IMG/VR virus record: IMGVR_UViG_3300029084_000052
Span: 1-37,114 of that record
Length of the DNA stretch: 37,114 bases
Reading direction: 5' to 3' (one strand)
Source of the DNA: a virus
Taxonomy: Duplodnaviria > Heunggongvirae > Uroviricota > Caudoviricetes
The notes beneath the pieces are model-generated. The model was given only the letters and a program-made list of their open reading frames with translations, did not search any database and had not been told where the DNA came from. Positions 1-37,114 of the stretch are shown here, piece after piece. Every line of letters begins with the position of its first letter. Within the stretch, counting starts at the first letter, position 1. The translations under genes were made by a program, and so were the position numbers.

Positions 1-258
1 ATGCAAACCGTTATTTTTGGTCGTCCGGGTTGCCCTTACTGTGTGCGTGCAAAAGATCTGGCTGAGAAATTGAGCAATGAACGCGATGATTTTCAGTATC
101 AGTATGTTGATATTCGTGCGGAAGGGATCACTAAAGAAGATCTACAACAAAAGGCAGGTAAACCCGTAGAAACCGTGCCGCAGATTTTTGTCGATCAGCA
201 ACATATCGGCGGCTATACCGATTTTGCTGCATGGGTGAAAGAGAATCTGGACGCCTGA
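1..258 (+). CDS. grxA: Glutaredoxin 1
   Basis: 85-aa ORF with the CPYC active-site motif (GRPGCPYCVRAKDL); the sequence matches E. coli GrxA from memory. Confidence 0.9.
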   Translation: MQTVIFGRPGCPYCVRAKDLAEKLSNERDDFQYQYVDIRAEGITKEDLQQKAGKPVETVPQIFVDQQHIGGYTDFAAWVKENLDA

Positions 259-268
259 TCGTCTGACA

Positions 269-300
269 AGCCCTCACGTTGAGGGCTTTACTGATTTTTT
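269..300. terminator. Hairpin plus T-run between convergent grxA and ybjM, probable bidirectional terminator
   Basis: agccctc / gagggct stem with acgtt loop, followed by ttactgatttttt. Confidence 0.5.
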
Positions 301-665
301 CTGTGCTGTGGTTTAAACAAACTACTGATAAATAAGAAACACAGTGCCCCCAGCGCACACCAGAACACCGCACTTAATAACCATGCCAGCTCTTGCCAGA
401 ATGAGCGCGTCGGTGAAAAAAACAGCCGCATAATAAGCATTGAACAGGGTGCCGCCAGCATTGCGCCAAACAGAGGTTTCAGGACTTCTCTACGCTGTGA
501 AAAAAAGCTGGCAACTGCTCCAGGAAGAATGAAAAACAGCAAGCCGATTTCAGGATGCCCGGCAGCCCGAAAAGCGCCTTTCATGTGCGTTGCCAGAAAA
601 AGGCACACCACAATGAAGAGGACAAAACAGCAGATTGCCCCCGCCCAACGTTGTTTATGTTTCAC
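288..665 (-). CDS. ybjM: Inner membrane protein YbjM
   Basis: 125-aa hydrophobic ORF matching E. coli YbjM from memory; the start codon appears to be GTG. Confidence 0.8.
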   Translation of the reverse strand: MKHKQRWAGAICCFVLFIVVCLFLATHMKGAFRAAGHPEIGLLFFILPGAVASFFSQRREVLKPLFGAMLAAPCSMLIMRLFFSPTRSFWQELAWLLSAVFWCALGALCFLFISSLFKPQHRKNQ

Positions 666-934
666 TCGTTCCTCCTGACACTGCGTCTATCGAACACATT
701 TTTCGCCAGTGTGGCGTTCAGTAAGATAAAGCCGCTTCGCATTCCATGCTAATATAGGCCAACGCAATTCATATAGCCGTTGATACCTAATGTGATTACA
801 CTAGTAAAATATATTGTTACTTTACTATCGTTTAGGTGCGCTGAATGAATCTGCGCCCTGAATTCTGGTAAAAAACATTATCGTAAATTACCATTTCTTT
901 CAACAGCTTACTAGTAAACAAGAAGTTAGCCTCC

Positions 935-2620
935 GTGAATATAAACGTCGCCGAATTGTTAAATGGGAATTACATTCTGTTATTATTTGTGGTCCTCGCG
1001 CTTGGGCTATGTCTCGGAAAGTTACGACTTGGTTCGATCCAACTGGGTAATTCCATTGGCGTTTTAGTCGTATCGCTGTTATTAGGCCAACAACATTTCA
1101 GCATTAACACCGACGCGCTTAATCTTGGCTTTATGCTGTTTATTTTCTGCGTCGGGGTCGAAGCCGGACCGAACTTTTTTTCCATTTTTTTTCGCGATGG
1201 GAAAAATTACCTAATGTTAGCACTGGTGATGGTTGGCAGTGCGCTGGTGATCGCCTTAGGGTTAGGTAAGCTGTTTGGCTGGGATATTGGCCTGACGGCC
1301 GGTATGTTAGCAGGCTCTATGACGTCAACACCGGTTCTGGTCGGTGCTGGCGATACACTGCGTCATTCCGGCATGGAAAGCAGGCAGCTCTCACTGGCAC
1401 TGGATAATCTGAGCCTCGGGTATGCCTTAACCTATTTAATCGGTCTGGTGAGTTTGATTGTTGGTGCGCGTTACTTGCCGAAATTGCAGCATCAGGACTT
1501 ACAGACCAGCGCCCAGCAAATCGCCCGCGAACGTGGCCTGGACACTGATGCCAACCGTAAGGTTTATTTACCGGTGATCCGGGCCTACCGCGTCGGCCCG
1601 GAGCTGGTGGCCTGGACCGACGGCAAAAATCTGCGTGAACTGGGTATTTATCGACAAACTGGCTGTTACATTGAACGTATTCGGCGTAACGGGATTCTGG
1701 CAAATCCAGACGGTGATGCCGTACTACAAATGGGCGATGAAATAGCGTTGGTAGGCTATCCTGACGCCCACGCCCGACTCGATCCCAGTTTCCGTAATGG
1801 CAAAGAAGTTTTCGATCGTGACCTTCTCGACATGCGTATCGTCACTGAAGAAGTGGTCGTTAAAAACCATAACGCTGTTGGCAAACGCTTGGCACAACTG
1901 AAGTTGACCGATCACGGTTGCTTCCTTAACCGCGTCATTCGTAGCCAGATTGAGATGCCGATTGATGACAACGTCGTGCTTAACAAAGGTGACGTTTTAC
2001 AAGTCAGCGGCGATGCCCGTCGCGTAAAAACCATCGCCGATCGCATCGGCTTTATCTCGATTCACAGCCAGGTCACTGACTTGCTGGCATTCTGCGCCTT
2101 CTTTGTTATTGGGCTGATGATCGGGATGATCACCTTCCAGTTCAGCACATTCAGTTTCGGCATGGGGAACGCTGCCGGGTTGTTATTCGCCGGAATCATG
2201 CTGGGCTTTATGCGCGCGAACCACCCGACCTTCGGTTACATTCCGCAGGGTGCATTAAGCATGGTGAAGGAGTTCGGCTTGATGGTGTTTATGGCAGGCG
2301 TTGGTCTGAGCGCCGGTAGCGGTATTAATAACGGCCTGGGCGCAATTGGCGGTCAAATGTTGATTGCCGGATTGATTGTCAGTCTGGTGCCCGTGGTTAT
2401 CTGTTTCTTGTTCGGTGCTTATGTATTGCGAATGAACCGCGCACTGTTGTTCGGCGCAATGATGGGCGCACGCACCTGCGCGCCGGCAATGGAGATCATC
2501 AGTGATACAGCTCGCAGTAACATCCCGGCGCTGGGCTATGCGGGCACCTACGCAATCGCCAACGTCCTGCTGACGCTGGCAGGGACAATCATCGTCATGG
2601 TATGGCCAGGATTAGGATAA
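935..2620 (+). CDS. ybjL: Putative transport protein YbjL (AAE-family transporter with duplicated membrane domains and central TrkA-C-like domains)
   Basis: 561-aa ORF with GTG start and N- and C-terminal polytopic membrane regions; matches E. coli YbjL from memory. Confidence 0.85.
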
Positions 2621-2733
2621 AACTGAAGTTGCCCTGAAAATGAAATTTTTTTGCACAACCGCAGAACTTTTCCGCAGGGCATCAGTCTTAATTAGTGCCA
2701 CTGCTTTTCTTTGATGTCCCCATTTTGTGGAGC

Positions 2734-2776
2734 CCATCAACCCCGCCATTTCGGTTCAAGGTTGATGGGTTTTTTG
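2734..2776 (+). terminator. Stem-loop plus T-tract downstream of ybjL, at or near the left prophage junction
   Basis: cccatcaacc ... ggttgatggg stem followed by ttttttg on the plus strand. Confidence 0.4.
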
Positions 2777-2855
2777 TTGCCTGAAATTTAAGATGTTTAA
2801 AATCATGATGTTAGAAGCACTGTTTTTTAACGATGGCGACAAAATGGCGGCAGCG

Positions 2856-3074
2856 TCAAAGAGAGAGCGCCACCTGTCCTGATTTCATTGGATGCGGCTG
2901 AACTGGATTCGACTCTTTTGGTGTTGCAATCGAACGAACAAAAGTTTCATGGGTAACAAAAGTATGGCTGCAGTTAATGTTCTGGCACTGGTTATAACGC
3001 TCTTTGGTCAATGAAGATACCTGAAAACTGCTGCGAGTATGGGCGGCACTTCCACACAGTGGGCAAATCATCAT
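2856..3074 (-). CDS. ogr: Late-gene transcription activator, Ogr (P2) / B (186) family zinc-finger protein
   Basis: MMICPLCGSAAHTRSS...ERYNQCQNINCSHTF resembles P2 Ogr (CPLC ... C-x2-C-x3-NC); ATG chosen at the MMICPLCG position, giving about 72 aa. Confidence 0.8.
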   Translation of the reverse strand: MMICPLCGSAAHTRSSFQVSSLTKERYNQCQNINCSHTFVTHETFVRSIATPKESNPVQPHPMKSGQVALSL

Positions 3075-3164
3075 TTTTCGAGTTCTCCCCATTTTTGCTA
3101 AATTCACAACAATGATACCGTATTATTCCATTTTGCAAACTTAAAAGTTCTCCATTGCGAAGAA

Positions 3165-4265
3165 TCATTCCATTTCGAAATCATCAATCCTCACTTCAAG
3201 CTCCAGACTGGTCGTAAAACCGTTATCCGGGCTGACGGTATGTGTCAGGGTGGTAATGGTCCATTCCGCATCATCTATCGGCTGTTTAAAGCCGCTGACC
3301 TTCACAGGCATTTCCGTGTAGAGATCCGCCCGACCTTCCGCCAGTTGTAGCGAGAATGACGCAACACCGCGTTGCAGGCGTTCCCACTGCATTTTCGCTG
3401 CCCGTTCGGCGTTACTCCGATTAGCATAGGTGCGATTAAGTACCAGCACGTTTTCATCCGTCCCCACCAGGTAATCGCCCTGCTTCGCTTCCGGCTCTTT
3501 CTTCTGCTTCTTAGTCCTGCGCTTACGCTTCACCGTGGTGCTTTTTTTCTTCGCGGGTTCGCGGGTATGCAACCAGCTGGCTATTACACCCGTGTAAGCT
3601 CCGCGATCCGCCAGGGTAAAGCGGTGACTGTCGCCGTCCTTACGTGTGATAGTGATCACCGGTAGTGGTTTACCGCTGGCGCTTTTACCCTGTCCCTGCC
3701 GGATGAATAACAGATTGCCATTTTTCACCGACGCAATAGCACCGTACTGTCGCGCCAGCCGCATCAGAAAACTGCCGTCACTCTCATTAGTCTGGTCTAT
3801 ATGCTCCACGGGCTTATCCGACAGGTCTTTACCCAGTGCCATCTTCAGCTTGTGCCGCGCGGCTATTTCCTTCACCACTTCCCCGATGGTGGTGTTATGC
3901 CACGATTTTTCACGGCGGGTATTCAGCGTTTCACGAAAATCAGCACTTCGCGCCCGGATAGTCAGGCGGTCCGGTGCGCCAGTGTGTTCAATCTCGTCCA
4001 CCGTGAATGCCCCTTTCGGGAAAAGCGGCAGCCCCTTCCAGCCCAGCGCCAGCGTAATGACCGCACCACGGCGCGGCAGCACGATTTTTCCGTCGGCGTC
4101 GTCCAGCTCCAGATCAAGCTGGTCCGCTTCAAAGCCCCGATTGTCCGCCAGCGTCAGACTCATCAGACGGTTATCCAGCACAGTGGTGATATCCCTGCCC
4201 TCAATACTGATACTGAATGCCGGAGTTTTGTTGCCTTTGTTAAGCAGTTCAGAGCTGAAATTCAT
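3165..4265 (-). CDS. D: Tail protein D (late control gene D family)
   Basis: 366-aa ORF at the P2 gene D position; its start overlaps the gene U stop. Confidence 0.8.
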   Translation of the reverse strand: MNFSSELLNKGNKTPAFSISIEGRDITTVLDNRLMSLTLADNRGFEADQLDLELDDADGKIVLPRRGAVITLALGWKGLPLFPKGAFTVDEIEHTGAPDRLTIRARSADFRETLNTRREKSWHNTTIGEVVKEIAARHKLKMALGKDLSDKPVEHIDQTNESDGSFLMRLARQYGAIASVKNGNLLFIRQGQGKSASGKPLPVITITRKDGDSHRFTLADRGAYTGVIASWLHTREPAKKKSTTVKRKRRTKKQKKEPEAKQGDYLVGTDENVLVLNRTYANRSNAERAAKMQWERLQRGVASFSLQLAEGRADLYTEMPVKVSGFKQPIDDAEWTITTLTHTVSPDNGFTTSLELEVRIDDFEME

Positions 4266-4747
4266 GACAGCAGCCCTCCCACCGTTTTACTGATATCGCT
4301 TAAGGCAGATGTTGCCATGTCCTGCAGATTATTCAGCTGCGCACTGAGATCACCAAACATATCGGACAGGGATTCATCCACCCGTTTGAGCGACAGGGTG
4401 AACTCAATCCGGCGCGGCATACCGTCGCGGAAAAACTCCGTTTTGGTCTGATTCAGTCCCTCAATCACATACATGCCGTAAATCGTGCCGCTGCCTTCAA
4501 TCAGGGGCCATGCTTTCCCCTGTTCTGCCATCTGCTCCAGTGCCAGCAATGACAACCTGCCGCCTGTTATCTCCGGCATAAGAACACCAGAAAGCGTCAG
4601 CATGTCGTTGTCCGGTCCCAGAAACTGCGTGGATGGACGACGATTTATCCGACTGTTAGCCGCATGTCGCCAGCTGCGCTGATACTGCAGTTCCTGATAC
4701 GGCACGGTGCGCAGCATAAACACGTACAATCCCAGCACCATCATCAT
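4262..4747 (-). CDS. U: Tail protein U
   Basis: 161-aa ORF at the P2 gpU position, coupled to T and D. Confidence 0.8.
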   Translation of the reverse strand: MMMVLGLYVFMLRTVPYQELQYQRSWRHAANSRINRRPSTQFLGPDNDMLTLSGVLMPEITGGRLSLLALEQMAEQGKAWPLIEGSGTIYGMYVIEGLNQTKTEFFRDGMPRRIEFTLSLKRVDESLSDMFGDLSAQLNNLQDMATSALSDISKTVGGLLS

Positions 4748-7700
4748 GCGTCGTATCCCCCCTGATCGCTGTAGTTACTCCTGGCTTTTGCCTTCAGCCT
4801 GCGTTCACGTTCATCAAGCTGGCGGGCCACCTCCCGTGCAATATCCTGCGCACTTTGTCCTGGCTGCGTCTGGATGATGATCTGCGTTGGTGCCTCAATC
4901 TGGTAAACGGGCGGCACAGTGACTGCGCGACTCACCATCGCTTCACCGCCTTTCGCGGGAAGCGCCAAAGGATGCAACGGTGGAAACTCTGCTGGCGCGG
5001 CAGCAACGCCCATCATTCCGGCGACAACCGCAGCCAGTGCAGCGGTATTTCTCCGGCTGGTCACGTTTGCCGGGCCATTGACAATTTCAGGCCCGTTTTC
5101 ACCGACAATGCCAAACTGCCCGCGCGGGATATAGCCGCCGCGGTCATACATCCCCGCAAAGCCATATCCCCATGATGGAAAACCACCCGATGACATCATC
5201 ACTTTACCGTCTGCATTCACCGTCACAGGTTGCTGACGCGTCACGCTTTCCGGCAGTTTTGCCTTTGCGGCCTCTTTACTGACAATGCCAAGTTTCTCCA
5301 GTAACCAGGAAACACCGGATTTCAGGGAGTCCAGCGGATGCATAACCATATTCAGCCCTTCCGCCAGTGCCTCCCCGAATCGTCGCCCCATTGCCGCTGC
5401 GCTCTGCAGTTCGGCAGAGGTCGACTTAACGGGCGTCAGCAGATCAGTAAACCAGCCCCACAGCGCCTGTACTTTATCGCCAATCCACTGAAATACAGGC
5501 TTAAGTGGTTCGAATGCTGCACTGACGGGACCAGCCGCCGCTTTGAATCCTTCCACCACGCCACCGAGAAATGCGGTGATGGGTTGCCAGTATTTCCAGA
5601 CAACCAGCGCCACGCCCGCCAGTGCAGTAACCACAAGACCTATCGGACTGAGCAGAGCACCTAACAGACCAGATATGGCATACAGGGCAACGCGCAGCAT
5701 CGCCAGTGGACCAGATGCCAGTACTCGCAGCACCGTGCCTGCGGCGGCCAGTCCACCGCGCAGTACCGCCAGAGGATTCATAAACATCACAGCAACAGCA
5801 CGTAAACCGGATAATCCAGACCGCAAAAGTGCAACCGGCGCACCTGCTACAGTTTTCAGGACATTTCCCGTCAGTGATGCCGTGCGGCGCAAAGACGACA
5901 ACGGCGCAGTAAGTAAACCTGCGGCGTTGCCCGATGAAGCAAGCCCGCGTCGCAGCAGTGCCAGTGGTGCGCCAGCCAGCCAGGATAACGCGCTGCTGGT
6001 TCGAGTTACTGCTGCCGTAACGGAAGATAACGTTTTGATACCCAACACAGAGAATCCCAGACGGATCACTGCCAGCGGCCCCAGCACTGCAGCCAGCGCC
6101 ACCGCTAAGGTGCCGAGGCCGACGGTAACCGCAGCCACAACAGCCGATGCTTTCATCAGTGTGCCTGTCAGTTCCGGGTTAGCTTCCACCCAGCGACGCA
6201 ACGCCCCCGTGACGCTTTTCACCGTGTACAGAATATCCATCAGCGGCTGGCGCAGCGTTTCGCCCAGGCTGCTGAAGGTGTTCTGCGCTCCGGTTTTGAC
6301 CAGCAACCACTGCGCAGAAAGTGAATCCTTGTTAATGTCGGATTCTTTCTGCATGGAGCCGAGCGCATCATTGCCCGCTGTCAGTTTTAACTGACGCTGC
6401 AGTTCCGGCAGGTTGTTTGCCAGTTTCGCCGCGTCATCGCCAAACTCTTTACCAAACAACATAGTCATGGCAGACAGGCGCTTGTCCTGCGGCAGCGCGT
6501 TTACCTTCTCCAGCACGCGCTGGATGGTTCCCATCGCATCCTTCGTCATCTGCTTTTCAATCACTTCAGGATTGAGTTTCAGCAGATTCATCCCTTCAAA
6601 GAAACTCTTGCTTTGCATGGTGGCAATGGACAATTCACGCACCATCGCGTTTGCTGCACTGGCTGCAACCTCTGGCGCAGCGCCCAGTGTCAGGAAGGTG
6701 GAACCCAGCGCCGCCGCTTTACGATAATCCAGACGGTCAGCCACACCGCCCAGACGTTGCATCACATCAATGATGTCTGCCCCTTTCGACATGGCGTTAT
6801 CATCCAGATAGTTCAGCGCATCACCGAGCTGTTCAATATTGCGGGTGGGGATTTTGTAGAGCTGGGCGATTTTCCCCAGACTTTCTGACAGTTCATCCGC
6901 TGGCAGCTCAAAGGCTGTTGCCGCCTTTGCTGCCGTACTGGCGAAGGCCAGCAGGTCACGTTTCTGATCTTCCCAGCTGTCGTCAGGGTTTGCGACGTTC
7001 ATGCGCGCACCACCTTCAACCAGTGCAGCGAAGTCCACCGCACCGTTTTCCATCGGCAACTGTTCGCTGGCAGCCTTGATGGCATCCTGCATTTCATAAA
7101 AACGTGCAGTGCGGTTGCCATTATCGTCACGCAGACCATTGACCTGCTTTGCCACACCTTTCATGGCATCTTCCATGCTGGTATAGCTTTTTACTGCCGC
7201 CATCACTGGCGCACCCATTGCCAGCCCTGCAGCCGTGGTGGTGGCTCCGGCACCTGCAATACGATCACGCACCTCCAGCGAACGGGCATAACTGGCACGC
7301 GCTGCATTCATCCTGCGCTGAGCTTCCCCCAGTCGCTTCAGCCGCGCCTCCTGTTTCGAAAGTTCCTGGTTATAACGTGATGTTTCACGGGCTAAACGGG
7401 CAGTTGCTCCCGCATCGTCTTTCGCAGAAATTCCCGCCCGGTACAGTTCAGCACGCACAAGCGCCGTCTGCTGCTGCAGCTTTTTCTGGCGTTCTTCCAG
7501 GCGCTGAACAGCCAGCCGTTGACGGCCCAGAGCAACAACCTGACGTTGCGAAGGCGGCCCCATCGCTCCCAGTTCCTGACTGAGCAAATTTGCACGCTGG
7601 CGGGCATAGTTCAGCCTGTCGCCTAATTTCTGATTTTCTGCCTGCAGCTTTCGGAAGCTGTCCAGACTGCTCCCGGCCTGATCAAGCTGCTTTATTGCAT

Positions 7701-7821
7701 CGCGGGATTTTTTGACAGCAGCAGCCAGTTCTCTTGAACTGGCCTGCGCAGATCGAAATGGACGGGTGAGCTTGTCAACCGCATTAAGAATGACCTGCAG
7801 ACGCAGGTTGTTATCACTCAT
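4744..7821 (-). CDS. T: Tail tape measure protein
   Basis: 1025-aa ORF with coiled-coil N-terminal half and Ala/Gly-rich hydrophobic C-terminal half at the gpT position; its ATG overlaps the E' stop. Confidence 0.85.
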   Translation of the reverse strand: MSDNNLRLQVILNAVDKLTRPFRSAQASSRELAAAVKKSRDAIKQLDQAGSSLDSFRKLQAENQKLGDRLNYARQRANLLSQELGAMGPPSQRQVVALGRQRLAVQRLEERQKKLQQQTALVRAELYRAGISAKDDAGATARLARETSRYNQELSKQEARLKRLGEAQRRMNAARASYARSLEVRDRIAGAGATTTAAGLAMGAPVMAAVKSYTSMEDAMKGVAKQVNGLRDDNGNRTARFYEMQDAIKAASEQLPMENGAVDFAALVEGGARMNVANPDDSWEDQKRDLLAFASTAAKAATAFELPADELSESLGKIAQLYKIPTRNIEQLGDALNYLDDNAMSKGADIIDVMQRLGGVADRLDYRKAAALGSTFLTLGAAPEVAASAANAMVRELSIATMQSKSFFEGMNLLKLNPEVIEKQMTKDAMGTIQRVLEKVNALPQDKRLSAMTMLFGKEFGDDAAKLANNLPELQRQLKLTAGNDALGSMQKESDINKDSLSAQWLLVKTGAQNTFSSLGETLRQPLMDILYTVKSVTGALRRWVEANPELTGTLMKASAVVAAVTVGLGTLAVALAAVLGPLAVIRLGFSVLGIKTLSSVTAAVTRTSSALSWLAGAPLALLRRGLASSGNAAGLLTAPLSSLRRTASLTGNVLKTVAGAPVALLRSGLSGLRAVAVMFMNPLAVLRGGLAAAGTVLRVLASGPLAMLRVALYAISGLLGALLSPIGLVVTALAGVALVVWKYWQPITAFLGGVVEGFKAAAGPVSAAFEPLKPVFQWIGDKVQALWGWFTDLLTPVKSTSAELQSAAAMGRRFGEALAEGLNMVMHPLDSLKSGVSWLLEKLGIVSKEAAKAKLPESVTRQQPVTVNADGKVMMSSGGFPSWGYGFAGMYDRGGYIPRGQFGIVGENGPEIVNGPANVTSRRNTAALAAVVAGMMGVAAAPAEFPPLHPLALPAKGGEAMVSRAVTVPPVYQIEAPTQIIIQTQPGQSAQDIAREVARQLDERERRLKAKARSNYSDQGGYDA

Positions 7822-7947
7822 CGTTGGCCCCGCTTCTCTGAATCGCTTTATACCGCCATTCCAGCACTTCGGTCAGCGGCATAACGTCAGTAACGGATGG
7901 CGGCCAGTGAAAAATGGTGGCGATATCTGCCACCAGATCGTCAACCG

Positions 7948-8250
7948 TCAGGCTGTCGGTAAACCGGCAAGCACCGACTTCTTCAACAAAAAAGTGACAA
8001 CCTCAACCGACATGGCTGTGAGATCTGCCGGGTCCATCTCTGCAATTTCCTGTGCAGTCAGTGCCGGACTGGAGATGCGGGGGATCACGGTCATCATCGC
8101 GTTTACATCCATATCCATAATGGCCTGCAGGCGTGTACCGCGCAGCGCACCGGACTGCGGTTTACGCAGCACAATTTCGGTGATTTCTGTTTTACCGCGC
8201 TTGATGGGGGTATCCAGTTGAATGGTCTTTTCAGTCTGCTTATCGCTCAT
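7948..8250 (-). CDS. E: Tail assembly chaperone E; the zero-frame product of an E / E+E' frameshift pair whose -1 product would extend to 7814
   Basis: 100-aa ORF ending ...VEVVTFLLKKSVLAGLPTA; a TTTTTTG heptamer sits inside and the -1 frame stays open to a TGA at 7814..7816. Confidence 0.8.
   Translation of the reverse strand: MSDKQTEKTIQLDTPIKRGKTEITEIVLRKPQSGALRGTRLQAIMDMDVNAMMTVIPRISSPALTAQEIAEMDPADLTAMSVEVVTFLLKKSVLAGLPTA
7987..7993 (-). other. Programmed -1 ribosomal frameshift slippery site (T TTT TTG on the coding strand)
   Basis: Plus-strand CAAAAAA; by manual translation the -1 frame downstream reads FFVEEVGACRFTDSLTVDDLVADIATIFHWPPSVTDVMPLTEVLEWRYKAIQRSGANDE-stop. Confidence 0.7.
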
Positions 8251-8304
8251 TTTGCTGTCCTGTCAATTGGGTTCTGGCGCGGTATCCCGCGCCGTTCAGA
8301 TATA

Positions 8305-8820
8305 TCAGAGGCCGAGGGCGTTGCGGTGCGCTTCCATCAGGTCCACACCGTCCACAATTTCCACCATGTTGATAAGGTCCACTTCATAGAGCACCTCACC
8401 ATTGATGGTCAGCTTCGCGTAGCTGTTGGTACTGGTCACTTTGGTGGTGTTGCTTTCGCCCGTCTTCCACTCGCCGGAATCCACTTCTTTGTGACGTCCA
8501 CGCACGACAAGCTCCACGGCCTGCACTTCCCCGGTATCGTCACGCTGAATAGAGCCGGTAAAGCGCAGCTGGATGCCATCCACCGTGGCTTTACCCATCT
8601 GTTTAAACAGCAGCAATTCAGTACCACCAATGGAAAATTCTGTGTCCAGCGCACTGTCATCAAGCCCCAGATCCACATCCACCGCACCCGGCATTCCGCC
8701 GCCGCGATACTTCTCATATTTGCGGGTAAATTTCGGCAGCGTCAGCGACTCAACGATCCCCTGCCAGTTGTTCCCGTCGTTAAACAGGTTCAGGTGTTTT
8801 AATTTGCGTGGTAAAGCCAT
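8305..8820 (-). CDS. FII: Major tail tube protein FII
   Basis: 171-aa ORF at the P2 FII position, directly downstream of FI. Confidence 0.85.
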   Translation of the reverse strand: MALPRKLKHLNLFNDGNNWQGIVESLTLPKFTRKYEKYRGGGMPGAVDVDLGLDDSALDTEFSIGGTELLLFKQMGKATVDGIQLRFTGSIQRDDTGEVQAVELVVRGRHKEVDSGEWKTGESNTTKVTSTNSYAKLTINGEVLYEVDLINMVEIVDGVDLMEAHRNALGL

Positions 8821-8829
8821 GTTGTCCCC

Positions 8830-10002
8830 TTACGCGCTGACCTGGCTGGCGAAATTCACCAGGTACTGATCGGTGATGCGCTGACGCAGCATCAGGTTTT
8901 CAAGTGGCGGCACTGGCGTGTAGTCGTAGTCGATGGTGAGTTTTCCGGCTTTCAGCGTGTCTTTGTCGTTCACCGACTCATCCAGCCAGCAATCACCACC
9001 AATGAGATAGCCCTGACTGACCAGGCTGCGCATTTTGGCGCGGATACCTTCGATAATGTCGCGGGCCAGCGACGGGTTAAGCGGTTTATCCACCGCCCAC
9101 ATGTGTGCTTCTGCCATCGTGTCCATCAGCACCTGCGCCGTGCGGGTGTAGTTTTCGAAGGCAAAGAGCGGGTCATCACTCAGGCAGCGGGACCCCCAGA
9201 AGCGGAAACCGTCTTTACGCACAAGCGTGGTGACGTCGTTCTGGTTCAGCAGACCTGCATCGGTTGCCGGGTCCTGCAGATCCCAGAACACATCTGCAGA
9301 AATTCCGGTGACACCGTTCACGCCCACGTTGGAAAGGCTTTTGTGCCATCCGGTCTGCTCGTCAATTTTGGCGCGCAGACCAAGTGCACGGGCGGTGGCA
9401 TATGCCGTTGCTTCGGCATTCAGCACCGTGTCCCAGCCAGTAAAGTCAGGCCAGATCAGCATCCCTTCGCGCTGGCTGAAGTTTTCGCGGTAAGTGATCG
9501 CCTCCTGCACTGTCTTGCAGCCATACGCTGACAGGTAAGCAAATCCACGCAGGCTTTGCGCCACGCTCAGCAACTCAGTAGCTACCGCCTTGGTGTCGTG
9601 GCCTGGCACGCCGAGAATGCGCGGTTTAACGCCGAGCTGTGACTGGGCAGATAACAGGGCTTTCATACCTGTTTTTTTACCTTCAGCAGTCACTGCGCCG
9701 ATGATATTGGTCGTGGTTTCGTCTTCCGTTTCACCCTGCGGCACACGCACAACAATGGTCACGGGTTTTGCCTGGTCAGCGATGGCATCCAGCGAACGGG
9801 CCAGAGTACCTGACTCACCCGCTTTACCGCTGGCAGTCAGCACATCAGTGATCAGCACGGGTTTATTAAGAGGAAACATTTTTGCATCGGCATCATCGCC
9901 CGTGCAGACCATACCCACGATGGCGGTGCTCACCGTGGTAATAGATCGGGTGCCTTCGTTGACTTCAACAACGCGCACCCCGTGGTGGTAATCCTGAGCC
10001 AT
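8830..10002 (-). CDS. FI: Contractile tail sheath protein FI
   Basis: 390-aa ORF at the P2 FI position and of matching length. Confidence 0.85.
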
Positions 10003-10078
10003 AGTGGCGAACCTCCTGATTGGATTAGGCTTCGCCCTATGTTGAAGTGATTGTGCCTGACAAACAGCTAAGCGCAGT

Positions 10079-10096
10079 TGTGTCGTTATTCACACA
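10079..10096 (-). promoter_or_regulatory. TGT-N12-ACA element upstream of FI, candidate Ogr-dependent late promoter (PF-like)
   Basis: TGTgtcgttattcacACA about 85 bp upstream of the FI start codon. Confidence 0.45.
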
Positions 10097-10144
10097 AAAT
10101 AACGGTATTTGTCTGCTTGCAGGGATAATCAACATAATGCTGAT

Positions 10145-10711
10145 TCAGGGGGATTCATTGATCTTATTTGCCGGAAATTTTCTATAAATGGTAGAAACGC
10201 CTACATCAAAAATCAGTGCAATACGCTGTATTGATTCTCCGGCCTCGAGTAAACGCCCAATCTGTGCCCACTGTTCGGTGGTCAACTTAGGACGGCGTCC
10301 ACCTACTCTGCCTTTGGCACGAGCTGCAGCCAGCCCTGCCCTGGTACGTTCAACTATCAGTTCGCGTTCCATTTCAGCCAGGGCACCCATGACATGAAAA
10401 AAGAAACGGCCCATTGGGGTACTGGTATCAATACTGTCAGTCAGGCTTCTGAAATTCACACCACGCTGGCGCAACTCTTCTATCAGCGTAACAAGATGCC
10501 GCATACTGCGCCCCAACCTGTCCAGCTTCCAGACAACCAGCGTGTCTCCTGCCGATAGTGTCCTGAGCAGTTTTTTCAGCCCCGGTCTGTCGGACTTAGT
10601 GCCACTGATTTTGTCCTCAAAAATCCGCTCACATCCCGCGCAGTTCAGTGCATTTCGTTGCAAATCGGTGTTCTGGTCATTTGTTGACACGCGTACATAG
10701 CCAATAAGCAT
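10145..10711 (-). CDS. Site-specific DNA invertase, serine recombinase of the Pin/Gin/Hin/Cin family
   Basis: MLIGYVRVSTNDQNTDLQRNAL...LVVWKLDRLGRSM...GRFFFHVMGALAEMERELIVERT is near-identical in pattern to e14 Pin and Hin from memory; start set at the second ATG after a GGGGG Shine-Dalgarno. Confidence 0.85.
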   Translation of the reverse strand: MLIGYVRVSTNDQNTDLQRNALNCAGCERIFEDKISGTKSDRPGLKKLLRTLSAGDTLVVWKLDRLGRSMRHLVTLIEELRQRGVNFRSLTDSIDTSTPMGRFFFHVMGALAEMERELIVERTRAGLAAARAKGRVGGRRPKLTTEQWAQIGRLLEAGESIQRIALIFDVGVSTIYRKFPANKINESP

Positions 10712-10765
10712 GATCATCCCCCTGAATAAAAACCGGAGATGATGCCAGTTAGCTGTTACCTCTGC

Positions 10766-10791
10766 ATTTTCTTAAACGTTGGTTTGGGAGA
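10766..10791. repeat. Invertase crossover site A (26 bp, imperfect dyad, core TT)
   Basis: TTTTCTTAAACG TT GGTTTGGGAGAA; the right half-site is the inverted copy of the left half-site of site B. Confidence 0.6.
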
Positions 10792-11236
10792 AGGTGCTCC
10801 AGCTATTGGCGTTCCGTTCTTCTGGCCGTCCGCTGCAATGCCAAATACTGTAATCGACAGCTGGTCCAGTATGGTGTTTTTGAAGTTCAACGGCGCGAAA
10901 TTCTCTGCCACTGATTATCCTGTGCTGGCGAAAGTATTTCCTTCGCTGGTATTACCTGAAGCCCGCGGTGATTTCATTCGTATCTGGGATGACGGACGAG
11001 GTGCAGACGGTGGTCGCGAATTATTAAGCTGGCAGGCAGCTACAAACTTTTCTCAGTTTGCCGGGAATATAGGCGAAGGTGCGGGACACGCAATTAACTT
11101 TCATGATGGCATCGCCGGAAATCAGCCAGGATTTTCACGATTTAATTTCACCAGTAACTCTGTGGGTGATGGTGTGAATTTTGTTGCTGTCAGACCGCGC
11201 AATATTGCATTTAACTTTCTGGTGAGGGCTAAATAA
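10780..11236 (+). CDS. Alternative tail-fibre C-terminal segment, silent in this orientation and fused to the H constant region only after inversion
   Basis: Reading frame open across site A (..LGLGEGAPAIGVPFFWPSAAMP..) with no start or promoter of its own; its stop overlaps the next ATG (TAATG). Confidence 0.55.
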
Positions 11237-11829
11237 TGAAACCTGTTTTTGATAAAAATGGGCTGGCTACAGTGCCGGGCGATATGCGTTGTTTTTATTA
11301 TGATGCTGAAACATCTGAGTATACGGGCTGGTCTGATGAATATATTAATACTGGCGTAAGTATGCCCGCCTGTTCCACTGGTATTGACCCTGGCGAAAAC
11401 ATTCCGGGAAGAGTGGCAGTATTTACAGGTAAGGGATGGAGCCATGAAGAAGACCATCGCAATGAGACTGTTTACTCAATCGAAAATGGTGCTGCTGTTA
11501 CAGTGGATTATATCGGTGCCATCAAAAACGGTTATGTCACGCTTTCACCGTTAACGCCATATGATAAATGGGATGGTGAGAAATGGGTGACAGATACTGA
11601 GGCACAACACGGTGCCGCAGTAGACGCGGCAGAAGCACAGCGCCAGTCACTGATTGATGCTGCAATGGCTTCCATCAGTCTGATTCAGCTGAAATTACGG
11701 GCCGGACGGAAGCTAATGCAGGCAGAAACCACCCGACTTAACATTGTGCTGGATTACATTGACGCGGTGACGGCAACAGATACCAGCACCGCGCCTGATG
11801 TCATCTGGCCTGAGCTGCCGGAGGCGTAG
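11236..11829 (+). CDS. Alternative tail fibre assembly protein (U'/G' analogue)
   Basis: 197-aa ORF coupled to the alternative fibre segment; its C-terminus DTSTAPDVIWPELPEA parallels the minus-strand assembly protein C-terminus DTSTAPDIEWPTPP. Confidence 0.65.
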   Translation: MKPVFDKNGLATVPGDMRCFYYDAETSEYTGWSDEYINTGVSMPACSTGIDPGENIPGRVAVFTGKGWSHEEDHRNETVYSIENGAAVTVDYIGAIKNGYVTLSPLTPYDKWDGEKWVTDTEAQHGAAVDAAEAQRQSLIDAAMASISLIQLKLRAGRKLMQAETTRLNIVLDYIDAVTATDTSTAPDVIWPELPEA

Positions 11830-12244
11830 GCCATTCAATATCGGGTGCTGTTGACGTATCAACACGCATCAGCAGCACACGGTATTTCTTCCATTGGGTG
11901 AGAGTTGAAGTTTCTTCATCAGTTGCGATACCAGCATCAACAGCATCCTGACGCCAGGATATTTCACTGTCAGCTTTTGCACGAAATGTGGCTTTCATGT
12001 TTTCTGCATCTGATATTTTCTGTTCTGGTGAAAGCGGCGGCTCATCAACCCATGCAAGGGTCCCTGAAACCATTCCCAGCATTTTTCCTGTTGGCTTATT
12101 TCCCCCATTAAATCTGACAGCATCCTCATCGCTGATTTCAATACCATCCTGCGGCCATGTCCCCTCCTTGATATAACTTTCATATAGCGCTGCGTTGTAG
12201 ATTGCATTTTCGGACGGGCTGTAAACACTTTTAACTTTATTCAT
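11801..12244 (-). CDS. G: Tail fibre assembly protein (gpG-like), active orientation
   Basis: 147-aa ORF directly downstream of H on the minus strand. Confidence 0.7.
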   Translation of the reverse strand: MNKVKSVYSPSENAIYNAALYESYIKEGTWPQDGIEISDEDAVRFNGGNKPTGKMLGMVSGTLAWVDEPPLSPEQKISDAENMKATFRAKADSEISWRQDAVDAGIATDEETSTLTQWKKYRVLLMRVDTSTAPDIEWPTPPAAQAR

Positions 12245-12248
12245 TCTG

Positions 12249-13688
12249 TTATCTCCCTTTCGCTATATAGCAAAGATTAAACCCACCGGCGCCTGACATA
12301 CGGGCTGTAAAACCCGTTCTTGAAGTACCAGTTGAGTTAACTCCATAAGCAGGCATGGTTGCTGGAGAAAGCAGAGACTCCTGGATATCTGCCATTGTCA
12401 GTGTAATTGATTCGACCCGCGCGGGGAAAGGTAGCGGGAAAACAACATTCGTCCCTGTCTGTCCAACGGGGAAACCGAAAATACCCCATTGTGTAATTAC
12501 CCCATCCGGCCCCTTACTCCATCCAGATTTAGGATTCGGCCAGTCTGCTGCTCCAGAGTGCCCCGTTGTAAAACTACTCATATCTGGTACTTGCCCGGTA
12601 TCCGTTCCGACGTTCCTCGTTGCCGCTTCTCCCAAACCAAGGTATGTGAGAAGACCAGCTACATCCTTTCCACTCAAATTGGTAAGCGTATTGTCCAGCG
12701 GTTGTTTACCTGCCAGCGCATTAAGCATTGTCGTGGCAAAGTTCGGATCATTCCCCAGTGCCGCCGCCAGTTCGTTCAGTGTATCCAGTGCAGCAGGTGC
12801 AGAACCCACCATTCCTGCAATCGCCGATTTCACAAAAGCCGTAGTGGCAATCTGTGTATTGTTGACCGACTGCGCCGCCGTGGGGGCTGTTGGCTTTCCG
12901 GTGAGTGCCGGACTCGACAACGGTGCTTTTAGTGCCAGCGCATTGTTAATGGTGGTACTGAAATTCGGATCATTGTTAATGGCTGCGGCTATTTCTTTCA
13001 GCGTGTCCAGCGTGGCTGGCGCACCATTAATAAGGGCCGTCAGTGCCGCCTGTACAAACGCAGTGGTCGCAACCTGCGTGGTATTATTTCCCGCCGCTGG
13101 CGTTGGCGCTTTGGGGGTTCCGGTAAATGTCGGGCTGGCTTTTGGCGCGTACTGTGAATGCGGGTCCGGTGCGGCAAGATGTTTTGCCATCTGATCATCC
13201 GCGTACACCTTCAGCTCCAGTGCCTTGTCATCCACATACTTGCGGGTTGCCAGCACTACAGCAGGGTCGATTTTCAGGGTGATATTGTCCGTGCTGCTGG
13301 TAATCAGCACCATGCGCACGGTCTGAGTGCGCCCGCTACCTTCAGCCAGTTGCGGCTTATAGCTTTCCGGGCAGTTGCCCACGGCAATCAACGCCCCAGA
13401 CTCATCAAACAAGCCCACTTCACGTATCCACCAACCGCCCTCGTTTTCAGGGATCACCTGTTCGGCAATAATCTGGCTGCTGTTCTGCGGGTCGATATAA
13501 AGCATATTCAGCGCAGCCCGGCGTTTCTCATTTACCAGTGCCGTCTGCTTTGCGTCCGGCGTTGGCAATACTCCACCGCCATCGCCCACCGCCATATGGG
13601 TAATTTTTAGCGGCACACCGAGCGCGGCGGCGCTGGCAAGTTTCGCCGCGCCAATATCCGTCAGCAGGGTATAAAATTTTGTGCTCAT
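12249..13688 (-). CDS. H: Tail fibre protein H, with constant N-terminal part outside and variable C-terminal part inside the invertible segment
   Basis: 479-aa ORF with Ala/Thr-rich repeats; crossover site B lies at about codon 346 (..LLTYLGLGE..). Confidence 0.8.
   Translation of the reverse strand: MSTKFYTLLTDIGAAKLASAAALGVPLKITHMAVGDGGGVLPTPDAKQTALVNEKRRAALNMLYIDPQNSSQIIAEQVIPENEGGWWIREVGLFDESGALIAVGNCPESYKPQLAEGSGRTQTVRMVLITSSTDNITLKIDPAVVLATRKYVDDKALELKVYADDQMAKHLAAPDPHSQYAPKASPTFTGTPKAPTPAAGNNTTQVATTAFVQAALTALINGAPATLDTLKEIAAAINNDPNFSTTINNALALKAPLSSPALTGKPTAPTAAQSVNNTQIATTAFVKSAIAGMVGSAPAALDTLNELAAALGNDPNFATTMLNALAGKQPLDNTLTNLSGKDVAGLLTYLGLGEAATRNVGTDTGQVPDMSSFTTGHSGAADWPNPKSGWSKGPDGVITQWGIFGFPVGQTGTNVVFPLPFPARVESITLTMADIQESLLSPATMPAYGVNSTGTSRTGFTARMSGAGGFNLCYIAKGR
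12627..12652. repeat. Invertase crossover site B (26 bp, core AA), inside gene H
   Basis: TTCTCCCAAACC AA GGTATGTGAGAA; half-sites match 10 of 12 as a dyad, and a 13-bp stretch is shared in inverted orientation with site A. Confidence 0.6.
12714..13136 (-). repeat. Internal tandem duplication of about 70 codons within tail-fibre gene H
   Basis: Two consecutive units read SPTFTGTPKAPT..TTAFVQAAL..LDTLKEIAAAINNDPNF.. and SPALTGKPTAPT..TTAFVKSAI..LDTLNELAAALGNDPNF.. Confidence 0.6.
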
Positions 13689-14290
13689 GGATTCACTCTC
13701 ATTGTGTCAATAACATGGACCGCCCCGCCTTCATGCGCGGTGCCACCGGAAATAATCGTTTCGTTGATATACGGATAGATCGTGATTTCTTCGCCAAGAT
13801 AGCTGGCGGCTCCCACCCAATGCGGGCCGCTGGTCTGCAGATTGATGGACATGCCGATCATGTGGCGGCTACATGGTTTGGCATCGCTTATCAGTCGCTC
13901 AAGTTCCAGATAGGTATCTTCAGTGATGCCCTGGTCCTGCACGCCGATATCCAGGCGAAACGTGCCCGGTGTTTCTCCGGTCTGCCACCACTCAATAATG
14001 CGGATCAGGAATCCGAACGGCTCCACCACCCGCCGCACGGCACTGGTGGTCCCTTTATGCTGATGAATATAAAAAGCATCCTTCACCACCTGGCGCTTGA
14101 CGCTTTCTGTCCAGCCCTCGTCCCAGCGATCCACAGAGAACGCCCAGGCGAGATAAGGCAGGAAACTGACCGGACAGGTTGCCGGATTCCACAAGTCACG
14201 AAGCGGCACCTGCAGATCAGAAATCCCGCTGCAGGTTTGCGCCAGTCGGCGCTCCAGTGGTGTTGAACCCGGTGGCAGCAGACTATTCAT
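13685..14290 (-). CDS. I: Baseplate assembly protein I
   Basis: 201-aa ORF between J and H, in P2 gene order. Confidence 0.75.
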   Translation of the reverse strand: MNSLLPPGSTPLERRLAQTCSGISDLQVPLRDLWNPATCPVSFLPYLAWAFSVDRWDEGWTESVKRQVVKDAFYIHQHKGTTSAVRRVVEPFGFLIRIIEWWQTGETPGTFRLDIGVQDQGITEDTYLELERLISDAKPCSRHMIGMSINLQTSGPHWVGAASYLGEEITIYPYINETIISGGTAHEGGAVHVIDTMRVNP

Positions 14291-15191
14291 CCGTTCCTCC
14301 GTTGGTTACGCTCCACTGCGTACATGATGCCGCCTGTGTTTTGTTCAGGACCACATCCGCCAGAGGAGAAGCCAGCTCCACACGCTGCACCCCCTCAACA
14401 TGCAGGGCGGCAAAGATGGCGCTACGGCGAATATCCCGACCAAGACGCGTCTGACTGGCGATGTACTTCTGCAGGCTGGCTTTTGCCGCTGCCATTACCG
14501 GCTCTGCTTCCGGTCCAGGATAGAGAAAAATGGTGGCTTCCACGCGATACGGGATGATTTCTGCGCTGCGAACCGTAAGACGGTCAGCCACCGGGCGGAC
14601 GTTCTCACTGTTCAGAGCTTTTTCCACCACGTCCAGCAGGTCTTTTTCTGCAGTTCCATCGCCTTCGCGGCTAAGGACAGTCAGCACCACCTCTGCAGGT
14701 GCCGGGCTGGTTGCACTGGCATCCGCCACCCGACCGTCGGCGCTTCGGGCATGAAATTCATAAGCTGCAGTTGGCCCCGCAACAGAAAGCCCTTCAAAGG
14801 CTGCAGGCACACGCAGGCGCAACGCTTCATCGCTTTCCATCACAGCTGCAACGGGCGGCACAGCATCATTATCAGCAGGCGTCACCGTCAGGCGTGTCAC
14901 GTTGTAGTTGGCAGCGAGCTGGTCAAGATCGCCGCCCATCGCGTAAGCCACCATCACAGCATGCGCGGCTTCGTTAATGCGCTGGCGCAGAAGCAACTCA
15001 CGGTAAGCGTTCTCCTGAAGCAATTTGGTGACGGGTTCAGATTCCAGTTCCAGCGTGCGGATCACTGCTTCCTGCTCATCTTTCGGATGAAGCGCAACAA
15101 ATTCGGCCTTGCGTTCGGCAAGCAGCGTCTCAAAGTCCGGCACATCCACAATCTGCGGCGCAGGCAACTGCGAAAGGTCAATCACTGCCAT
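14283..15191 (-). CDS. J: Baseplate assembly protein J
   Basis: 302 aa from the ATG (MAVIDLSQL..); upstream codons begin with GTG; overlaps the W stop. Confidence 0.8.
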   Translation of the reverse strand: MAVIDLSQLPAPQIVDVPDFETLLAERKAEFVALHPKDEQEAVIRTLELESEPVTKLLQENAYRELLLRQRINEAAHAVMVAYAMGGDLDQLAANYNVTRLTVTPADNDAVPPVAAVMESDEALRLRVPAAFEGLSVAGPTAAYEFHARSADGRVADASATSPAPAEVVLTVLSREGDGTAEKDLLDVVEKALNSENVRPVADRLTVRSAEIIPYRVEATIFLYPGPEAEPVMAAAKASLQKYIASQTRLGRDIRRSAIFAALHVEGVQRVELASPLADVVLNKTQAASCTQWSVTNGGTDE

Positions 15192-15537
15192 TCTCTGCTC
15201 CTGTTGATACGGAAAGGGAAACAGGCACACCGTTATTACGCCGCCCGGTCAGCTCCACCACCATTGAACCGTCAAAATTGCTGTTAATGGTGATGGAATC
15301 CAGCGTCAGCCGTGGCTCCCAGCGACTCAGCGCCACATACACTGCCGACATGACCTGCAGGCGTAATGCCGGATTTTGTGGCTGGTCTATCAGTGCCGAC
15401 AGCAGGGAACCATATTCCCGACGGGCAATGCGGCTACCCTGCGGCGTCAGCAAAATGTCCCGCACCGACTGGCGCAGATGGTCAATATCAGTAATGGCTT
15501 TACCGCTGGTATTGTTCATCCCGCTATAAAGCGTCAT
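15178..15537 (-). CDS. W: Baseplate protein W
   Basis: 119-aa ORF at the P2 gpW position (GpW/gp25 lysozyme-like fold family), coupled to V and J. Confidence 0.75.
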   Translation of the reverse strand: MTLYSGMNNTSGKAITDIDHLRQSVRDILLTPQGSRIARREYGSLLSALIDQPQNPALRLQVMSAVYVALSRWEPRLTLDSITINSNFDGSMVVELTGRRNNGVPVSLSVSTGAENGSD

Positions 15538-16112
15538 ACCGGGCCTCCGGTTGCATCGCCGCCTTTCAGGACGCCAGTATGCTGATGCGCATCAACCACG
15601 ATCCCGTTAGAACTCATCGCTCCGCCGCCCTGAGTAACGCCACCATTGACCACCACTTCGCTGTTAATACGCGTGCACTCAGCCTCCAGCACAAACTCAC
15701 TGGTTTTCAGGGTGATGTTATCGGCAGCCTCAATGACCATGGATTTGATGCCCCTGACATACCAGCGCCCGGTGGCAGGTTCGTATTCAAACCAGCCACC
15801 GTCAGGATGTTCTGTCACGCAGGCGTCCGCCGACGTCGACGGTGGTGCGAACTGATTCGAATAGATGGCGGGCAGCGCAAAAGCTGTTTCCAGATTACCG
15901 CCCATACTCAGCAGCACCACCTGCTCACCTTCCGATGGTCGCCACCATGTCCGGGCATTCCCGGCACGCAGCGTCAGCCAGCTGATCCAGTTGGTTTCAA
16001 GGTCGCCCGTTTTCACCCGGCAAAGCCAGTTTGTCCTGTCCACTTCGGTGACTACCCCAGTGCGGATCAGGTTGGTGATAAGGCGCATGATTTCGGTTAA
16101 TTGTGCGTTCAT
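15534..16112 (-). CDS. V: Baseplate spike/hub protein V
   Basis: 192-aa ORF at the P2 gpV position. Confidence 0.75.
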   Translation of the reverse strand: MNAQLTEIMRLITNLIRTGVVTEVDRTNWLCRVKTGDLETNWISWLTLRAGNARTWWRPSEGEQVVLLSMGGNLETAFALPAIYSNQFAPPSTSADACVTEHPDGGWFEYEPATGRWYVRGIKSMVIEAADNITLKTSEFVLEAECTRINSEVVVNGGVTQGGGAMSSNGIVVDAHQHTGVLKGGDATGGPV

Positions 16113-16158
16113 AGGGAAAGGTTGCCATCAGGGGAAGAAAGGCGGCAGTGCTGCAACT

Positions 16159-16176
16159 TGTATCAGTGCTGATACA
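16159..16176 (-). promoter_or_regulatory. TGT-N12-ACA element upstream of V, candidate Ogr-dependent late promoter (PV-like)
   Basis: TGTatcagtgctgatACA in the short S-V intergenic region. Confidence 0.45.
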
Positions 16177-16180
16177 AAAA

Positions 16181-16627
16181 TCACCCCGCCAGCCATTGCA
16201 GAATCATGTCGCGGGTCATTGCCTCAACATCATCATTTACACCCAGAAGGCGACGCTCTGCGTAACGGACCTCCGGTCCTTTGCGGCTGACGCGATCACG
16301 TAAGCCGTAGTGATGAACACGGGCAATGCGCTGTACCTTGCCTTCAAACTGCACGCTGGCAGAGTCGGCGCTGGCGGAAGTTTTCAGGTATTTTGTGGTG
16401 CGCAGCTTTGCAAACATCTGACGTTTGATACGGCCTTTTTTACTGCGTGCTGTTACCCGTCGCGGTTCATAACTGCTGCCATCTGGATTGCGCTGCATTC
16501 TGATATTTTGCTGCTGTGTCCGGCGTAGTTCCTGCGCCAGCTGGCGCATCATGCGGCTTCTTGCGGCTGGCTCCAGATTCGCCAGCAAGGCACTCAGCCA
16601 GTCGTCCACTTTCTGCAGTTCAGCCAC
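16181..16627 (-). CDS. S: Tail completion protein S
   Basis: 148-aa ORF with an apparent GTG start, at the P2 gene S position. Confidence 0.7.
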   Translation of the reverse strand: MAELQKVDDWLSALLANLEPAARSRMMRQLAQELRRTQQQNIRMQRNPDGSSYEPRRVTARSKKGRIKRQMFAKLRTTKYLKTSASADSASVQFEGKVQRIARVHHYGLRDRVSRKGPEVRYAERRLLGVNDDVEAMTRDMILQWLAG

Positions 16628-17072
16628 GTTTCACCGTCCACATTTCTTCAGGTTCATCAGGTTCCGCTATAGCTTCAACGCTCGACACACTGCCGTCAGT
16701 GCTGACCAGCACACGCTCCGTCAGTTGCAGGTTGAGGCTGATATCACAGACATCGTTGCGCAGAATATCCACCTCAAAGGTGAATAGCTTTTCCCGTAAC
16801 GCCGGGTTATTGATGGCATCGGGCTGGTTATCACGCAGCCACAGCAAAACCGGGGCCATCAGCAGATTCTGGTCGCCGCTGAAATCCTCAATCACCACGT
16901 TCAGGGTGTAGCGGTACTCCCATGACATGGAGCTGGCCCCCGTGGCAACCAGCGAACCGTTATCCACAAACAGATGCAGTTTGTCCGGGTTATTGCGGAC
17001 ATAAGGCACCGCTTTATTGAGGGCGTGGCGCAGGGATTGTGGTTTGTTCACTGTTTCGCTCCTGACACGCAA
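16620..17072 (-). CDS. R: Tail completion protein R; start uncertain (TTG at 17072 or GTG at about 17051 after an AGGAG)
   Basis: About 143-150 aa ORF between the lysis genes and S. Confidence 0.65.
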   Translation of the reverse strand: MRVRSETVNKPQSLRHALNKAVPYVRNNPDKLHLFVDNGSLVATGASSMSWEYRYTLNVVIEDFSGDQNLLMAPVLLWLRDNQPDAINNPALREKLFTFEVDILRNDVCDISLNLQLTERVLVSTDGSVSSVEAIAEPDEPEEMWTVKRG

Positions 17073-17304
17073 TAATCATGTCTACTTTGTCTGCACAGAT
17101 CGCCCAGGCGGCCTCCGTTTCATCCAGCAACGCATTCAGATCACCGTTAGTGCGCGGTGCTGCCTGCTCCAGCCGACACGGCGTCACTCGCGGACAACCA
17201 CTGACGGTAAGCTGCACCTCCGGTGAGTACCGGACGTTCCCGCAGCCGGATAATGTCAGCAGGCAAAGGAGTATCAGCCCAGTGGCGTAAATCCTCGTTC
17301 TCAC
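17014..17304 (-). CDS. lysC: Outer-membrane spanin lipoprotein LysC (Rz1-like), nested out of frame within lysB
   Basis: Signal peptide with lipobox LTLSGC; embedded in the lysB region in another frame; no ATG, start appears to be GTG. Confidence 0.55.
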   Translation of the reverse strand: MRTRIYATGLILLCLLTLSGCGNVRYSPEVQLTVSGCPRVTPCRLEQAAPRTNGDLNALLDETEAAWAICADKVDMIIACQERNSEQTTIPAPRPQ

Positions 17305-17575
17305 GTTTCAGTTCCTCGATCCGGTGTTGTCGTTGTCTCAGCAGCGCGCTGGTCTGTTCTGCTTCGGCATAGAGCCGCGCCTGCTCCCGGTTATTGGTTT
17401 CAGTCAGAATGGACAGGCTGATAAGCTGGCTGTTGCTCTTTGCCAGTGCCTGGCTTTTGCTCTGCAGCTCGTCTGCCTGCGTGCTGATGGTCTGGCTGGC
17501 ATCAGCCAGCCGCCACGTCTGCCAGCCCAGCGCCGCCAGTAATAACGCCAGCACAACCAGCAGCAACCGGTTCAT
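17147..17575 (-). CDS. lysB: Inner-membrane spanin LysB (Rz-like)
   Basis: 142 aa with an N-terminal TM helix (LLLVVLALLLAALGW) and a coiled-coil body. Confidence 0.75.
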   Translation of the reverse strand: MNRLLLVVLALLLAALGWQTWRLADASQTISTQADELQSKSQALAKSNSQLISLSILTETNNREQARLYAEAEQTSALLRQRQHRIEELKRENEDLRHWADTPLPADIIRLRERPVLTGGAAYRQWLSASDAVSAGAGSTAH

Positions 17576-17949
17576 GCTGCTACCTGTTGAGCCATCTGAT
17601 TACGGGTGATCCAGAAGGCAATAACGGTCAGTAGATAAAAGACCAGGGTAATAGCCCACCCCGTCCAGGCGAGACTGACGACAATCAGCAATCGCATCAT
17701 CCAGCTGATAAATACGTTTTCTTTTCGGGTAATTGTCTTCAGCAAAGATGCCCTCAACTCCTGCCAGAGCGGGCCATTCTTAATTAACGCAGCCAGTGCT
17801 ACCGGAATTACCGCCCATGTCAGCAAACAGGCTACCCAAACGCCGGACGCTGCCAGTACCGGAAAAATCCCCTGCGGATACACCATTGCTTCGATTAACA
17901 GCGCCATCCATAACATCAGAAACAGCCCGCTGATTAATTTCTTTTTCAT
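17572..17949 (-). CDS. lysA: Lysis-timing membrane protein LysA
   Basis: About 125 aa from the ATG (MKKKLISGLF..) with several TM helices; sits between K and lysB. Confidence 0.7.
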   Translation of the reverse strand: MKKKLISGLFLMLWMALLIEAMVYPQGIFPVLAASGVWVACLLTWAVIPVALAALIKNGPLWQELRASLLKTITRKENVFISWMMRLLIVVSLAWTGWAITLVFYLLTVIAFWITRNQMAQQVAA

Positions 17950-17950
17950 T

Positions 17951-18463
17951 TCAGTTTGCTCCCTGTAAGCACCAGGCCATCTCCCGCGCACGGCGGTTAT
18001 CCAGCCCCTGATTAAACACACCTTTCACATAAACCCAGCGCGGCAACTGTCGGCACGCATCCGCCCAGCGCCGCTGATTGAGTAATTTCACCAGCGTGGA
18101 GCTGCAGGCATTACCTGTCCCCACGTTGAAGGCAAATGACACCACCGCGTCATACACTTTCTGCGGTGGCTGTTGCTTCACACACCTTTCCAGTGACCGC
18201 TCCACACGCAGCACGTTGGAGATAAGCCCTTCTGCTGCCTGTCGTTCCGTAATGGTTTTGCCGGGAATGACGCCAGATGTATTACCAATGCCGTCAGTCC
18301 ATACACCCGCGCTGCACTGATACGGCTGCAGACGACAGCCTTCGTAATCGGCAATCAGTTTCAGCCCCTCCACGGAGGTGTGAAGCTGCTGAAAACCCGG
18401 CAGCGTGGCAGCAATAGCCAGCACGGTCCCGACAAGGCAGCGTTTAACGATTGATGGATTCAT
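17951..18463 (-). CDS. K: Endolysin K (phage lysozyme)
   Basis: 170-aa ORF with a hydrophobic N-terminal stretch (possible SAR signal), at the P2 gpK position. Confidence 0.8.
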   Translation of the reverse strand: MNPSIVKRCLVGTVLAIAATLPGFQQLHTSVEGLKLIADYEGCRLQPYQCSAGVWTDGIGNTSGVIPGKTITERQAAEGLISNVLRVERSLERCVKQQPPQKVYDAVVSFAFNVGTGNACSSTLVKLLNQRRWADACRQLPRWVYVKGVFNQGLDNRRAREMAWCLQGAN

Positions 18464-18659
18464 AGTCCTCCCGCGAGATCTGCCCGTCGCGCAGAAGCTG
18501 GTAGGCTTTGTGTTTGTAGTACCAGTTGATAGCCAGCATCAGCACACCAATCATCAGGCCGCCCAGCGTTGAGGCATCCTTGATGGACAAATCGCCCAGC
18601 CAGGCCAGGACAACGGCGATGCAGTACGTGATAAAGGCGCTGATTCGCTCAAGCGTCAT
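18444..18659 (-). CDS. Y: Holin Y
   Basis: 71-aa ORF with two TM helices and a charged C-terminus, immediately upstream of the endolysin. Confidence 0.7.
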   Translation of the reverse strand: MTLERISAFITYCIAVVLAWLGDLSIKDASTLGGLMIGVLMLAINWYYKHKAYQLLRDGQISREDYESINR

Positions 18660-18662
18660 AAT

Positions 18663-18866
18663 TCAGTCCCATAGCTGGACGGTCTGCACGGTGGTGGTTG
18701 TCGGTATGTCCGGCAGCTCCACCTGCAGCCCGTGAGGTAAAAAGGGGCCGTATTCGGCAAGCCCCGGATTTGCCTTCAGTACCTGCTCCGTGACACCCTG
18801 CGTGCGCCCGTAATGACGCCAGCAAAGCGCGTCCACCGTGTCATACTGATACGCACGCACTTTCAT
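18663..18866 (-). CDS. X: Tail protein X
   Basis: 67-aa ORF of P2 gpX size at the gpX position. Confidence 0.75.
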   Translation of the reverse strand: MKVRAYQYDTVDALCWRHYGRTQGVTEQVLKANPGLAEYGPFLPHGLQVELPDIPTTTTVQTVQLWD

Positions 18867-19330
18867 CAGATAAGCTCCACTGTGCAGTGCGGCGCATCCT
18901 GCACCCGGCTGATGGCCCAGCGGGCGTCACGCCACAAATCACCGCTTGCTTCCGCCAGTTCCTCGCCCCGCTTCACACCAGACGCTGTGGCGTCATAGTC
19001 CTGATAACGCTCATTGAGCATGGCGCGTGCCCAGCAGTAAACCGCGTTGAAATAGTGCTGAATGCGCTCACTTTTGCCGTCCAGCTGTTCCGCCGGAACT
19101 TCTGCCAGCGAGGCATACCCCAGCATCTGCTGGCGTCTGCGAAACTCATACAGCTCTGCGTTGACCTCCGAAATTGCCGACAGGGCAACCTGCTTTAAAC
19201 GCGGCTGCGTCACCGTGCCGTCAGTGCGCATCACGCTGCGAAACTCCGACAGGTCCACATCAGGCCAGAACGGCGTATTTCTGATGATTTCCGCCTGTTC
19301 CGGTGCCTGTTCTGGCGCAACAAACTTCAT
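18866..19330 (-). CDS. L: Capsid completion protein L
   Basis: Start placed at the ATG (MKFVAPEQ..) preceded by AGGAG; the upstream in-frame start is GTG; the stop overlaps the X start. Confidence 0.7.
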   Translation of the reverse strand: MKFVAPEQAPEQAEIIRNTPFWPDVDLSEFRSVMRTDGTVTQPRLKQVALSAISEVNAELYEFRRRQQMLGYASLAEVPAEQLDGKSERIQHYFNAVYCWARAMLNERYQDYDATASGVKRGEELAEASGDLWRDARWAISRVQDAPHCTVELI

Positions 19331-19425
19331 GCTGCTTTCTCCTGAAATAGAGGGCGGTGGACGAGGTTTTGATGTGGCGGTGCCTTTCGCCACCCCGTGC
19401 CGCCCGTGCGCGGGGGCACGTTCTG

Positions 19426-20076
19426 TCAGCGACTGTCATTGCGCAATCTGCGCTCCAGCTGCTGTTTGTCTTTTTTCACGCCACAGCGGGGATCGAGCTG
19501 TAACGCATGGTTGAGATGATTAAGGGCGGAAGCCGGATTACTTTCACTCAGGACAGTGCCAATCGCTTTATGCAGACGCGCCCGTGACTGGTCCGGCATA
19601 TCCAGACCGTCTGTCAGCTCCAGCGTCTGCAGCAACAGATCGGCATCAAAGCCGGTAGTGGCAAGCATTGCGCTCTGCGCAGCGTCTGCCATTTCCTCTG
19701 CCAGCACGGTCTGCACGTTGCGGTTACCCAGCGGCATCACCCAGCCATGACGCAGGGCATGACGCCCGATCTCCAGCGCCCCGGCATAATCTCCGGCATC
19801 AATGCGCCACAGCATCACGTACATCAGCACGTCATCCTGTTGAGCGCCTCCGGCAGCCAGTACACCCTCAGCCCAGGCGGCGTACTTCGGCAGCAGCTCC
19901 ACCTTGATTTCCGCTTTTTTGACCGTGGACTGAACGCCCTTGAGACGGCGGCGGTCTTCCGCCAGTTGCAGCAGCATCAGGTCATAGCCCGACGCGTGGC
20001 GAACGCTGCCGCCCTCGCGGGCGGCCTGTTCAGCCTGAACGCGCAGGCGATGCTGCCGTGCGGGACTCAGGCTCAT
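19426..20076 (-). CDS. M: Terminase small subunit M
   Basis: 216-aa ORF at the P2 gpM position. Confidence 0.75.
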   Translation of the reverse strand: MSLSPARQHRLRVQAEQAAREGGSVRHASGYDLMLLQLAEDRRRLKGVQSTVKKAEIKVELLPKYAAWAEGVLAAGGAQQDDVLMYVMLWRIDAGDYAGALEIGRHALRHGWVMPLGNRNVQTVLAEEMADAAQSAMLATTGFDADLLLQTLELTDGLDMPDQSRARLHKAIGTVLSESNPASALNHLNHALQLDPRCGVKKDKQQLERRLRNDSR

Positions 20077-20079
20077 GGA

Positions 20080-21138
20080 TTACGCTCCGGTTTCTACTGC
20101 GACGGCGCTGAAGTCGCCAATCTGGATGTTTTCCACCAGTGCTGCGCAGCGGTAGTCCTCAACCACATAGGCTTCGTTAACGGATTCAAAGTTTTCAATC
20201 CGGTCACGTTTCGGGTTGTCGATAACTGAACGGCGGCGGGTGTCTTCCTGCCAGTAGATGGACAGGTTGTCCAGACGGGTGATCAGCAGCGCATTCGGCG
20301 GGAAAAACGGCGCACGCACGGCCTGCAGGCCCCCCATGCGCTTCTGACTGATGATCATATCGGCAGCCAGTTTTTCACTGTTTTCCTGCTCTTTGTTGAC
20401 CAGCGGGAAATACTTGTCAGACAGCAGTTCACGGCCGCAAATCACCACCAGATCGTCATCGTCCTGGTAGACCACGTCGATAAGCTCATTGACGGCATCC
20501 ATCACCACGGCGTCCAGGTTGGCATATTCGCCACCTTTCCCGACTTTCACCGCGCCCGGTGTGGTTTCACCGCCCGTGGTGGTGCTGCCCATGACATGAT
20601 CCGGTGCATCCTCACGGATTTTCTGCAGCCAGCCTTTGTTCACATCCTGCAGCAGCGGGTTTTCGCTACGGTTGGAGGTTTTCGCACGCTTCACGCCGTT
20701 AAAGCCGATCATGATGCGGTCCAGTGCCTGACGTTTCACGATGGCGTCACGGATACGCACCTGGAAATCCTGAAACTTCGCCCACAGGTCCAGCTTCGCG
20801 TAGGTCAGTACCGTGTCAAAGTTGGTCTGCTCGCATTTGTATTCCACATCGACCATCAGCGTAGGATCGACAGGTTCACGCTCTTTCGCGGTGGTGTCAG
20901 TGGTTCCGGCAATGGTGCTACCAACACCCAACCCCAGCAGCTGACCGGACTGCTCAGTCACTGGCGTGACGTTAATCAGCGTCAGGAAAGCGGCAGACTG
21001 CTGGATCTGGTCTTCCAGCGTCTGCTGTACAGACGGCTCCACGGTGAACTTGCTGGACAGTTCTTCAACTGCCACACCGTTCAGACGCGCCAGCTGCTGC
21101 AGGTAAGCGTTAAAAGCAAAGCGGGTATTCTTCTTCAT
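20080..21138 (-). CDS. N: Major capsid protein N
   Basis: 352-aa ORF at the P2 gpN position and of matching length. Confidence 0.85.
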   Translation of the reverse strand: MKKNTRFAFNAYLQQLARLNGVAVEELSSKFTVEPSVQQTLEDQIQQSAAFLTLINVTPVTEQSGQLLGLGVGSTIAGTTDTTAKEREPVDPTLMVDVEYKCEQTNFDTVLTYAKLDLWAKFQDFQVRIRDAIVKRQALDRIMIGFNGVKRAKTSNRSENPLLQDVNKGWLQKIREDAPDHVMGSTTTGGETTPGAVKVGKGGEYANLDAVVMDAVNELIDVVYQDDDDLVVICGRELLSDKYFPLVNKEQENSEKLAADMIISQKRMGGLQAVRAPFFPPNALLITRLDNLSIYWQEDTRRRSVIDNPKRDRIENFESVNEAYVVEDYRCAALVENIQIGDFSAVAVETGA

Positions 21139-21154
21139 CAGGTTTTGTGCTCCA

Positions 21155-21988
21155 TCAGCAATTGGTCAGAGTGTCAGCGGGGGCGTTACCGCCTGTTGCA
21201 CGCTGGCGGTAGTCCTGGCGGCTGTCTTCATGACTCAACTTATTCACCAGTTCGTTAAAGGCGGTTTGCTGCTCCTGCAGAGCAGTCTCCAGTTCAGACA
21301 GGCGTTCTTCCTGCTCAGACAGGGATTTTTCGGTGCGTGCGCTCAGGTTCTGCTGCTCAGTGGCGACCAGCTCCACGGCCTTATGCACATCAGCGAACCG
21401 GGCGTCATCGGACTGCTCTTTTTTGGTAAACAACGCCGTGACGCGGGCAAACAGGGACGGTTTGTCATCCTGGACTTCTTCCAGTTCGATCACCGTTTCC
21501 TCTGCAGCGGTAAAAAGATTGGCGGGATTCTGCTTGCGGTTTGCCAGCGGGTTATGGGCTGCACTGGCGCTGAATGTCAGCATTTCCGTACCCAGACTGG
21601 CAGGATCATCAGTGGCTGCCAGGCCAACCAGGTAGGCTTTGCCCGTATCAGCGAACTTCGGGCTGACTTCCATAGAGGTGAATAATTTCTGGCCTTTTTT
21701 CACCAGTTCCACCAGGGACTCCGTTGGCTCAACGTCGGCATACAGCGCCATCTTGCCTGCCAGCGGACCTTCCGTGATTTCTTCAGCAAACAGCGCCGTC
21801 ACCTTGCCGTAGCGGTTAAAGGTGCTGTCCGGCAGATAAGACTTGATGTGCTCAAGGTTAATCAGCGCGGTATACACCGCCGGGTTGTAGCTGGCTGCCA
21901 TCTGTTCCAACCATTCACGCTGGATTTCGCGTCCGTCGGTAGTGGCACCTTCCACCCCGATGCGAAAACGCTTTGCTTTCACTGTCAT
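21155..21988 (-). CDS. O: Capsid scaffolding protein O
   Basis: 277-aa ORF with an acidic coiled-coil C-terminus, at the P2 gpO position. Confidence 0.8.
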   Translation of the reverse strand: MTVKAKRFRIGVEGATTDGREIQREWLEQMAASYNPAVYTALINLEHIKSYLPDSTFNRYGKVTALFAEEITEGPLAGKMALYADVEPTESLVELVKKGQKLFTSMEVSPKFADTGKAYLVGLAATDDPASLGTEMLTFSASAAHNPLANRKQNPANLFTAAEETVIELEEVQDDKPSLFARVTALFTKKEQSDDARFADVHKAVELVATEQQNLSARTEKSLSEQEERLSELETALQEQQTAFNELVNKLSHEDSRQDYRQRATGGNAPADTLTNC

Positions 21989-22066
21989 GAGCCGTGCTCC
22001 GTTAGAAAAAACTTACTGGAGCCTTATGGTTGCGGTGATGGGGGCAGTGAAACAATGCGCGGTATT

Positions 22067-22084
22067 TGTACCGACAACCACACA
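22067..22084. promoter_or_regulatory. TGT-N12-ACA element in the divergent O/P intergenic region (PO/PP late promoter region)
   Basis: TGTaccgacaaccacACA, about 55 bp upstream of the P start and about 87 bp upstream of the O start. Confidence 0.45.
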
Positions 22085-22130
22085 AACCGCAGGCGGGGAA
22101 AGCCTTCATTCAAGGCTGTAGGTTTGTGCC

Positions 22131-23897
22131 ATGAACACCACACTGACACCCGCAGATCTCGATCCCCGTCGGCAGGCCATGCTGCTGTACTTTCAGGGAT
22201 ACCGCGTAGCCCGCATTGCTGAAATGCTGGGCGAGAAAGTTGCAACTGTTCACAGCTGGAAAAAACGCGACAAGTGGGGTGATTATGGGCCGCTGGATCA
22301 GATGCAGCTCACCACCGCCGCACGCTATTGCCAGCTCATTATGAAGGAGCACAAAGAAGGGAAAGATTTCAAAGAGATTGACCTGCTGGCGCGCCAGTCG
22401 GAACGCCACGCGCGGATCGGCAAGTTTAACAATGGTGGCAACGAAGCCGACTTAAACCCTAACGTCGCCAACCGCAACAAAGGCCCACGCCGTCAGCCGG
22501 AAAAGAACGTTTTCACCGATGAACAGATTGAGAAGCTGGAAGAAATCTTCCATTCCTCCATGTTCAACTACCAGCGCCACTGGTGGGAAGCCGGAAAAAC
22601 CAACCGCATCCGCAACCTGCTGAAGTCACGCCAGATCGGCGCGACCTTCTATTTTGCCCGTGAAGCCCTGATTGACGCCCTGCTGACCGGACGTAACCAG
22701 ATTTTCCTTTCTGCCAGTAAGGCACAGGCCCACGTATTCAAACAGTACATCATCGACTTTGCCAAAGAAGTAGAGGTGGAGCTGAAAGGCGATCCGATGG
22801 TGCTTCCCAACGGGGCCACACTGTATTTCCTCGGCACCAATGCCCGCACGGCCCAGAGTTATCACGGCAACCTGTATCTGGATGAATATTTCTGGATACC
22901 AAAATTCCAGGAGCTGCGCAAAGTGGCTTCCGGTATGGCTATTCACAAAAAATGGCGACAAACCTATTTTTCCACGCCATCCAGTCTGACACACAGTGCT
23001 TATCCGTTCTGGTCCGGTGCGCTGTTCAACCGTGGGCGCAACAAAGCCGATAAGGTGGACATCGACCTGTCCCACAGCAATCTGGCCCCCGGCCTGCTGT
23101 GCGCAGACGGGCAATACCGCCAGATAGTCACCGTGGAAGATGCGGTGCGCGGCGGCTGTAACCTGTTCGACCTCGACCAGCTACGCATGGAGTACAGCCC
23201 GGACGAATACCAGAACCTGCTGATGTGCGAGTTTGTGGACGATCTCGCGTCCGTGTTTCCGCTCAGCGAGCTGCAGGCGTGCATGGTGGACAGTTGGGAA
23301 GTCTGGACCGACTTTCATGCACTGGCGCTGCGCCCGTTTGGCTGGCGCGAAGTGTGGATCGGTTATGACCCGGCAAAAGGCACGCAAAACGGCGACAGCG
23401 CCGGATGCGTGGTGGTGGCACCGCCAGCCGTGCCGGGTGGTAAGTTCCGCATTCTTGAGCGTCACCAGTGGCGCGGGATGGACTTCCGCGCCCAGGCTGA
23501 CGCCATCAAAAAACTGACCGAACAGTACAACGTGACCTATATCGGTATCGACTCAACCGGCGTTGGTCACGGGGTTTACGAGAACGTGAAAGCGTTTTTT
23601 CCTGCCGTCCGGGAGTTTGTCTACAACCCCAACGTTAAAAACGCCCTGGTACTCAAGGCCTACGACATTATCAGCCACCGCCGTCTGGAGTTTGACGCCG
23701 GGCACACCGACATTGCGCAGTCATTCATGGCTATCCGTCGCGCCACCACCGCCAGCGGCAACCGCCCGACCTATGAAGCCAGCCGCAGCGAAGAAGCCAG
23801 CCACGCCGATCTGGCCTGGGCAACAATGCACGCACTGTTTAACGAACCGCTGCAGGGCGAGTCCGCCAATACCAGCAATATTGTGGAGATTTTTTGA
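22131..23897 (+). CDS. P: Terminase large subunit P
   Basis: 588-aa ORF at the P2 gpP position and of matching length. Confidence 0.85.
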   Translation: MNTTLTPADLDPRRQAMLLYFQGYRVARIAEMLGEKVATVHSWKKRDKWGDYGPLDQMQLTTAARYCQLIMKEHKEGKDFKEIDLLARQSERHARIGKFNNGGNEADLNPNVANRNKGPRRQPEKNVFTDEQIEKLEEIFHSSMFNYQRHWWEAGKTNRIRNLLKSRQIGATFYFAREALIDALLTGRNQIFLSASKAQAHVFKQYIIDFAKEVEVELKGDPMVLPNGATLYFLGTNARTAQSYHGNLYLDEYFWIPKFQELRKVASGMAIHKKWRQTYFSTPSSLTHSAYPFWSGALFNRGRNKADKVDIDLSHSNLAPGLLCADGQYRQIVTVEDAVRGGCNLFDLDQLRMEYSPDEYQNLLMCEFVDDLASVFPLSELQACMVDSWEVWTDFHALALRPFGWREVWIGYDPAKGTQNGDSAGCVVVAPPAVPGGKFRILERHQWRGMDFRAQADAIKKLTEQYNVTYIGIDSTGVGHGVYENVKAFFPAVREFVYNPNVKNALVLKAYDIISHRRLEFDAGHTDIAQSFMAIRRATTASGNRPTYEASRSEEASHADLAWATMHALFNEPLQGESANTSNIVEIF

Positions 23898-24928
23898 TGG
23901 GAAAGAGTAAGAAAAACCGCGCTGCGGCGACGAAACAGAGCCAGCATAAAAATCAAACTTCAGCCGAAGCTTTCAGCTTTGGTGATCCCATTCCTGTACT
24001 GGACCGCCGCGAACTGCTGGACTATGTGGAATGCGTACAGACGGATCGCTGGTATGAGCCACCCGTCAGTTTTGACGGACTGGCACGCACCTTCCGCGCT
24101 GCCGTGCATCACAGTTCACCGATTGCAGTGAAATGCAACATTCTGACCAGCACCTACATCCCTCACCCGCTGCTCAGCCAGCAGGCTTTTTCACGTTTTG
24201 TGCAGGACTATCTGGTATTTGGTAACGCCTACCTGGAGAAACGCACGAACCGGTTCGGTGAAGTTATCGCCCTTGAGCCTGCTCTGGCAAAATACACCCG
24301 ACGCGGGTTAGACCTGGATACCTACTGGTTTGTGCAATACGGTATGATCACCCAGCCATATCAGTTCACGAAAGGCAGCATCTTTCATCTGATGGAACCG
24401 GACATCAACCAGGAAATCTACGGCCTGCCCGGTTATCTTTCTGCTATTCCATCCGCCCTGCTCAACGAGTCTGCCACGCTGTTCCGCCGCAAGTATTACA
24501 TTAACGGCAGTCATGCAGGCTTCATCATGTATATGACCGACGCCGCGCAGAACCAGGAGGATGTAAACAACCTCCGCAACGCGATGAAAAGTGCCAAAGG
24601 TCCTGGTAACTTCCGTAACCTATTTATGTACTCGCCAAACGGCAAAAAGGACGGACTTCAGATCATCCCGTTGTCAGAAGTCGCGGCGAAGGATGAGTTT
24701 TTGAATATCAAGAACGTCAGCCGTGATGACATGATGGCGGCGCACCGTGTACCGCCACAAATGATGGGTATTATGCCGAATAATGTTGGGGGGTTTGGGG
24801 ATGTGGAGAAGGCAAGTAATGTATTTGTTCGTAACGAACTTATCCCCTTACAAAAACGTATAGAACAATTAAATCAATGGATAGGAAACACAATTATTAA
24901 TTTTTTACCATATTCTCTCCAAAGTTAA
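23897..24928 (+). CDS. Q: Portal protein Q
   Basis: About 343 aa; the ATG overlaps the P stop (TGATG). Confidence 0.85.
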   Translation: MGKSKKNRAAATKQSQHKNQTSAEAFSFGDPIPVLDRRELLDYVECVQTDRWYEPPVSFDGLARTFRAAVHHSSPIAVKCNILTSTYIPHPLLSQQAFSRFVQDYLVFGNAYLEKRTNRFGEVIALEPALAKYTRRGLDLDTYWFVQYGMITQPYQFTKGSIFHLMEPDINQEIYGLPGYLSAIPSALLNESATLFRRKYYINGSHAGFIMYMTDAAQNQEDVNNLRNAMKSAKGPGNFRNLFMYSPNGKKDGLQIIPLSEVAAKDEFLNIKNVSRDDMMAAHRVPPQMMGIMPNNVGGFGDVEKASNVFVRNELIPLQKRIEQLNQWIGNTIINFLPYSLQS

Positions 24929-24940
24929 AAAATAGCATAT

Positions 24941-24963
24941 GGGTGCATAATGTTTATGCACCC
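24941..24963. terminator. Perfect 10-bp hairpin between convergent Q and the TIR-like gene, probable bidirectional terminator
   Basis: GGGTGCATAA tgt TTATGCACCC, flanked by an A-run upstream and T-rich sequence downstream. Confidence 0.55.
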
Positions 24964-24968
24964 TCTTA

Positions 24969-25586
24969 TTACCAGTTAAAAATTGATGAGCTGCGAATTG
25001 CAGGAACATCCGATGGATTTCGTTTGGCAGCTGGTTCCATCAACTTACGCTTGTTAAATGCCTGATCAATATAATACTCAGGATTTTTAATAAAGACAGA
25101 GTATTTTACCAATGCACAATATACGTCAGAGTCATTATAATGGGGAACTGTTTTTTCATAAACATGATTCTTTCTAACCAGATAAGGCAAATAATAATCA
25201 TATCCCCAACCTGGCGTTCTTAGACTTATAGAACATCCGCATGATGGATCTGCACATACTGCAGGAGTAAACACACTGTCGTAAATTTCATCTCTGATAA
25301 CACCAATTAGACCATTATAGTTTTCTCCCCAGAGTGATGCTTGAATTTCAGAGTTTATAAATGGACGATTTTTGGTTTCCGTTCCAATAAGAACGACAGT
25401 AACCGTTGAGTCTTTTAAAAAATCCTCACGAATAGTCCTCATTATTGTTTCATCAGTGTTAGTTGTACTAATGTCACCATCACTTACCGACTTATCAATA
25501 AACGATTCTCCTCCGAATAAATCAATAATCTCATCTTTGAGATCTTGTTCGTTAGCATGATGATAACTAAGAAACGTCTTATGCAT
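24969..25586 (-). CDS. TIR-like domain protein (ThsB/DUF1863-like), accessory gene
   Basis: Begins MHKTFLSYHHANEQD (TIR beta-A-like F-L-S-Y); a later VTVVLIGTETKNRPFINSEIQ stretch resembles the ThsB-type core with a candidate catalytic Glu; AT-rich coding sequence. Confidence 0.55.
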   Translation of the reverse strand: MHKTFLSYHHANEQDLKDEIIDLFGGESFIDKSVSDGDISTTNTDETIMRTIREDFLKDSTVTVVLIGTETKNRPFINSEIQASLWGENYNGLIGVIRDEIYDSVFTPAVCADPSCGCSISLRTPGWGYDYYLPYLVRKNHVYEKTVPHYNDSDVYCALVKYSVFIKNPEYYIDQAFNKRKLMEPAAKRNPSDVPAIRSSSIFNW

Positions 25587-26317
25587 TATTCACTCCATTT
25601 ATCAACATTTATATCAAACTCTTTGACTACCTTATCATTGAAGAAATCGTTTACTTCTTTAAAACCTTCCAATACTTGACTAAAATGATAATAATGCTTT
25701 TGTATAGTACTTATAGGGGTTAAATGATACGGCAGTGATATAAATTCGCCGTTAGGGTCTCTATCCTTTGTGGTCACTTTATCATTATCTGAAACATATT
25801 TATGCCATCTCCGATAATTATTTTGATGCTTTGTTAAAAAAGAGTTTAACGTTTTCAAAATTTCATTTGAAAGTAAATACAGTTTTTTATCTCTTTTTTT
25901 CTTCACATCTAGTAATTTCATTTCATCTCTAATGAATTTATAGCACTCATAATATGAGTTTAAAACTTCTTCAATTGAGTCATAATTCGGATCAAATTTA
26001 AATAATGTTCGCTTCGTATCCAGATAATTTTTTACGCTCTTTTTAAAAAGAAGATCAGACTTATTTAGTAAAATATTAATACCACCAAAACTAAGTTGCT
26101 CCAATCTCAATGAATATCTTTGATGAAATGCACCGACCAGCAAGATATAAGCAACTAAAAATAGTATTAATACTGATAGAAAAGCACGAATTATGCTTAC
26201 ATTTGACATGAAATTAACTATAAACCACCATTTTTCAAACGGTGAAAACGGAATGCACCCCATGATAATAAGTAGAAGAACAAAGATACAACCCCATAAA
26301 ACCCACAATCTGTACAT
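25586..26317 (-). CDS. Two-TM membrane protein with a roughly 170-aa Lys/Glu-rich C-terminal domain of unknown family; partner of the TIR-like gene
   Basis: Start at the ATG (MYRLWVLWGCIF..) after an AAAAGGA Shine-Dalgarno; two hydrophobic helices; stop overlaps the TIR-like start (TAATG). Confidence 0.5.
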   Translation of the reverse strand: MYRLWVLWGCIFVLLLIIMGCIPFSPFEKWWFIVNFMSNVSIIRAFLSVLILFLVAYILLVGAFHQRYSLRLEQLSFGGINILLNKSDLLFKKSVKNYLDTKRTLFKFDPNYDSIEEVLNSYYECYKFIRDEMKLLDVKKKRDKKLYLLSNEILKTLNSFLTKHQNNYRRWHKYVSDNDKVTTKDRDPNGEFISLPYHLTPISTIQKHYYHFSQVLEGFKEVNDFFNDKVVKEFDINVDKWSE

Positions 26318-26470
26318 AAGAAAGATCCTTTTTCTTTTTATAATACTGCAACTACACCTCAAGTCAAAACCCTCTTCTGATATTACCCTCTACTACAGTA
26401 ACCCATCACATGACCTCCGACTTATCAGAAGACTAGCCAAACTTTCTCAATCAAATCAGGTTGCGCGCGC

Positions 26471-26495
26471 TCGTATCCCCGCCACGCCTGCCCGC
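26471..26495 (-). other. cos-like sequence (candidate phage cohesive-end site)
   Basis: Minus strand reads GGCGTGGCGGGGA.., matching the first 13 nt of the P2/186 19-nt cohesive end as I recall it; lies in a short GC-rich island. Confidence 0.4.
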
Positions 26496-26605
26496 TTTAT
26501 GTAGTAGTTTTCATGCAGGTGCATGATCTACGCGAAAGCCCGCCAATTCTGGCGGGCCCTAGCAAAAACGATCCTCAAACGATCATGCGATCTCATGCAG
26601 CATAG

Positions 26606-27448
26606 TCATGCACGATCATTTGACTCAGCATCTGCTGCACGCTTGCTGCGCGAAGATGCACTTTTACTATCAATCTTTCGACAGTTCTTTCTATCCCTGG
26701 CTTCATTTTCTTTAAATTTGTTATATGTCTCAGTATCAAAAAACGAAATTGTTTCAACCTCATCTTTTGGTATGAGCACACGGAAATCTTCGATATTAAG
26801 CCGAGACATTCCACTTATCACACCACTATCAAGATAATGTTGGTGATAGTTAGTCGTGATACTAATCGTTAGATCATCTTTATCCCGATATCCGCTTAAC
26901 ATCGGGAGAAGTTCAAGGTGCTCTGAAAGCCCGTTTTCTAACGCCGGACAAGTAACAAGACCAACATAGATTTTGCGAGACGACAGAGTTGCTATGATCG
27001 GAAACTGTCTTGCGGACGCTTCCATGAGTAATGATTCGAAAGCGTTATTACCTACAGCTTTAGCTAAGGCATCCCAGCGACGATCTCCACGTGATGTGCG
27101 TAACTTATTTCCAAAACCTGAAATCGCAGCGAGGACAATTGAAATCATAACCCATGCTATCTGTTTGATTTCATTTATTCTTTGAAGTTTGTCTTTCGAT
27201 GAAGACAACATGCCATTAAAACTGTCAGGTGTTAGATTCAAGGCATTAGCCAGCCAACGAAACCCTCCGCTGACGTTCAAAATAAAGGTGAAAAAACCGC
27301 CAAGGAGAAAAAAAACGATACCCCAGGCAGCCACAAAAAAATAAGCGTCCCAGCCGTTGGAACGCTTATATCGGTATCTTGTTGAAAGTGATAGGTTTAC
27401 ATAAATAAAACCACTAACCAAAATCACTGCTAAAAGTAATGTTGCCAT
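26606..27448 (-). CDS. Three-TM membrane protein with a soluble C-terminal domain, unknown function; accessory gene
   Basis: 280-aa ORF with three N-terminal hydrophobic helices, AT-rich; coupled to the upstream 71-aa gene (TAATG). Confidence 0.5.
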   Translation of the reverse strand: MATLLLAVILVSGFIYVNLSLSTRYRYKRSNGWDAYFFVAAWGIVFFLLGGFFTFILNVSGGFRWLANALNLTPDSFNGMLSSSKDKLQRINEIKQIAWVMISIVLAAISGFGNKLRTSRGDRRWDALAKAVGNNAFESLLMEASARQFPIIATLSSRKIYVGLVTCPALENGLSEHLELLPMLSGYRDKDDLTISITTNYHQHYLDSGVISGMSRLNIEDFRVLIPKDEVETISFFDTETYNKFKENEARDRKNCRKIDSKSASSRSKRAADAESNDRA

Positions 27449-27663
27449 TATCTGGTTCTATTAGTTTTCTCTTTTACAGTGCTCGTTTTGATGCCTTCAA
27501 GCTTATCCATCTGTGCCTTGATGGCATCCATTGCTCTTTTGTTAGACAAGTCTACGGACACAAAACCATCTTTACTAAGATTGAGTTTGTCCTGGTTCTC
27601 TTTAAGAACCCTTGCCAGACGTTCAACTGGGTTACCCAGGCTAAATGCGGCGATGCTTGACAT
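27448..27663 (-). CDS. Small 71-aa hydrophilic protein, unknown function; first gene of a coupled pair
   Basis: ATG preceded by AAGGGGGAG; stop overlaps the start of the 280-aa membrane protein. Confidence 0.45.
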   Translation of the reverse strand: MSSIAAFSLGNPVERLARVLKENQDKLNLSKDGFVSVDLSNKRAMDAIKAQMDKLEGIKTSTVKEKTNRTR

Positions 27664-27933
27664 AACTCCCCCTTTTCACATGGCGCGGAAGTCTACACTC
27701 CGACGCCTACAACCTCAACAGATTATCTTTAAAATTTAGACAACAATATCATCTGTTGATTGCGTTACTTAAACTTAAGTTCAATGCGCTCGATCATGCA
27801 AGCTGTTTCTTAAGAACTGTTAATTTCCTGGCATATATAGTGGTTAAGGTAACAAATTGACACTAACGCCTCGCATAGCTCGTTGTTCAACCTTGCTGAC
27901 GCCAGAAGCAAGTTCAGACGCCAGCAACGTTTC

Positions 27934-28167
27934 TTAATGCAGCCAGCTGTCGTCTTCCCACACCTTCTGCATAATTTTCATCACTTGTTTTCTTTCTTCG
28001 TCCAGTTGCAATCCGGTCAGTTCCACACCGTTAGAGCTACCTTTGCGGATACGAATTACCGTTTTGGGATACAGAGGACGCAGATTGCGGTAAAGCTCGG
28101 ATTCAAGGGCGTCCAGGGTAGACTGGCTAATCTTCTGCTCTTTATCGATCATTATTTCAATGCGCAT
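27934..28167 (-). CDS. DinI-family protein (damage-inducible protein I-like; 186 Tum C-terminal-domain-like)
   Basis: MRIEIMIDKEQKISQSTLDALESELYRNLRPLYP...KIMQKVWEDDSWLH aligns with E. coli DinI (MRIEVTIAK...ALAGELSRR...ILQETWESADDW) from memory. Confidence 0.75.
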   Translation of the reverse strand: MRIEIMIDKEQKISQSTLDALESELYRNLRPLYPKTVIRIRKGSSNGVELTGLQLDEERKQVMKIMQKVWEDDSWLH

Positions 28168-28178
28168 AAAAAGTCACC

Positions 28179-28367
28179 TCAACTGATGACATCCATTGAG
28201 CGGTTGTATTCGTGGGTTCTGATTTTTGCCATGAGTTCATCTGTTAGTTCAGAAACCCACTGCAAAGCCAGCCCCTTCTCTTCATCACTACACTCACTAG
28301 CCGCTACAAGCTTAAGAAAAAAATCAATGCGCTGGAGCTTCAAAGACTCCAAAAAATAGTCCTGCAT
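28179..28367 (-). CDS. Small 62-aa protein, first gene of the SOS-regulated operon (possible Tum N-terminal-like part)
   Basis: Strong AGGAGG Shine-Dalgarno; lies about 45 bp downstream of a LexA box and 11 nt upstream of the dinI-like gene. Confidence 0.5.
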   Translation of the reverse strand: MQDYFLESLKLQRIDFFLKLVAASECSDEEKGLALQWVSELTDELMAKIRTHEYNRSMDVIS

Positions 28368-28409
28368 CTTTCCTCCTATGACACCAAAGCAATACTGTAA
28401 ATATAACCA

Positions 28410-28425
28410 CTGTTTATATTTACAG
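28410..28425 (-). promoter_or_regulatory. LexA operator (SOS box) inside a 37-bp palindrome
   Basis: CTGTTTATATTTACAG (CTG-N10-CAG) within ATACTGTAAATATAACCACTGTTTATATTTACAGTAT; an overlapping near-match CTGTAAATATAACCAC lies just upstream. Confidence 0.7.
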
Positions 28426-28519
28426 TATATAATAATCTTACTGATGTAAAACGTTTTTTTACGTTCATCAGCCTGATATGCCTGGTATTATTAAGAGCAC
28501 GAATTGTTAACCCGCGTAA

Positions 28520-30934
28520 TTAATACAGGTTTCGCCACTTATCATCTTCCTGCAAACGCTGGTTCCGATAGAAGATACGCAGGCCTGCTCCTGACGGAAT
28601 ACTGCCGCCGCGAAGGAGTAAATCGACCTCTTTCTCGCTACCATCAAATCCTCTGGACTTCAGCTCATAGACGAGCTGCTGTCGCTGATGGTCTGTAATT
28701 CGCTGTTTGTAGTCTTTACGCCGTTTCGGTTTAACCAGGCGTAACCTTGCTGCCAGTTCCCGGCGCTCTTTTTTGCTCATACTGTGCAGGTAATCGTGCA
28801 ACTGCTTGTCATCCATGCGGGTAATGTCCGTTCTGGTGCCCCCATCAGCTGATTTATCTTTCTCCTGTTGGTTCAAATTTTCAGCAAGGGGACAGTTATT
28901 GCCACGAGTCCAAGGGGCGCAAGCGCCCTGGTCGGCTGCCGCCTCCTGAACGTCAACGGCTTTACGGACCATTTTCCACTTCACTGCATGAGTGCAGATC
29001 TTGCCCTCTGCAATGGGTGACCAGATGCCATAAATACGAATACCGTGATCGCCATAGGCGGTCGGCTCTTCGTTGATTTCATAAGCGGTTCTGATGAGGT
29101 GATATTTACGGGGAACCAGTACGCCGCCCTGCTTCATGATGTAGGTGGCAAAGCAACCAGCATCAGCTGCAGCCAGAATGGCATCAAGGCGCGGGTTATC
29201 CAGTACCGGCGCACCTGCTTTTTTGTCACCCTGTTGCCTTGCCGCCTGACCAGCCAGCAATCGCAGTTCACGGTAAGCCTGACGCCCCGGAATGCCAAAG
29301 AAGCGGAATTGCTGAACACGATGCAGAGACGCCCAGGCATTAACGTATTCAGCGTTATCACGCAGAGATTTACCCGTTTCCTTGCTGATCTCGCCAGCCA
29401 GACCACGCCCGTCAATGTTCTTACTGATGTATTTCGCGATGTAGCTTGTTGGTGTACCTTTGCGCGGGTTTATCAGCTCAGACTTAAAGCGTGGTCCTGT
29501 GTTATTACCCAGCTCCTCGCGGTCTTCACGAATGGCAAACTTACGCAACAAAGCAGTAATGGCGCGGCGATCTTTTTTGCGCATAAAACACAACAGGTGC
29601 CAGTGAACTGTACCGTCATGATGCGGCTCAGCCACCCGCACGCCATACCAGCGCAATCCGGCTTTGTACATCGCCTTACGAAATGCAGCAAACATGCCGA
29701 CCAGATAATCACTGCTTTGTCTTACCGTCGCATTTGTCCAAGTCGGGTTGGGCCTGCCGTTATTTAGCGTGGAATGGAAACGTGACGGACAGGTGATGGT
29801 GTAGAAAACGGCGCAGTCACCGCGCATTTCCGCGATAAGCTCCAGACCTTTAACACATGCCATCATCTCATTGCGGCGATGCGCCGGGTTGCTACTACTG
29901 GCGTTTACCACGTCCTCCATATCCAGCGTGTCGCCGTCTTCGTTCACCAGTTCATGAGAACGGAAAAACTCCAGCGACTTACGGCGCTGCTCACGTTTAT
30001 GCATCACGGCTTCATAGCTGACATAGGGAGATGCTTTTTTGCTGACCAGGCAAACAGCACGCAACTGCTCTTCCCGCCATTCGCAACGCATCTTCCATAA
30101 TTTCCGATACCACCAGTCGGCGCACAACATACGCGCCAGCGAACCCGGAATGAGTTCATAGGGTACGGGTTTACGGCGGTTTCTTTTCCGGCGGAGTTGC
30201 TCAAACGCAGGAGGGATGACATCCAGACGCAGGGTTTCCGCCGCCACCCTTTCCCATGTCTTGCGGATTTCTTCTGGCTTAACGTCATCGGTGGCATACA
30301 AATCACCACAAACTGCATCAAGGCACATGCTCATATGCGCGGCAACAAGGGTAGACAGGCGCTTCACCTGAGCCTGACTCATTTCAGGCAAGATCAGCAG
30401 GCCGTCCAGCCCTTCATGGCTTGCCATAAAACGAAAAGATGCAGATAGCTGGCTGTCGCGTACATGCTCCAGTCGTTCCAGACATGGTTTAATCGTCTCA
30501 CGCAAATAGCGGGAATAAGCCTTTGGCCTGCCCAGGCTGCTGAAGTATTCAATACGTTGCATCAGCGGCTTGCTGATATGGGAAGGCTGGGCGTTAACGT
30601 CCGCCAGTATGACCATGTCCGGATTAAAACGCTGCTGCTCATGCACCAGCTTTGCCCGGCTAATGAGCTTATCCTGCTCCATTTCGCGCTGGACAGGATC
30701 ACGGGATTCATTAAAGAAATAACGCTCCCAGACCTGATCACTCAGTGCCTCGCGGCGCAGTTGTTCCTGCTTGTTATCGGCAGCGTACAGAGTGATCAGG
30801 TTTGAAAGCGCAGAAACCGGCGCAACTTCCGCCGGGTCCAGATAAGGGTTAATCGCCTTTTTCGGGCTGTTCCATGAGAATGCTGCGGCGGCCTCGTTAA
30901 AGCCGCTGCAGTTGTTCATATCAGCATGGCTCAT
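28520..30934 (-). CDS. A: Replication initiation protein A (rolling-circle nicking endonuclease, P2 gpA family)
   Basis: 804-aa ORF of P2 gpA size (about 761 aa) at the P2 A position; its start overlaps the Dam stop. Confidence 0.8.
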
Positions 30935-31788
30935 GCACGCACTCCGTACACGGCAGAACTATCCACGCCACGCGAAGGATCAAATCCCACCCAGCAGCGC
31001 GCCCCAGAAACAGCGATGATTTCTGTTGCAGATTTACTCTCACCAGCTGCTACGCCGATGCTGCGTTTTGCCTTGATGTAGTGGTGAGTAAAATTGCGAT
31101 ACAGCGAACGGATCAGGGATGTGTCACTGTTAGAAACAATGACCGGATGTCCTTCTGATGACCGATGTTCAAGAACGGATGCCAGGTGATACTGGTCATC
31201 TTCAGTGAAACCATCAGTGTGATAGCTGGAAAACGTACCGTCATACGGCGGATCGCAATACACCACATCCCCCGCCTTCAACATCGCCAGCGTTTCATCA
31301 AAGCTGGCGCAGATAAACGTTGCTCGTTGGGCTTTCTCTGCAAATGCGCGAATTTCTTTTTCAGGGAAATACGGATTTTTATAATTACCGTAGGGAATGT
31401 TGAAATGCCCGCTCTTGTTATAGCGACATAACCCACGGTAACCGTGACGATTGAGATACAGGAAATATACCGCTTTCATGAAATCAGTAATTTCAGTTGA
31501 GTAATTAAACTCCTGCCTTATGTTGTAATAAGCCACCTCCCTGTTTGCTTCCTTAAATAAAACTCTGGCGCGAGATATAAACGATTCACAATCAGCGGCA
31601 ACCTTTTTATAGAGGTTGATTAAATCAGGATTAATATCCGCAACCAGATAGCTGGGATAATCCGTCTCCATCATCACAGCACAGGAACCCGCGAAAGGTT
31701 CAACCAGTCGCGGGCCAGCTGGAAGATGTTTTTTCAGTTCGGGCATTACGGCGGTTTTATTTCCCGCCCATTTCAGGATGGTGCTCAT
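30931..31788 (-). CDS. DNA adenine methyltransferase (Dam/D12 class N6-adenine MTase)
   Basis: FAGSCAV (motif I) and DPPY (motif IV); ATG at the [11 protein letters not shown] position overlaps the upstream gene stop. Confidence 0.8.
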
Positions 31789-32012
31789 ACAGCACCTCCG
31801 TTGTAATGTTTGCCTTTCAGCTCTGCGATTTCCTGACAGGTAATGCAAAGCTGCACACCTGGAATGGCGCGGCGGCGTGCTGGCGGAATTGGCGCTTCAC
31901 ACTCAATGCAAAGCACGCGGGACACGCCCGGCGTTTTGGCACGGGCAGCATGGATATGGCGCTGGCGTTCTTCTTCAACGCGCTGCTGTACGAGATCCAT
32001 TGCATCAGCCAT
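31785..32012 (-). CDS. TraR/DksA-family C4 zinc-finger protein
   Basis: CIEC-x17-CITC motif in a 75-aa ORF. Confidence 0.7.
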   Translation of the reverse strand: MADAMDLVQQRVEEERQRHIHAARAKTPGVSRVLCIECEAPIPPARRRAIPGVQLCITCQEIAELKGKHYNGGAV

Positions 32013-32245
32013 TAGTGGATCTCCTGCGCTTCGTTCTGGATTGCTTCAGCAGTTACACGCAGTAGTTCTGCTGCTTCGACGTGGTTTAGCTGGCGGGATG
32101 TGATATGACACGCCAGGCTATCAAGGCGAGCTGCCATTGCTTCAGCCCTTGCCCGGCGTTCTTCCAGACGAGCCTCTGTCAGTAAAATATTAAGCCCTGC
32201 ATCATCCGGTCCGGTTTTAGTCTTGAGGGTTTCAATATTACGCAT
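32012..32245 (-). CDS. Hypothetical phage early protein
   Basis: About 77 aa from an ATG preceded by GGAGAA; the first in-frame codon is TTG. Confidence 0.5.
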   Translation of the reverse strand: MRNIETLKTKTGPDDAGLNILLTEARLEERRARAEAMAARLDSLACHITSRQLNHVEAAELLRVTAEAIQNEAQEIH

Positions 32246-32312
32246 AATCAATTCTCCTGAATTTAGATAAAGGGATACCCGGCGGGTTTACGCCATTAAT
32301 TTCATTAGTTGG

Positions 32313-32654
32313 TTAATTCGGCATGGTTAGCCGTCTGGGAAATAAGCTCACCACTGCACGAAAATGATTCATTGCTTTAATCAACTCCCGCTTTTCGTCA
32401 GTGGTCAGCTCATTAATGCTGATGCTATGACGTTCAGCTGGAATTTTTGCCATAAAGAATATGGCAGCCAGTGCTCGTTTATTCTGTTCGTTATTGATAT
32501 CCCGTGGATCACGCATATCTTTAATAAACCGCTCAAGCTCTGACTCAATATTCAGGCCAAATACTTTCGCCCTTAACTCCGCAATGTGATTAAGTCCATT
32601 CAGGCGTTCACCGGGGCTTAATGGAACAGTTGCTGCAGCGCCTTCAATAGCCAT
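32313..32654 (-). CDS. Hypothetical phage early protein (at the fil/dhr position of the 186 early operon)
   Basis: 113-aa ORF with GGGGGA Shine-Dalgarno; overlaps the upstream gene by 37 nt. Confidence 0.5.
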   Translation of the reverse strand: MAIEGAAATVPLSPGERLNGLNHIAELRAKVFGLNIESELERFIKDMRDPRDINNEQNKRALAAIFFMAKIPAERHSISINELTTDEKRELIKAMNHFRAVVSLFPRRLTMPN

Positions 32655-32818
32655 TTGTTCCCCCGTTTTTTCGTAGATAGTTCTGCCAGCAATTCATCCT
32701 GTGAACGGCACGGATGCCAGCGTTTACCATCCTCCCCCATGATCCAGCCGTGACCGTAGTGCATTGCCGGGCTTTGTTTTACCAGCAGCGATGCAAATGA
32801 TGGTTCTTTCGTCAGCAT
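32618..32818 (-). CDS. Hypothetical phage early protein (position following cII)
   Basis: About 66 aa from the ATG (MLTKEPSF..), beginning 7 nt after the cII stop. Confidence 0.45.
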   Translation of the reverse strand: MLTKEPSFASLLVKQSPAMHYGHGWIMGEDGKRWHPCRSQDELLAELSTKKRGNKWLLKALQQLFH

Positions 32819-32825
32819 AAGCACC

Positions 32826-33335
32826 TCACAGCAAACCGAATGAAGCACCGAGGCCAGTAACGGTATCAACTGCACTCGCCATCGCAGGATTAGCCTGTAA
32901 ACGGGCCTGCAATGAAACAGCGGCCAGCGCCATCAGCCGTGTTACAGAGTTAATGCTGCTGATAGCATCACGACGACCTGCACTGGTTTTTACATCGCCG
33001 GATACCGCACCTGCAGCAACACGCCCGATCTCTGCGGTTGCACTCATGACATAATGCGGCAGTTTCTCTTTTGCCACCTCATTAATCGGTACACATGGCA
33101 GGCAGTGAATCTGTGCCAGAAAGCCATCTACCAGCGTTGAATCTTCAGTCAGATCGGTAAGCAACCAGATTTCTGGTGCGGTTAATAAATGAGGTTGAGC
33201 TGGGTTCAGCTTGTTCCGCAGAATCTGTACATTCATGCCTGCACGTTCTGCCAGTTGCACCAGGTTGTGGCGCAGTGCGAATGCACGACAGGCTTCGTCA
33301 AAATGTGGATGTTTGGAAACTTGGTAATCAAACAT
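32826..33335 (-). CDS. cII: CII-type transcription activator, phage 186 type
   Basis: [24 protein letters not shown]...[23 protein letters not shown]... is a close match to 186 CII from memory; 169 aa from the ATG. Confidence 0.8.
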
Positions 33336-33367
33336 AGTCGACACCCCTGATGTATCCCAAAATGGAA

Positions 33368-33589
33368 CTAGTTGAATACAACATTGCAATCAGTAAGTGC
33401 ATCAACGGTAAGAGCAGCAAGGTTGATCATTACCTTTTCTCTTTTCTTGTCTTTCCGAAGGCGATGGCGAGGGATGCGACCATCAGCCAGCATATCGTTG
33501 ATGGTGTCGATAGAAAGACCAGTAAGTTCGCTATAACGCTCAATTGTGACATGTGGCGTATTCAGAGTTATTGAAATGTTAGGGGTCAT
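33368..33589 (-). CDS. apl: Apl-like excisionase/transcriptional regulator (Cox analogue)
   Basis: About 73-aa HTH protein ([27 protein letters not shown]), first gene of the leftward lytic operon, AGGAG Shine-Dalgarno. Confidence 0.65.
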
Positions 33590-33684
33590 GATGCAACATC
33601 TCCTATTGGCTTGTGGTGAGCCTGTAGTAATCGTGATAAGTACCCAAATGGGGACAAAATTGATACTAGGATCGCAAAAGAGAT

Positions 33685-34281
33685 ATGTCAACATCAAAGT
33701 ACCCAAATGAGATCAAAATAAATCCCAATAAAGGTGGTAAGGCTGCGATTGAGCGATTAGTCGAAGCTTATGGCTTTACGACACGACAGGCTTTAGCTGA
33801 TCACTTGGAAGTATCAAAAAGCACTCTGGCGAACAGGTATTTGCGGGATACGTTTCCTGCAGACTGGATAATCCAATGTGCTCTTGAAACAGGAACCTCA
33901 CTGAAATGGTTAACCACCGGGCAAGGCCTTAAGCAAAGCTCGCTGACAGCAGCTACAGAAGAGCTTGCCAAGTTTCGCCTTACCGCAGGCAAAATGATTG
34001 AAGATGGTTCATATGTCTTCGATTCATCATTTCTTCCTGCAAATCTTTCATCACCAATTGTTATTCAGGATGGGCTCGTCACATACATTTGTGATCAAAA
34101 ATTTTCTGAAGTACTTGATGGGCACTGGTTAATCAACATCGACGGAACCTATTCCATTCGAAAAATCACAAAGCTTCCAAAAGGTATGATTAAAATTACA
34201 AGTACAGAGAATAGCTTTGAATGTGCATTTTCTGATATTGAAGTAGTTGCTTGTATAAGAAGTACAATAATTTCAAATTAA
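33685..34281 (+). CDS. cI: CI-type immunity repressor, phage 186 type
   Basis: 198-aa ORF with N-terminal motifs (AYGF...QALADHL..S.STLANRY...CALETG.SL.WL.TG.G) resembling 186 CI from memory; divergent from apl. Confidence 0.7.
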   Translation: MSTSKYPNEIKINPNKGGKAAIERLVEAYGFTTRQALADHLEVSKSTLANRYLRDTFPADWIIQCALETGTSLKWLTTGQGLKQSSLTAATEELAKFRLTAGKMIEDGSYVFDSSFLPANLSSPIVIQDGLVTYICDQKFSEVLDGHWLINIDGTYSIRKITKLPKGMIKITSTENSFECAFSDIEVVACIRSTIISN

Positions 34282-34301
34282 TATAGTAAAAGGATTTAAA
34301 A

Positions 34302-35978
34302 ATGAATTCATTTTCCATCGTTATATTCTTATTAGCATTTCTCGCCCCCATTCTAGCTGTAATATTATTTAAGCAAAGCAAAAAACATAAAGCGGCTATA
34401 AATACCTTGACAGCTAACAACATAGCCCTTTCCAACCAACTGAAAGAAAATCAAGAAGAATTAGCACAGACTGTACGAGATCTATCAGAGCTTGAAGGAC
34501 GAGCTGCGCCATTATGGCAATACGTAGAATTGCACAGCGCAGTGATGGAAGCAGAGAATAAGATAAAAAATGCAGACTCAATAGCCAGGCAAAAAATAGA
34601 AGAAGCCCAAATAAAGGCTGCTAAGACAGTAAACGAAGCAAATTATCAAGCTCAGATAAAAATAAGCAACGCTAATAGCGAAGCTATAGCAATTACTAAA
34701 GACGCTCGCGATGCACGCCTGAAAGCTAAAGAACGTCTTGATAATGCCAATAGTAAAGCAAATGAGCTGATCTCAAATGCTAATGACAATGCAGTGAAAA
34801 TTATTTCCGATGCAGAAGAAAGAGCAAAAGAGATTGCTGGTTCAGCATATGAAGCTAAAGAGTTTGCAGAAAAATATGAAGCAGTTGCCAAATCAATGAA
34901 AAATAAAATTGAAGGTTATGGTGATGAATGGATCATCCCTAACCGTAGCGTTCTCGATGAATTGGCAGAAAATTATGAGTTTACAGATGCAGGTAAGGAA
35001 TTACAAAAAGCCAGGGAGTTAACAAAATCATTAATAAAAACTAATAAAGCTGCTTCGTGTGATTATGTTGAACAAAACAGGCGTAATACTGCTATCAACT
35101 TTGTTTTAGATGCCTTCAATGGAAGAGTTGACAGTATTTTATCAAAAGTCAAACACAACAATTTTGGAAAACTTTCCCAAGAGATAAAAGATGCGTTTCA
35201 ACTTGTAAATTACAATGGTTCTGCCTTTAGGTCCGCAAAAATAAGTGACATCTATCTTCAAGCTCGACTCAACGAGCTAAAATGGGGAGTTGCAGTTAAT
35301 GAAATTATGCTCGAAGAAAAAGAAGAGCAAAGAAGGATTAAAGAACAACTTCGTGAAGAGGAAAGAGCTCGTAGGGAGTATGAAAAAGCGATAAAAGAAG
35401 CTGAAAAAGAAGAGAAAGCTATTCAGCAAGCTATAAATAAAGCAACAAAAGAGCTTATGCTTGCAAATGAAGAACAACGCTTAGCTTTAGAGCAAAAAAT
35501 AGCTGAACTACAGTTAAAATATGAAGAAGCTGAAGCTAAAAACCAACGAGCTATTTCTATGGCTCAACAAACTAGATCAGGCCACGTTTATATAATTAGT
35601 AATATTGGCTCATTTGGCGAAGATGTATATAAAATTGGAATGACACGCCGCCTTGAACCACTTGATCGTGTTCGTGAACTCGGTGATGCTAGTGTTCCTT
35701 TTTCGTTCGATGTTCATGCGATGATTTATAGTGATGATGCACCATCATTAGAAAATCATCTGCATAAAGTCTTCAACGAAAAACAGGTCAATAAAATTAA
35801 CTCACGAAAAGAGTTTTTCAACGTAAATATTAAAGAAATTAAGTCTGTTATTGAAGATATGAACATCAACGCACAATGGACAATGTTTGCGGAAGCGAAA
35901 GAATATAGAGAGTCACTGGCGATTGAGCAAGAGCGCAAAGCAGCAACTTCCGCCAACGATGAACTGCATGTTGCTTAG
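34302..35978 (+). CDS. Membrane-anchored coiled-coil protein with a C-terminal T5orf172/GIY-YIG-like domain (DUF4041-like architecture); accessory gene
   Basis: N-terminal TM helix, long Ala/Lys/Glu-rich repeats, C-terminal GHVYIISNIGSFGEDVYKIGMTRRLEPLDRVRELGDASVPFSFDVHAMIYS; AT-rich; AAAAGGA Shine-Dalgarno 20 nt after the cI stop. Confidence 0.6.
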   Translation: MNSFSIVIFLLAFLAPILAVILFKQSKKHKAAINTLTANNIALSNQLKENQEELAQTVRDLSELEGRAAPLWQYVELHSAVMEAENKIKNADSIARQKIEEAQIKAAKTVNEANYQAQIKISNANSEAIAITKDARDARLKAKERLDNANSKANELISNANDNAVKIISDAEERAKEIAGSAYEAKEFAEKYEAVAKSMKNKIEGYGDEWIIPNRSVLDELAENYEFTDAGKELQKARELTKSLIKTNKAASCDYVEQNRRNTAINFVLDAFNGRVDSILSKVKHNNFGKLSQEIKDAFQLVNYNGSAFRSAKISDIYLQARLNELKWGVAVNEIMLEEKEEQRRIKEQLREEERARREYEKAIKEAEKEEKAIQQAINKATKELMLANEEQRLALEQKIAELQLKYEEAEAKNQRAISMAQQTRSGHVYIISNIGSFGEDVYKIGMTRRLEPLDRVRELGDASVPFSFDVHAMIYSDDAPSLENHLHKVFNEKQVNKINSRKEFFNVNIKEIKSVIEDMNINAQWTMFAEAKEYRESLAIEQERKAATSANDELHVA

Positions 35979-36035
35979 CAATGTATGTTTCATAGTAATC
36001 ACACATTGATTACTGGTTGTATATACAGTTAAATT

Positions 36036-36061
36036 TAGCCCTCTGATATGAGGGCTTTTTT
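36036..36061 (+). terminator. Rho-independent terminator directly abutting the int start codon
   Basis: tagccctc tgatat gagggct followed by ttttt, with the int ATG immediately after. Confidence 0.65.
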
Positions 36062-37114
36062 ATGGCAGTACGAAAACTCACCACAGGAAAATGGCTTTGC
36101 GAATGTTACCCCGCCGGACGTAGTGGACGTCGTGTGCGTAAACAATTCGCCACCAAAGGCGAAGCTCTGGCTTTTGAGCGTCACACGATGGAAGAAACCG
36201 AAGCAAAGCCCTGGCTGGGTGAATCAGTGGATCGTCGAACACTGAAAGACGTGGTTGAACTATGGTTCAAACTACATGGTAAATCTCTGACAGCTGGCCA
36301 GCATGTCTATGACAAACTGCTGTTAATGGTTGACGCTCTGGGCAATCCCCTTGCAACCGATCTCACATCTAAAATGTTTGCCCACTATCGAGATAAACGC
36401 CTGACAGGAGAGATCTACTTCAGCGAGAAATGGAAGAAAGGAGCAAGCCCGGTCACCATTAACCTGGAGCAAAGCTATCTAAGTAGTGTTTTTAGCGAAC
36501 TATCCCGCCTGGGCGAATGGTCGTATCCGAACCCACTGGAGAACATGCGAAAATTCACCATCGCAGAAAAAGAGATGGCATGGCTTACCCATGAGCAGAT
36601 TGTTGAATTACTGGCTGATTGCAAACGTCAGGACCCAATTCTGGCACTGGTAGTTAAGATATGCTTAAGCACAGGCGCACGCTGGCGTGAAGCCGTAAAT
36701 CTTACCCGCTCACAGGTGACCAAATACCGAATTACCTTTGTAAGAACGAAGGGGAAGAAAAACAGAAGCATCCCTATCAGTAAAGAGCTTTACGAAGAGA
36801 TCATGGCGCTTGATGGGTTCAATTTCTTCACAGACTGCTATTTTCAATTTTTATCCGTGATGGAAAAAACGTCTATCGTGCTCCCTCGCGGTCAACTGAC
36901 ACACGTTCTGCGCCATACGTTTGCGGCGCACTTCATGATGTCGGGTGGAAACATCCTGGCCTTACAAAAAATTCTCGGACATCACGATATAAAAATGACG
37001 ATGCGTTACGCACATCTGGCACCGGATCATCTGGAAACGGCGCTCCGTTTCAATCCTCTGGCAACGCTGCCAAGTGGCGACAAAGTGGCGGCAGCGGTTG
37101 GCATTACCCCGTAA
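36062..37114 (+). CDS. int: Tyrosine integrase, P2 Int family
   Basis: 350 aa with LSTGARWREA and HVLRHTFAAHFMMSGGNILALQKILGH...MTMRYAHL motifs matching P2 Int from memory; the stop codon is the last three bases of the window. Confidence 0.85.
   Translation: MAVRKLTTGKWLCECYPAGRSGRRVRKQFATKGEALAFERHTMEETEAKPWLGESVDRRTLKDVVELWFKLHGKSLTAGQHVYDKLLLMVDALGNPLATDLTSKMFAHYRDKRLTGEIYFSEKWKKGASPVTINLEQSYLSSVFSELSRLGEWSYPNPLENMRKFTIAEKEMAWLTHEQIVELLADCKRQDPILALVVKICLSTGARWREAVNLTRSQVTKYRITFVRTKGKKNRSIPISKELYEEIMALDGFNFFTDCYFQFLSVMEKTSIVLPRGQLTHVLRHTFAAHFMMSGGNILALQKILGHHDIKMTMRYAHLAPDHLETALRFNPLATLPSGDKVAAAVGITP

What the first reader, a model, noticed from the sequence alone, without database searches (positions are those of the whole stretch)
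10145..12652. Pin/Gin-like invertase with an invertible tail-fibre host-range switch
A serine invertase gene abuts a 1.9 kb segment bounded by two 26-bp imperfect dyads in inverted orientation, sharing GGTTTGGGAGAAG. One site lies inside H at the constant/variable junction (..YLGLGE..), the other at the start of a promoterless alternative C-terminal segment (..VGLGEGAP..). Inversion would swap both the fibre tip and its assembly chaperone, as in Mu G, P1 C and e14 P. Classical P2 lacks this, so the prophage probably makes virions with two host ranges.
Basis: partly seen in the sequence, partly recalled or inferred. Interest (0 to 1): 0.6.

Follow-up and report, generated by a model that had tools for sequence, protein, structure and literature searches.

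The report
Invertible tail-fibre switch in P2-like prophage
A P2-like prophage of E. coli carries a Pin/Gin-type DNA invertase that flips a 1.86-kb segment to exchange the tip of its tail fibre and the matching chaperone; the feature is real and almost certainly active, but it is a well-known kind of host-range switch already documented in P2-like prophages.

Summary
A 188-aa serine invertase (10145-10711, minus strand; 86% identical to PinE of e14, 75% to Gin of Mu) lies next to a 1858-bp segment. The segment is bounded by two 26-bp sites, 10767-10792 and 12627-12652, in inverted orientation with the same AA/TT core. A scoring matrix built only from gix, cix and pix sites finds exactly these two sites in the 37-kb window (31 bits each; next best 7.8). 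The invertase-proximal site matches e14 pix at 25 of 26 positions. Flipping in silico fuses the 350-aa constant part of fibre protein H in frame to a silent 151-aa tip, followed by its own chaperone gene. Public assemblies hold essentially the same prophage in both states. In L016 the flanks are 99.9-100% and the segment 100% identical but inverted, and a called 501-aa gene matches the predicted fusion at 500 of 501 residues. Sister isolates ZF31 and ZF34 differ by one exact inversion at the homologous sites. Inversion in P2-like prophages of E. coli has already been shown experimentally (PMC4272514). Verdict: interpretation supported, already known, low interest. A side observation is more interesting: the identical segment also occurs in Mu-like prophages, with identity ending exactly at the crossover cores.

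The parts
10145..10711 (-). Serine DNA invertase gene, Pin/Gin type, 188 aa. The mechanical ORF extends to the ATG at 10717.
   Evidence: Pfam Resolvase plus HTH_7. 86% identical to PinE, 75% to Gin, 98.9% to the annotated invertase of phage 500465-1. E 1.4e-91 to the Gin structure 3UJ3, gapless over residues 1-184. The catalytic motif YVRVSTNDQ with Ser9 is present.
10622..10693 (-). Predicted recombinational enhancer inside the 5' end of the invertase gene (gene nt 19-90). Putative Fis sites at 10675-10689 (TGTCAACAAATGACC) and 10627-10641 (GCGCGGGATGTGAGC), with centres 48 bp apart. The proximal centre is 97.5 bp from the crossover core.
   Evidence: This stretch is positionally homologous to the enhancer annotated in the P1 record at cin nt 19-90. 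It is 57/72 identical to cin and 62/72 to pinE, against 67.6% and 74.9% for the rest of the gene. Fis binding is inferred, not tested.
10767..10792 (.). Invertase-proximal 26-bp crossover site, TTTTCTTAAACG|TT|GGTTTGGGAGAA, core at 10779-10780.
   Evidence: PWM score 31.1 bits. The reverse complement is 25/26 identical to the e14 pix site next to pinE. It is the breakpoint of the natural inversions.
10781..12638 (.). Invertible segment, 1858 bp between the two cores.
   Evidence: Present at 100% identity in the same orientation (L011) and the opposite orientation (L016) relative to 99.9-100% identical flanks.
10781..11236 (+). Silent alternative C-terminal tip of fibre protein H (Hv', 151 aa from GLGE to the stop), StfE-like. 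The upstream ATG at 10739 is probably spurious.
   Evidence: It is in frame with the constant part of H after in-silico inversion. It is 41% identical to e14 StfE and 97% to the expressed tip in L005. The Pfam Collar hit is weak and below threshold (E 0.011).
11236..11829 (+). Alternative tail-fibre assembly chaperone (Tfa', 197 aa), silent in this orientation.
   Evidence: Pfam Caudo_TAP, E 8e-25. 63% identical to e14 TfaE.
11801..12244 (-). Chaperone in the currently expressed orientation (gpG-like Tfa, 147 aa). It converges on Tfa' and overlaps it by 29 nt.
   Evidence: Pfam Caudo_TAP, E 9.8e-33. 99.3% identical to the Tfa of E. coli ESBL 15.
12249..12638 (-). Variable C-terminal tip of H in the currently expressed orientation (129 aa, gp53-like C-terminal domain).
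   Evidence: Pfam Gp53-like_C at H residues 394-478. 96% identical to the tip in ESBL 15.
12627..12652 (.). 26-bp crossover site inside H, TTCTCCCAAACC|AA|GGTATGTGAGAA, core at 12639-12640.
   Evidence: PWM score 31.0 bits. 21/26 identical to the e14 pix site in stfP. It is the breakpoint of the natural inversions.
12639..13688 (-). Constant N-terminal part of tail fibre protein H (350 aa), outside the segment.
   Evidence: Pfam Phage_tail_fib at residues 1-150. 96.6-99.7% identical across relatives that carry different tips.

Best explanation
This is a functional Gin/Pin-type DNA inversion switch in a P2-like (Peduoviridae) prophage of E. coli, sitting where P2 carries Z/fun, between G and FI.

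Proposed mechanism. Invertase dimers bind the two 26-bp sites. Together with host Fis bound to an enhancer in the first ~90 nt of the invertase gene they form an invertasome. They cut at the identical AA/TT core and rotate, which inverts the 1858-bp segment. The promoter and the 350-aa constant part of H stay fixed.

Consequences. In the present orientation the late operon makes a 479-aa H with a gp53-like tip, plus the 147-aa chaperone. In the other orientation it makes a 501-aa H' with an StfE-like tip, plus the 197-aa chaperone. A lysogen culture would therefore release virions with two receptor specificities, a form of bet-hedging on host range.

What is shown: the anatomy, family membership, reading-frame continuity, and both orientations occurring in nature. 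What is inferred: Fis dependence, the inversion rate in this particular strain, and that the two tips recognise different receptors.
For: - Domain content and 75-86% identity to the experimentally characterised Gin and PinE.
- Exactly two sites in 37 kb match a PWM built from gix, cix and pix. They are inverted relative to each other and share the same core.
- The enhancer-equivalent stretch is better conserved than the rest of the gene, with 48-bp spacing between the putative Fis sites and 97.5 bp to the core. [quoted passage not shown]
- Residues reported as invertase-specific for Fis/enhancer contact are kept: K46, K47, R50 and Q150, R153, L154 (alignment to Gin; PMC3798978).
- In-silico inversion gives an uninterrupted 501-aa ORF.
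- Both silent ORFs (151 and 197 codons) are intact although they have no promoter or start of their own.
- L016 has 100% identical segment and left flank but the segment inverted. Its called H' gene is 500/501 identical to the prediction. L011 has the window's orientation.
- E. coli ZF31 and ZF34 are identical over 7023 nt except for an exact 2272-nt inversion at the homologous sites.
- Inversion in two P2-like prophages of EPEC E2348/69 was shown by sequencing and PCR (PMC4272514).
Against: - Only one orientation is present in the window, as expected for a single assembled sequence.
- The simple consensus scan found no sigma-70-like promoter upstream of the invertase gene. This carries little weight, because these invertases are known to be weakly expressed.
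- The distal putative Fis site has a G+C-rich centre (GCGCGGGATGTGAGC).
- The StfE-like tip has no significant Pfam domain, so its receptor-binding role rests on homology to StfE and on its position.
- Nothing here shows that the prophage is inducible.
Confidence: 0.9

Rival explanations
1. The module is a frozen relic. It descends from an inversion system, but in this prophage it no longer flips because of weak expression, a degenerate enhancer or suboptimal half-sites. Only the 479-aa H is ever made.
For: No consensus promoter was found for the invertase. The H-side site differs from e14 pix at 5 of 26 positions. Some relatives (L014, L020) carry the same segment next to a truncated invertase remnant, which shows that decay does happen.
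Against: The invertase ORF is intact and keeps all the catalytic and Fis-contact residues that were checked. Both sites score as high as the genuine sites. The silent cassettes have no stop codons. Prophages with 100% identical left flank and segment occur in both orientations.
Confidence: 0.06
2. The main role of the switch is in the lysogen rather than the virion. Inversion creates a chimeric fibre-like protein that blocks adsorption of other phages, as reported for PinQ-driven inversion of the e14 P segment, where StfE2 blocks T2.
For: PMC12529663 reports this for e14. The silent cassette here is StfE/TfaE-like (41% and 63% identical). The invertase is 86% identical to PinE.
Against: Here H lies inside a complete P2-type late operon, which in P2 is not expressed in the lysogen (established knowledge of P2 Ogr-dependent late transcription). 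e14 is a defective remnant, whereas about 82% of this prophage's structural region matches deposited phage genomes at 96-97% identity.
Confidence: 0.03
3. The repeats are only a conserved coding motif (GLGE) shared by homologous fibre genes, and the orientation differences between assemblies are assembly artefacts.
For: The inner half-sites encode GLGE in both cassettes.
Against: The outer half of the invertase-proximal site is non-coding, yet that site is 25/26 identical to pix. PWM specificity is high. Identity breaks fall exactly at the cores in independent assemblies. Population heterogeneity that leads an assembler to report either orientation would itself be evidence of inversion.
Confidence: 0.01

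Closest known systems
P segment and PinE of the defective prophage e14 (E. coli K-12)
   Same: Closest characterised relative. The invertase is 86% identical. The invertase-proximal site is 25/26 identical and the fibre-side site 21/26. The layout is the same: constant fibre part, then tip plus Tfa, then convergent Tfa' plus tip', then the site and an invertase gene transcribed away from the segment. The two tfa genes overlap by 29 nt in both. The segment sizes are similar: 1858 bp here, 1797 bp reported for e14 (PMC12529663).
   Different: e14 is a defective lambdoid remnant with a short fibre stub (StfP, with stfE a pseudogene). Here the module sits in a complete P2-type tail operon with a 350-aa constant H. 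One tip is gp53-like rather than StfP-like.
G segment and Gin of phage Mu; C segment and Cin of phage P1
   Same: Same recombinase family (75% identity to Gin). Same 26-bp site design and same Sc-[Sv U / U' Sv']-invertase logic. The enhancer lies in the 5' end of the invertase gene.
   Different: The Mu and P1 segments are larger: about 3 kb between the annotated G-segment boundaries in Mu and 4,256 bp in P1. The gix core is GA rather than AA. In P1 cin points toward the segment, with cixL at its 3' end. The virion backgrounds differ.
Invertible loci in P2-like prophages of EPEC E2348/69 (Goldberg et al. 2014, PMC4272514)
   Same: P2-like prophages with Hin-family invertases and tail-fibre inversions of about 1.8-2.2 kb. 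Both orientations were shown to coexist in clonal cultures by sequencing and PCR.
   Different: One EPEC locus has three inverted repeats and four variants. The window has only two sites. Sequence identity to the EPEC loci was not measured here.
Annotated invertase and tail-fibre modules of Peduoviridae phages, e.g. Escherichia phage 500465-1 (Wadgaonvirus, NC_049342), Cartapus, Klebsiella phage KP12
   Same: The flanks are 96-99.5% identical and the invertase 98.9% identical. Gene order is the same.
   Different: The cassette content of the segment differs, since only 49-58% of the 3.6-kb query is covered. The two tips are reassorted between otherwise near-identical phages.
Carotovoricin Er and Fels-2 Fin (cited through the reference list of PMC4272514)
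   Same: By my recollection both elements are P2-type. [quoted passage not shown]
   Different: Different hosts (Pectobacterium, Salmonella). These papers were not held in the library, so the comparison rests on their titles and on my own knowledge.

Membership tests
Fis/enhancer-dependent serine DNA invertases (Hin/Gin/Cin/Pin) | Small serine recombinase with an N-terminal resolvase catalytic domain and a C-terminal HTH_7 DNA-binding domain, about 185-195 aa | tested here: met
   Pfam Resolvase E 2.9e-53 and HTH_7 E 6.4e-16. The protein is 188 aa.
Fis/enhancer-dependent serine DNA invertases (Hin/Gin/Cin/Pin) | Catalytic serine in the N-terminal GYxRVSTxxQ motif | tested here: met
   MLIGYVRVSTNDQ with Ser9, aligned to Gin Ser9. 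That residue is Ala in the 3UJ3 chain and Ser in 4M6F.
Fis/enhancer-dependent serine DNA invertases (Hin/Gin/Cin/Pin) | Close sequence relationship to invertases rather than resolvases | tested here: met
   308 bits to Gin against 122 bits to gamma-delta resolvase. 86% identical to PinE and 75% to Gin.
Fis/enhancer-dependent serine DNA invertases (Hin/Gin/Cin/Pin) | Invertase-specific basic helix-B residues (Hin K47, K/R48, K/R51) and DBD helix-1 residues (Hin Q151, R154, L155) that contact Fis and the enhancer (PMC3798978) | tested here: met
   The window protein has K46, K47, R50 and Q150, R153, L154, the same as Gin in the gapless alignment. The +1 offset to Hin numbering comes from my recollection of the Hin sequence.
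Fis/enhancer-dependent serine DNA invertases (Hin/Gin/Cin/Pin) | Two 26-bp sites in inverted orientation, each made of two imperfect 12-bp half-sites around a 2-bp core, with identical cores | tested here: met
   Sites at 10767-10792 and 12627-12652, core AA/TT, PWM 31 bits each.
Fis/enhancer-dependent serine DNA invertases (Hin/Gin/Cin/Pin) | Cis-acting recombinational enhancer with two Fis sites about 48 bp apart | tested here: inconclusive
   The stretch homologous to the annotated P1 cin enhancer is 79% identical. Two 15-mers that fit the loose Fis consensus lie 48 bp apart and 97.5 bp from the core. The same DNA also encodes the most conserved part of the protein, so the conservation is confounded. 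Fis binding cannot be tested with these tools.
Fis/enhancer-dependent serine DNA invertases (Hin/Gin/Cin/Pin) | The segment actually inverts | tested here: met
   Shown for near-identical prophages: L011 against L016, where the left flank and segment are 100% identical and the right flank 99.9%, and ZF31 against ZF34. It was not observed in the strain the window comes from.
Invertible tail-fibre host-range modules (Mu G, P1 C, e14 P) | Constant N-terminal fibre part outside the segment, two alternative C-terminal parts inside it in opposite orientations, both fusions in frame | tested here: met
   479-aa H and in-silico 501-aa H'. H' exists as a called gene in L015, L016 and L017.
Invertible tail-fibre host-range modules (Mu G, P1 C, e14 P) | Each alternative tip is followed by its own tail-fibre assembly chaperone | tested here: met
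   Two convergent Caudo_TAP genes at 11236-11829 (+) and 11801-12244 (-).
Invertible tail-fibre host-range modules (Mu G, P1 C, e14 P) | The two orientations give different host ranges | not testable with these tools
   The two tips are unrelated in sequence: one has a gp53-like C-terminal domain and the other is StfE-like. This is suggestive only.

The most novel reading that the evidence does not exclude
The 1858-bp segment behaves as a portable cassette that the invertase sites themselves move between unrelated co-resident prophages.

The identical segment (100% over 1858 nt) occurs in this P2-like prophage, in a second P2-like lineage, and in Mu-like prophages. In each case identity starts and stops at the 2-bp crossover cores and the flanks are unrelated. 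One assembly (L013) has the segment flanked on both sides by invertase genes. This is what a crossover between two different prophages would produce.

If site-specific recombination between prophages causes this, rather than homologous recombination within the segments, then Pin-type invertases drive both exchange of receptor-binding modules across phage families and large chromosomal rearrangements.
Probability: 0.35. Interest if true: 0.45.

Novelty: already known. Interest (0 to 1): 0.15.

Why it matters
For this strain, it means the prophage probably releases two virion types with different receptor specificities. It also means genome assemblies of the locus can legitimately differ in orientation. 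Annotation pipelines mis-handle the locus: the silent tip is called as a separate "phage tail protein", and in L005, where the segment is in the flipped state, the H' ORF, intact by my translation, is annotated as two partial pseudogenes. It adds nothing new to the biology of DNA inversion, because the mechanism, the family and its occurrence in P2-like prophages are all established. The only lead that goes further is the sharp-edged sharing of the identical segment between P2-like and Mu-like prophages.

Tried and rejected
- Third crossover site. I looked for a three-site shufflon like the EPEC locus. The PWM scan found only two sites in the window and in each related locus.
- Loose pattern. 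AAACCNNGGTTT with 2 mismatches is uninformative: 16 hits against 17.7 expected.
- Promoter and terminator scan of 9950-12700. No invertase promoter was found. A weak hairpin at 10731-10750 is no better than chance.
- Pfam on the silent tip alone gave only a sub-threshold Collar hit.
- Complete E. coli genomes. None carries both cassettes together in the window's orientation at 80% coverage or more. One reaches 82% in the flipped orientation but has a different second cassette. The exact combination turned up only through the exact-protein look-up in draft assemblies.
- Papers. The Johnson 2015 review, Nguyen 2001 and Kutsukake 2006 are not held. Two paper look-ups failed on term length.
- One script failed because locus files hold several records each.
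- Not done: I did not fetch hix and Hin from Salmonella, so the Hin numbering rests on memory. I did not use the large protein-database searches or structure prediction, because the answer did not depend on them.
Full report
**What is there**

The window is E. coli chromosome (ybjL-ybjM-grxA, 99.7% identical to several complete genomes) followed by a P2-like prophage. The prophage runs from ogr/D to an integrase gene at the window's end. About 82% of the stretch 2700-27600, which holds the tail, lysis, head and packaging genes, is 96-97% identical to deposited Peduoviridae genomes such as Klebsiella phage KP12.

Reference P2 carries Z/fun between its tail-fibre chaperone gene G and the sheath gene FI. 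This prophage carries the module under study at that position:

| Coordinates | Strand | Feature | Evidence |
|---|---|---|---|
| 8830-10002 | - | sheath gene (FI) | |
| 10145-10711 | - | serine recombinase gene, Pfam Resolvase + HTH_7 | |
| 10767-10792 |. | 26-bp site | |
| 10781-11236 | + | start-less ORF, 151 codons | |
| 11236-11829 | + | Caudo_TAP chaperone gene | |
| 11801-12244 | - | convergent second Caudo_TAP gene | |
| 12249-13688 | - | tail-fibre gene H, 479 aa (Phage_tail_fib N-terminus, Gp53-like_C C-terminus) | |
| 12627-12652 |. | second 26-bp site, inside H | |

**Checking the observation**

The two sites form the longest inverted repeat in 8500-13500 (27 nt, 81% complementary) and share the exact 13-mer GGTTTGGGAGAAG. 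Written as invertase sites they are TTTTCTTAAACG|TT|GGTTTGGGAGAA and TTCTCCCAAACC|AA|GGTATGTGAGAA. Each has two imperfect 12-bp half-sites around a 2-bp core, and the core is the same once the inverted orientation is allowed for.

I took the authentic sites from annotated records: gix from Mu, pix from e14 in MG1655, and cixL and cixR from P1, where the crossover positions are annotated. The invertase-proximal site is 25/26 identical to the pix site next to pinE. The site in H is 21/26 identical to the pix site in stfP.

A position weight matrix trained only on those five known sites, not on the window, scores the two window sites at 31.1 and 31.0 bits. The next best 26-mer in 37 kb scores 7.8, and the best over 20 shuffled windows is 13.2. 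So there are exactly two sites, they are far beyond chance, and there is no third one.

**The recombinase**

Its likely start is the ATG at 10711, giving 188 aa. Relatives are called at that length, and the Shine-Dalgarno GGGGGA lies 5 nt upstream. It is 86% identical to PinE, 75% to Gin, and 98.9% to the annotated invertase of Escherichia phage 500465-1. It aligns without gaps to the Gin crystal-structure chains at E 1e-91, against E 2.5e-34 for gamma-delta resolvase.

The catalytic motif YVRVSTNDQ is present. So are the residues that McLean et al. (PMC3798978) describe as specific to Fis/enhancer-dependent invertases. Their Hin positions 47, 48 and 51 correspond here to K46, K47 and R50. Hin 151, 154 and 155 correspond to Q150, R153 and L154, the same as in Gin.

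**The enhancer**

The P1 record annotates the Cin enhancer at nt 19-90 of cin. The same stretch of the window gene (10622-10693) compares as follows:

| Compared with | Enhancer stretch (72 nt) | Rest of gene |
|---|---|---|
| cin (P1) | 57/72 (79%) | 67.6% |
| pinE (e14) | 62/72 (86%) | 74.9% |

Two 15-mers that fit the loose Fis consensus, TGTCAACAAATGACC and GCGCGGGATGTGAGC, have centres 48 bp apart. The proximal centre is 97.5 bp from the crossover core. This matches the roughly 100 bp reported for Hin.

The evidence is consistent with a working enhancer but not conclusive, because the same DNA encodes the most conserved part of the protein. The 48-bp spacing rule and the Fis consensus come from my own knowledge of the Hin and Gin literature.

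**What inversion would do**

Inverting 10781-12638 in silico joins the 350-aa constant part of H (...LLTYL) in frame to GLGEGAPAIGVPFFWP.... This gives a 501-aa H' with no internal stop, immediately followed by the 197-aa chaperone gene. The gp53-like tip and its 147-aa chaperone gene then become the silent, start-less set facing the invertase.

The silent tip is StfE-like and its chaperone TfaE-like (41% and 63% identical to e14). On its own it gives only a sub-threshold Collar hit.

**Evidence that it really flips**

1. The whole 3.6-kb locus and its in-silico flipped version each find many complete E. coli genomes at about 79% coverage and 94-98% identity. Related loci are therefore deposited in both states.
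2. E. coli ZF31 and ZF34, both described as from a swine feces sample from Nantong, are identical over a 7023-nt stretch except for one exact 2272-nt inversion. Its ends fall in the homologous 26-bp sites, and the half-sites are exchanged as a crossover at the core predicts.
3. An exact-protein look-up of the silent chaperone found draft assemblies with the same prophage:
   - L011 has the window's orientation, with the segment 100% and the flanks 99.9% identical.
   - L016 has the left flank 100%, the right flank 99.9% and the segment 100% identical over all 1858 nt, but the segment is inverted. The switch in strand falls exactly at 10781 and 12638.
   - The 501-aa gene called in L015 and L016 is 500/501 identical to my predicted H'.

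**Comparison with what is known**

The layout is that of the Mu G, P1 C and especially the e14 P segments. The 29-nt overlap of the two convergent chaperone genes is shared with e14.

Goldberg et al. (PMC4272514) showed by sequencing and PCR that two P2-like prophages of EPEC E2348/69 carry such segments of about 1.8-2.2 kb, and that the variants coexist in clonal cultures. A 2024 preprint notes that a DNA invertase with inverted neighbouring genes is frequent at this P2 hotspot.

The module is annotated in many phage records. Part of the 3.6-kb query is matched in 2964 of 5426 complete E. coli genomes. That query also contains the constant part of H, so this number is an upper bound on how many carry an invertible module. 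The finding is therefore correct but already known.

**Rival explanations**

- Frozen relic. This is unlikely given the intact gene, sites and silent ORFs, and the two orientations seen in 100%-identical relatives.
- Defence role. PinQ-driven inversion of e14 makes StfE2, which blocks T2 adsorption (PMC12529663). A similar role cannot be excluded here, but H sits in a complete late operon, which in P2 is silent in the lysogen.
- Coding-motif or assembly artefact. This is contradicted.

**Side observations**

The identical 1858-bp segment also occurs in two other backgrounds:

- Mu-like prophages (L018, L019), which have Mu Gp45/46/48-type baseplate genes, a 248-aa fibre and a PinE-like 184-aa invertase.
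- Another P2-like lineage (L014, L020), which has a truncated invertase remnant.

In each case identity begins and ends at the crossover cores and the outer half-sites differ with the background.

L013 has the segment between two invertase genes: a P2-type gene on one side and a PinE-like gene on the other, followed by GIY-YIG and methylase genes. This is what recombination between two prophages would produce. It suggests that the sites also serve as joints for exchanging cassettes between phage families. I did not pursue this beyond the loci in hand.

The window also carries probable defence cargo: a ThsB-like TIR protein (24969-25586), a PD-Lambda-1 homologue (34302-35978), and a Dam methyltransferase (30931-31848).

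Noticed in passing
window 10781-12638; loci L014, L018, L019, L020 at 3546-5403: The identical 1858-bp invertible segment (99.9-100%) sits in Mu-like prophages (L018, L019) and in a different P2-like lineage (L014, L020). Identity starts and stops exactly at the 2-bp crossover cores, and the outer half-sites and flanks are unrelated. This suggests cassette exchange between phage families at the invertase sites.
   Followed up: partly
L013 2910-6026: This looks like a chimeric locus. A P2-type sheath gene and 188-aa invertase gene lie on one side of the segment. A second, PinE-like 184-aa invertase gene followed by GIY-YIG and DNA methylase genes lies on the other. There is no constant fibre part. 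It looks like the product of recombination between two prophages, and possibly a large chromosomal rearrangement.
   Followed up: partly
L014 3133-3545 (same in L020): A P2-like relative carries the same segment and intact-looking sites, but next to the segment there is only the 5' portion of an invertase gene and no full-length one. Its segment could flip only with an invertase supplied in trans.
   Followed up: partly
window 10739-11236; L001 3640-4035; L005 3470-4975: Annotation artefacts. The silent fibre tip is called as a free-standing 'phage tail protein' or 'virion structural protein' from a fortuitous ATG (10739 here). In L005, where the segment is flipped, the H' ORF, intact by my translation, is annotated by PGAP as two partial pseudogenes.
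   Followed up: partly
window 10100-13700: The two cassettes are reassorted among otherwise near-identical prophages. ESBL 15 shares the gp53-like cassette (96-99%) but not the StfE-like one. S1-CAM-01-A shares the StfE-like cassette (95-97%) but not the other. Strain 10035776-3, with a prophage at the same ybjL site, has a different gp53-like-side cassette and an StfE-type cassette that is only 38-63% identical. No complete RefSeq E. coli genome has both cassettes together.
   Followed up: partly
window 24969-27448: Cargo at the P2 old/tin hotspot, between the portal gene and replication gene A. It holds a ThsB-like TIR protein (24969-25586, PADLOC E 3e-12) and two adjacent ORFs (25586-26362, 26606-27448) with no NCBIfam or PADLOC hit. 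This may be a defence system.
   Followed up: no
window 34302-35978: A 558-aa protein that matches the PADLOC PD-Lambda-1 model (E 5e-120) is encoded between an unassigned 198-aa ORF (33685-34281) and the integrase gene.
   Followed up: no
window 30931-31848: The prophage encodes a Dam-family adenine methyltransferase (TIGR00571, E 6e-97) next to the large replication-gene ORF (28520-30934).
   Followed up: no
window 10731-10750 (minus strand): A weak terminator-like hairpin followed by a T-run lies between the crossover site and the invertase start. It might limit read-through from the late fibre operon into the invertase gene. It is not better than chance in the scan.
   Followed up: no

What the first reader, a model, noticed from the sequence alone, without database searches (positions are those of the whole stretch)
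24929..36061. Three separate accessory insertions in one prophage, each at a different backbone junction
The Q-cos, cos-A and cI-int junctions each carry visibly AT-rich cargo, in contrast to the GC-richer structural and replication genes, and each cargo unit has its own coupling and a terminator. This suggests repeated independent acquisition, and the loci are best compared across relatives as variable hotspots.
Basis: inference. Interest (0 to 1): 0.4.

Follow-up and report, generated by a model that had tools for sequence, protein, structure and literature searches.

The report
Three defence-cargo slots in a P2/186-like prophage
An E. coli P2/186-type prophage carries three independently swappable, AT-rich accessory modules at known phage hotspots: two are anti-phage systems already shown to work in experiments (type VI Thoeris and SNIPE/PD-lambda-1), and the third is an uncharacterised two-gene membrane cassette.

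Summary
Three AT-rich blocks (GC 0.33, 0.41, 0.37; late-gene backbone 0.55) lie at portal–cos, cos–SOS operon and cI–int of an E. coli 186-like prophage integrated next to rybB/ybjL.

Comparison with 160 related phage contigs gives sharp, recurrent breakpoints and independent assortment.
- cI, the LexA-controlled s62–DinI (Tum-like) operon and a 150-bp cos island are AT-poor or AT-rich backbone, not cargo.
- Two of the three "own" terminators belong to the backbone.
- The cI–int cargo co-diverges with the cI allele instead of turning over quickly.

Cargo identities:
- **Cargo 1** is type VI Thoeris (thsG–thsB), 99.0% nucleotide-identical to the experimentally validated E. coli ACN001 system.
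- **Cargo 3** is SNIPE/PD-lambda-1, a membrane-anchored nuclease that cuts phage DNA during injection.
- **Cargo 2** is a 71-aa protein plus a 280-aa protein with three transmembrane helices and an Sm-like domain. It matches no known family but moves as a unit between P2-like and lambda-like prophages.

The hotspot reading is correct and already published (Rousset 2022; Vassallo 2022; de Sousa 2026). Two things are modestly new: the gpA–gpQ "hotspot" resolves into two independently exchanging slots split by cos, and cargo 2 is a candidate exclusion or defence cassette.

The parts
23894..24928 (+). Portal gene (P2 Q / 186 W homologue). It is the left anchor of slot 1, and its last 15-115 nt are exchanged together with the cargo.
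   Evidence: ORF. Relatives are 93-99% identical. Homology breaks between 24813 and 24914.
24915..26462 (-). Cargo 1 segment (slot Q-cos), GC 0.328.
   Evidence: Breakpoints; GC. Shared only with L014 among 80 relatives. Present in 42 of 5426 E. coli genomes at 95% identity or more.
24941..24963 (.). Bidirectional terminator-like hairpin between the convergent portal and thsB genes.
   Evidence: dG -15.0 and -16.3 kcal/mol; z -3.6 and -4.3.
24969..25586 (-). thsB: TIR-domain signal synthase of type VI Thoeris (205 aa; candidate catalytic Glu80).
   Evidence: Pfam PF08937 at 1.5e-14 and PADLOC ThsB models. E80 aligns with the Glu of the 'RYEI' motif in ThsB1, PDB 9b7d/6lhy. 170 of 173 residues are identical to the TIR of the validated E. 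coli ACN001 type VI system.
25586..26317 (-). thsG: type VI Thoeris effector (243 aa). It has two N-terminal transmembrane helices and a helical cytoplasmic domain. The true start is MYRLW at 26317, not the 258-aa ORF start.
   Evidence: Homologues are all 238-243 aa. Transmembrane segments 4-22 and 46-64. AF2 pLDDT 82.6, with no PDB fold match. A ThsB gene is always immediately downstream, in Enterobacterales and in Bacillota. The cassette is 99.0% nucleotide-identical to ACN001, whose effector is annotated 'DUF6650 and TM'.
26340..26367 (-). Promoter-like site (TTGACT-16-TATTAT) upstream of thsG.
   Evidence: 10 of 12 matches. The ACN001 system defended when expressed from its native promoter.
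26463..26613 (.). Conserved cos island that separates slots 1 and 2. It contains the 19-nt cohesive end (26470-26488, minus strand) and a t95b-like terminator hairpin (about 26535-26558, minus strand).
   Evidence: Present in every relative that extends that far. Alignment to 186 cos and t95b. Hairpin dG -24.7, z -4.9. GC 0.556.
26614..27862 (-). Cargo 2 segment (slot cos-SOS operon), GC 0.405. Relatives with an empty site join 26613 directly to 27863.
   Evidence: It occupies the position of orf97 in phage 186.
26606..27448 (-). TM280: 280-aa protein of unknown family, with three N-terminal transmembrane helices, a cytoplasmic Sm/LSm-like beta-barrel and a long charged C-terminal helix.
   Evidence: Transmembrane segments 1-19, 39-57 and 94-112. 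AF2 pLDDT 78.9. Foldseek matches Lsm/Sm proteins at E 3e-3, probability 1.0, TMt 0.74, and viral Sm-like proteins. Matches phrog_3630, function unknown. No Pfam, PADLOC, NCBIfam or PDB sequence hit.
27448..27663 (-). s71: 71-aa soluble partner, translationally coupled (TAATG) to TM280.
   Evidence: Matches phrog_9843, function unknown. 51% identical to the partner in an Aeromonas siphovirus. A 55-72-aa ORF lies immediately upstream of the TM280 homologue in all seven contexts examined.
27934..28367 (-). Backbone SOS operon: s62 (28179-28367) and a DinI-like 77-aa gene (27934-28167). This is not cargo.
   Evidence: Pfam DinI at 6.6e-23. 41% identical to residues 71-145 of 186 Tum. Present in 67-71 of 80 relatives.
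28410..28425 (.). LexA box CTGTTTATATTTACAG, the only one in the window, just upstream of s62. It is the analogue of the LexA site at 186 p95.
28520..30934 (-). Replication endonuclease gpA, the right anchor of the classical 'gpA-gpQ hotspot'.
33685..34281 (+). 186-type CI repressor. It is backbone and the left anchor of slot 3.
   Evidence: Pfam Phage_CI_repr at 8e-32 and Phage_CI_C at 4e-27.
34282..35995 (+). Cargo 3 segment (slot cI-int), GC 0.365.
   Evidence: Breakpoints at 34281/2 and 35980-36003. GC.
34302..35978 (+). SNIPE / PD-lambda-1 homologue (558 aa): N-terminal transmembrane anchor, coiled coil, DUF4041, and a T5orf172/GIY-YIG-like nuclease domain.
   Evidence: PADLOC PD-Lambda-1 at 4.7e-120. 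Pfam DUF4041 at 267-322 and T5orf172/MUG113 at 427-520. Transmembrane segment 4-22. Mechanism from PMC13190303.
36037..36056 (+). Hairpin plus T-run in the conserved int leader. Its 3' arm (GAGGGCT) holds the only Shine-Dalgarno-like sequence before the int ATG at 36062.
   Evidence: dG -14.8, z -2.9. It lies to the right of the conserved breakpoint at about 35996.
36062..37114 (+). Integrase, the right anchor of slot 3.

Best explanation
The window is an E. coli prophage of the P2 family, 186 type (cI/apl/cII switch, LexA-controlled Tum-like operon), integrated beside rybB/ybjL. Three short backbone intervals act as exchange slots for accessory genes that the lysogen expresses.

Slot 1 lies between the portal gene's 3' end and cos. 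It holds a type VI Thoeris operon.
- On infection, the TIR protein ThsB makes a cyclic ADP-ribose-type signal. This was 2'cADPR in three of the five type VI systems tested.
- The signal activates the membrane-anchored effector ThsG, which arrests or kills the cell.

Slot 2 lies between cos and the 3' end of the SOS operon, the position of orf97 in phage 186.
- It holds a coupled pair: a 71-aa soluble protein and a three-transmembrane-helix protein with an Sm-like domain.
- I infer that this is an inner-membrane superinfection-exclusion or abortive-infection module.
- It would be expressed from its own upstream region, and possibly by read-through from the LexA-controlled promoter.

Slot 3 lies between cI and int.
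- It holds SNIPE/PD-lambda-1, a membrane-anchored nuclease that cuts incoming siphovirus DNA at the injection site.
- It sits 20 nt behind cI, so it is presumably co-transcribed with the repressor from the lysogenic promoter.

Cargo is replaced by homologous recombination in the conserved flanks. Slots 1 and 2 turn over fast and independently. Slot 3 travels with the cI immunity allele.

Shown here: the composition, the breakpoints, the assortment, and the identities of cargo 1 and cargo 3. Inferred: the expression routes, the recombination mechanism, and the function of cargo 2.
For: Map and host:
- The closest phage records are 186-like Klebsiella and E. coli phages.
- The flank is 99.9% E. 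coli ybjL-ybjM-grxA, and RybB lies at 2700-2778.
- The 186 reference map was used for comparison.

Slots:
- Breakpoints and the conserved 150-bp cos island.
- Interval sizes and GC.
- 48 left types, 23 right types and 66 combinations among 74 elements.
- P(same right cargo | same left cargo) is 0.28, against a baseline of 0.12.
- cI-int breakpoints and the co-divergence of SNIPE with cI.

Cargo 1:
- Family hits and the aligned catalytic Glu.
- The conserved thsG-thsB pairing across phyla.
- Identity to the validated ACN001 system.
- Mechanism from the preprint.

Cargo 3.

Cargo 2:
- The cassette is conserved in P2-like and lambda-like prophages, in an Aeromonas siphovirus and in a remnant island.
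- Structure.

What the slots hold in relatives:
- 8 of the 10 commonest slot-1 cargo types hit PADLOC models.
- 3 of 9 slot-2 types do. The commonest slot-2 types are small membrane or lipoprotein-like ORFs.

Literature on the hotspots.
Against: - The Pfam DUF6650 model that defines ThsG does not match the window protein, or 20 or more of its relatives, at E <= 1 in this Pfam copy. Only 4 of 67 family members carry a precomputed PF20355 hit. Membership therefore rests on near-identity to the system the authors tested, not on the domain model.
- Cargo 2 has no hit in any defence database. Its function is inferred only from its context and architecture.
- No expression data exist. The promoter scan found fewer sites than in shuffled sequence (17 against 24.1 expected).
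- The relatives come from IMG/VR and include clonal copies, so the type counts are descriptive rather than rates.
Confidence: 0.85

Rival explanations
1. The portal-to-gpA interval is one hotspot, as the literature treats it. What looks like two insertions is then a single composite cargo that happens to contain cos.
For: Published analyses define a single gpA-gpQ hotspot. There is some linkage between the two sides: P(same right | same left) is 0.28, against 0.12 by chance.
Against: - A 150-bp cos island (26463-26613, GC 0.556) is conserved in every relative that extends that far, and it has the same two breakpoints.
- 23 of 74 elements have an empty right side next to 20 or more different left cargoes.
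- The window's left and right cargoes each recur with a different partner, in L014 and L020.
- ACN001 has cargo 1 with an empty right slot.
Confidence: 0.05
2. Cargo 3 is not a recent insertion. It is a long-standing part of the immunity module: cI plus SNIPE form one exchange unit, and the AT-richness is simply the composition of that regulatory region.
For: - SNIPE is present in all 35 relatives whose cI is at least 83% identical, and in none of the 33 whose cI is at most 81% identical.
- Its identity tracks that of cI: 100, 97.5, 96.9 and about 82%.
- Many relatives break homology inside or upstream of cI (33604-33926), not at its stop codon.
- cI itself has GC 0.397.
Against: - Clean breakpoints exactly at the cI stop (34281/2) and at about 35996 exist in L133-L135 and L137/138.
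- Phage 186, and also L160 and L163, have cI abutting int (0-11 bp), so the gene is dispensable and was inserted at some point.
- SNIPE homologues are mobile single-gene systems found elsewhere.
Confidence: 0.3
3. Cargo 2 is not an anti-phage module. It serves the phage or the host in some other way, for example a membrane factor for lysis, induction or host physiology expressed with the SOS operon, or a toxin-antitoxin-like addiction pair.
For: - It lies directly downstream of the LexA-controlled operon, with only a weak hairpin and no U-run in between.
- It has no defence-database hit.
- In E. coli A14 the TM280 gene is truncated after residue 134, so it is dispensable.
- In Aeromonas it lies between the tail tube and tape-measure genes.
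Against: - It moves as a unit between unrelated phage backbones and positions, which is typical moron behaviour.
- It occupies the slot of 186 orf97, which blocks 186 infection when expressed.
- Neighbouring relatives carry DarG, PifA and PDC-M18 in the same slot.
- 23 of 74 relatives have the slot empty, so it is not a core phage function.
Confidence: 0.3

Closest known systems
P2-family accessory hotspots: gpA-gpQ (old/tin), integrase-to-primase/cI, and Z/fun (Odegrip 2006; Rousset 2022, PMC9122126; Vassallo 2022, PMC9519451; de Sousa 2026, PMC13586616; iLund4u preprint 10.1101/2024.10.15.618418)
   Same: The backbone positions are the same, next to cos and next to int/cI. The cargo is AT-rich and highly variable, and it is enriched in defence systems. 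The Z/fun position in this window carries a DNA invertase, as is often reported.
   Different: The literature treats gpA-gpQ as a single hotspot. In this lineage it resolves into two slots, separated by a conserved 150-bp cos island, that assort largely independently. The SOS operon (s62-DinI) sits inside the interval as backbone. The cI-int cargo is linked to the cI allele rather than swapped rapidly.
Type VI Thoeris (TIR ThsB plus DUF6650 effector ThsG; bioRxiv 10.64898/2025.12.03.692087), specifically the E. coli ACN001 system
   Same: The two-gene cassette is 99.0% nucleotide-identical. The ThsB proteins share 170 of 173 residues. The gene order is the same. It sits in the same Q-cos slot of a P2-like element, at the same chromosomal site.
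   Different: In this window the prophage looks intact, whereas in ACN001 it is a deletion remnant. The Pfam DUF6650 model does not score on this branch with the tools used here. The signalling molecule of this particular variant is not established in what I could read.
SNIPE / PD-lambda-1 (Vassallo 2022; Nature 2026, PMC13190303)
   Same: It matches the PADLOC PD-Lambda-1 profile over nearly its full length (E 4.7e-120). It has the same architecture: an N-terminal transmembrane anchor, DUF4041, and a T5orf172/GIY-YIG-type nuclease.
   Different: The protein is 558 aa against a 491-position profile. Its longer N-terminal coiled-coil region (residues 1-113) lies outside the profile match.
Phage 186 SOS operon: p95-tum-t95a-orf97-t95b-cos (NC_001317)
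   Same: A LexA box lies upstream. The DinI-like protein is 41% identical to the C-terminal half of Tum. An accessory gene slot lies between it and cos. A t95b-like terminator sits next to cos.
   Different: Tum is a single 146-aa protein. Here there are two ORFs (62 aa and 77 aa), and the 62-aa one has no similarity to the Tum N-terminus. Orf97 is unrelated to TM280.

Membership tests
P2-family cos-proximal (gpA-gpQ) hotspot | Located between the replication gene gpA and the portal gene gpQ, next to cos. | tested here: met
   Portal at 23894-24928, cos at 26470-26488, gpA at 28520-30934.
P2-family cos-proximal (gpA-gpQ) hotspot | Gene content varies between otherwise near-identical elements. 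| tested here: met
   48 left types and 23 right types among 74 elements whose portals are at least 93% identical.
P2-family cos-proximal (gpA-gpQ) hotspot | Cargo enriched in anti-phage systems. | tested here: met
   8 of the 10 commonest left-slot cargo types and 3 of 9 right-slot types hit PADLOC models. The window's own left cargo is a validated system.
Type VI Thoeris | ThsB: a TIR-like domain with the conserved catalytic glutamate. | tested here: met
   PF08937 at 1.5e-14 and PADLOC ThsB models. E80 aligns with the Glu of ThsB1 'RYEI'.
Type VI Thoeris | Effector carries the DUF6650 (PF20355) domain. | tested here: inconclusive
   hmmscan finds no PF20355 hit at E <= 1 (or <= 10) for the window protein or its relatives. 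4 of 67 relatives carry a precomputed PF20355 hit. The 99%-identical ACN001 effector is annotated 'DUF6650 and TM' by the authors.
Type VI Thoeris | thsB and the effector gene form one operon and are conserved as a pair. | tested here: met
   TAATG overlap. The pair is adjacent in Serratia, in Priestia and in Bacillota metagenome contigs.
Type VI Thoeris | Confers phage defence. | not testable with these tools
   Reported for the ACN001 system, which is 99.0% nucleotide-identical, in E. coli MG1655. Not tested for this allele.
Type VI Thoeris | Signals through 2'cADPR. | not testable with these tools
   Three of five tested type VI TIRs made 2'cADPR. The text read here does not name the two that did not.
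SNIPE / PD-lambda-1 | Near-full-length match to the family profile. | tested here: met
   PADLOC PDLC03976 at E 4.7e-120, residues 114-550 against profile positions 35-481 of 491.
SNIPE / PD-lambda-1 | N-terminal membrane anchor, plus DUF4041, plus a C-terminal GIY-YIG/T5orf172 nuclease. | tested here: met
   Transmembrane segment 4-22. DUF4041 at 267-322 and T5orf172/MUG113 at 427-520.
SNIPE / PD-lambda-1 | Cleaves phage DNA during injection, through contacts with the tape-measure protein and ManYZ. | not testable with these tools
   Known for the family prototype only.
Phage 186-type SOS (tum) operon | LexA operator at the promoter. | tested here: met
   CTGTTTATATTTACAG at 28410-28425 is the only match in the window, though 0.59 are expected by chance over 37 kb. 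It lies about 45 nt upstream of the s62 start.
Phage 186-type SOS (tum) operon | Tum protein: a specific N-terminal half plus a DinI-like C-terminal half. | tested here: inconclusive
   The DinI-like half is present as a separate 77-aa ORF (41% identical, E 3e-24). The upstream 62-aa ORF shows no similarity to the Tum N-terminus.
MscS-like channels (considered for TM280) | Three transmembrane helices followed by an Sm-like beta domain, and similarity to MscS family proteins. | tested here: inconclusive
   The topology and Sm-like fold are present. The top 50 Foldseek hits are Lsm/Sm proteins, not MscS. There is no Pfam MS_channel hit and no PDB sequence hit.
Known defence systems (PADLOC v2) for cargo 2 | Match to any defence-system protein model. 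| tested here: not met
   No hit for s71 or TM280 at E <= 0.01.

The most novel reading that the evidence does not exclude
The s71-TM280 cassette (26606-27663) is a previously undescribed two-gene anti-phage or superinfection-exclusion system. It would consist of an inner-membrane protein with a cytoplasmic Sm-like oligomerisation domain, controlled by a small soluble partner. It spreads as a moron among P2-like and lambda-like prophages. In addition, the textbook gpA-gpQ hotspot would really be two functionally distinct slots. The portal side would hold mostly cytoplasmic defence systems, all read towards the portal gene. The SOS-operon side would be enriched in envelope proteins and potentially SOS-inducible.
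Probability: 0.35. Interest if true: 0.5.

Novelty: already known. Interest (0 to 1): 0.3.

Why it matters
The case shows how much of a strain's phage immunity can sit in one 33-kb prophage: two validated systems and one candidate.

It also adds fine structure to a heavily mined hotspot:
- Treating gpA-gpQ as two slots with sharp, conserved boundaries (24813-24914 to 26462, and 26614 to 27862) would make automated cargo extraction cleaner.
- It would separate true cargo from the conserved SOS-induction operon.

The practical lead is cargo 2. It is a compact cassette of about 1.1 kb, conserved across phage types and absent from defence databases, and it could be cloned and tested directly.

Tried and rejected
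1. P2 cos consensus search (GGCGAGGCGGGGAAAGCAC, up to 3 mismatches). It found nothing. The site is of the 186 type and was located by reading the sequence and aligning it to 186.

2. ThsG as a type I or type II Thoeris effector. There is no PADLOC ThsA hit. The AF2 model is all-helical apart from one hairpin, so it is not SIR2/SLOG or Macro, and there is no PDB fold match (best E 0.68).

3. Recovering DUF6650 on ThsG by scanning 23 family members, 8 distant members and 10 remote representatives. None gave a hit.

4. A profile search of 1.84 billion representatives. It widened the family to 212 proteins but added no annotation.

5. The AC1 TIR-plus-TM system of Rousset 2022 as the same system. 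No phage record encodes a ThsG homologue, so this could not be linked.

6. Whether cargo 1 equals one of TIR-I to TIR-IX from the E. coli TIR survey (PMC11350192). This could not be decided, because no sequences or supplements are held.

7. TM280 against 186 Orf97: unrelated.

8. TM280 profile against PDB sequences: no hit.

9. Flanking direct or inverted repeats as signs of site-specific insertion: nothing convincing.

10. Rfam scan: only RybB, in the host flank.

11. The promoter scan is uninformative, with fewer hits than in shuffled sequence.

Full report
**What the window is.** It holds a P2-family prophage of the 186 type in E. coli.
- The left flank (1-2800) is 99.9% identical to E. coli grxA-ybjM-ybjL.
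- Rfam places the RybB sRNA at 2700-2778, directly beside the phage ogr gene at 2856-3107.
- The order then runs D ... tail and head genes ... terminase P (22131-23897), portal Q (23894-24928), cos, replication gene A (28520-30934, minus strand), dam, the early genes, cII, apl, cI (33685-34281), a 558-aa gene, and int (36062-37114).
- The closest phage records are Klebsiella and E. coli 186-like phages at 95-96% identity.
- 1356 of 5426 complete E. coli genomes contain a relative of the 24800-36100 stretch. Only 14 cover 80% or more of it.

**Checking the observation.** Sliding-window and per-segment GC confirm three strongly AT-rich blocks: 0.328 for 24915-26462, 0.405 for 26614-27862 and 0.365 for 34282-35995.
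- In the late-gene backbone, 1.5-kb windows have mean 0.551, sd 0.027 and minimum 0.472.
- Composition alone over-calls cargo. cI (0.397), the s62-DinI operon (0.429) and dam (0.469) are also AT-rich but are conserved in relatives.
The minus-strand sequence GGCGTGGCGGGGATACGAG (26470-26488), preceded by CATAAAGCGGGCA, aligns with the annotated cohesive end of phage 186.
- Gene coupling is real. thsG/thsB and s71/TM280 both overlap as TAATG, and the 558-aa gene starts 20 nt after the cI stop.

**Synteny test, slots 1 and 2.** I fetched 80 viral contigs whose portal is 93-99% identical. In each I located the portal end, the cos core and the DinI/s62/A anchors.
- Frequencies among the 80 contigs: s62 in 71, A in 68, DinI in 67, dam in 65. 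TM280 occurs in 4. ThsB, ThsG and s71 each occur in only 1.
- Seven contigs end before the anchors. The other 73 were used for the interval measurements, giving 74 elements with the window.
- The Q-to-cos interval is never empty. It is 528-3535 bp with GC 0.31-0.42, and it falls into 48 sequence types among the 74 elements.
- The cos-to-DinI interval is 201-202 bp (GC 0.50) in 23 elements and up to 4505 bp in the rest, in 23 types.
- There are 66 different combinations.

Pairwise BLAST of the window against every contig gives recurrent breakpoints.
- Homology ends at 24813-24914, inside the 3' end of the portal gene.
- It resumes at 26461-26465 and runs to 26612-26617.
- It resumes again at 27862/3, or at 27924/27936 or 28178/28191 in some relatives.

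So a 150-bp cos island (26463-26613, GC 0.556) is conserved in every relative that reaches it and splits the classical gpA-gpQ interval into two slots.
- Among 36 pairs that share the left cargo, only 10 share the right one (0.28, against a baseline of 0.12).
- The window's left cargo recurs in L014 (99.5%) with a different right cargo and a cI only 53% identical.
- Its right cargo recurs in L020 (99-100%) with a different left cargo and a cI 55% identical.

**Synteny test, slot 3.** I fetched 80 contigs encoding a relative of the window's cI.
- The right breakpoint is always at 35980-36003.
- The left breakpoint is either exactly at the cI stop (34281/2: L133-135, L137/138) or inside or upstream of cI (33604-33926).
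- All 35 contigs whose cI is 83% or more identical carry the same gene. Its identity tracks that of cI: 100, about 97.5, about 96.9 and about 82%.
- The 33 contigs with more distant cI alleles share the integrase (88-99% identical) in all but three cases. All but two carry other AT-rich cargo of 1050-2700 bp.
- The two exceptions (L160 and L163, int 53% identical) have 11 bp between cI and int. Phage 186 itself has cI abutting int.
- This slot is therefore real, but its cargo is linked to the immunity allele and is older.
- SNIPE-bearing contigs that also appear in the portal set (L016, L053, L067, L079, L084, L091) carry six different slot-1/slot-2 pairs.

**What is backbone, not cargo.** The only LexA box in the window (CTGTTTATATTTACAG, 28410-28425) lies just upstream of s62 (28179-28367) and a DinI-like 77-aa gene (27934-28167).
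- The DinI-like protein is 41% identical to residues 71-145 of the 186 antirepressor Tum.
- The layout matches 186 p95-LexA-tum-t95a-orf97-t95b-cos.
- The strong hairpin at about 26535-26558 (dG -24.7 kcal/mol) aligns with 186 t95b and lies in the cos island.
- The hairpin at 36037-36056 lies in the conserved int leader, and its 3' arm contains the only Shine-Dalgarno-like sequence for int.
- Only the hairpin at 24941-24963 belongs to a cargo segment.

**Cargo 1 is type VI Thoeris.**
- The 205-aa protein is a ThsB-type TIR (PF08937 at 1.5e-14, plus PADLOC ThsB models). Glu80 aligns with the catalytic Glu position of ThsB1.
- The upstream ORF is really 243 aa, since all homologues are 238-243 aa. 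It has two transmembrane helices and a confidently modelled helical domain with no PDB fold match.
- The pair is conserved from Enterobacterales P2-like prophages, in the same slot in Serratia, to Priestia and other Bacillota defence islands.
- The decisive link comes from the supplement of bioRxiv 10.64898/2025.12.03.692087. It lists a TIR from E. coli ACN001, typed 'DUF6650 - Type VI', that matches the window's ThsB at 170 of 173 residues.
- Table S2 of that preprint records the ACN001 pair (effector 'DUF6650 and TM') as defensive in E. coli MG1655.
- The ACN001 chromosome matches the whole 1349-bp cassette at 99.0%. The cassette sits in the same Q-cos slot of a deleted P2-like remnant, at the same ybjL/ogr site.
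- According to that preprint, type VI TIRs make 2'cADPR and ThsG is modelled as a hexameric tube. Variants with transmembrane helices are proposed to breach the membrane. Two of the five tested systems gave no detectable 2'cADPR.
- Caveat: the Pfam DUF6650 model itself does not score on this branch with the tools here.

**Cargo 3 is SNIPE/PD-lambda-1.**
- The PADLOC PD-Lambda-1 profile matches at 4.7e-120.
- Pfam finds DUF4041 (267-322) and T5orf172/MUG113 (427-520), and there is one N-terminal transmembrane helix.
- The family prototype was found in a functional screen. It was later shown to be a membrane-bound nuclease that cleaves phage DNA during injection, through association with ManYZ and the phage tape-measure protein.
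- Its position 20 nt behind cI implies co-transcription with the repressor in the lysogen. This is an inference.

**Cargo 2 is unknown.**
- s71 and TM280 match only PHROG families of unknown function. Nothing matches in Pfam, PADLOC, NCBIfam or PDB sequences.
- TM280 has three transmembrane helices. Its model (pLDDT 78.9) has a cytoplasmic Sm/LSm-like barrel (Foldseek E 3e-3, probability 1.0) followed by a long charged helix.
- The family has 57 clusters at 90% identity, all gammaproteobacterial apart from one annotated Martelella.
- In all seven contexts examined, a 55-72-aa ORF lies immediately upstream. The contexts are:
  - P2-like A-Q intervals (the window, L020, Photorhabdus);
  - a lambda-like tail region between K and I (Enterobacter);
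  - between the tail tube and tape-measure genes of an Aeromonas siphovirus;
  - a DinI-small-TM remnant in Pectobacterium;
  - the edge of a Shewanella P2-like element.
- The Aeromonas partner is 51% identical to s71.
- This is the behaviour of an autonomous moron.
- The slot's other occupants include DarG, PifA and PDC-M18A. The commonest occupants are small lipoprotein-like or membrane ORFs with no defence hit. In 186 the slot holds orf97, which blocks 186 infection when expressed.
- My best guess, at roughly 35-40%, is an inner-membrane exclusion or abortive-infection module. An MscS-like channel idea remains untested.

**Comparison with what is known.** All three positions are published P2-family hotspots.
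- gpA-gpQ is described by Odegrip 2006, Rousset 2022 and Vassallo 2022.
- The integrase-to-primase/cI position holds 8% of P2 defence systems in de Sousa 2026. It is a third hotspot in the iLund4u preprint, and Rousset 2022 describes a cI-int hotspot in K139-like phages.
- In the slot-1 relatives sampled here, 8 of the 10 commonest cargo types hit PADLOC models: AbiU, PDC-M03A, PD-T7-1, PD-T7-4 (weakly), a retron-type RT, PDC-S59, Hp2 and NsnA/PD-T4-2.
- The longest ORF of all 48 slot-1 types is on the strand convergent with the portal gene.

The finding is therefore confirmed and, in kind, already known. Three refinements come out of this work:
- the two-slot structure around cos;
- the linkage of the cI-int cargo to the immunity allele;
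- one uncharacterised cassette worth testing.

**Verdict.**
- Observation: confirmed.
- Interpretation: supported, with the corrections above.
- Novelty: already known, with cargo 2 as a possible new member.
- Interest: 0.3.

Noticed in passing
window 2700-2778 (+), next to ogr at 2856-3107: Rfam finds a full-length RybB sRNA (105 bits) about 80 nt from the prophage's ogr end. The prophage is therefore integrated at or just beyond the 3' end of rybB, between ybjL and rcdA. E. coli A14 and ACN001 have related elements at the same site.
   Followed up: partly
window 10145-12244: A serine DNA invertase (10145-10717, minus strand) lies next to two oppositely oriented tail-fibre assembly genes (11236-11829 on plus, 11801-12244 on minus) and an unassigned 165-aa ORF (10739-11236). 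This looks like an invertible host-range segment at the position of the P2 Z/fun hotspot. Local GC is 0.479.
   Followed up: partly
L183 (E. coli ACN001, NZ_CP007442 859860-872208): The strain that supplied the experimentally tested type VI Thoeris carries it in a P2-like remnant. A tape-measure fragment is fused to a portal fragment, so most structural genes are deleted, yet the defence cassette, SOS operon and replication genes are intact.
   Followed up: partly
L013 (E. coli A14) 14054-14724 and 15581-17955: In a near-identical prophage, TM280 is truncated after residue 134 (a 151-aa ORF with a frameshifted tail) while s71 is intact. Gene A is annotated as frameshifted. This is an example of decay of cargo 2.
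   Followed up: partly
L010-L012 (Aeromonas) 5785-6771: The s71/TM280 cassette lies between the tail tube gene and the tape-measure gene of a siphovirus. That is where tail assembly chaperone genes (G/GT) normally lie, and no other candidate chaperone ORF is called there.
   Followed up: no
L178-L180 (Pectobacterium) 4372-5819: DinI (77 aa), a 65-aa ORF and a TM280 homologue sit alone in the chromosome with no other phage genes nearby, next to an MscS-family channel gene. This is probably a remnant of a P2-like SOS-operon/slot-2 region.
   Followed up: no
window 30931-30934 (A/dam junction); L013 17955-18776; L183 10183-11004; L006/L007 1941-2972; L174 25743-26747: There is another variable site immediately upstream of gene A. 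It is empty in the window, where dam abuts A. In E. coli A14 and ACN001 it holds a 273-aa hypothetical gene. In 186 and one Serratia prophage it holds a PAPS-reductase-like gene, and in another Serratia prophage a C5 DNA methylase.
   Followed up: no
L014-L093, Q-cos interval: In all 48 cargo types of the portal-side slot, the longest ORF is on the strand convergent with the portal gene. In the cos-DinI slot both orientations occur.
   Followed up: partly
window 36037-36061: The conserved hairpin plus T-run directly before the int ATG sequesters the only Shine-Dalgarno-like sequence (GAGG). It is present in relatives that carry cargo between cI and int. In 186, int overlaps the cI stop instead. 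It may act as an attenuator or translational control of int.
   Followed up: no
proteins P0026, P0106, P0120, P0123 (ThsG family): The precomputed Pfam column lists PF20355 (DUF6650) for these four relatives, but hmmscan against the Pfam copy available here returns no PF20355 hit even at E <= 10. The defining domain of type VI Thoeris effectors is thus at the edge of detection for this branch.
   Followed up: yes
L037, L039, L084, cos-DinI interval (type R7, 1321 bp): A distant TM280 homologue (32% identity, 260 aa) occupies the same slot in three relatives. Divergent versions of the same cassette family therefore recur at this site.
   Followed up: no
L002-L004 (Priestia and Bacillota metagenome contigs): The thsG-thsB pair sits in islands with three to four further TIR proteins, including a 683-686-aa TIR plus SLOG-like (LD_cluster2) protein. 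These are clusters of several Thoeris-like modules.
   Followed up: no

What the first reader, a model, noticed from the sequence alone, without database searches (positions are those of the whole stretch)
24969..26317. Two-gene operon (2-TM protein plus ThsB-like TIR protein) inserted between portal gene Q and cos
In P2, cos lies roughly 0.1 kb beyond Q; here about 1.5 kb of visibly AT-rich DNA separates them and encodes a translationally coupled pair. The downstream protein has TIR hallmarks (F-L-S-Y beta-A motif, a VLIG...R.F...EI core with a candidate catalytic Glu). The upstream protein has two TM helices and a helical Lys/Glu-rich C-terminal domain with no glycine-rich macro-domain motif and no SIR2 signature, so it fits neither described ThsA type. 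This could be a Thoeris-like signalling defence with an uncharacterised membrane effector, carried as a prophage moron.
Basis: partly seen in the sequence, partly recalled or inferred. Interest (0 to 1): 0.85.

Follow-up and report, generated by a model that had tools for sequence, protein, structure and literature searches.

The report
Type VI Thoeris on P2-like prophage

Summary
Two genes on the minus strand overlap by one base (TAATG): a 243-aa two-TM protein (25586-26317) and a 205-aa TIR protein (24969-25586). They fill a 1.54-kb AT-rich insert (32% GC; phage P gene 56%, Q gene 49%) between the portal Q stop (24928) and cos (26470-26488). In P2 and 186 that gap is about 0.17 kb. The TIR protein matches Pfam ThsB_TIR (1.5e-14). 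The TM protein matches no Pfam or PADLOC model and has no Macro, SIR2 or SLOG domain.

It is not uncharacterised. E. coli ACN001 carries the same pair (99.0% nt; 239/243 and 202/205 aa; upstream region identical). Yirmiya et al. (bioRxiv, December 2025) cloned that pair with its native promoter, showed it defends E. coli, and classed it as type VI Thoeris: ThsB plus ThsG ("DUF6650 and TM"), with 2'cADPR as the signal. Rousset et al. 2022 had already listed this TIR protein among P2 hotspot cargo.

Profile comparisons link the C-terminal domain to a validated Bacillus ThsG. Homologues down to 32% identity keep a ThsB neighbour. The pair is variable cargo, found with these flanks in 42 of 1265 E. 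coli genomes that match them.

One point stays open. [quoted passage not shown]

Verdict: already known, low interest.

The parts
25586..26317 (-). thsG: 243-aa effector with two N-terminal TM helices and a mainly helical ThsG ("DUF6650"-labelled) C-terminal domain
   Evidence: ORF; RefSeq uses the same start. It is 239/243 identical to ACN001 WP_000286099, the effector the preprint lists as 'DUF6650 and TM', type VI, Defense: Yes. AlphaFold model pLDDT 83; two hydrophobic segments. hhalign links it to a validated Bacillus ThsG through an intermediate family.
24969..25586 (-). thsB: 205-aa TIR-domain protein, the putative infection sensor and signal synthase; candidate catalytic residue E80
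   Evidence: Pfam ThsB_TIR 1.5e-14; PADLOC ThsB 3.4e-12. It is 202/205 identical to ACN001 WP_000549632, whose sequence matches the TIR-domain sequence printed for IMG 2638504641 in the preprint's Table S1. E80 aligns with the Glu of the RYEI motif of B. cereus ThsB.
26340..26367 (-). sigma-70-like promoter for thsG-thsB (TTGACT, 16 nt, TATTAT)
   Evidence: It matches 10 of 12 consensus positions. The whole segment from cos to thsG is 100% identical in ACN001 and A14, and the preprint cloned the ACN001 system under its native promoter. Promoter function is inferred, not shown.
24941..24963 (.). GC-rich hairpin between the convergent Q and thsB stops; probable bidirectional terminator
   Evidence: A 10-bp stem found by the scan. 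On the minus strand a T-run follows it. P2 and 186 have the terminators tQ and tW at the equivalent place.
26470..26488 (-). cos cohesive-end 19-mer, the right-hand boundary of the insert
   Evidence: It aligns with the annotated cos of 186 (15/19) and P2 (14/19), plus a shared GCGCGC. Window 26456-26550 is the only part of the query conserved in P2-like phage records.
23894..24928 (+). portal gene Q, the left-hand boundary of the insert
   Evidence: ORF; annotated as phage portal protein in A14.

Best explanation
This is a type VI Thoeris anti-phage system carried as accessory cargo of a P2/186-like prophage, in the cos-proximal hotspot on the portal side of cos.

The two genes are probably transcribed from their own promoter, independently of the phage late genes, so a lysogen would express them (inferred). 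ThsB is a cytoplasmic TIR-domain protein. It senses infection by another phage and converts NAD+ into a cyclic ADP-ribose signal, most likely 2'cADPR. ThsG sits in the inner membrane through two N-terminal helices and binds that signal with its cytoplasmic helical domain. The authors' AlphaFold3 models suggest ThsG forms a hexameric ring with positively charged pockets between protomers. The family-invariant residues K102/R103 and Q165/N166/R169/R170/W171 are candidate pocket residues. Activated ThsG then arrests growth, presumably by breaching the membrane, so the invading phage cannot complete its cycle.

What is shown for the near-identical ACN001 pair: it defends E. coli MG1655, and T7 was the phage used to trigger its ThsB. 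What is shown for other type VI systems: 2'cADPR is produced on infection, 2'cADPR added to the medium is toxic, and the sponges Tad1 and MoTad2 and the hydrolase XopQ block defence. What is inferred for this locus: the identity of the signal, the ThsG oligomer and pocket, membrane disruption, and expression in the lysogen.
For: ACN001 carries the pair at 99.0% nt identity, with 239/243 and 202/205 identical residues and an identical upstream region. The ACN001 TIR in RefSeq matches the TIR-domain sequence printed for IMG 2638504641.

The preprint's Table S2 lists 'Escherichia coli ACN001 ... DUF6650 and TM, VI, E. coli MG1655, Defense Yes, T7, 40 min'. The methods say it was cloned under its native promoter. 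The type VI biochemistry is described, and the XopQ follow-up.

The window ThsB is 43% identical, over the roughly 100-aa TIR core, to the Gammaproteobacteria-scaffold ThsB whose system responds to 2'cADPR. Both belong to the same TIR cluster in the preprint's Table S1.

Effector homology: A1 against A2 gives hhalign probability 99.6%, E=4.4e-24. A2 against the 171-aa Bacillus ThsG, which is encoded next to a TIR 100% identical to the validated Bacillus-scaffold TIR domain, gives 98.3%, E=2.1e-14.

The thsG-thsB pairing is kept in relatives down to 32% identity, in Priestia and in metagenomes. The soluble A2 family also lies next to ThsB genes.

The pair is variable cargo. It also moves as a unit into islands that are not P2-like.
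Against: The preprint states that two of the five defensive type VI systems gave no detectable 2'cADPR. The text held here does not say which, so ACN001 may be one of them.

The 2'cADPR toxicity, sponge and XopQ experiments used the metagenomic Gammaproteobacteria and Bacillus systems, not ACN001.

hmmscan against the Pfam copy here gives no PF20355 hit for the window ThsG. It gives none for the validated Bacillus or E. coli S1 ThsG either, so the 'DUF6650' label could not be reproduced directly.

The direct comparison of A1 with a single Bacillus ThsG sequence is not significant (E=0.23).

Nothing has been measured on how ThsG kills. The source is a preprint. The window proteins differ from the tested ones by 4 and 3 residues.
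Confidence: 0.88

Rival explanations
1. The architecture and role are the same (TIR sensor and synthase plus ThsG membrane effector), but this E. coli/P2 clade signals with a TIR product other than 2'cADPR that has not yet been identified.
For: The preprint's limitations section says two of five type VI systems produced no detectable 2'cADPR and 'may rely on a different immune signal'. All the 2'cADPR functional tests used other representatives. This ThsB shares only 43% identity with the Gammaproteobacteria-scaffold ThsB, and only over the TIR core. It also has an extra Cys-rich C-terminal extension of about 100 aa.
Against: The ACN001 and S1 ThsB proteins were expressed from weak native promoters, which makes a signal below the detection limit a simple explanation. 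The TIRs fall in the same cluster as a 2'cADPR system. The effector domain motifs are conserved across the family.
Confidence: 0.1
2. The TIR protein is itself the toxic effector, depleting NAD+, and the TM protein is a sensor or anchor rather than a signal-activated effector.
For: Some bacterial TIR proteins act as NADase effectors in CBASS, Pycsar and pAgo systems. The preprint acknowledges this possibility, though only for its unverified putative Thoeris types.
Against: In other type VI systems, 2'cADPR added from outside arrests growth only when the system is present, and signal sponges abolish defence. That places ThsG downstream of a diffusible signal. The TIR protein here belongs to the ThsB family.
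Confidence: 0.015
3. The pair is not a defence system but serves the phage's own life cycle, for example as a holin-like lysis or packaging accessory near cos.
For: It lies next to cos and the portal gene, and it encodes a small two-TM protein.
Against: It is absent from about 97% of E. coli genomes that carry these flanks. It is absent from P2 and 186. It occurs in contexts that are not P2-like and lack phage genes. It is retained in the decayed ACN001 prophage remnant. It defends when cloned alone.
Confidence: 0.005

Closest known systems
Type VI Thoeris (ThsB + ThsG) of E. coli ACN001, Yirmiya et al., bioRxiv 10.64898/2025.12.03.692087
   Same: Same two genes in the same order with the same 1-nt overlap. 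The pair is 99.0% identical in nucleotide sequence, with 239/243 (ThsG) and 202/205 (ThsB) identical residues. The upstream region is identical, and the position between portal and cos of a P2-like element is the same.
   Different: There are four substitutions in ThsG and three in ThsB. Here the prophage looks complete, whereas in ACN001 it is a remnant with a truncated portal and tape measure. The window also has a further two-gene cargo across cos that ACN001 lacks.
Type VI Thoeris of the metagenomic Gammaproteobacteria scaffold (TM-ThsG) and of the Bacillus scaffolds (soluble ThsG), the representatives used for the 2'cADPR biochemistry
   Same: The architecture is TIR plus a ThsG-domain effector. 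The ThsB TIR core is 43% identical to that of the Gammaproteobacteria scaffold. The ThsG domain is homologous through a profile chain.
   Different: The sequences are distant. The Bacillus ThsG has no TM helices, and in the Bacillus loci I read (L009, L011) the TIR gene comes first. The signal is shown for those systems but not for this one.
Type II Thoeris (ThsB + 2TM-Macro effector, His-ADPR signal)
   Same: A TIR protein paired with an effector that has two N-terminal TM helices and a cytoplasmic ligand-binding domain. The logic is probably the same: a signal-gated attack on the membrane.
Rst_2TM_1TM_TIR, the system of P2-like phage AC1 (Rousset et al. 2022, PMC9122126)
   Same: A TIR protein plus TM protein(s), carried in the same P2 cos-proximal hotspot and shown to defend.
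   Different: It has three genes, not two. Its TIR protein is a 315-aa protein with no significant similarity to this ThsB (BLASTP E=0.15). It is a different family.
Type I Thoeris (ThsB + SIR2-SLOG ThsA, 3'cADPR signal)
   Same: A ThsB-family TIR protein. The weak alignment to B. cereus ThsB places E80 at the position of its Glu.
   Different: The effector has no SIR2 or SLOG domain.

Membership tests
Thoeris type VI (ThsB + ThsG) | A TIR-domain ThsB gene | tested here: met
   Pfam PF08937 ThsB_TIR, E=1.5e-14, 54.7 bits against a cut-off of 21.2. PADLOC ThsB, 3.4e-12.
Thoeris type VI (ThsB + ThsG) | An adjacent, co-oriented effector homologous to experimentally validated ThsG | tested here: met
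   98% identical to the ACN001 effector and 50% identical to the E. coli S1 effector, both validated. hhalign gives A1-A2 99.6% (4.4e-24) and A2-Bacillus ThsG 98.3% (2.1e-14). The direct comparison of A1 with the single Bacillus sequence is not significant.
Thoeris type VI (ThsB + ThsG) | The effector matches Pfam PF20355 (DUF6650), as the authors label it | tested here: inconclusive
   hmmscan finds no PF20355 hit at E<=10 for the window protein. The same scan also finds none for the validated Bacillus or E. coli S1 ThsG, so it cannot discriminate. One 52%-identical homologue has a precomputed weak PF20355 hit.
Thoeris type VI (ThsB + ThsG) | The two-gene operon protects against phage | not testable with these tools
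   Reported for the 98-99% identical ACN001 operon in E. coli MG1655 (Table S2 of the preprint).
Thoeris type VI (ThsB + ThsG) | ThsB makes 2'cADPR on infection and ThsG responds to it | not testable with these tools
   Shown for three of five type VI systems. Two gave no detectable 2'cADPR and are not named in the text held here.
Thoeris type II (TM-Macro effector) | [quoted passage not shown] | tested here: not met
Thoeris type I (ThsA) | SIR2 and SLOG domains in the effector | tested here: not met
   No SIR2 or SLOG hit.
Rst_2TM_1TM_TIR (phage AC1) | Three genes, including the AC1-type TIR protein | tested here: not met
   There are two genes here. BLASTP of ThsB against the AC1 TIR protein gives E=0.15. 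The AC1 sequence comes from Table S2A of PMC9122126.
P2 cos-proximal defence hotspot cargo (Rousset et al. 2022) | A variable gene set between gpA and gpQ of a P2-like prophage | tested here: met
   The pair lies between Q and cos. It is present in 42 of 1265 flank-matching genomes. WP_000549631 is listed as 'DUF1863' in a P2 hotspot locus in that paper's Table S5.

The most novel reading that the evidence does not exclude
The E. coli/P2-borne clade of type VI Thoeris, meaning ACN001 and this window, may be one of the two tested type VI systems that gave no detectable 2'cADPR. In that case it would signal with a different, still unidentified TIR-derived nucleotide, read by a TM-ThsG variant.
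Probability: 0.1. Interest if true: 0.6.

Novelty: already known. Interest (0 to 1): 0.15.

Why it matters
As a discovery it adds little. The family, the architecture, and a 98-99% identical E. coli representative have been described and tested, and the P2 hotspot is well known.

Three smaller points have some value. First, the window shows that the ACN001-type system is cargo of an apparently intact P2/186-like prophage, on the portal side of cos. The preprint does not mention prophages. Second, the 'DUF6650' label cannot be reproduced with a plain Pfam scan, so annotation pipelines will keep calling ThsG hypothetical, and a PADLOC 2023 scan sees only an orphan ThsB. Third, the signal for this clade may still be unestablished.

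Tried and rejected
**Pfam and PADLOC scans of the effector.** I scanned the effector, 21 homologues and 57 distant relatives. None hit DUF6650, Macro, SIR2, SLOG or SLATT. As a control I scanned validated ThsG proteins, and they also gave no PF20355 hit. The Pfam test is therefore uninformative, not negative.

**The AC1 system.** I first suspected the '2TM+1TM+TIR' system of phage AC1 (Rst_2TM_1TM_TIR), which sits in the same hotspot. I rejected it because its TIR protein is unrelated and it has three genes.

**The longer TTG start at 26362.** I rejected it. All homologues start at the ATG-equivalent Met, and the TTG lies inside the predicted -35 hexamer.

**The gene pair across cos (26606-27663).** I considered whether it belongs to the system. 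I rejected that because it is absent from ACN001 and the E. coli genomes listed among its best hits are not the ones listed for the thsGB pair.

Full report
**1. What is in the sequence**

The window is a P2/186-like prophage. It has terminase P (22131-23897, +), portal Q (23894-24928, +), a 186-type CI repressor, CII and an integrase at the right end. The host gene ybjL sits at the left end, as in E. coli ACN001.

Downstream of Q, on the minus strand, are two ORFs. One is a 243-aa protein (25586-26317, from its ATG). The other is a 205-aa protein (24969-25586). The junction reads GAATAATGCAT, so the TAA stop and the ATG start share one base, with GGAG 7 nt upstream.

The pair is 32% GC, against 56% for P, 49% for Q and 51% for the window.

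The cohesive-end 19-mer lies at 26488-26470. It aligns with the annotated cos of phage 186 (15/19) and of P2 (14/19), and all three share the following GCGCGC. From the Q stop to cos is 1542 bp here, compared with 167 bp in P2 and 176 bp in 186.

A promoter-like site matching 10 of 12 consensus positions (TTGACT, 16 nt, TATTAT; 26367-26340) lies just upstream of the ATG. A 10-bp GC-rich hairpin (24941-24963) lies between the convergent Q and thsB stops.

**2. The two proteins**

The 205-aa protein matches Pfam ThsB_TIR (PF08937, E=1.5e-14, above the gathering score) and several PADLOC ThsB models. Weak but collinear alignments to B. cereus ThsB (PDB 6LHY, 9B7D) place E80, in VVLIGTETKNRPFINSEI, opposite the Glu of VLIGSQTFNRRWVRYEI.

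Its family is small: 39 clusters at 90% identity, mostly Enterobacterales, reaching as far as Priestia. It carries invariant motifs, TKRT at 101-104 and LNxFLTxHQNNYRRW at 157-171.

**3. It is a described system**

A literature search found Yirmiya et al. (bioRxiv, 3 December 2025). That paper expands Thoeris to eleven types and defines type VI as ThsB plus a 'DUF6650' effector called ThsG. Some ThsG proteins have N-terminal TM helices. The signal is 2'cADPR.

Its Table S2 lists 'Escherichia coli ACN001, DUF6650 and TM, type VI, tested in E. coli MG1655, Defense: Yes, ThsB triggered with T7'.

BLAST of the window pair against complete E. coli genomes finds ACN001 at 99.0% nucleotide identity. 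The proteins are 239/243 and 202/205 identical. The 180 bp between cos and the start codon are 100% identical. The RefSeq ACN001 TIR protein matches, residue for residue, the TIR-domain sequence printed for IMG gene 2638504641 in the preprint's Table S1. ACN001 has only one such locus. The authors cloned the ACN001 system with its native promoter.

The window therefore carries, within a few substitutions, an experimentally validated type VI Thoeris system.

Earlier, Rousset et al. 2022 defined the gpA-gpQ interval of P2-like phages as a defence hotspot. Their Table S5 lists this very TIR protein (WP_000549631, as 'DUF1863') in one such locus, untested. The TIR system they did validate in that hotspot, from phage AC1 (2TM+1TM+TIR), is a different family.

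**4. Independent support gathered here**

(a) Gene neighbourhood. Homologues of the effector at 52%, 35% and 32% identity, from metagenomes and from Priestia, all have a ThsB_TIR gene immediately downstream in the same orientation.

(b) Effector homology. An exhaustive profile search found 215 representatives. The distant ones form a soluble family of about 218 aa (alignment A2) that also lies next to ThsB genes, in Flavobacteriales and Thermodesulfobacteriota contigs. hhalign gives A1 against A2 a probability of 99.6% (E=4.4e-24). A2 against the 171-aa protein encoded next to a TIR that is 100% identical to the validated Bacillus-scaffold TIR domain gives 98.3% (E=2.1e-14). The direct comparison of A1 with that single sequence is collinear but not significant.

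(c) Variable cargo. 1265 of 5426 E. coli genomes match the flanks, but only 42 carry the pair with them. Variants at 66% nucleotide identity sit in islands that are not P2-like: beside integrases and a KwaB-like gene in E. coli S1, which is also a validated type VI system, and beside further TIR genes in another strain.

**5. A caveat on the label**

hmmscan against the Pfam copy available here never reports PF20355. It does not report it for the window protein, for 21 homologues, for 57 distant relatives, for E. coli S1 ThsG or for the validated Bacillus ThsG. Only one homologue has a precomputed 'weak' hit.

The 'DUF6650' label therefore comes from a more sensitive annotation than a plain Pfam scan. 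Membership rests on near-identity to the tested ACN001 system and on the profile chain described above.

**6. Mechanism, and how far it is shown**

Shown for the ACN001 twin: it defends E. coli, and T7 was the phage used to trigger its ThsB.

Shown for other type VI systems:
- 2'cADPR is made only on infection.
- 2'cADPR added from outside arrests growth only in cells carrying the system.
- Tad1, MoTad2 and XopQ abolish defence.

Predicted by the authors: ThsG forms a hexameric tube with positively charged pockets between protomers, and the TM variants may breach the membrane.

My inference for this locus: the invariant K102/R103 and R169/R170/W171 are pocket candidates, E80 is the catalytic residue, and the operon is expressed in the lysogen from its own promoter.

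Open: the preprint says two of the five defensive type VI systems gave no detectable 2'cADPR. The text available to me does not name them. Because the toxicity tests used the Gammaproteobacteria and Bacillus systems, at least one of the two E. coli systems must be among the non-producers. The ACN001 and S1 ThsB proteins were expressed from native promoters, so weak expression is the simpler explanation. A different signal for this clade is not excluded.

**7. Verdict**

The finding is already known: the system type is named, an almost identical E. coli locus has been tested, and the hotspot and this protein have been catalogued. Interest is low.

The residual value lies in three things: the prophage context, which the preprint does not discuss; the annotation pitfall with DUF6650; and the unresolved signal for this clade.

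Noticed in passing
window 26606-27663 (-): A second AT-rich cargo lies just across cos, in the classical old/tin slot. It is a 280-aa TM protein (phrog_3630) and a 71-aa protein (phrog_9843) that overlap by one base, both of unknown function, with no PADLOC or Pfam hit. It is present in 52 E. coli genomes, and the genomes listed among its best hits are not the ones listed for the thsGB pair. It also occurs in Klebsiella phage ST15-OXA48phi14.1 and Salmonella phages SEN4 and SEN5, and it is absent from ACN001. It is a candidate untested defence or exclusion pair.
   Followed up: partly
window 34302-35978 (+): A 558-aa protein between the CI repressor and the integrase is a PD-Lambda-1 homologue (PADLOC E=4.7e-120; Pfam DUF4041 plus T5orf172/MUG113). 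This prophage therefore carries at least two recognisable defence systems in different hotspots.
   Followed up: partly
window 10145-11829: A resolvase/invertase gene (10145-10717, -) lies next to a tail-fibre assembly gene (11236-11829) and an unannotated 165-aa ORF. This suggests an invertible tail-fibre segment of the Gin/Cin type.
   Followed up: no
L016 1903-3660; L017 2216-3657: A soluble ThsG-like family of about 218 aa with no Pfam annotation is encoded directly after one or two ThsB_TIR genes in Flavobacteriales and Thermodesulfobacteriota contigs, beside restriction-modification and HerA-like genes. By profile comparison it bridges the enterobacterial TM-ThsG and the Bacillus soluble ThsG.
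   Followed up: partly
L002 (E. coli ACN001, NZ_CP007442.1 861360-870708): In ACN001 the P2-like element is a remnant. The portal and tape-measure genes are truncated and fused back to back, yet thsG, thsB, cos, dinI and gene A are intact. The defence cargo has outlived the phage.
   Followed up: no
NZ_CP019257.1 (E. coli 13TMH22), 365-1702: A 36,172-bp record deposited as a plasmid carries the pair at 98.4% identity, in addition to a chromosomal copy in the same strain. Its size and content suggest a circular P2-like phage genome rather than a plasmid.
   Followed up: no
L013 (E. coli UK_Dog_Liverpool), 2415-6318: A variant of the pair at 66% nucleotide identity lies directly beside two further TIR-domain genes and a hypothetical gene, next to an IS100 element. 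This may be a composite or second Thoeris-type system in one island.
   Followed up: no
P0026 / L004 192-908: The precomputed annotation gives this 52%-identical ThsG homologue a weak PF20355 (DUF6650) hit. A fresh hmmscan of the same protein at E<=10 reports none. The two Pfam resources disagree.
   Followed up: partly

What the first reader, a model, noticed from the sequence alone, without database searches (positions are those of the whole stretch)
26440..26620. GC-rich island containing a cos-like sequence, displaced from Q
Between two AT-rich accessory operons sits a short GC-rich block whose minus strand reads GGCGTGGCGGGGA, matching the start of the P2/186 cohesive end as I recall it, next to a GC hairpin (gcccgccaattctggcgggc). 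If this is cos, the TM+TIR operon lies between the portal gene and the packaging site, and the 71-aa/3-TM operon lies on the other side of it.
Basis: partly seen in the sequence, partly recalled or inferred. Interest (0 to 1): 0.45.

Follow-up and report, generated by a model that had tools for sequence, protein, structure and literature searches.

The report
P2-family prophage cos packaging site
The GC-rich island is the cohesive-end (cos) DNA-packaging site of a Fels-2/SEN8-type P2-family prophage of E. coli, flanked on both sides by swappable accessory gene cassettes; this layout is common and already described, so the finding is correct but ordinary.

Summary
The minus strand at 26488..26476 reads GGCGTGGCGGGGA. 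It lies in a 51% GC island between roughly 30% GC flanks, and the hairpin sits at 26538-26557.

The island is a P2-family cos site.
- The 19-mer GGCGTGGCGGGGATACGAG (26488..26470) is identical to the cos annotated in the plaque-forming Salmonella phage SEN8.
- The 55-bp cos core matches 186, P4 and P2 at 43, 42 and 41 of 55 positions, in register with their annotated cohesive ends.
- A 153-bp block (26462-26614) is conserved in 58 enterobacterial prophages and occurs in 1274 of 5426 complete E. coli genomes.
- The block holds three distal and two proximal TGCAT-type boxes, two GATC sites, a GC hairpin, the cleavage site and CGCGCGC.
- Full-length terminase (gpM, gpP) and portal (gpQ) genes are present.

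"Displaced from Q" is true relative to P2 and 186 but normal for this clade. In 53 of 66 species-representative loci cos lies at least 600 bp from Q (median 1.6 kb), and Fels-2, RE-2010, SEN8 and Cartapus all carry cargo there.

Both the cos-to-Q slot and the gpA-gpQ cos-proximal defence hotspot are published, and the same 2TM+TIR protein pair is already catalogued.

Virion ends were not mapped, so cleavage is inferred. Verdict: already known, low interest.

The parts
26462..26614 (-). Whole conserved cos block (153 bp), read on the minus strand, which is the P2 map orientation. It is an island of phage backbone between two variable cargo slots.
   Evidence: Column conservation in 58 enterobacterial loci is at least 0.8 from 26614 to 26462 and drops to 0.35-0.5 outside. 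blastn hits in phage records cover 26456/63-26614. The block is present in 1274 of 5426 complete E. coli genomes.
26470..26488 (-). Predicted 19-nt cohesive-end sequence (the cosN equivalent), GGCGTGGCGGGGATACGAG. Inferred staggered nicks fall between 26489/26488 on the minus strand and 26469/26470 on the plus strand, giving 5' overhangs.
   Evidence: Identical to the 'putative cos site' at 1-19 of SEN8 NC_047753 (PMC5427200). It matches the annotated 186 cohesive end at 15/19 and the P2 and P4 ends at 14/19, in register. It is the commonest variant, in 33 of 58 loci. Cleavage positions are inferred by alignment and were not measured.
26463..26517 (-). Equivalent of the 55-bp cos core of P2-family phages: TGCATGAAAAC-N10-AAAGCGGGCA, then the 19-mer, then CGCGCGC.
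   Evidence: Ungapped identity is 43/55 to 186, 42/55 to P4, 41/55 to P2 and 53/55 to SEN8. The 55-bp core concept of Ziermann and Calendar 1990 is taken as cited in PMC3931495 and PMC5694545.
26583..26613 (-). Three distal TGCATG-type boxes: GTGCATGA at 26613-26606, TGCATGA at 26599-26593 and CGCATGA at 26589-26583. They are candidate terminase (gpM) recognition repeats on the right-end side.
   Evidence: The boxes are nearly invariant in 58 loci. Equivalent TGCAT repeats sit at the same relative position in 186, P2 and P4. The binding role is inferred.
26570..26584 (-). A pair of nearly invariant GATC sites separated by a variable 7-nt spacer (GATCGTTTGAGGATC).
   Evidence: Both sites are present in 52 of 58 aligned sequences, the window included, while the spacer varies. 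They are absent from the P2, 186 and P4 cos regions. There is no covariation as an inverted repeat and no association with the phage methylase gene.
26535..26560 (-). GC-rich hairpin or inverted repeat (stem GCCCGCCA/TGGCGGGC at 26557-26550 and 26545-26538, extendable to 11 pairs) followed by TTT.
   Evidence: Folds as an 11-bp stem in both the MFE and centroid structures. Across 58 loci, 88.6% of cells are paired, against 26-47% when the partner is slid. Five of 8 pairs show changes on both sides, and 0-6 of 500 shuffles reach the observed values. At least 4 T in the next 6 nt occurs in 40 of 58 loci, but the window has only TTT, and the terminator scan did not call it. GC inverted repeats at the same place in 186 and P4 lack a T-run.
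26507..26526 (-). Proximal boxes TCATGCAC and TGCATGAAAAC.
   Evidence: These columns are invariant or nearly invariant. They are shared with 186 (CATGCAACTGCATTAAAAC), P4 and P2.
24969..26362 (-). Cargo slot 1, between Q and cos. It holds a 2-TM protein (25586-26317 as annotated in RefSeq, or 26362 from the first TTG) and a ThsB-like TIR protein (24969-25586). A promoter-like site lies at 26367-26340.
   Evidence: Pfam PF08937 at 1.5e-14 and PADLOC ThsB models. Two hydrophobic segments. RefSeq annotation. Promoter-like match at 10 of 12 positions. The same protein pair, WP_000549631 + WP_000286098, is listed in the P2-hotspot supplementary table of PMC9122126.
26606..27663 (-). Cargo slot 2, between cos and DinI/A. 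It holds a 71-aa protein (27448-27663) and a 280-aa protein with 3 TM segments (26606-27448). The stop codon of the 280-aa ORF (26608-26606) lies inside the first distal box.
   Evidence: ORF list. Hits to PHROG 9843 and PHROG 3630, both of unknown function. Hydropathy. The module is absent from E. coli APEC O78 and many other genomes, with the breakpoint at 26613/26614.
23894..24928 (+). Portal gene Q, the backbone boundary of the hotspot.
   Evidence: Pfam Phage_portal at 1.8e-17.
28520..30934 (-). Replication gene A, the other backbone boundary. DinI (27934-28167) and a conserved 62-aa ORF (28179-28367) lie between A and cargo slot 2.
   Evidence: Pfam Phage_GPA at 5.4e-127. PHROG 189 (DinI) and PHROG 698.
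19426..20076 (-). Terminase small subunit (gpM homologue), full length. It is the protein expected to recognise cos.
   Evidence: Pfam PF05944 at 1.4e-40 and PHROG 74 at 1.2e-88.
22131..23897 (+). Terminase large subunit (gpP homologue), full length. It is the nuclease/ATPase expected to nick cos.
   Evidence: Pfam Terminase_6N, Terminase_6C and Terminase_5.

Best explanation
The island is the cos site of a Fels-2/SEN8-type P2-family prophage (family Peduoviridae) in E. coli.

Inferred mechanism, by homology with P2 and 186: after induction, the phage terminase (gpM small subunit, gpP large subunit) recognises the roughly 125 bp on the gene-A side of the cut site. That stretch holds the distal and proximal TGCAT boxes. 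The terminase then makes two nicks 19 nt apart, at 26489/26488 on the minus strand and 26469/26470 on the plus strand. This yields linear virion DNA with 5'-protruding GGCGTGGCGGGGATACGAG ends, which is packaged through the gpQ portal.

Only 19 + 7 conserved bp lie on the Q side of the cut.

Because cos is essential and compact, it survives as a 153-bp backbone island between two independent cargo slots. In the linear virion chromosome the 2TM+TIR cassette would sit at the extreme left end, and the cassette of the 71-aa and 3-TM proteins at the extreme right end. The two become neighbours again on circularisation.

The conserved GC hairpin plus T-run inside the block most likely doubles as a weak intrinsic terminator for transcription that enters from the A/cargo-2 side. 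That step is inference.
For: Shown by tool results:
- The 19-mer is identical to the annotated cos of the plaque-forming phage SEN8, whose record starts exactly at this sequence and ends exactly at the base matching window 26489.
- The 55-bp core aligns without gaps, in register with the annotated cohesive ends of 186 (43/55), P4 (42/55) and P2 (41/55).
- The box-hairpin-box-cosN-GCGCGC architecture is shared with 186 and P4. P2 shares the boxes but not the GC inverted repeat.
- The 153-bp block is conserved in 58 loci from different enterobacterial species while both flanks are unrelated.
- The site lies between Q and A, as in every P2-family genome.
- The exact 13-mer GGCGTGGCGGGGA occurs only once in the window.
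- The gpM, gpP and gpQ ORFs are full length.
- No known RNA family matches the region.
- The hairpin shows compensatory changes.

From the literature: the cos-proximal gpA-gpQ hotspot (PMC9122126) and the cosL-Q slot (PMC5694545).
Against: - No physical mapping of virion ends exists for this prophage. The cos of SEN8 was itself assigned by annotation, not by end sequencing.
- The last 6 nt of the 19-mer differ from P2 and 186, so the exact 3' nick position rests on alignment alone.
- Whether this prophage is inducible is unknown.
- The terminator role of the hairpin is weak here. The window has only TTT after the stem, the consensus scan did not call it, and 186 and P4 have an inverted repeat without a T-run.
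- The terminase-binding role of the TGCAT boxes is inferred from conservation only.
Confidence: 0.92

Rival explanations
1. The block is a relic cos in a defective prophage. It is homologous to cos but no longer used for packaging.
For: Some E. coli genomes carrying the same TIR-cos-DinI segment have clearly degraded prophages. In APEC O78 the portal and tape-measure genes are pseudogenes. Inducibility of the window's prophage was not tested.
Against: In the window every nearly invariant position of the block matches the consensus. The terminase, portal, capsid and scaffold ORFs are full length. The 19-mer is the commonest functional-type variant and equals that of a viable phage.
Confidence: 0.1
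2. The island is chiefly an intergenic regulatory element, such as a terminator or promoter region between two accessory operons or a small RNA gene. On this view its likeness to cos is a coincidence of a short GC-rich motif.
For: The 13-mer alone is not statistically remarkable when mismatches are allowed. The hairpin lies 47 nt downstream of the stop codon of the 280-aa ORF and is followed by T residues.
Against: Homology extends over 55-153 bp, in register with annotated cohesive ends of four phages. The block is conserved whatever cargo flanks it, including loci with no cargo on one side. Rfam finds nothing, and the terminator scan does not call the hairpin.
Confidence: 0.02
3. [quoted passage not shown] This would explain why cassette boundaries abut it on both sides.
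For: The breakpoint of cargo slot 2 is at 26613/26614, exactly at the edge of the block. Conservation collapses within a few bases of both edges. The two slots vary independently: 6 genomes have both cassettes, while many have the TIR cassette only. P4 shares the same cos architecture. Cos is stated to be the only region homologous between P2 and P4 (PMC9122126).
Against: Sharp boundaries are equally expected from purifying selection on an essential site flanked by dispensable DNA. No recombination junctions or shared cassettes between P2-like and P4-like elements were examined here.
Confidence: 0.3

Closest known systems
cos of Salmonella phage SEN8 (Felsduovirus; KT630647.2 / NC_047753), with Fels-2, RE-2010 and Escherichia phage Cartapus
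   Same: - The 19-mer is identical, and the core matches at 53/55.
- The distal boxes, hairpin and proximal boxes are the same.
- Cargo genes lie between cos and Q in each: a hypothetical protein plus an HNH endonuclease in SEN8, DUF4145 in Cartapus, STM2723.1 in Fels-2, and an 'abortive infection protein' in RE-2010.
   Different: - The cargo content differs. Here it is 2TM + ThsB-like TIR on the Q side, and the 71-aa protein plus the 3-TM protein on the A side.
- The window has TTT rather than TTTT after the hairpin.
cos of coliphages 186 (U32222) and P2 (AF063097) and of satellite P4 (NC_001609)
   Same: - A 19-nt GC-rich 5' cohesive end beginning GGCG(T/A)GGCGGGGA.
- AAAGYGGGC(A/G) immediately upstream of the 19-mer and (C/T)GCGCGC immediately downstream.
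- TGCAT repeats on the right-end side.
- A GC inverted repeat between the distal and proximal boxes in 186 and P4.
- A position between A and Q in 186 and P2.
   Different: - The last 6 nt of the 19-mer differ: ATACGAG here, against AAAGCAT in 186 and AAAGCAC in P2 and P4.
- Cos lies about 170-180 bp from the end of the portal gene in P2 and 186, but 1.5 kb away here.
- The GATC pair and the T-run after the hairpin are absent from P2, 186 and P4.
- P2 lacks the GC inverted repeat.
cos-proximal gpA-gpQ anti-phage hotspot of P2-like phages (Rousset et al. 2022, PMC9122126), and the cosL-Q moron slot (Dodd and Egan 1996 and Nakayama 1999, as cited in PMC5694545)
   Same: - Variable accessory and defence cassettes lie next to cos, between replication gene A and portal gene Q.
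- The very protein pair found here is listed in that paper's supplementary table of loci.
   Different: Nothing substantive. This work adds nucleotide-level edges of the conserved block and a count showing that the Q-side slot is occupied in most species-representative loci.

Membership tests
P2-family (Peduoviridae) cos site | A 19-nt GC-rich cohesive-end sequence homologous to GGCG(A/T)GGCGGGGAAAGCA(C/T) | tested here: met
   15/19 to 186, 14/19 to P2 and P4, and 19/19 to the SEN8 annotated cos, all in register.
P2-family (Peduoviridae) cos site | Conserved 55-bp core around the cohesive end (Ziermann and Calendar 1990, as cited in PMC3931495 and PMC5694545) | tested here: met
   41-43 of 55 to P2, P4 and 186 without gaps. 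For comparison, P2 against 186 is 48/55.
P2-family (Peduoviridae) cos site | Located between the replication gene A side and portal gene Q of a P2-type genome, as a single copy | tested here: met
   Q is at 23894-24928 and A at 28520-30934, and the exact 13-mer occurs once in the window. The same synteny is seen in 66 related loci.
P2-family (Peduoviridae) cos site | Cognate gpM/gpP-type terminase encoded by the same element | tested here: met
   PF05944 (small subunit) at 1.4e-40. PF03237, PF17289 and PF06056 (large subunit). PHROG 74 and PHROG 3746.
P2-family (Peduoviridae) cos site | Virion DNA has 5'-protruding cohesive ends generated at this site, and the site is sufficient for packaging or transduction | not testable with these tools
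   This needs virion DNA end mapping or a cos-plasmid transduction assay. Even the SEN8 cos was assigned by annotation.
gpA-gpQ cos-proximal defence hotspot of P2-like phages | Variable gene content between conserved A and Q in otherwise related prophages | tested here: met
   Q-to-cos distance runs from 114 to 3515 bp and cos-to-A distance from 461 to 4391 bp across 66 loci. Six E. coli genomes share the full arrangement, while many have only the TIR cassette.
gpA-gpQ cos-proximal defence hotspot of P2-like phages | The cassettes confer anti-phage defence | not testable with these tools
   There is domain evidence only: a ThsB-like TIR. The pair is catalogued in the hotspot table but was not found among the validated systems in the passages returned.
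Thoeris defence system (for the 2TM + TIR cassette) | ThsB-type TIR protein | tested here: met
   PF08937 at 1.5e-14 and PADLOC ThsB models down to 3.4e-12.
Thoeris defence system (for the 2TM + TIR cassette) | ThsA-type effector (SIR2 or Macro/SLOG domain) encoded alongside | tested here: not met
   The adjacent 243/258-aa 2-TM protein has no Pfam, PADLOC or PHROG hit. The cassette should therefore not be filed as Thoeris, although it may work in a similar way, as a TIR paired with a membrane effector.

The most novel reading that the evidence does not exclude
The Fels-2/SEN8-type cos block carries two clade-specific additions that P2 lacks and that 186 and P4 share only in part. One is a structurally maintained GC hairpin followed by a T-run (186 and P4 have the inverted repeat but no T-run). 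The other is a fixed pair of GATC sites one helical turn apart.

On this reading they are functional modules. The hairpin would be a built-in terminator that insulates the cleavage site from transcription of whatever cassette lands in the A-side slot. The GATC pair would be a Dam-methylation-sensitive element that gates terminase recognition, as at the P1 pac site (own knowledge).

Natural cassette turnover would then delimit the minimal cos at single-base resolution, as 26462-26614.
Probability: 0.15. Interest if true: 0.35.

Novelty: already known. Interest (0 to 1): 0.12.

Why it matters
The practical value is in annotation. The block is left unannotated in RefSeq, where the features under the match are 'none' in almost all listed records, even though it is present in about 23% of complete E. 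coli genomes.

Marking it has three uses:
- It splits the well-known gpA-gpQ defence hotspot into two independently varying slots.
- It tells which cassette ends up at which end of the virion chromosome.
- It gives a precise 153-bp candidate for a minimal cos, for use in cosmid or transduction tools based on Fels-2/SEN8-type phages.

It does not change current understanding of P2-family packaging.

Tried and rejected
- **Known RNA family.** Rfam with permissive filters over 24900-28600 gave only a chance miRNA hit at E = 0.42, outside the block. Rejected.
- **Hairpin as a canonical intrinsic terminator.** The consensus scan did not call it. The window has only TTT after the stem, although 40 of 58 relatives have at least 4 T in the next 6 nt. 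Kept only as a weak, inferred secondary role.
- **GATC pair as an inverted repeat or hairpin (GATCC/GGATC).** It shows no covariation beyond shuffles, with 241-480 of 500 shuffles as high. Rejected as a structure.
- **GATC pair tied to the phage-encoded D12 adenine methylase (30931-31848; PF02086).** Among loci with enough flank: pair with gene 30, pair without gene 21, no pair with gene 2, neither 2. There is no association. Host Dam could still act, which was not tested.
- **The 13-mer as statistical evidence on its own.** With up to 2 mismatches there are 3 hits against 1.0 expected, and 6 of 100 shuffles do as well. It is not sufficient alone, so the argument rests on the extended alignments.
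- **Search for a clade member with experimentally sequenced ends.** Only annotation-based assignments were found, for SEN8 and Cartapus.

Full report
**1. What is in the sequence**

The hairpin gcccgccaattctggcgggc is at 26538-26557.

GC content is 0.515 at 26400-26599. It is 0.25-0.35 to the left and 0.345-0.38 to the right.

The exact 13-mer occurs once in the window. With up to two mismatches it is not statistically remarkable: 3 matches against 1.0 expected, and 6 of 100 shuffles do as well. The case therefore has to rest on longer alignments.

**2. Genomic setting**

The window is a P2-family prophage. The relevant genes are:

| Feature | Coordinates | Strand |
|---|---|---|
| Capsid and scaffold ORFs | 20080-21988 | - |
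| Terminase small subunit gpM | 19426-20076 | - |
| Terminase large subunit gpP | 22131-23897 | + |
| Portal gpQ | 23894-24928 | + |
| Replication protein gpA | 28520-30934 | - |
| D12 adenine methylase | 30931-31848 | - |

Between Q and A lie, in order:
- a ThsB-like TIR protein (24969-25586, minus strand)
- a 2-TM protein (25586-26317/26362, minus strand)
- the GC island
- a 280-aa protein with 3 TM segments (26606-27448, minus strand)
- a 71-aa protein (27448-27663, minus strand)
- DinI (27934-28167, minus strand)
- a conserved 62-aa ORF (28179-28367, minus strand)

The locus is from E. coli. Six complete genomes carry the whole Q-A interval at 99.6-99.9% identity.

**3. Homology to known cos sites**

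I joined the right and left ends of the P2 (AF063097), 186 (U32222) and P4 (NC_001609) records. The cohesive ends of P2 and 186 are annotated in their records, and P4 starts with the same 19-mer as P2. I compared these junctions with the window's minus strand.

All share the same order of elements:
- TGCAT-type boxes
- a GC-rich inverted repeat (not in P2)
- two proximal boxes ending in TGCAT(G/T)AAAAC
- AAAG(C/T)GGGC(A/G)
- the 19-nt cohesive end
- (C/T)GCGCGC

The stretch from the last TGCAT box to GCGCGC is exactly 55 bp. It corresponds to the '55-bp core' of Ziermann and Calendar 1990, as cited in PMC3931495 and PMC5694545.

In the window this core is 26517..26463 on the minus strand. Its ungapped identity to other cos cores is:

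| Phage | Core identity | 19-mer identity |
|---|---|---|
| SEN8 | 53/55 | 19/19 |
| 186 | 43/55 | 15/19 |
| P4 | 42/55 | 14/19 |
| P2 | 41/55 | 14/19 |

For scale, P2 against 186 is 48/55.

The predicted 19-mer is GGCGTGGCGGGGATACGAG (26488..26470).

**4. Closest relatives**

blastn against phage records finds the block in 86-100 records of Fels-2-like, Klebsiella, Salmonella and Yersinia phages, at up to 94% identity.

The record of the plaque-forming Salmonella phage SEN8 begins with the identical 19-mer, annotated 'putative cos site'. It ends at the base that aligns with window 26489. The genome announcement states the same cos sequence, but it was found by annotation rather than by end sequencing (PMC5427200). 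Phage Cartapus annotates the same region as 'putative cos site, homologous to the cos of P2'.

**5. Extent and anatomy of the conserved block**

I used the Q protein to fetch one locus per species from GTDB genomes. I then located the cos core between Q and A in 66 loci. An alignment of the window with 57 enterobacterial examples shows high conservation from 26614 to 26462, which is 153 bp. Conservation drops abruptly outside these limits.

About 125 bp lie on the A (right-end) side of the predicted cut. Only 19 + 7 bp lie on the Q (left-end) side.

The elements, read on the minus strand, are:
- Three distal boxes: GTGCATGA at 26613-26606, TGCATGA at 26599-26593 and CGCATGA at 26589-26583.
- Two nearly invariant GATC sites, at 26584-26581 and 26573-26570, separated by a variable 7-nt spacer.
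- The GC hairpin at 26557-26538, followed by T residues.
- Proximal boxes at 26526-26507.
- AAAGCGGGCA at 26498-26489, then the 19-mer, then CGCGCGC at 26469-26463.

Position 13 of the 19-mer is freely variable among relatives (A, C, G or T). The window carries the commonest variant, found in 33 of 58 sequences.

**6. The hairpin**

It folds as an 11-bp stem in both the MFE and centroid structures. Across the 58 aligned sequences:
- 88.6% of cells are paired, against 26-47% when the partner is slid.
- Five of eight pairs show changes on both sides.
- Only 0-6 of 500 shuffles reach the observed measures.

186 and P4 have a different GC inverted repeat at the same place. The structure or symmetry is therefore maintained.

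In 40 of 58 relatives at least 4 of the next 6 bases are T. That fits an intrinsic terminator for transcription arriving from the A side. The window, however, has only TTT, the consensus scan does not call it, and 186 and P4 lack a T-run. I treat termination as a plausible secondary role, not an established one.

**7. Is cos 'displaced' from Q?**

Relative to P2 and 186, yes. The cohesive end lies about 170-180 bp beyond the end of the portal gene in those phages, against 1.5 kb here.

This is nevertheless the normal state of the clade. In the 66 loci the Q-to-cos distance has a median of 1609 bp. It is at least 600 bp in 53 loci and below 350 bp in only 10. The cos-to-A distance has a median of 1427 bp.

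Annotated phages show cargo between Q and cos as well: Fels-2 STM2723.1, the RE-2010 'abortive infection protein', 813R9 Hypoth_Ymh, SEN8 with a hypothetical protein plus an HNH endonuclease, and Cartapus DUF4145.

The two slots vary independently. Many E. coli genomes have the 2TM+TIR cassette and cos but lack the module of the 71-aa and 280-aa proteins. The breakpoint is at 26613/26614, the very edge of the block. The stop codon of the 280-aa ORF (26608-26606) lies inside the first distal box.

**8. What is already published**

- Rousset et al. 2022 describe the cos-proximal region between gpA and gpQ as a hotspot of anti-phage systems, found 18,150 times in E. coli genomes. They note that cos is the only region shared with P4 (PMC9122126).
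- Their supplementary locus table lists the same two proteins found here, WP_000549631 (then named 'DUF1863') and WP_000286098.
- Askora et al. [quoted passage not shown] 1999 (PMC5694545).

Both the identity of the site and its position among cargo genes are therefore known.

**9. Mechanism**

*Shown:* homology, synteny, single copy, conservation, and intact terminase and portal genes.

*Inferred from P2 and 186:*
- gpM and gpP recognise the block and nick 19 nt apart, at 26489/26488 on the minus strand and 26469/26470 on the plus strand.
- The virion chromosome has 5' cohesive ends.
- In the linear form the 2TM+TIR cassette is at the extreme left end, and the cassette of the 71-aa and 3-TM proteins at the extreme right end.
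- The boxes are terminase-binding repeats.

*Not resolved here:* the direction of packaging, and whether this prophage is inducible.

**10. Side tests that led nowhere**

- Rfam finds no family in the region.
- The GATC pair does not behave as a paired structure.
- The GATC pair does not co-vary with the presence of the phage methylase gene. The counts were 30, 21, 2 and 2.

**11. Verdict**

The feature is an ordinary member of a known kind, sitting in a known hotspot. Interest is low. The only mildly new points are the nucleotide-level limits of the conserved block, and the clade-specific GATC pair and hairpin T-run, whose functions remain untested.

Noticed in passing
window 24969-26362 (minus strand): The Q-side cassette pairs a ThsB-like TIR protein (PF08937, 1.5e-14) with a 243/258-aa protein. 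That protein has two N-terminal TM segments and no family hit in Pfam, PADLOC or PHROGs. No ThsA-type partner is present, so the cassette is not classical Thoeris. The same pair (WP_000549631 + WP_000286098) is listed in the P2-hotspot table of Rousset et al. 2022.
   Followed up: partly
window 26606-27663 (minus strand): The A-side cassette encodes a 71-aa soluble protein (PHROG 9843) and a 280-aa protein with three predicted TM segments (PHROG 3630). Both are of unknown function, with no Pfam or PADLOC hit. The stop codon of the 280-aa ORF lies inside the first distal TGCATGA box of cos. The cassette boundary against APEC O78 is at 26613/26614.
   Followed up: partly
window 26570-26584; also GATC at 26614-26617, 26589-26592 and 26525-26528: The cos block contains two nearly invariant GATC sites 11 bp apart, centre to centre, with a variable spacer. 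The window has further GATC sites nearby. These sites are absent from the P2, 186 and P4 cos regions. They show no association with the phage's own D12 methylase gene.
   Followed up: yes
window 26476 (position 13 of the 19-mer): Position 13 of the predicted cohesive end is A, C, G or T among relatives, while its neighbours are nearly invariant (GGCGTGGCGGGG-N-TACGAG).
   Followed up: no
window 24941-24963 (plus strand): A terminator-like hairpin, GGGTGCATAATGTTTATGCACCC, lies directly after the Q stop codon. The last codons of Q differ from those of relatives whose cos is adjacent to Q. This suggests that the left boundary of the Q-side cassette reaches into the 3' end of Q.
   Followed up: no
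L096 (E. coli APEC O78, NC_020163, 1636419-1641768): The same TIR cassette, cos block and DinI are retained in a prophage whose portal and tape-measure genes are truncated pseudogenes. The cassette and cos therefore persist in degraded elements.
   Followed up: no
window 30931-31848 (minus strand): A D12-class N6-adenine DNA methyltransferase gene lies directly next to replication gene A, as in Fels-2, RE-2010 and 813R9. A homologue was detected in 32 of the 55 related loci that have more than 1 kb of sequence beyond gene A.
   Followed up: partly

What the first reader, a model, noticed from the sequence alone, without database searches (positions are those of the whole stretch)
26606..27663. 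Coupled small protein plus 3-TM protein between cos and the SOS operon (old/tin-position hotspot)
In P2 this position holds the old and tin exclusion genes. Here it holds an AT-rich operon of a 71-aa hydrophilic protein and a 280-aa protein with three N-terminal TM helices and a soluble C-terminal domain, overlapping as TAATG. I recognise neither protein. The architecture suggests a small regulator or sensor with a membrane effector, as in abortive-infection or toxin-antitoxin-like modules.
Basis: partly seen in the sequence, partly recalled or inferred. Interest (0 to 1): 0.7.

Follow-up and report, generated by a model that had tools for sequence, protein, structure and literature searches.

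The report
Small protein plus Sm-like membrane protein cassette
A 186/P2-like E. coli prophage carries, in its known cargo hotspot next to cos, a mobile two-gene cassette of unknown function that is most likely a new phage-exclusion module: a small protein coupled to a membrane protein with a cytoplasmic Sm-like domain, plus a conserved terminator-like hairpin inside the second gene.

Summary
Two minus-strand genes (71 aa, 27663..27448; 280 aa, 27448..26606) overlap as TAATG, are AT-rich, and lie between cos and a LexA-boxed DinI operon of a 186/P2-like prophage. Only 52 of about 1,274 E. coli genomes sharing this cos segment carry them, so they are variable cargo.

Neither protein matches Pfam, NCBIfam, PADLOC or any solved structure. 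Rousset et al. 2022 list them as "hypothetical + hypothetical" and did not test them.

New findings:
- Its family has 2,883 representative clusters across Gamma- and Betaproteobacteria.
- A small ORF sits directly upstream in every context examined: 79 of 79 viral loci, plus plasmids and chromosomal islets.
- The cassette has a position-conserved promoter, and the large gene has no Shine-Dalgarno sequence.
- A terminator-like hairpin plus U-tract inside the large gene (27369..27334) is kept by synonymous-codon choice and compensatory changes in 14 lineages.

Best reading (about 0.4): an abortive-infection or toxin-antitoxin-like exclusion module, with a low-expressed membrane effector restrained by an excess of the small partner. 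Superinfection exclusion is the main rival. Function is untested.

The parts
27690..27718 (-). Sigma-70-like promoter of the cassette: -35 TTGAGG (27718..27713), 17-nt spacer, -10 TAGACT (27695..27690)
   Evidence: 8 of 12 matches in the window. An equivalent element sits at the same distance from the ATG in other lineages: L064 TTGTAG/TATACT and L062 TTGTAG/TATGAT from the scan, and L003 TTGTTT/TACAAT read by eye from the alignment. It is below the threshold of the generic scan. Activity not tested.
27666..27672 (-). Strong Shine-Dalgarno sequence (GGGGGAG) of the small gene
   Evidence: Sequence upstream of the ATG is AAAAGGGGGAGTTATG. GGAGG-type motifs are conserved at this position across lineages.
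27448..27663 (-). Small partner gene: 71 aa, hydrophilic, basic (pI 9.9), predicted helix / beta-hairpin / helix with a basic tail; phrog_9843
   Evidence: A small ORF lies immediately upstream of the large gene in 79 of 79 viral loci, and 78 of them are detectably homologous to it. The same arrangement is seen in plasmid and chromosomal copies.
26606..27448 (-). Large gene: 280-aa inner-membrane protein with 3 TM helices and a cytoplasmic Sm-like domain; phrog_3630. Its start overlaps the small gene's stop (TAATG) and it has no SD of its own.
27101..27448 (-). Membrane module (aa 1-116): TM1 aa 1-20, cytoplasmic loop RYRYKRSNGWDA, TM2 aa 35-58, hypervariable predicted periplasmic loop aa 59-94, TM3 aa 95-116
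   Evidence: Hydropathy and positive-inside rule, AF2 helices. Mean pairwise identity by region is 0.52-0.63 for TM1-loop-TM2 and 0.28 for the periplasmic loop, whose length ranges from 30 to 76 aa.
26738..27043 (-). Cytoplasmic Sm-like (LSm/Hfq-type) beta-barrel domain, aa ~136-237, carrying the family's invariant residues (K159, Y161, P182, S185, G186, R188, Y201)
27334..27369 (-). Intragenic terminator-like hairpin (27369..27341; 12-bp stem, 5-nt loop) followed by U7 (27340..27334), at codons 27-38 of the large gene
   Evidence: Flagged by the terminator scan and found in a 48%-identical homolog. Folding energy -18.5 kcal/mol, z -2.9, 0 of 200 shuffles as stable. Present in all 34 distinct variants. 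Hairpin-forming synonymous codons are used in 14 of 14 lineages against backgrounds of 0.25-0.33. 98.3% of cells paired versus 28-47% when slid, and one pair switches U-A to C-G in 5 of 21 sequences. Termination in vivo not tested.
27308..27315 (-). T8 homopolymer (codons 45-47) just downstream of the hairpin's T7 run
   Evidence: Two viral contigs carry frameshifts in these runs (L045 T8 to T9; L055 an insertion in the T7 run) with the small gene intact. These may be real inactivation or sequencing error.
26538..26557 (-). GC-rich hairpin GCCCGCC-AGAATT-GGCGGGC followed by TTTCGCG, downstream of the large gene. It belongs to the conserved cos-flanking backbone and is a likely 3' boundary of the transcript.
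   Evidence: Read from the sequence. It lies in the segment shared by 1,274 E. coli genomes. The T-run is too short for the scan's criteria.
26466..26500 (.). cos-like sequence (GGCGTGGCGGGGATACGAG on the minus strand): the backbone landmark bounding the cassette
   Evidence: The same motif sits next to cos in the P2-hotspot clones printed in Rousset Table S2. The comparison with the P2 cos sequence rests on my own knowledge.

Best explanation
This is an autonomous two-gene accessory cassette (a 'moron') in the cos-proximal cargo hotspot of a 186/P2-like prophage. I propose it is a phage-exclusion module of the abortive-infection or toxin-antitoxin type.

The 280-aa protein would be the effector. 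It is an inner-membrane protein with three TM helices, and its conserved cytoplasmic Sm-like barrel would oligomerise, sense a signal, or both, and then perturb the membrane. The 71-aa basic protein would restrain or regulate it.

The cassette appears built to make much more small protein than large protein. It has its own promoter and a strong SD for the small gene. The large gene has no SD, so it would depend on TAATG termination-reinitiation. A conserved intrinsic-terminator-like hairpin plus U-tract about 80-115 nt into the large gene should end most transcripts after the small gene.

Shown here: the genes and their coupling; the TM topology and Sm-like fold (both predicted); the obligate pairing; the cargo status on several kinds of mobile element; the conserved promoter position; and selection on the hairpin.

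Inferred: toxicity of the large protein, oligomerisation, the small protein's inhibitory role, actual termination at the hairpin, and any anti-phage effect.
For: - Position: the pair sits in the hotspot where P2 has old/tin, and where 3 of 8 further cloned loci defended in Rousset et al.. It is listed there as 'hypothetical + hypothetical' with changing co-cargo.
- Variable cargo: 52 of 1,274 E. coli genomes that share the cos segment carry it.
- The same pair is found in a Klebsiella P2-like phage beside different co-cargo, in tail-module moron sites of siphophages, next to integrases or IS elements, on IncC conjugative plasmids, and as chromosomal islets.
- Obligate linkage: 79 of 79 viral loci have a small ORF at a gap of -4 to +14 nt. 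This persists where the large protein is only about 23% identical.
- Expression design: no SD before the large ORF and a position-conserved promoter.
- Hairpin plus U-tract under RNA-level selection.
- The cytoplasmic Sm-like domain is the most conserved part.
- Two loci have the large gene frameshifted and the small gene intact.
- The same prophage carries two other defence-type cargos, a ThsB-like TIR protein with a TM partner and PD-Lambda-1.
Against: - There are no functional data of any kind.
- No similarity to any known defence protein (PADLOC E<=1: none), although the library does recognise PD-Lambda-1 and ThsB in the same window.
- Only about 21% of cargo protein groups in this hotspot have DefenseFinder hits, and the site also holds partition systems and toxins.
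- The chromosomal copies are not in recognisable defence islands.
- The small-protein model is poor (pLDDT 65) and has no fold match.
- The hairpin is limited to one clade of the family, so it is not essential to the family's function.
- A hairpin in a translated region may not terminate when ribosomes follow the polymerase closely.
Confidence: 0.4

Rival explanations
1. Superinfection exclusion at the inner membrane. The large protein would not be toxic. It would block DNA entry of incoming phages (or plasmids), as HK97 gp15, P22 SieA or T4 Imm do, and the small protein would be an assembly or specificity partner.
For: Inner-membrane protein encoded by prophages. In siphophages the cassette sits between the tail tube or chaperone genes and the tape-measure gene, or within a lambda-like tail module. 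From my own knowledge, that is where the HK97 gp15 exclusion moron lies. The predicted periplasmic loop is the most variable part in both sequence and length (0.28 identity, 30-76 aa), as expected for a surface facing incoming phage parts. The cassette is also on conjugative plasmids.
Against: The most conserved part is cytoplasmic. From my own knowledge, known exclusion proteins are mostly single genes, whereas here a partner is obligate. The low-expression design of the large gene is more typical of toxic effectors. No sequence similarity to SieA/SieB/Imm-type families.
Confidence: 0.25
2. A non-defence lysogenic-conversion or membrane-physiology function, such as envelope or ion homeostasis or stress tolerance, that benefits the host or the mobile element without acting on phages.
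For: Many chromosomal copies lie among metabolic and transport genes with no phage or defence neighbours. The 3 TM + cytoplasmic Sm-like beta-domain layout resembles MscS-type channels in outline (my own knowledge of MscS architecture). The hotspot also carries non-defence cargo.
Confidence: 0.15
3. A pure addiction (toxin-antitoxin) module that stabilises the prophage, plasmid or islet, with no role against phages.
For: Small upstream gene plus a probably harmful downstream gene; excess-of-first-product design; presence on plasmids and in tiny chromosomal islets that keep both genes.
Against: No similarity to any TA family. The small protein is basic and stable-looking rather than a typical labile acidic antitoxin, which is weak evidence. 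Hotspot cargo is swapped rapidly rather than retained (abstract).
Confidence: 0.1
4. A core phage function (lysis, morphogenesis, replication or packaging) of the P2-like phage.
For: Location next to cos and the packaging genes.
Against: Present in only about 4% of E. coli genomes sharing this cos segment. Also occurs in unrelated phage types, plasmids and chromosomes. No match to a PHROG family of known function.
Confidence: 0.03

Closest known systems
P2 old/tin locus and the other cargo of the gpA-cos-gpQ hotspot of P2-like phages (Rousset et al. 2022, PMC9122126)
   Same: Same genomic position. The cassette is variable, AT-rich and apparently self-expressed. The exact proteins (WP_000094764 + WP_021556032) appear in that paper's Table S5.
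   Different: No homology to Old, Tin or any validated system of that study. The pair was not among the cloned loci.
Two-component prophage exclusion systems with a membrane effector (lambda RexA/RexB; mycobacteriophage Butters gp30/gp31 type)
   Same: Prophage-encoded; a soluble partner plus a multi-pass inner-membrane protein; expected to be expressed from the lysogen.
   Different: No sequence relationship (PADLOC holds RexAB models; no hit). Here the soluble partner is tiny (71 aa) and encoded first, and the membrane protein has a large folded cytoplasmic domain.
Sm / LSm / Hfq proteins and WYL sensor domains
   Different: No Pfam LSM, Hfq or WYL hit. It is fused to three TM helices and has a helical insert between beta4 and beta5. 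The family's own motifs (RK-YVG, LSGYRDKD, TNY--HY) are not the Sm1/Sm2 motifs. RNA binding and ring formation are untested.
MscS-type mechanosensitive channels
   Same: Outline only: three TM helices, predicted N-out/C-in topology, then a cytoplasmic beta-domain of Sm-like topology, in a protein of about 280 aa (the MscS architecture is from my own knowledge).
   Different: No sequence or profile similarity; MscS is not among the best structural matches; no C-terminal alpha/beta domain.
Terminator-controlled product ratio in toxin-antitoxin loci (for example type III ToxIN, where a terminator between antitoxin and toxin sets the ratio)
   Same: A Rho-independent-terminator-like hairpin downstream of the first product should limit transcription of the second, probably harmful, product.
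   Different: Here the hairpin lies inside the coding sequence of the second gene and is maintained through synonymous-codon choice. The first product is a protein, not an RNA.
HK97 gp15-type superinfection-exclusion morons
   Same: Small self-contained insert encoding an inner-membrane protein, located in siphophage tail modules next to the tape-measure gene.
   Different: Two genes rather than one, a large cytoplasmic domain, and no sequence similarity detected.

Membership tests
Known anti-phage systems (PADLOC-DB v2.0.0, including the Rousset and Vassallo systems) | Significant match of at least one component to a system HMM | tested here: not met
   No hit for the 71-aa protein. The only hit for the 280-aa protein is E=0.14 to an amino-acid transporter model. 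Positive controls in the same window: ThsB-like TIR (E 3e-12) and PD-Lambda-1 (E 5e-120).
Rousset hotspot systems with TM proteins (2TM+1TM+TIR of AC1, Hydrolase+3TM, gop-beta-cII, RT-nitrilase+1TM, RexAB-like) | Sequence similarity to the cloned proteins | tested here: not met
   BLASTP of both proteins against the sequences printed in Table S2: all E >= 2 for the pair. N-terminal peptides and DNA of the pair are absent from all supplementary files.
Sm/LSm/Hfq superfamily | Sm fold: N-terminal helix followed by five strongly bent beta-strands forming a small barrel | tested here: met
Sm/LSm/Hfq superfamily | Sm1/Sm2 sequence motifs, detectable by the Pfam LSM or Hfq models | tested here: not met
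   No Pfam hit for the query or for 55 diverse members. No PDB sequence hit with profiles.
Sm/LSm/Hfq superfamily | Hexameric or heptameric ring, and binding of U-rich RNA | not testable with these tools
   Only single-chain prediction was available; no binding assay.
WYL ligand-sensing domains | Match to the WYL family (Pfam PF13280) with its conserved motif on an Sm-like barrel | tested here: not met
MscS mechanosensitive channel family | MS_channel Pfam domains or profile similarity across TM3 and the beta-domain | tested here: not met
Type II toxin-antitoxin modules | Two tightly linked, co-transcribed small genes with the first product in excess | tested here: met
   Overlap or gap of -4 to +14 nt in 79 of 79 loci. 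No SD for the second gene. Conserved attenuator-like hairpin. The excess of the first product is inferred from this design, not measured.
Type II toxin-antitoxin modules | Toxicity of one product, neutralised by direct binding of the other | not testable with these tools
   Needs expression and interaction experiments. No homology to any TA family.
Prophage 'moron' (autonomous accessory cassette) | Variable presence at a fixed backbone site, atypical composition, and its own promoter and terminator | tested here: met
   52 of 1,274 genomes. GC 0.41 against 0.51. Position-conserved promoter-like element. Hairpin downstream. The same cassette occurs at other moron sites. Promoter and terminator activity not measured.
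Intrinsic (Rho-independent) terminator or attenuator | Stable GC-containing stem, 3-8 nt loop, followed directly by a U-tract | tested here: met
   12-bp stem, 5-nt loop, U7. -18.5 kcal/mol, z -2.9.
Intrinsic (Rho-independent) terminator or attenuator | Conservation of the structure beyond what the encoded protein requires | tested here: met
   In 14 lineages below 70% aa identity: K=AAG 14/14 (background 0.30), R=CGT/CGC 14/14 (0.28), S=TCC/TCT 13/13 (0.29), D=GAC 11/11 (0.25), A=GCT 14/14 (0.33), F=TTT 14/14 (0.67). Compensatory U-A to C-G in 5 of 21 sequences, 98.3% of cells paired.
Intrinsic (Rho-independent) terminator or attenuator | Transcripts actually end there | not testable with these tools
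   Needs Term-seq, 3' RACE or Northern blots.

The most novel reading that the evidence does not exclude
The large protein is a membrane-anchored Sm/Hfq-like ring that binds nucleic acid at the cytoplasmic face of the inner membrane. The ligand could be U-rich RNA 3' ends, or phage ssDNA or RNA. Binding would gate or assemble its 18-21 TM helices into a pore.

Its own attenuated transcript ends in a hairpin plus U-tail, which is the kind of ligand Hfq-type proteins bind. That transcript, or the small basic protein, could hold the system off until infection. This would be a new class of RNA-sensing membrane immune effector, with an RNA self-control element embedded in its own coding sequence.
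Probability: 0.1. Interest if true: 0.85.

Novelty: new variant of a known kind. Interest (0 to 1): 0.6.

Why it matters
If the cassette excludes phages, it adds a widespread and wholly uncharacterised two-gene system to the defence repertoire. The family has about 2,900 clusters at 50% identity and occurs on phages, IncC plasmids and chromosomes of Gamma- and Betaproteobacteria.

Its effector architecture, three TM helices fused to an Sm-like barrel, did not turn up in any immune system in my database and literature searches.

The intragenic hairpin is of interest on its own account. It is a clear case of a coding sequence constrained at synonymous sites to keep a terminator-like RNA structure, and it offers a simple handle (synonymous mutations) to test how the ratio of the two products is set.

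The work also gives a concrete, testable candidate from the many 'hypothetical + hypothetical' entries in published hotspot catalogues.

Tried and rejected
- Pfam, NCBIfam and PADLOC scans of both proteins: no meaningful hit. PHROGs gave only unknown-function families.
- Pfam scan of 55 diverse family members: only weak DUF6338 hits in 4 members (best E 0.0012). DUF6338 has no useful literature.
- Sequence and profile searches against all PDB chains with A1, A2 and A4: nothing significant. YaeO at E 0.35 is noise.
- MscS hypothesis: rejected on sequence and structure ranking.
- Identity with the validated AC1 '2TM+1TM+TIR' system or other TM-containing Rousset systems: rejected.
- The AFDB Foldseek library was not available.
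- BFVD gave only weak Sm-like hits.
- Literature searches for the accession, for Sm-like TM defence proteins, and for P2 hotspot cargo found no description of this pair.
- Rfam: no family for the hairpin or the leader.
- The hairpin is not universal in the family: it is absent at that site in the Shewanella, Aeromonas, Pseudomonas, Snodgrassella and distant Enterobacter members.
- A generic promoter scan at 9 of 12 matches found nothing upstream of the small gene. The promoter call rests on positional conservation at 8-9 of 12 matches.
- Core phage function: rejected on distribution.
Full report
**1. The observation**

The ORF list shows two minus-strand ORFs, 27663..27448 (71 aa) and 27448..26606 (280 aa). 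The junction reads AGATAATGGCA, so the TAA stop and the ATG start share one base. The pair has 41% GC, against 51% for the window and 53% for gpA.

The small protein is hydrophilic and basic (pI 9.9). The large one has three hydrophobic helices at about residues 1-20, 35-58 and 95-116, followed by a soluble part. The positive-inside rule (RYRYKRS after TM1, KLRTSRGDRR after TM3) predicts N-out/C-in, which puts the C-terminal domain in the cytoplasm.

Both genes are under coding constraint. Against the copy in Klebsiella phage ST15-OXA48phi14.1, the large gene differs at codon positions 1/2/3 by 39/17/135, with 118 synonymous and 35 nonsynonymous codon changes.

**2. The setting**

The window is a 186/P2-like prophage. 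Its landmarks are:
- a host permease gene at 935-2620 and gpD at 3165-4265;
- the portal gene at 23894-24928;
- a cos-like sequence at about 26466-26500;
- the pair;
- a DinI gene (28167..27934) and a 62-aa gene (28367..28179), preceded by the window's only perfect LexA-box match (28410-28425);
- gpA (30934..28520);
- CII, CI and the integrase.

So the pair lies between cos and an SOS-type operon, in the gpA-cos-gpQ interval. Rousset et al. define this interval as the cargo hotspot of P2-like phages, where P2 itself has old and tin.

**3. Variable cargo**

In 5,426 complete E. coli genomes, 1,274 match the adjacent cos segment but only 52 carry the pair. Among isolated phages, 60 records share the cos segment and a single phage (held under two accession records) has the pair. 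In that Klebsiella phage the pair again sits next to DinI, but the cargo on the other side of cos is a SEFIR protein rather than the TIR + TM pair seen here.

The RefSeq proteins WP_000094764 and WP_021556032 appear in Rousset's Table S5 as 'hypothetical + hypothetical', with co-cargo that changes from locus to locus. They are not among the loci that paper cloned.

**4. What the proteins are**

Neither protein hits Pfam, NCBIfam or PADLOC. PHROGs places them in phrog_9843 and phrog_3630, both of unknown function. PADLOC does recognise a ThsB-like TIR protein and PD-Lambda-1 elsewhere in the window, so the negative result for the pair is informative. NCBI's name for the small protein, 'multidrug ABC transporter ATPase', cannot be right for a 71-aa protein with no ATPase motif.

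The domain is therefore Sm-like in fold. It is not a sequence member of the LSM, Hfq or WYL families.

I tested the idea that 3 TM helices plus an Sm-like beta-domain indicate an MscS-type channel. It fails: no MS_channel hit in 55 members, hhalign probability 0.6%, and no MscS among the best structural matches.

Conservation is uneven. The Sm-like core is the most conserved region (mean pairwise identity 0.67), followed by TM1-loop-TM2 (0.52-0.63). The predicted periplasmic loop (0.28, 30-76 residues) and the C-terminal tail (0.23) are hypervariable. Invariant residues across distant members are K159, Y161, P182, S185, G186, R188 and Y201.

**5. Size and spread of the family**

An exhaustive profile search finds 2,883 representative clusters at 50% identity (1,994 at E<=1e-10). 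Nearly all of the 150 listed are 240-290 aa with the full architecture. Named members come from Enterobacterales, Aeromonas, Shewanella, Alteromonas, Pseudomonas and the betaproteobacterium Snodgrassella.

**6. Obligate pairing**

A small ORF lies directly upstream of the large gene in every context examined:
- Pectobacterium: a chromosomal DinI remnant;
- Shewanella: the edge of a P2-like prophage;
- Enterobacter: a lambda-like tail module between the K-like and J-like genes;
- a second Enterobacter P2-like prophage whose large protein is only 23% identical;
- Alteromonas, Aeromonas and Pseudomonas: chromosomal islets;
- Snodgrassella: next to an integrase;
- an IncC conjugative plasmid;
- Salmonella phage SEN5.

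Among 80 viral contigs fetched (of 227 that encode a relative), all 79 with an intact 5' end have the small ORF at a gap of -4 to +14 nt, and 78 are detectably homologous to the 71-aa protein. The small proteins share a helix / beta-hairpin / helix pattern (NP-ERL..LK-N...NK-GF-SVDL-N), which fades in the most distant pairs.

The non-P2 phage contexts are all accessory sites: between the tail tube or chaperone genes and the tape-measure gene, beside an integrase, beside an IS1595 transposase, or in a lambdoid early region.

**7. Expression design**

The small gene has a strong SD (GGGGGAG). The large gene has none, so it should depend on termination-reinitiation at TAATG.

A sigma-70-like element (TTGAGG-17-TAGACT, 27718..27690) ends about 27 nt upstream of the ATG. 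Equivalent elements occupy the same position in other lineages: TTGTAG/TATACT in L064 and TTGTAG/TATGAT in L062, and TTGTTT/TACAAT in Pectobacterium, which I read by eye from the alignment.

The DinI gene upstream ends in a strong hairpin with no U-tract, so some SOS-driven read-through cannot be excluded.

**8. A conserved hairpin inside the large gene**

The terminator scan flagged a 12-bp hairpin plus T7 at 27369..27334, within codons 27-38 (KRSNGWDAYFFV). The same structure appears in a 48%-identical homolog. It folds at -18.5 kcal/mol (z -2.9; 0 of 200 shuffles as stable).

It is present in all 34 distinct sequence variants, down to 42% protein identity. In 14 lineages that share less than 70% amino-acid identity, the hairpin-forming synonymous codons are used every time:

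| Residue | Codon used | Times used | Gene-wide frequency |
|---|---|---|---|
| Lys | AAG | 14/14 | 0.30 |
| Arg | CGT/CGC | 14/14 | 0.28 |
| Ser | TCC/TCT | 13/13 | 0.29 |
| Asp | GAC | 11/11 | 0.25 |
| Ala | GCT | 14/14 | 0.33 |
| Phe | TTT | 14/14 | 0.67 |

Where Asp (GAC) is replaced by Gly (GGC) or Ser (AGC), the Arg codon switches from CGT to CGC, which keeps the base pair. On a 21-sequence alignment, 98.3% of cells pair (28-47% when the partner columns are slid), and that pair is U-A in 16 sequences and C-G in 5, with none broken.

This is selection on nucleic-acid structure, beyond what the protein requires. The orientation (stem followed by a U-run on the sense strand) is that of an intrinsic terminator.

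The element is specific to the clade with the KRS-GW-AYF motif and is absent at that site in distant branches. It matches no Rfam family.

Two viral contigs carry frameshifts in the T7/T8 runs just after it, with the small gene intact.

**9. Interpretation**

Taken together, the evidence describes an autonomous, mobile, two-gene cassette. It appears built to make much small protein and little large protein. The large protein is an inner-membrane protein whose most constrained part is a cytoplasmic Sm-like barrel.

From established knowledge (not tested here): Sm-like domains usually assemble into hexameric or heptameric rings and often bind U-rich RNA; WYL-type Sm-like domains act as nucleic-acid or ligand sensors in defence regulators; and TM proteins in prophage-borne systems are typically suicide effectors or entry blockers.

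My best explanation is an Abi or TA-like exclusion module, with the membrane protein as effector and the small protein as its restraint (confidence about 0.4). The rivals are:
- superinfection exclusion at DNA entry (0.25), supported by the tail-module moron sites and the hypervariable periplasmic loop;
- a non-defence membrane function (0.15);
- pure addiction (0.1);
- a core phage function, which the distribution excludes.

**10. Novelty**

I found no paper that describes the pair. The published hotspot catalogues list it only as hypothetical. The preprint's abstract reports novel antiviral functions only from P4 loci, and its P2 overview names no such pair; I did not read its results on tested loci.

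The kind of element, hotspot cargo with a membrane protein and a partner, is well known. Three things are new: the 3 TM + Sm-like architecture, the size of the family with its obligate partner, and the coding-embedded terminator-like hairpin. Function remains untested, which limits the score.

Noticed in passing
window 24969-26362 (minus strand): A second AT-rich cargo pair (32% GC) lies on the other side of cos, between the portal gene and cos. It is a 205-aa ThsB-like TIR protein (Pfam ThsB_TIR E 1.5e-14; PADLOC ThsB E 3e-12) overlapping a 258-aa protein whose N-terminal stretch looks hydrophobic in the translation (no topology analysis run). There is no ThsA. It is unrelated to the validated AC1 2TM+1TM+TIR system. 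Among the 11 viral loci whose large protein is 98.6-100% identical to the window's, only one (L020) also has it, so the two cassettes are independent.
   Followed up: partly
window 34302-35978 (+): A 558-aa DUF4041 + T5orf172 protein between the CI repressor (33685-34281) and the integrase (36062-37114) matches PD-Lambda-1 (PADLOC E 4.7e-120). This is a third cargo site of the same prophage holding a known defence gene.
   Followed up: partly
window 28410-28425: The window's only perfect CTGT-N8-ACAG LexA-box match (CTGTTTATATTTACAG) lies between gpA and the 62-aa (phrog_698) + DinI genes, consistent with a 186 tum-like SOS operon. A single such match is not rare by chance (44 of 100 shuffles have at least one), so the position is what makes it credible.
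   Followed up: partly
window 27890-27925 (minus strand): Strong hairpin right after the DinI stop (11+3 bp; -27.5 kcal/mol for the 81-nt segment, z -1.9) with no U-tract. It is unclear whether it stops SOS-driven transcription from reading into the cassette.
   Followed up: partly
window ~27720-27800 (minus strand); L002 and L003 equivalents: Upstream of the cassette promoter, three lineages share an ACTTAAGT palindrome and an inverted repeat, CAACAG...CTGTTG in the window and the Klebsiella phage and a looser version in Pectobacterium. This may be an operator or a leader structure.
   Followed up: no
window 27308-27315 and 27334-27340; L045, L055: T8 and T7 homopolymers early in the large gene. 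Two viral contigs have frameshifts exactly there (T8 to T9; an insertion in the T7 run). This could be slippage-type inactivation or phase variation, or assembly error.
   Followed up: partly
window 27448-27663; homologs P0059-P0076: The 71-aa protein is widely annotated by NCBI and UniRef as 'multidrug ABC transporter ATPase'. This is evidently a propagated mis-annotation.
   Followed up: no
L003-L005 (Pectobacterium chromosome) 5372-6819: DinI + small + large genes sit alone between an MscK-like channel gene and an MFS transporter gene, with no other phage genes. This looks like a minimal remnant of a P2-like hotspot retained in the chromosome.
   Followed up: partly
L011/L012 (Enterobacter P2-like prophage) 6779-11262: A 23%-identical version of the pair shares the gpA-portal hotspot with an AAA ATPase + Peptidase_S8 gene pair. 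Its large gene has a different 12-bp hairpin followed by a T-rich tail at codons 10-24, possibly an analogous element.
   Followed up: no
L102 (IncC plasmid pSTY1-2010K-1587) 2872-5789: On IncC conjugative plasmids of Salmonella the pair (68 + 262 aa) lies directly downstream of a 547-aa AAA-family ATPase gene, near a DNA methyltransferase and mer genes. Whether the ATPase belongs with it is unknown.
   Followed up: no

What the first reader, a model, noticed from the sequence alone, without database searches (positions are those of the whole stretch)
27934..28428. LexA-controlled operon with a DinI-like gene: SOS-inducible, Tum-like induction module
A consensus-quality LexA box sits in a 37-bp palindrome about 45 bp upstream of a 62-aa gene followed by a DinI-family gene. 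Together with the 186-type cII/apl/cI switch, this suggests the prophage is SOS-inducible like 186 and unlike P2. The two ORFs sum to roughly the length of 186 Tum as I remember it, so they may be a split or two-protein version of a Tum-like antirepressor.
Basis: partly seen in the sequence, partly recalled or inferred. Interest (0 to 1): 0.5.

Follow-up and report, generated by a model that had tools for sequence, protein, structure and literature searches.

The report
SOS-controlled split Tum antirepressor operon
This is the DNA-damage switch of a 186/Fels-2-type prophage in E. coli, a LexA-repressed pair of small genes (an antirepressor and a DinI-like protein), and it is real but already described and tested in near-identical sister prophages.

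Summary
On the minus strand, just downstream of the replication gene A, lie a 37-bp near-perfect palindrome (28392-28428), a 62-aa gene (28179-28367) and a 77-aa DinI-family gene (27934-28167).

The interpretation, an SOS-inducible split Tum module, is supported but already published.
- The DinI-like protein is 41% identical to the C-terminal half of 186 Tum.
- The 62-aa protein has no BLAST match to Tum. Profile methods align it in register with the Tum N-terminal half (PHROG cross-hits; hhalign 91.6%, E 8e-7).
- PSP3 annotates the same arrangement as tumA/tumB.
- Lemire et al. 2011, citing Bunny et al. 2002, state that Fels-2 and PSP3 have tum split by a stop codon.
- In E. coli HS prophage DuoHS, which sits at the same ybjL/rybB site, deleting the 98%-identical 62-aa gene or making lexA non-cleavable abolishes mitomycin C induction.

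I found three further points in none of the papers I could read.
- The palindrome is a colicin-type dual operator: two SOS boxes overlapping by 1 bp, 28/31 identical to ColE1-type operators. 186 and PSP3 have a single box.
- The antirepressor stays 84-100% identical across prophages whose CI repressors are only 34-92% identical to one another.
- A covarying hairpin follows the DinI-like gene.

The parts
28445..28450 (-). Putative -35 hexamer TTTACA of the SOS promoter (counterpart of 186 p95)
   Evidence: The sequence reads TTTACA-17 nt-TACTGT. 186 p95 has the same layout, TTCACA-18 nt-TACTGT. TTTACA is conserved in relatives. The generic promoter scan did not flag it because its -10 scores only 3 of 6, so the assignment is by analogy.
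28422..28427 (-). Putative -10 hexamer TACTGT, which is also the left half of SOS box 1
   Evidence: This is the same -10/LexA overlap as annotated for 186 p95. An alternative is TATACT with a 15-nt spacer.
28408..28427 (-). SOS box 1: TACTGTAAATATAAACAGTG, a full CTGT-N8-ACAG LexA site
   Evidence: It matches the consensus at 17 of 20 positions, is unique in the window, and 0 of 100 shuffles gave a match. A box is present in all 12 relatives examined.
28393..28412 (-). SOS box 2: CAGTGGTTATATTTACAGTA, with a degenerate left half (GTGG) and a perfect right half (ACAG). As a 16-mer it overlaps box 1 by 1 bp. Together the two boxes form the 37-bp palindrome 28392-28428.
   Evidence: It matches the consensus at 15 of 20 positions. 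The CAGTGG-N8-ACAG junction is invariant in all Fels-2-type relatives while the spacers vary. The 31-nt core is 28/31 and 27/31 identical to ColE1-type colicin operators.
28179..28367 (-). tumA-like gene (62 aa): predicted CI antirepressor, homologous to the N-terminal half of 186 Tum
   Evidence: phrog_698 at E 3.6e-38, plus cross-hits with Tum N-half families. hhalign 91.6%. The AF2 model is a two-helix hairpin with pLDDT 90. It is 61/62 identical to ECHS_RS04495, whose in-frame deletion abolishes MMC induction of DuoHS.
27934..28167 (-). tumB-like gene (77 aa): DinI-family protein, counterpart of the C-terminal half of 186 Tum
   Evidence: PF06183 at E 6.6e-23. 41% identity to 186 Tum residues 71-145. 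E. coli DinI 1GHH at E 2.7e-6. 100% identical to Fels-2 STM2726.1 and HS ECHS_RS04500.
27863..27931 (-). Conserved 3' element: an 18-bp hairpin (27889-27931) followed by the near-invariant GGTTGAACAACGAG-N5-GCGAGGCGTTAG. It is a probable 3' end or boundary of the operon; its function is unknown.
   Evidence: It is shared with PSP3, 813R9, Cartapus, SopEphi, MLG42 and ST13phi12.1 but not Fels-2. Seven pairs show compensatory double changes. It has no U-tract and no Rfam match. Homology among relatives stops just beyond it.
33685..34281 (+). cI (198 aa): 186-type immunity repressor, the inferred target of the antirepressor
   Evidence: PF07022 and PF16452, with no S24 self-cleavage domain among the Pfam hits. 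33% identical to 186 CI.

Best explanation
This is the SOS induction module of a Fels-2/186-type P2-like prophage of E. coli, in its split form. It is a two-gene operon: tumA-like (62 aa) followed by tumB-like (77 aa, DinI-like).

Proposed mechanism:
1. In the lysogen, host LexA occupies a dual operator that covers the -10 and the start region of a sigma-70 promoter (TTTACA-17-TACTGT). This keeps the operon silent. By analogy with colicin operators, two LexA dimers probably bind.
2. DNA damage activates RecA, and LexA cleaves itself.
3. The operon is transcribed.
4. The small helical-hairpin TumA-like protein binds the 186-type CI repressor and stops it binding DNA. This CI has no self-cleavage domain.
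5. pR is derepressed and lytic growth begins.
6. The DinI-like product probably binds RecA filaments and tunes the SOS signal. It is not the antirepressor.

Shown here: the sequence features and the homologies. Shown by others in 98-100% identical sister modules: the requirement for tumA and for cleavable LexA. Inferred: LexA occupancy of both boxes, TumA-CI binding in this prophage, and the role of the DinI-like protein.
For: - Anatomy and statistics of the operator.
- Promoter layout identical to the annotated 186 p95.
- A LexA box upstream of the tumA homologue in all 12 relatives examined.
- TumB matches DinI and the Tum C-half.
- TumA matches the Tum N-half by profiles, in register.
- PSP3 record: tumA is annotated 'similar to 5' end 186 tum; UV induction of prophage' and tumB 'similar to dinI and 3' end of 186 tum'.
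- Lemire 2011 (PMC3121763): Fels-2 and PSP3 have tum split by a stop codon, and in PSP3 the upstream gene carries the antirepressor activity.
- The 186 record lists an internal GTG start that gives a separate 77-aa DinI-like 'truncated Tum'.
- Phollow paper (PMC12055606): deleting tum, or lexA(Ind-), blocks MMC-induced lysis of DuoHS. The deletion primers match the start and stop of the 62-aa ORF. ECHS_RS04495 is the 62-aa CDS upstream of the DinI-like CDS, and it is 61/62 identical to the window's.
- CI has PF07022 and PF16452 only, with no peptidase domain.
- 186 induction works by Tum sequestering CI (PMC7708051).
Against: - Nothing has been measured for this prophage.
- Its CI is only 52% identical to DuoHS CI and about 40% identical to Fels-2 CI. 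That TumA inactivates this particular CI is therefore an extrapolation.
- Pairwise BLAST sees no similarity between the 62-aa protein and Tum or PSP3 TumA. The link rests on profiles of short helical proteins.
- The promoter hexamers are assigned by analogy and were not picked up by the generic scan.
- No canonical terminator follows the operon.
Confidence: 0.9

Rival explanations
1. Only the DinI-like gene is functional, as an SOS-modulating moron. The 62-aa ORF would be an unrelated or non-functional leader ORF, and the prophage would be non-inducible like P2 or induced by another route.
For: - BLASTP finds no similarity of the 62-aa ORF to Tum or TumA.
- It has no Pfam domain and is named 'hypothetical protein' in the databases.
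- There is no solved relative, and fold search returns only generic helical hairpins.
Against: - Profile-level homology to the Tum N-half is reciprocal and in register.
- The protein is conserved at 81-100% across Enterobacterales.
- A precise deletion of the 98%-identical gene that leaves the DinI-like gene intact abolishes induction in DuoHS.
- CI lacks a self-cleavage domain, so an antirepressor is needed.
Confidence: 0.04
2. The 37-bp palindrome is not a LexA operator. It would instead be a hairpin or cruciform element, such as a terminator for gene A, or the binding site of a phage protein.
For: - It is a near-perfect 18-nt-arm inverted repeat lying between gene A and the next gene.
- A second imperfect inverted repeat lies just upstream.
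Against: - Among relatives the CTGT, CAGTGG and ACAG blocks are invariant. The spacers change without compensation, so arm complementarity is lost in 813R9, ST13 and HS.
- The stem would be almost entirely A/T, and no T-run terminator was detected there.
- The same block pattern is the LexA operator of colicin genes (PMC2994835).
- lexA(Ind-) blocks induction in DuoHS, which carries the same operator.
Confidence: 0.03
3. The module is intact but mismatched. After mosaic exchange of the immunity region, this TumA would no longer recognise the resident CI. The prophage would then be SOS-blind, while its TumA could still induce other co-resident prophages in trans.
For: - TumA is 98-100% identical to that of Fels-2, DuoHS and several Klebsiella phages, while CI is only 40-54% identical to theirs.
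- The Apl gene of the window has no detectable counterpart in most of them.
- Trans-acting antirepressors are documented in Salmonella (PMC3121763).
Against: - The same near-identical TumA goes with at least six CI types. It is required for induction with the DuoHS CI. It is implicated with the Fels-2 CI, which is 40% identical to the DuoHS CI.
- The residues invariant among these CIs cluster in the N-terminal HTH domain. That would provide a common docking surface.
Confidence: 0.08

Closest known systems
Coliphage 186 Tum (p95-tum SOS operon)
   Same: - Same position downstream of gene A.
- LexA box overlapping a TACTGT -10.
- N-terminal antirepressor part homologous by profile.
- C-terminal DinI-like part 41% identical.
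- Same type of CI target.
   Different: - 186 has one 146-aa ORF with an internal start for the DinI-like part. Here there are two separate genes 11 nt apart.
- The N-terminal part is too diverged for BLAST.
- 186 has a single SOS box; here there are two overlapping boxes.
- 186 carries orf97 downstream; here the cargo is different.
Phage PSP3 tumA/tumB
   Same: - The same split arrangement, explicitly annotated.
- TumB is highly similar.
- The conserved 3' hairpin element is shared.
   Different: - PSP3 TumA belongs to the 186-like family phrog_1993, whereas the window's belongs to phrog_698.
- PSP3 has a single SOS box.
Salmonella Fels-2 STM2728 / STM2726.1 and E. coli HS DuoHS tum (ECHS_RS04495) / ECHS_RS04500
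   Same: - TumA 61/62 identical, TumB 77/77 identical, the same dual operator and the same gene order.
- DuoHS sits at the same ybjL/rybB-rcdA chromosomal site.
- LexA and tum dependence of induction is shown for DuoHS. lexA-null lethality is attributed to Fels-2 (Bunny 2002, as cited).
   Different: - CI repressors are 41% (Fels-2) and 54% (DuoHS) identical to the window's in the multiple alignment (40% and 52% by pairwise comparison).
- The cargo genes downstream of tumB differ.
Colicin operators with two overlapping SOS boxes (ColE1-type plasmids)
   Same: - The same CTGT-N8-(A/C)CAGTGG-N8-ACAG architecture, 27-28 of 31 identical.
- This arrangement is reported to bind two LexA dimers and to give no detectable basal expression (PMC2994835).
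   Different: - In the colicin promoters examined here the boxes lie downstream of the -10. Here box 1 overlaps the -10.
- The downstream genes are unrelated.
Gifsy-type LexA-controlled dinI-antirepressor operons (GfoA/GftA)
   Same: A LexA-repressed operon pairs a small antirepressor with a DinI homologue, and the repressor is not cleaved (PMC3121763).
   Different: - The gene order is reversed, with dinI first.
- The repressor family there differs (gfoR/gtgR).
- I did not test sequence similarity between the window's 62-aa protein and GfoA/GftA.

Membership tests
186-type Tum SOS induction module (split tumA/tumB form) | LexA operator overlapping the promoter of the operon | tested here: met
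   Met at sequence level. The box matches the consensus at 17/20, is unique in the window, and overlaps a TACTGT -10 as in 186 p95. LexA binding itself cannot be tested here.
186-type Tum SOS induction module (split tumA/tumB form) | Location immediately downstream of replication gene A, at the end of the early region | tested here: met
   gpA-like gene at 28520-30934(-), followed by the operator and the two genes.
186-type Tum SOS induction module (split tumA/tumB form) | Protein homologous to the Tum N-terminal (antirepressor) half | tested here: met
   BLASTP is negative. Profile evidence is positive: reciprocal PHROG cross-hits at E 5.9e-6 and 2.2e-3, a shared phrog_8554 at 2.4e-8 and 3.4e-12, and hhalign 91.6%, E 8.1e-7, in register.
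186-type Tum SOS induction module (split tumA/tumB form) | DinI-like C-terminal half or a separate DinI-like gene | tested here: met
   PF06183 at 81 bits. 41% identity to Tum residues 71-145.
186-type Tum SOS induction module (split tumA/tumB form) | Cognate 186-type CI repressor without a RecA-stimulated self-cleavage domain | tested here: met
   CI has PF07022 and PF16452 only, and is 33% identical to 186 CI.
186-type Tum SOS induction module (split tumA/tumB form) | Antirepressor activity: binds CI and prevents operator binding, and is required for SOS induction | not testable with these tools
   Shown biochemically for 186 Tum (Shearwin 1998, cited). Shown genetically for the 98%-identical DuoHS protein. 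Not measured for this prophage.
DinI family (PF06183) | Sequence match above the Pfam gathering threshold over the full domain | tested here: met
   81.3 bits against a cut-off of 24.2, covering profile positions 1-63 of 63. Full-length match to E. coli DinI 1GHH.
DinI family (PF06183) | Binding to RecA filaments and modulation of SOS | not testable with these tools
   Inferred from family membership. The 186 record notes that the truncated Tum 'modulates SOS induction'.
Colicin-type dual overlapping SOS operator | Two 16-bp SOS boxes overlapping by 1 bp (CTGT-N8-NCAG / GTGG-N8-ACAG) | tested here: met
   The pattern occurs once in the window, with 0 of 100 shuffles. It is present in every Fels-2-type locus and in both Col plasmid loci, and absent from the 186, PSP3, ESSI-2, ev015 and YenM loci. 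It is 28/31 identical to a Col plasmid operator.
Colicin-type dual overlapping SOS operator | Binding of two LexA dimers, with very low basal and late expression | not testable with these tools
   Reported for colicin operators (PMC2994835). Not measured for the phage operator.

The most novel reading that the evidence does not exclude
The Fels-2-type tum module may differ functionally from the 186 paradigm in two linked ways.

1. Its operator is a colicin-type double SOS box. This would hold the antirepressor fully off and delay induction until LexA is deeply depleted.
2. Its TumA is a generalist. It stays 84-100% identical while partnered with at least six CI types that are 34-92% identical to one another. 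It would then have to dock on the conserved N-terminal HTH domain of CI, where the motif SKST-A-R--RD-FPA-W is invariant.

If both hold, one SOS-triggered TumA could co-induce several P2-like prophages with divergent CI repressors in the same cell. Whether those repressors confer different immunities was not tested.
Probability: 0.4. Interest if true: 0.4.

Novelty: already known. Interest (0 to 1): 0.17.

Why it matters
The module decides whether a very common family of E. coli, Salmonella and Klebsiella prophages wakes up on DNA damage, including damage from antibiotics such as quinolones. Part of the query spanning the module and the cargo downstream of it (26400-28520) is matched in 1281 of 5426 complete E. 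coli genomes.

These prophages carry defence and virulence cargo. This one carries a PD-Lambda-1 homologue and a ThsB-like TIR gene. SOS inducibility therefore governs the spread of that cargo.

The core biology is established, so the finding mainly serves annotation. The 62-aa gene is still labelled 'hypothetical protein' in RefSeq, Pfam and PHROGs, although it is the antirepressor.

The dual operator and the invariance of TumA against diverging CI are modest, testable additions.

Tried and rejected
- **BLASTP of the 62-aa protein** against 186 Tum and PSP3 TumA found nothing. tblastn against the phage collection gave only E=4 to a Yersinia 'tum protein'. Homology needed profiles.
- **Databases for the 62-aa protein.** Pfam, PADLOC and PDB sequence searches gave nothing.
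- **Structure.** AF2 plus Foldseek against the PDB gave only generic two-helix hairpins at E>1, which says nothing about function.
- **Generic promoter scan.** It did not flag the SOS promoter, so the hexamers are assigned by analogy with 186 p95.
- **Terminator-like hairpin** at the tumA stop and tumB ribosome-binding site (28190-28173). It is not conserved in SopEphi, ST13, ST437, MLG42 or PSP3, so I treat it as incidental.
- **Hairpin or cruciform reading of the palindrome.** Rejected because the spacers vary without compensation.
- **Rfam.** No family matches the operator region or the 3' hairpin; there was only a sub-threshold HrrF hit at E 0.72.
- **Bunny et al. 2002 (PMC151935)** is not held in the library. 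Its content is cited only through Lemire 2011. I could not check whether it already noted the double SOS box.
- **The Salmonella SOS regulon paper (PMC8072944)** used strain 14028, and its only mention of Fels-2 is a reference title, so it gave nothing on the Fels-2 module.
- **One literature search** was wasted on a term that was too short, and one on a 'TumA' surname collision.

Full report
**1. What is in the sequence**

The genes of interest are on the minus strand. A P2 gpA-like replication gene (28520-30934) is followed by a 152-bp intergenic region, a 62-aa ORF (28179-28367), an 11-nt gap, and a 77-aa ORF (27934-28167).

The intergenic region holds a near-perfect 37-bp palindrome at 28392-28428, with 18-nt arms that are 94% complementary. 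Within it, TACTGTAAATATAAACAGTG (28427-28408) matches the LexA consensus at 17 of 20 positions. It is the only such match in the 37-kb window, with 0 of 100 shuffles giving any.

The 77-aa protein is a clear DinI-family member: PF06183 at E 6.6e-23, and E. coli DinI 1GHH at E 2.7e-6 over its full length. The switch region is of the 186 type. CI carries PF07022 and PF16452, and there are a Cox/Apl-like gene and a CII with PF06892.

**2. Where the window comes from**

The left flank (grxA-ybjM-ybjL) is 100% identical to E. coli strains such as 042. The rybB sRNA gene lies at 2700-2778, and the prophage ogr end starts about 80 bp further on.

The finding region is 96-98% identical to Fels-2 of Salmonella LT2 and to many E. 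coli and Klebsiella P2-like phages. Part of the query 26400-28520, which spans the module and its downstream cargo, is matched in 1281 of 5426 complete E. coli genomes.

**3. Is it a split Tum?**

The DinI-like protein aligns with residues 71-145 of 186 Tum at 41% identity, E 3e-24. The 186 record itself lists an internal GTG start at exactly this point. It gives a 77-aa 'truncated Tum' that 'modulates SOS induction'.

The 62-aa protein gives no BLASTP alignment with 186 Tum or PSP3 TumA. Profiles do link them:
- The 62-aa protein belongs to phrog_698 (E 3.6e-38). It also hits phrog_8554 (2.4e-8) and phrog_1993 (2.2e-3).
- PSP3 TumA defines phrog_1993 (2.7e-32).
- 186 Tum residues 1-70 hit phrog_1993 (1.5e-23), phrog_8554 (3.4e-12) and phrog_698 (5.9e-6, residues 6-44 to profile 6-44).
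- An hhalign of alignments built from database homologues of each gives 91.6% probability, E 8.1e-7, columns 4-42 to 4-42.

The shared core is h-x-R-h-x(6)-h ... C ... (E/D)-x-x-h-A-L-x-(W/L)-h-x-E-h. AlphaFold2 predicts a confident two-helix hairpin (pLDDT 90). No solved structure informs its function.

Stand-alone N-half proteins of 63-91 aa are also common among close homologues of the 186 Tum N-half. ESSI-2-type and Yersinia phages carry a tumA-like gene with no dinI-like partner. The two halves thus behave as separable modules.

**4. This is already in the literature**

The PSP3 GenBank record annotates tumA ('similar to 5' end 186 tum; UV induction of prophage') and tumB ('similar to dinI and 3' end of 186 tum').

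Lemire et al. [quoted passage not shown] They cite Bunny et al. [quoted passage not shown]

In E. coli HS, the P2-like prophage DuoHS lies between rcdA and ybjL, the same site as here. An in-frame deletion of tum, or a lexA(Ind-) G85D allele, abolishes mitomycin C-induced lysis and virion formation (PMC12055606).

The published deletion primers fuse ATAGGAGGAAAG-ATG to TGA-GGTGACTTTTATGCGCATTG. These sequences match the start and stop of the 62-aa ORF in the window exactly, apart from a 1-nt T-run difference, and they leave the DinI-like gene intact. The deleted gene ECHS_RS04495 is a 189-bp CDS that RefSeq calls 'hypothetical protein'. It is 61/62 identical to the window's protein. The DinI-like proteins are 77/77 identical.

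**5. Mechanism**

The promoter is assigned by analogy with the annotated 186 p95 (TTCACA-18-TACTGT). Here it reads TTTACA (28450-28445), 17 nt, TACTGT (28427-28422). SOS box 1 therefore overlaps the -10 and the start region.

LexA would block transcription until RecA-stimulated self-cleavage. TumA would then sequester CI, which has no S24 self-cleavage domain. This is how 186 Tum works (PMC7708051; Shearwin 1998 as cited there). The DinI-like protein would act on RecA filaments.

The sequence features and homologies are shown here. The requirement for LexA cleavage and for tumA is shown by others in a near-identical module. TumA-CI binding in this prophage is inferred.

**6. What the palindrome really is**

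Read on the coding strand, the palindrome is TACTGTAAATATAAACAG-TGG-TTATATTTACAGTA. This gives two boxes:
- a full SOS box (CTGT-N8-ACAG);
- a second 16-mer that overlaps it by one base (GTGG-N8-ACAG, 15 of 20 to the consensus).

A distant BLAST of 56 bp against plasmids hit 849 records, many of them small mobilizable E. coli plasmids. In the two examined, the match lies 36-38 bp upstream of a colicin-like pore-forming gene. It reads CTGTATATAAAAACAGTGGTTATATATACAG, which is 28/31 identical to the window (27/31 in the second plasmid).

All Fels-2-type relatives chosen by TumA homology carry the same CTGT-N9-CAGTGG-N8-ACAG pattern. These are the window, Fels-2, 813R9, SopEphi, ST13phi12.1, ST437phi4.1, MLG42, Cartapus, three Klebsiella prophages and DuoHS. 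In contrast, 186, PSP3, ESSI-2, ev015 and YenM_06.16-2 have a single box.

The spacers vary without compensation, so the conserved units are the LexA half-sites and not the symmetry. This argues against a hairpin function.

In IMG/VR, 57 of 80 fetched contigs with this pattern have a tumA homologue starting 59-95 nt downstream. Among the 61 sites with A/T-rich spacers, 57 do. I found no paper noting this for the phage operator, but I could not read Bunny 2002.

**7. TumA is invariant while CI diverges**

Relative to the window, TumA is 98-100% identical in Fels-2, DuoHS, Cartapus and three Klebsiella prophages, and 84-89% in SopEphi, ST13, ST437 and MLG42. Their CI proteins are only 40-54% identical to the window's, and 34-92% identical to one another.

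The divergence is in the linker and the C-terminal domain (29-40% identity). The N-terminal HTH domain keeps 62-76% identity, with an invariant motif GG(K/R)..I.R...AY.F ... S.ST.A.R..RD.FPA.W.I.C.LETG.SL.WL.TG. This motif differs in 186 and ev015, which have other TumA types.

I infer that TumA docks on the N-terminal domain and can serve, or cross-induce, prophages with divergent CI repressors. Whether these CIs confer different immunity was not tested.

**8. Downstream boundary**

Directly after the tumB stop codon lies an 18-bp hairpin (27889-27931). It shows seven compensatory pair changes across seven phages. It is followed by a near-invariant GGTTGAACAACGAG-N5-GCGAGGCGTTAG (to 27863).

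The element has no U-tract and no Rfam match. Similarity among relatives ends just beyond it. What follows is variable cargo, in the position that orf97 occupies in 186.

**9. Verdict**

The feature is real and correctly interpreted, and it is already known. It is the split tumA/tumB SOS induction module of Fels-2-type P2-like prophages, validated genetically in a sister prophage at the same locus.

Interest is low. The modest new points are the colicin-type double operator, the TumA/CI decoupling, the conserved 3' hairpin, and the fact that public annotation still calls the antirepressor 'hypothetical'.

Noticed in passing
window 2700-2778 (+) and 2856-3107 (-): The rybB sRNA gene (Rfam RF00110, 105 bits) lies about 80 bp from the prophage ogr gene. 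The prophage therefore sits between ybjL/rybB and, beyond the window, rcdA. This is the same site as DuoHS in E. coli HS. The att core may overlap the 3' end of rybB.
   Followed up: partly
window 27863-27931 (-): A conserved structured element lies just 3' of the DinI-like gene. It is an 18-bp hairpin with 7 covarying pairs, followed by the near-invariant GGTTGAACAACGAG-N5-GCGAGGCGTTAG. It is shared with PSP3 and five other phages but not Fels-2. It has no U-tract and no Rfam family. It marks the edge of the variable cargo region.
   Followed up: partly
window 28179-28367 (-) versus 33685-34281 (+), with loci L015-L026: The antirepressor is 84-100% identical across prophages whose CI repressors are 34-92% identical to one another. 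CI conservation is confined to the N-terminal HTH domain. This suggests a generalist antirepressor and possible cross-induction.
   Followed up: partly
window 34302-35978 (+): A 558-aa gene between cI and int matches the anti-phage defence protein PD-Lambda-1 (PADLOC E 4.7e-120) and carries DUF4041 plus T5orf172/MUG113 domains. It is defence cargo inside the immunity region.
   Followed up: no
window 24969-25586 (-) and 25586-26362 (-): A 205-aa ThsB-like TIR protein (PF08937 E 1.5e-14; PADLOC ThsB E 3.4e-12) abuts a 258-aa protein with no family match. They lie between portal gene Q and the tum operon. They may form a Thoeris-like or novel two-gene defence system.
   Followed up: no
window 26606-27448 (-) and 27448-27663 (-): A 280-aa protein (phrog_3630) and an overlapping 71-aa protein (phrog_9843), both of unknown function, lie downstream of the DinI-like gene on the same strand, in the position of 186 orf97. 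PADLOC gives no hit. The Pfam hits to membrane-protein families are weak and sub-threshold (E 0.14 and 0.75). The 26400-28520 query that spans this pair and the tum module is at least 80% covered in only 52 complete E. coli genomes.
   Followed up: no
window 28173-28190 (-): A weak hairpin plus T5 run spans the tumA stop codon and the tumB ribosome-binding site. It is conserved only in the closest relatives and is probably incidental.
   Followed up: yes
window 33368-33706 (-): The mechanical ORF for the Apl/Cox-like gene is 112 aa, but homology to phrog_575 starts at residue 40, so the real start is probably internal (about 73 aa). This Apl has no detectable counterpart in most relatives that share TumA, which shows that the immunity region is mosaic.
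   Followed up: no
loci L009/L024 (ev015), L010 (ESSI-2), L011 (YenM_06.16-2): Some P2-like phages carry a LexA-boxed tumA-like gene with no DinI-like partner. Many close homologues of the 186 Tum N-half are stand-alone proteins of 63-91 aa. The fused 186 Tum may therefore be the exception.
   Followed up: partly
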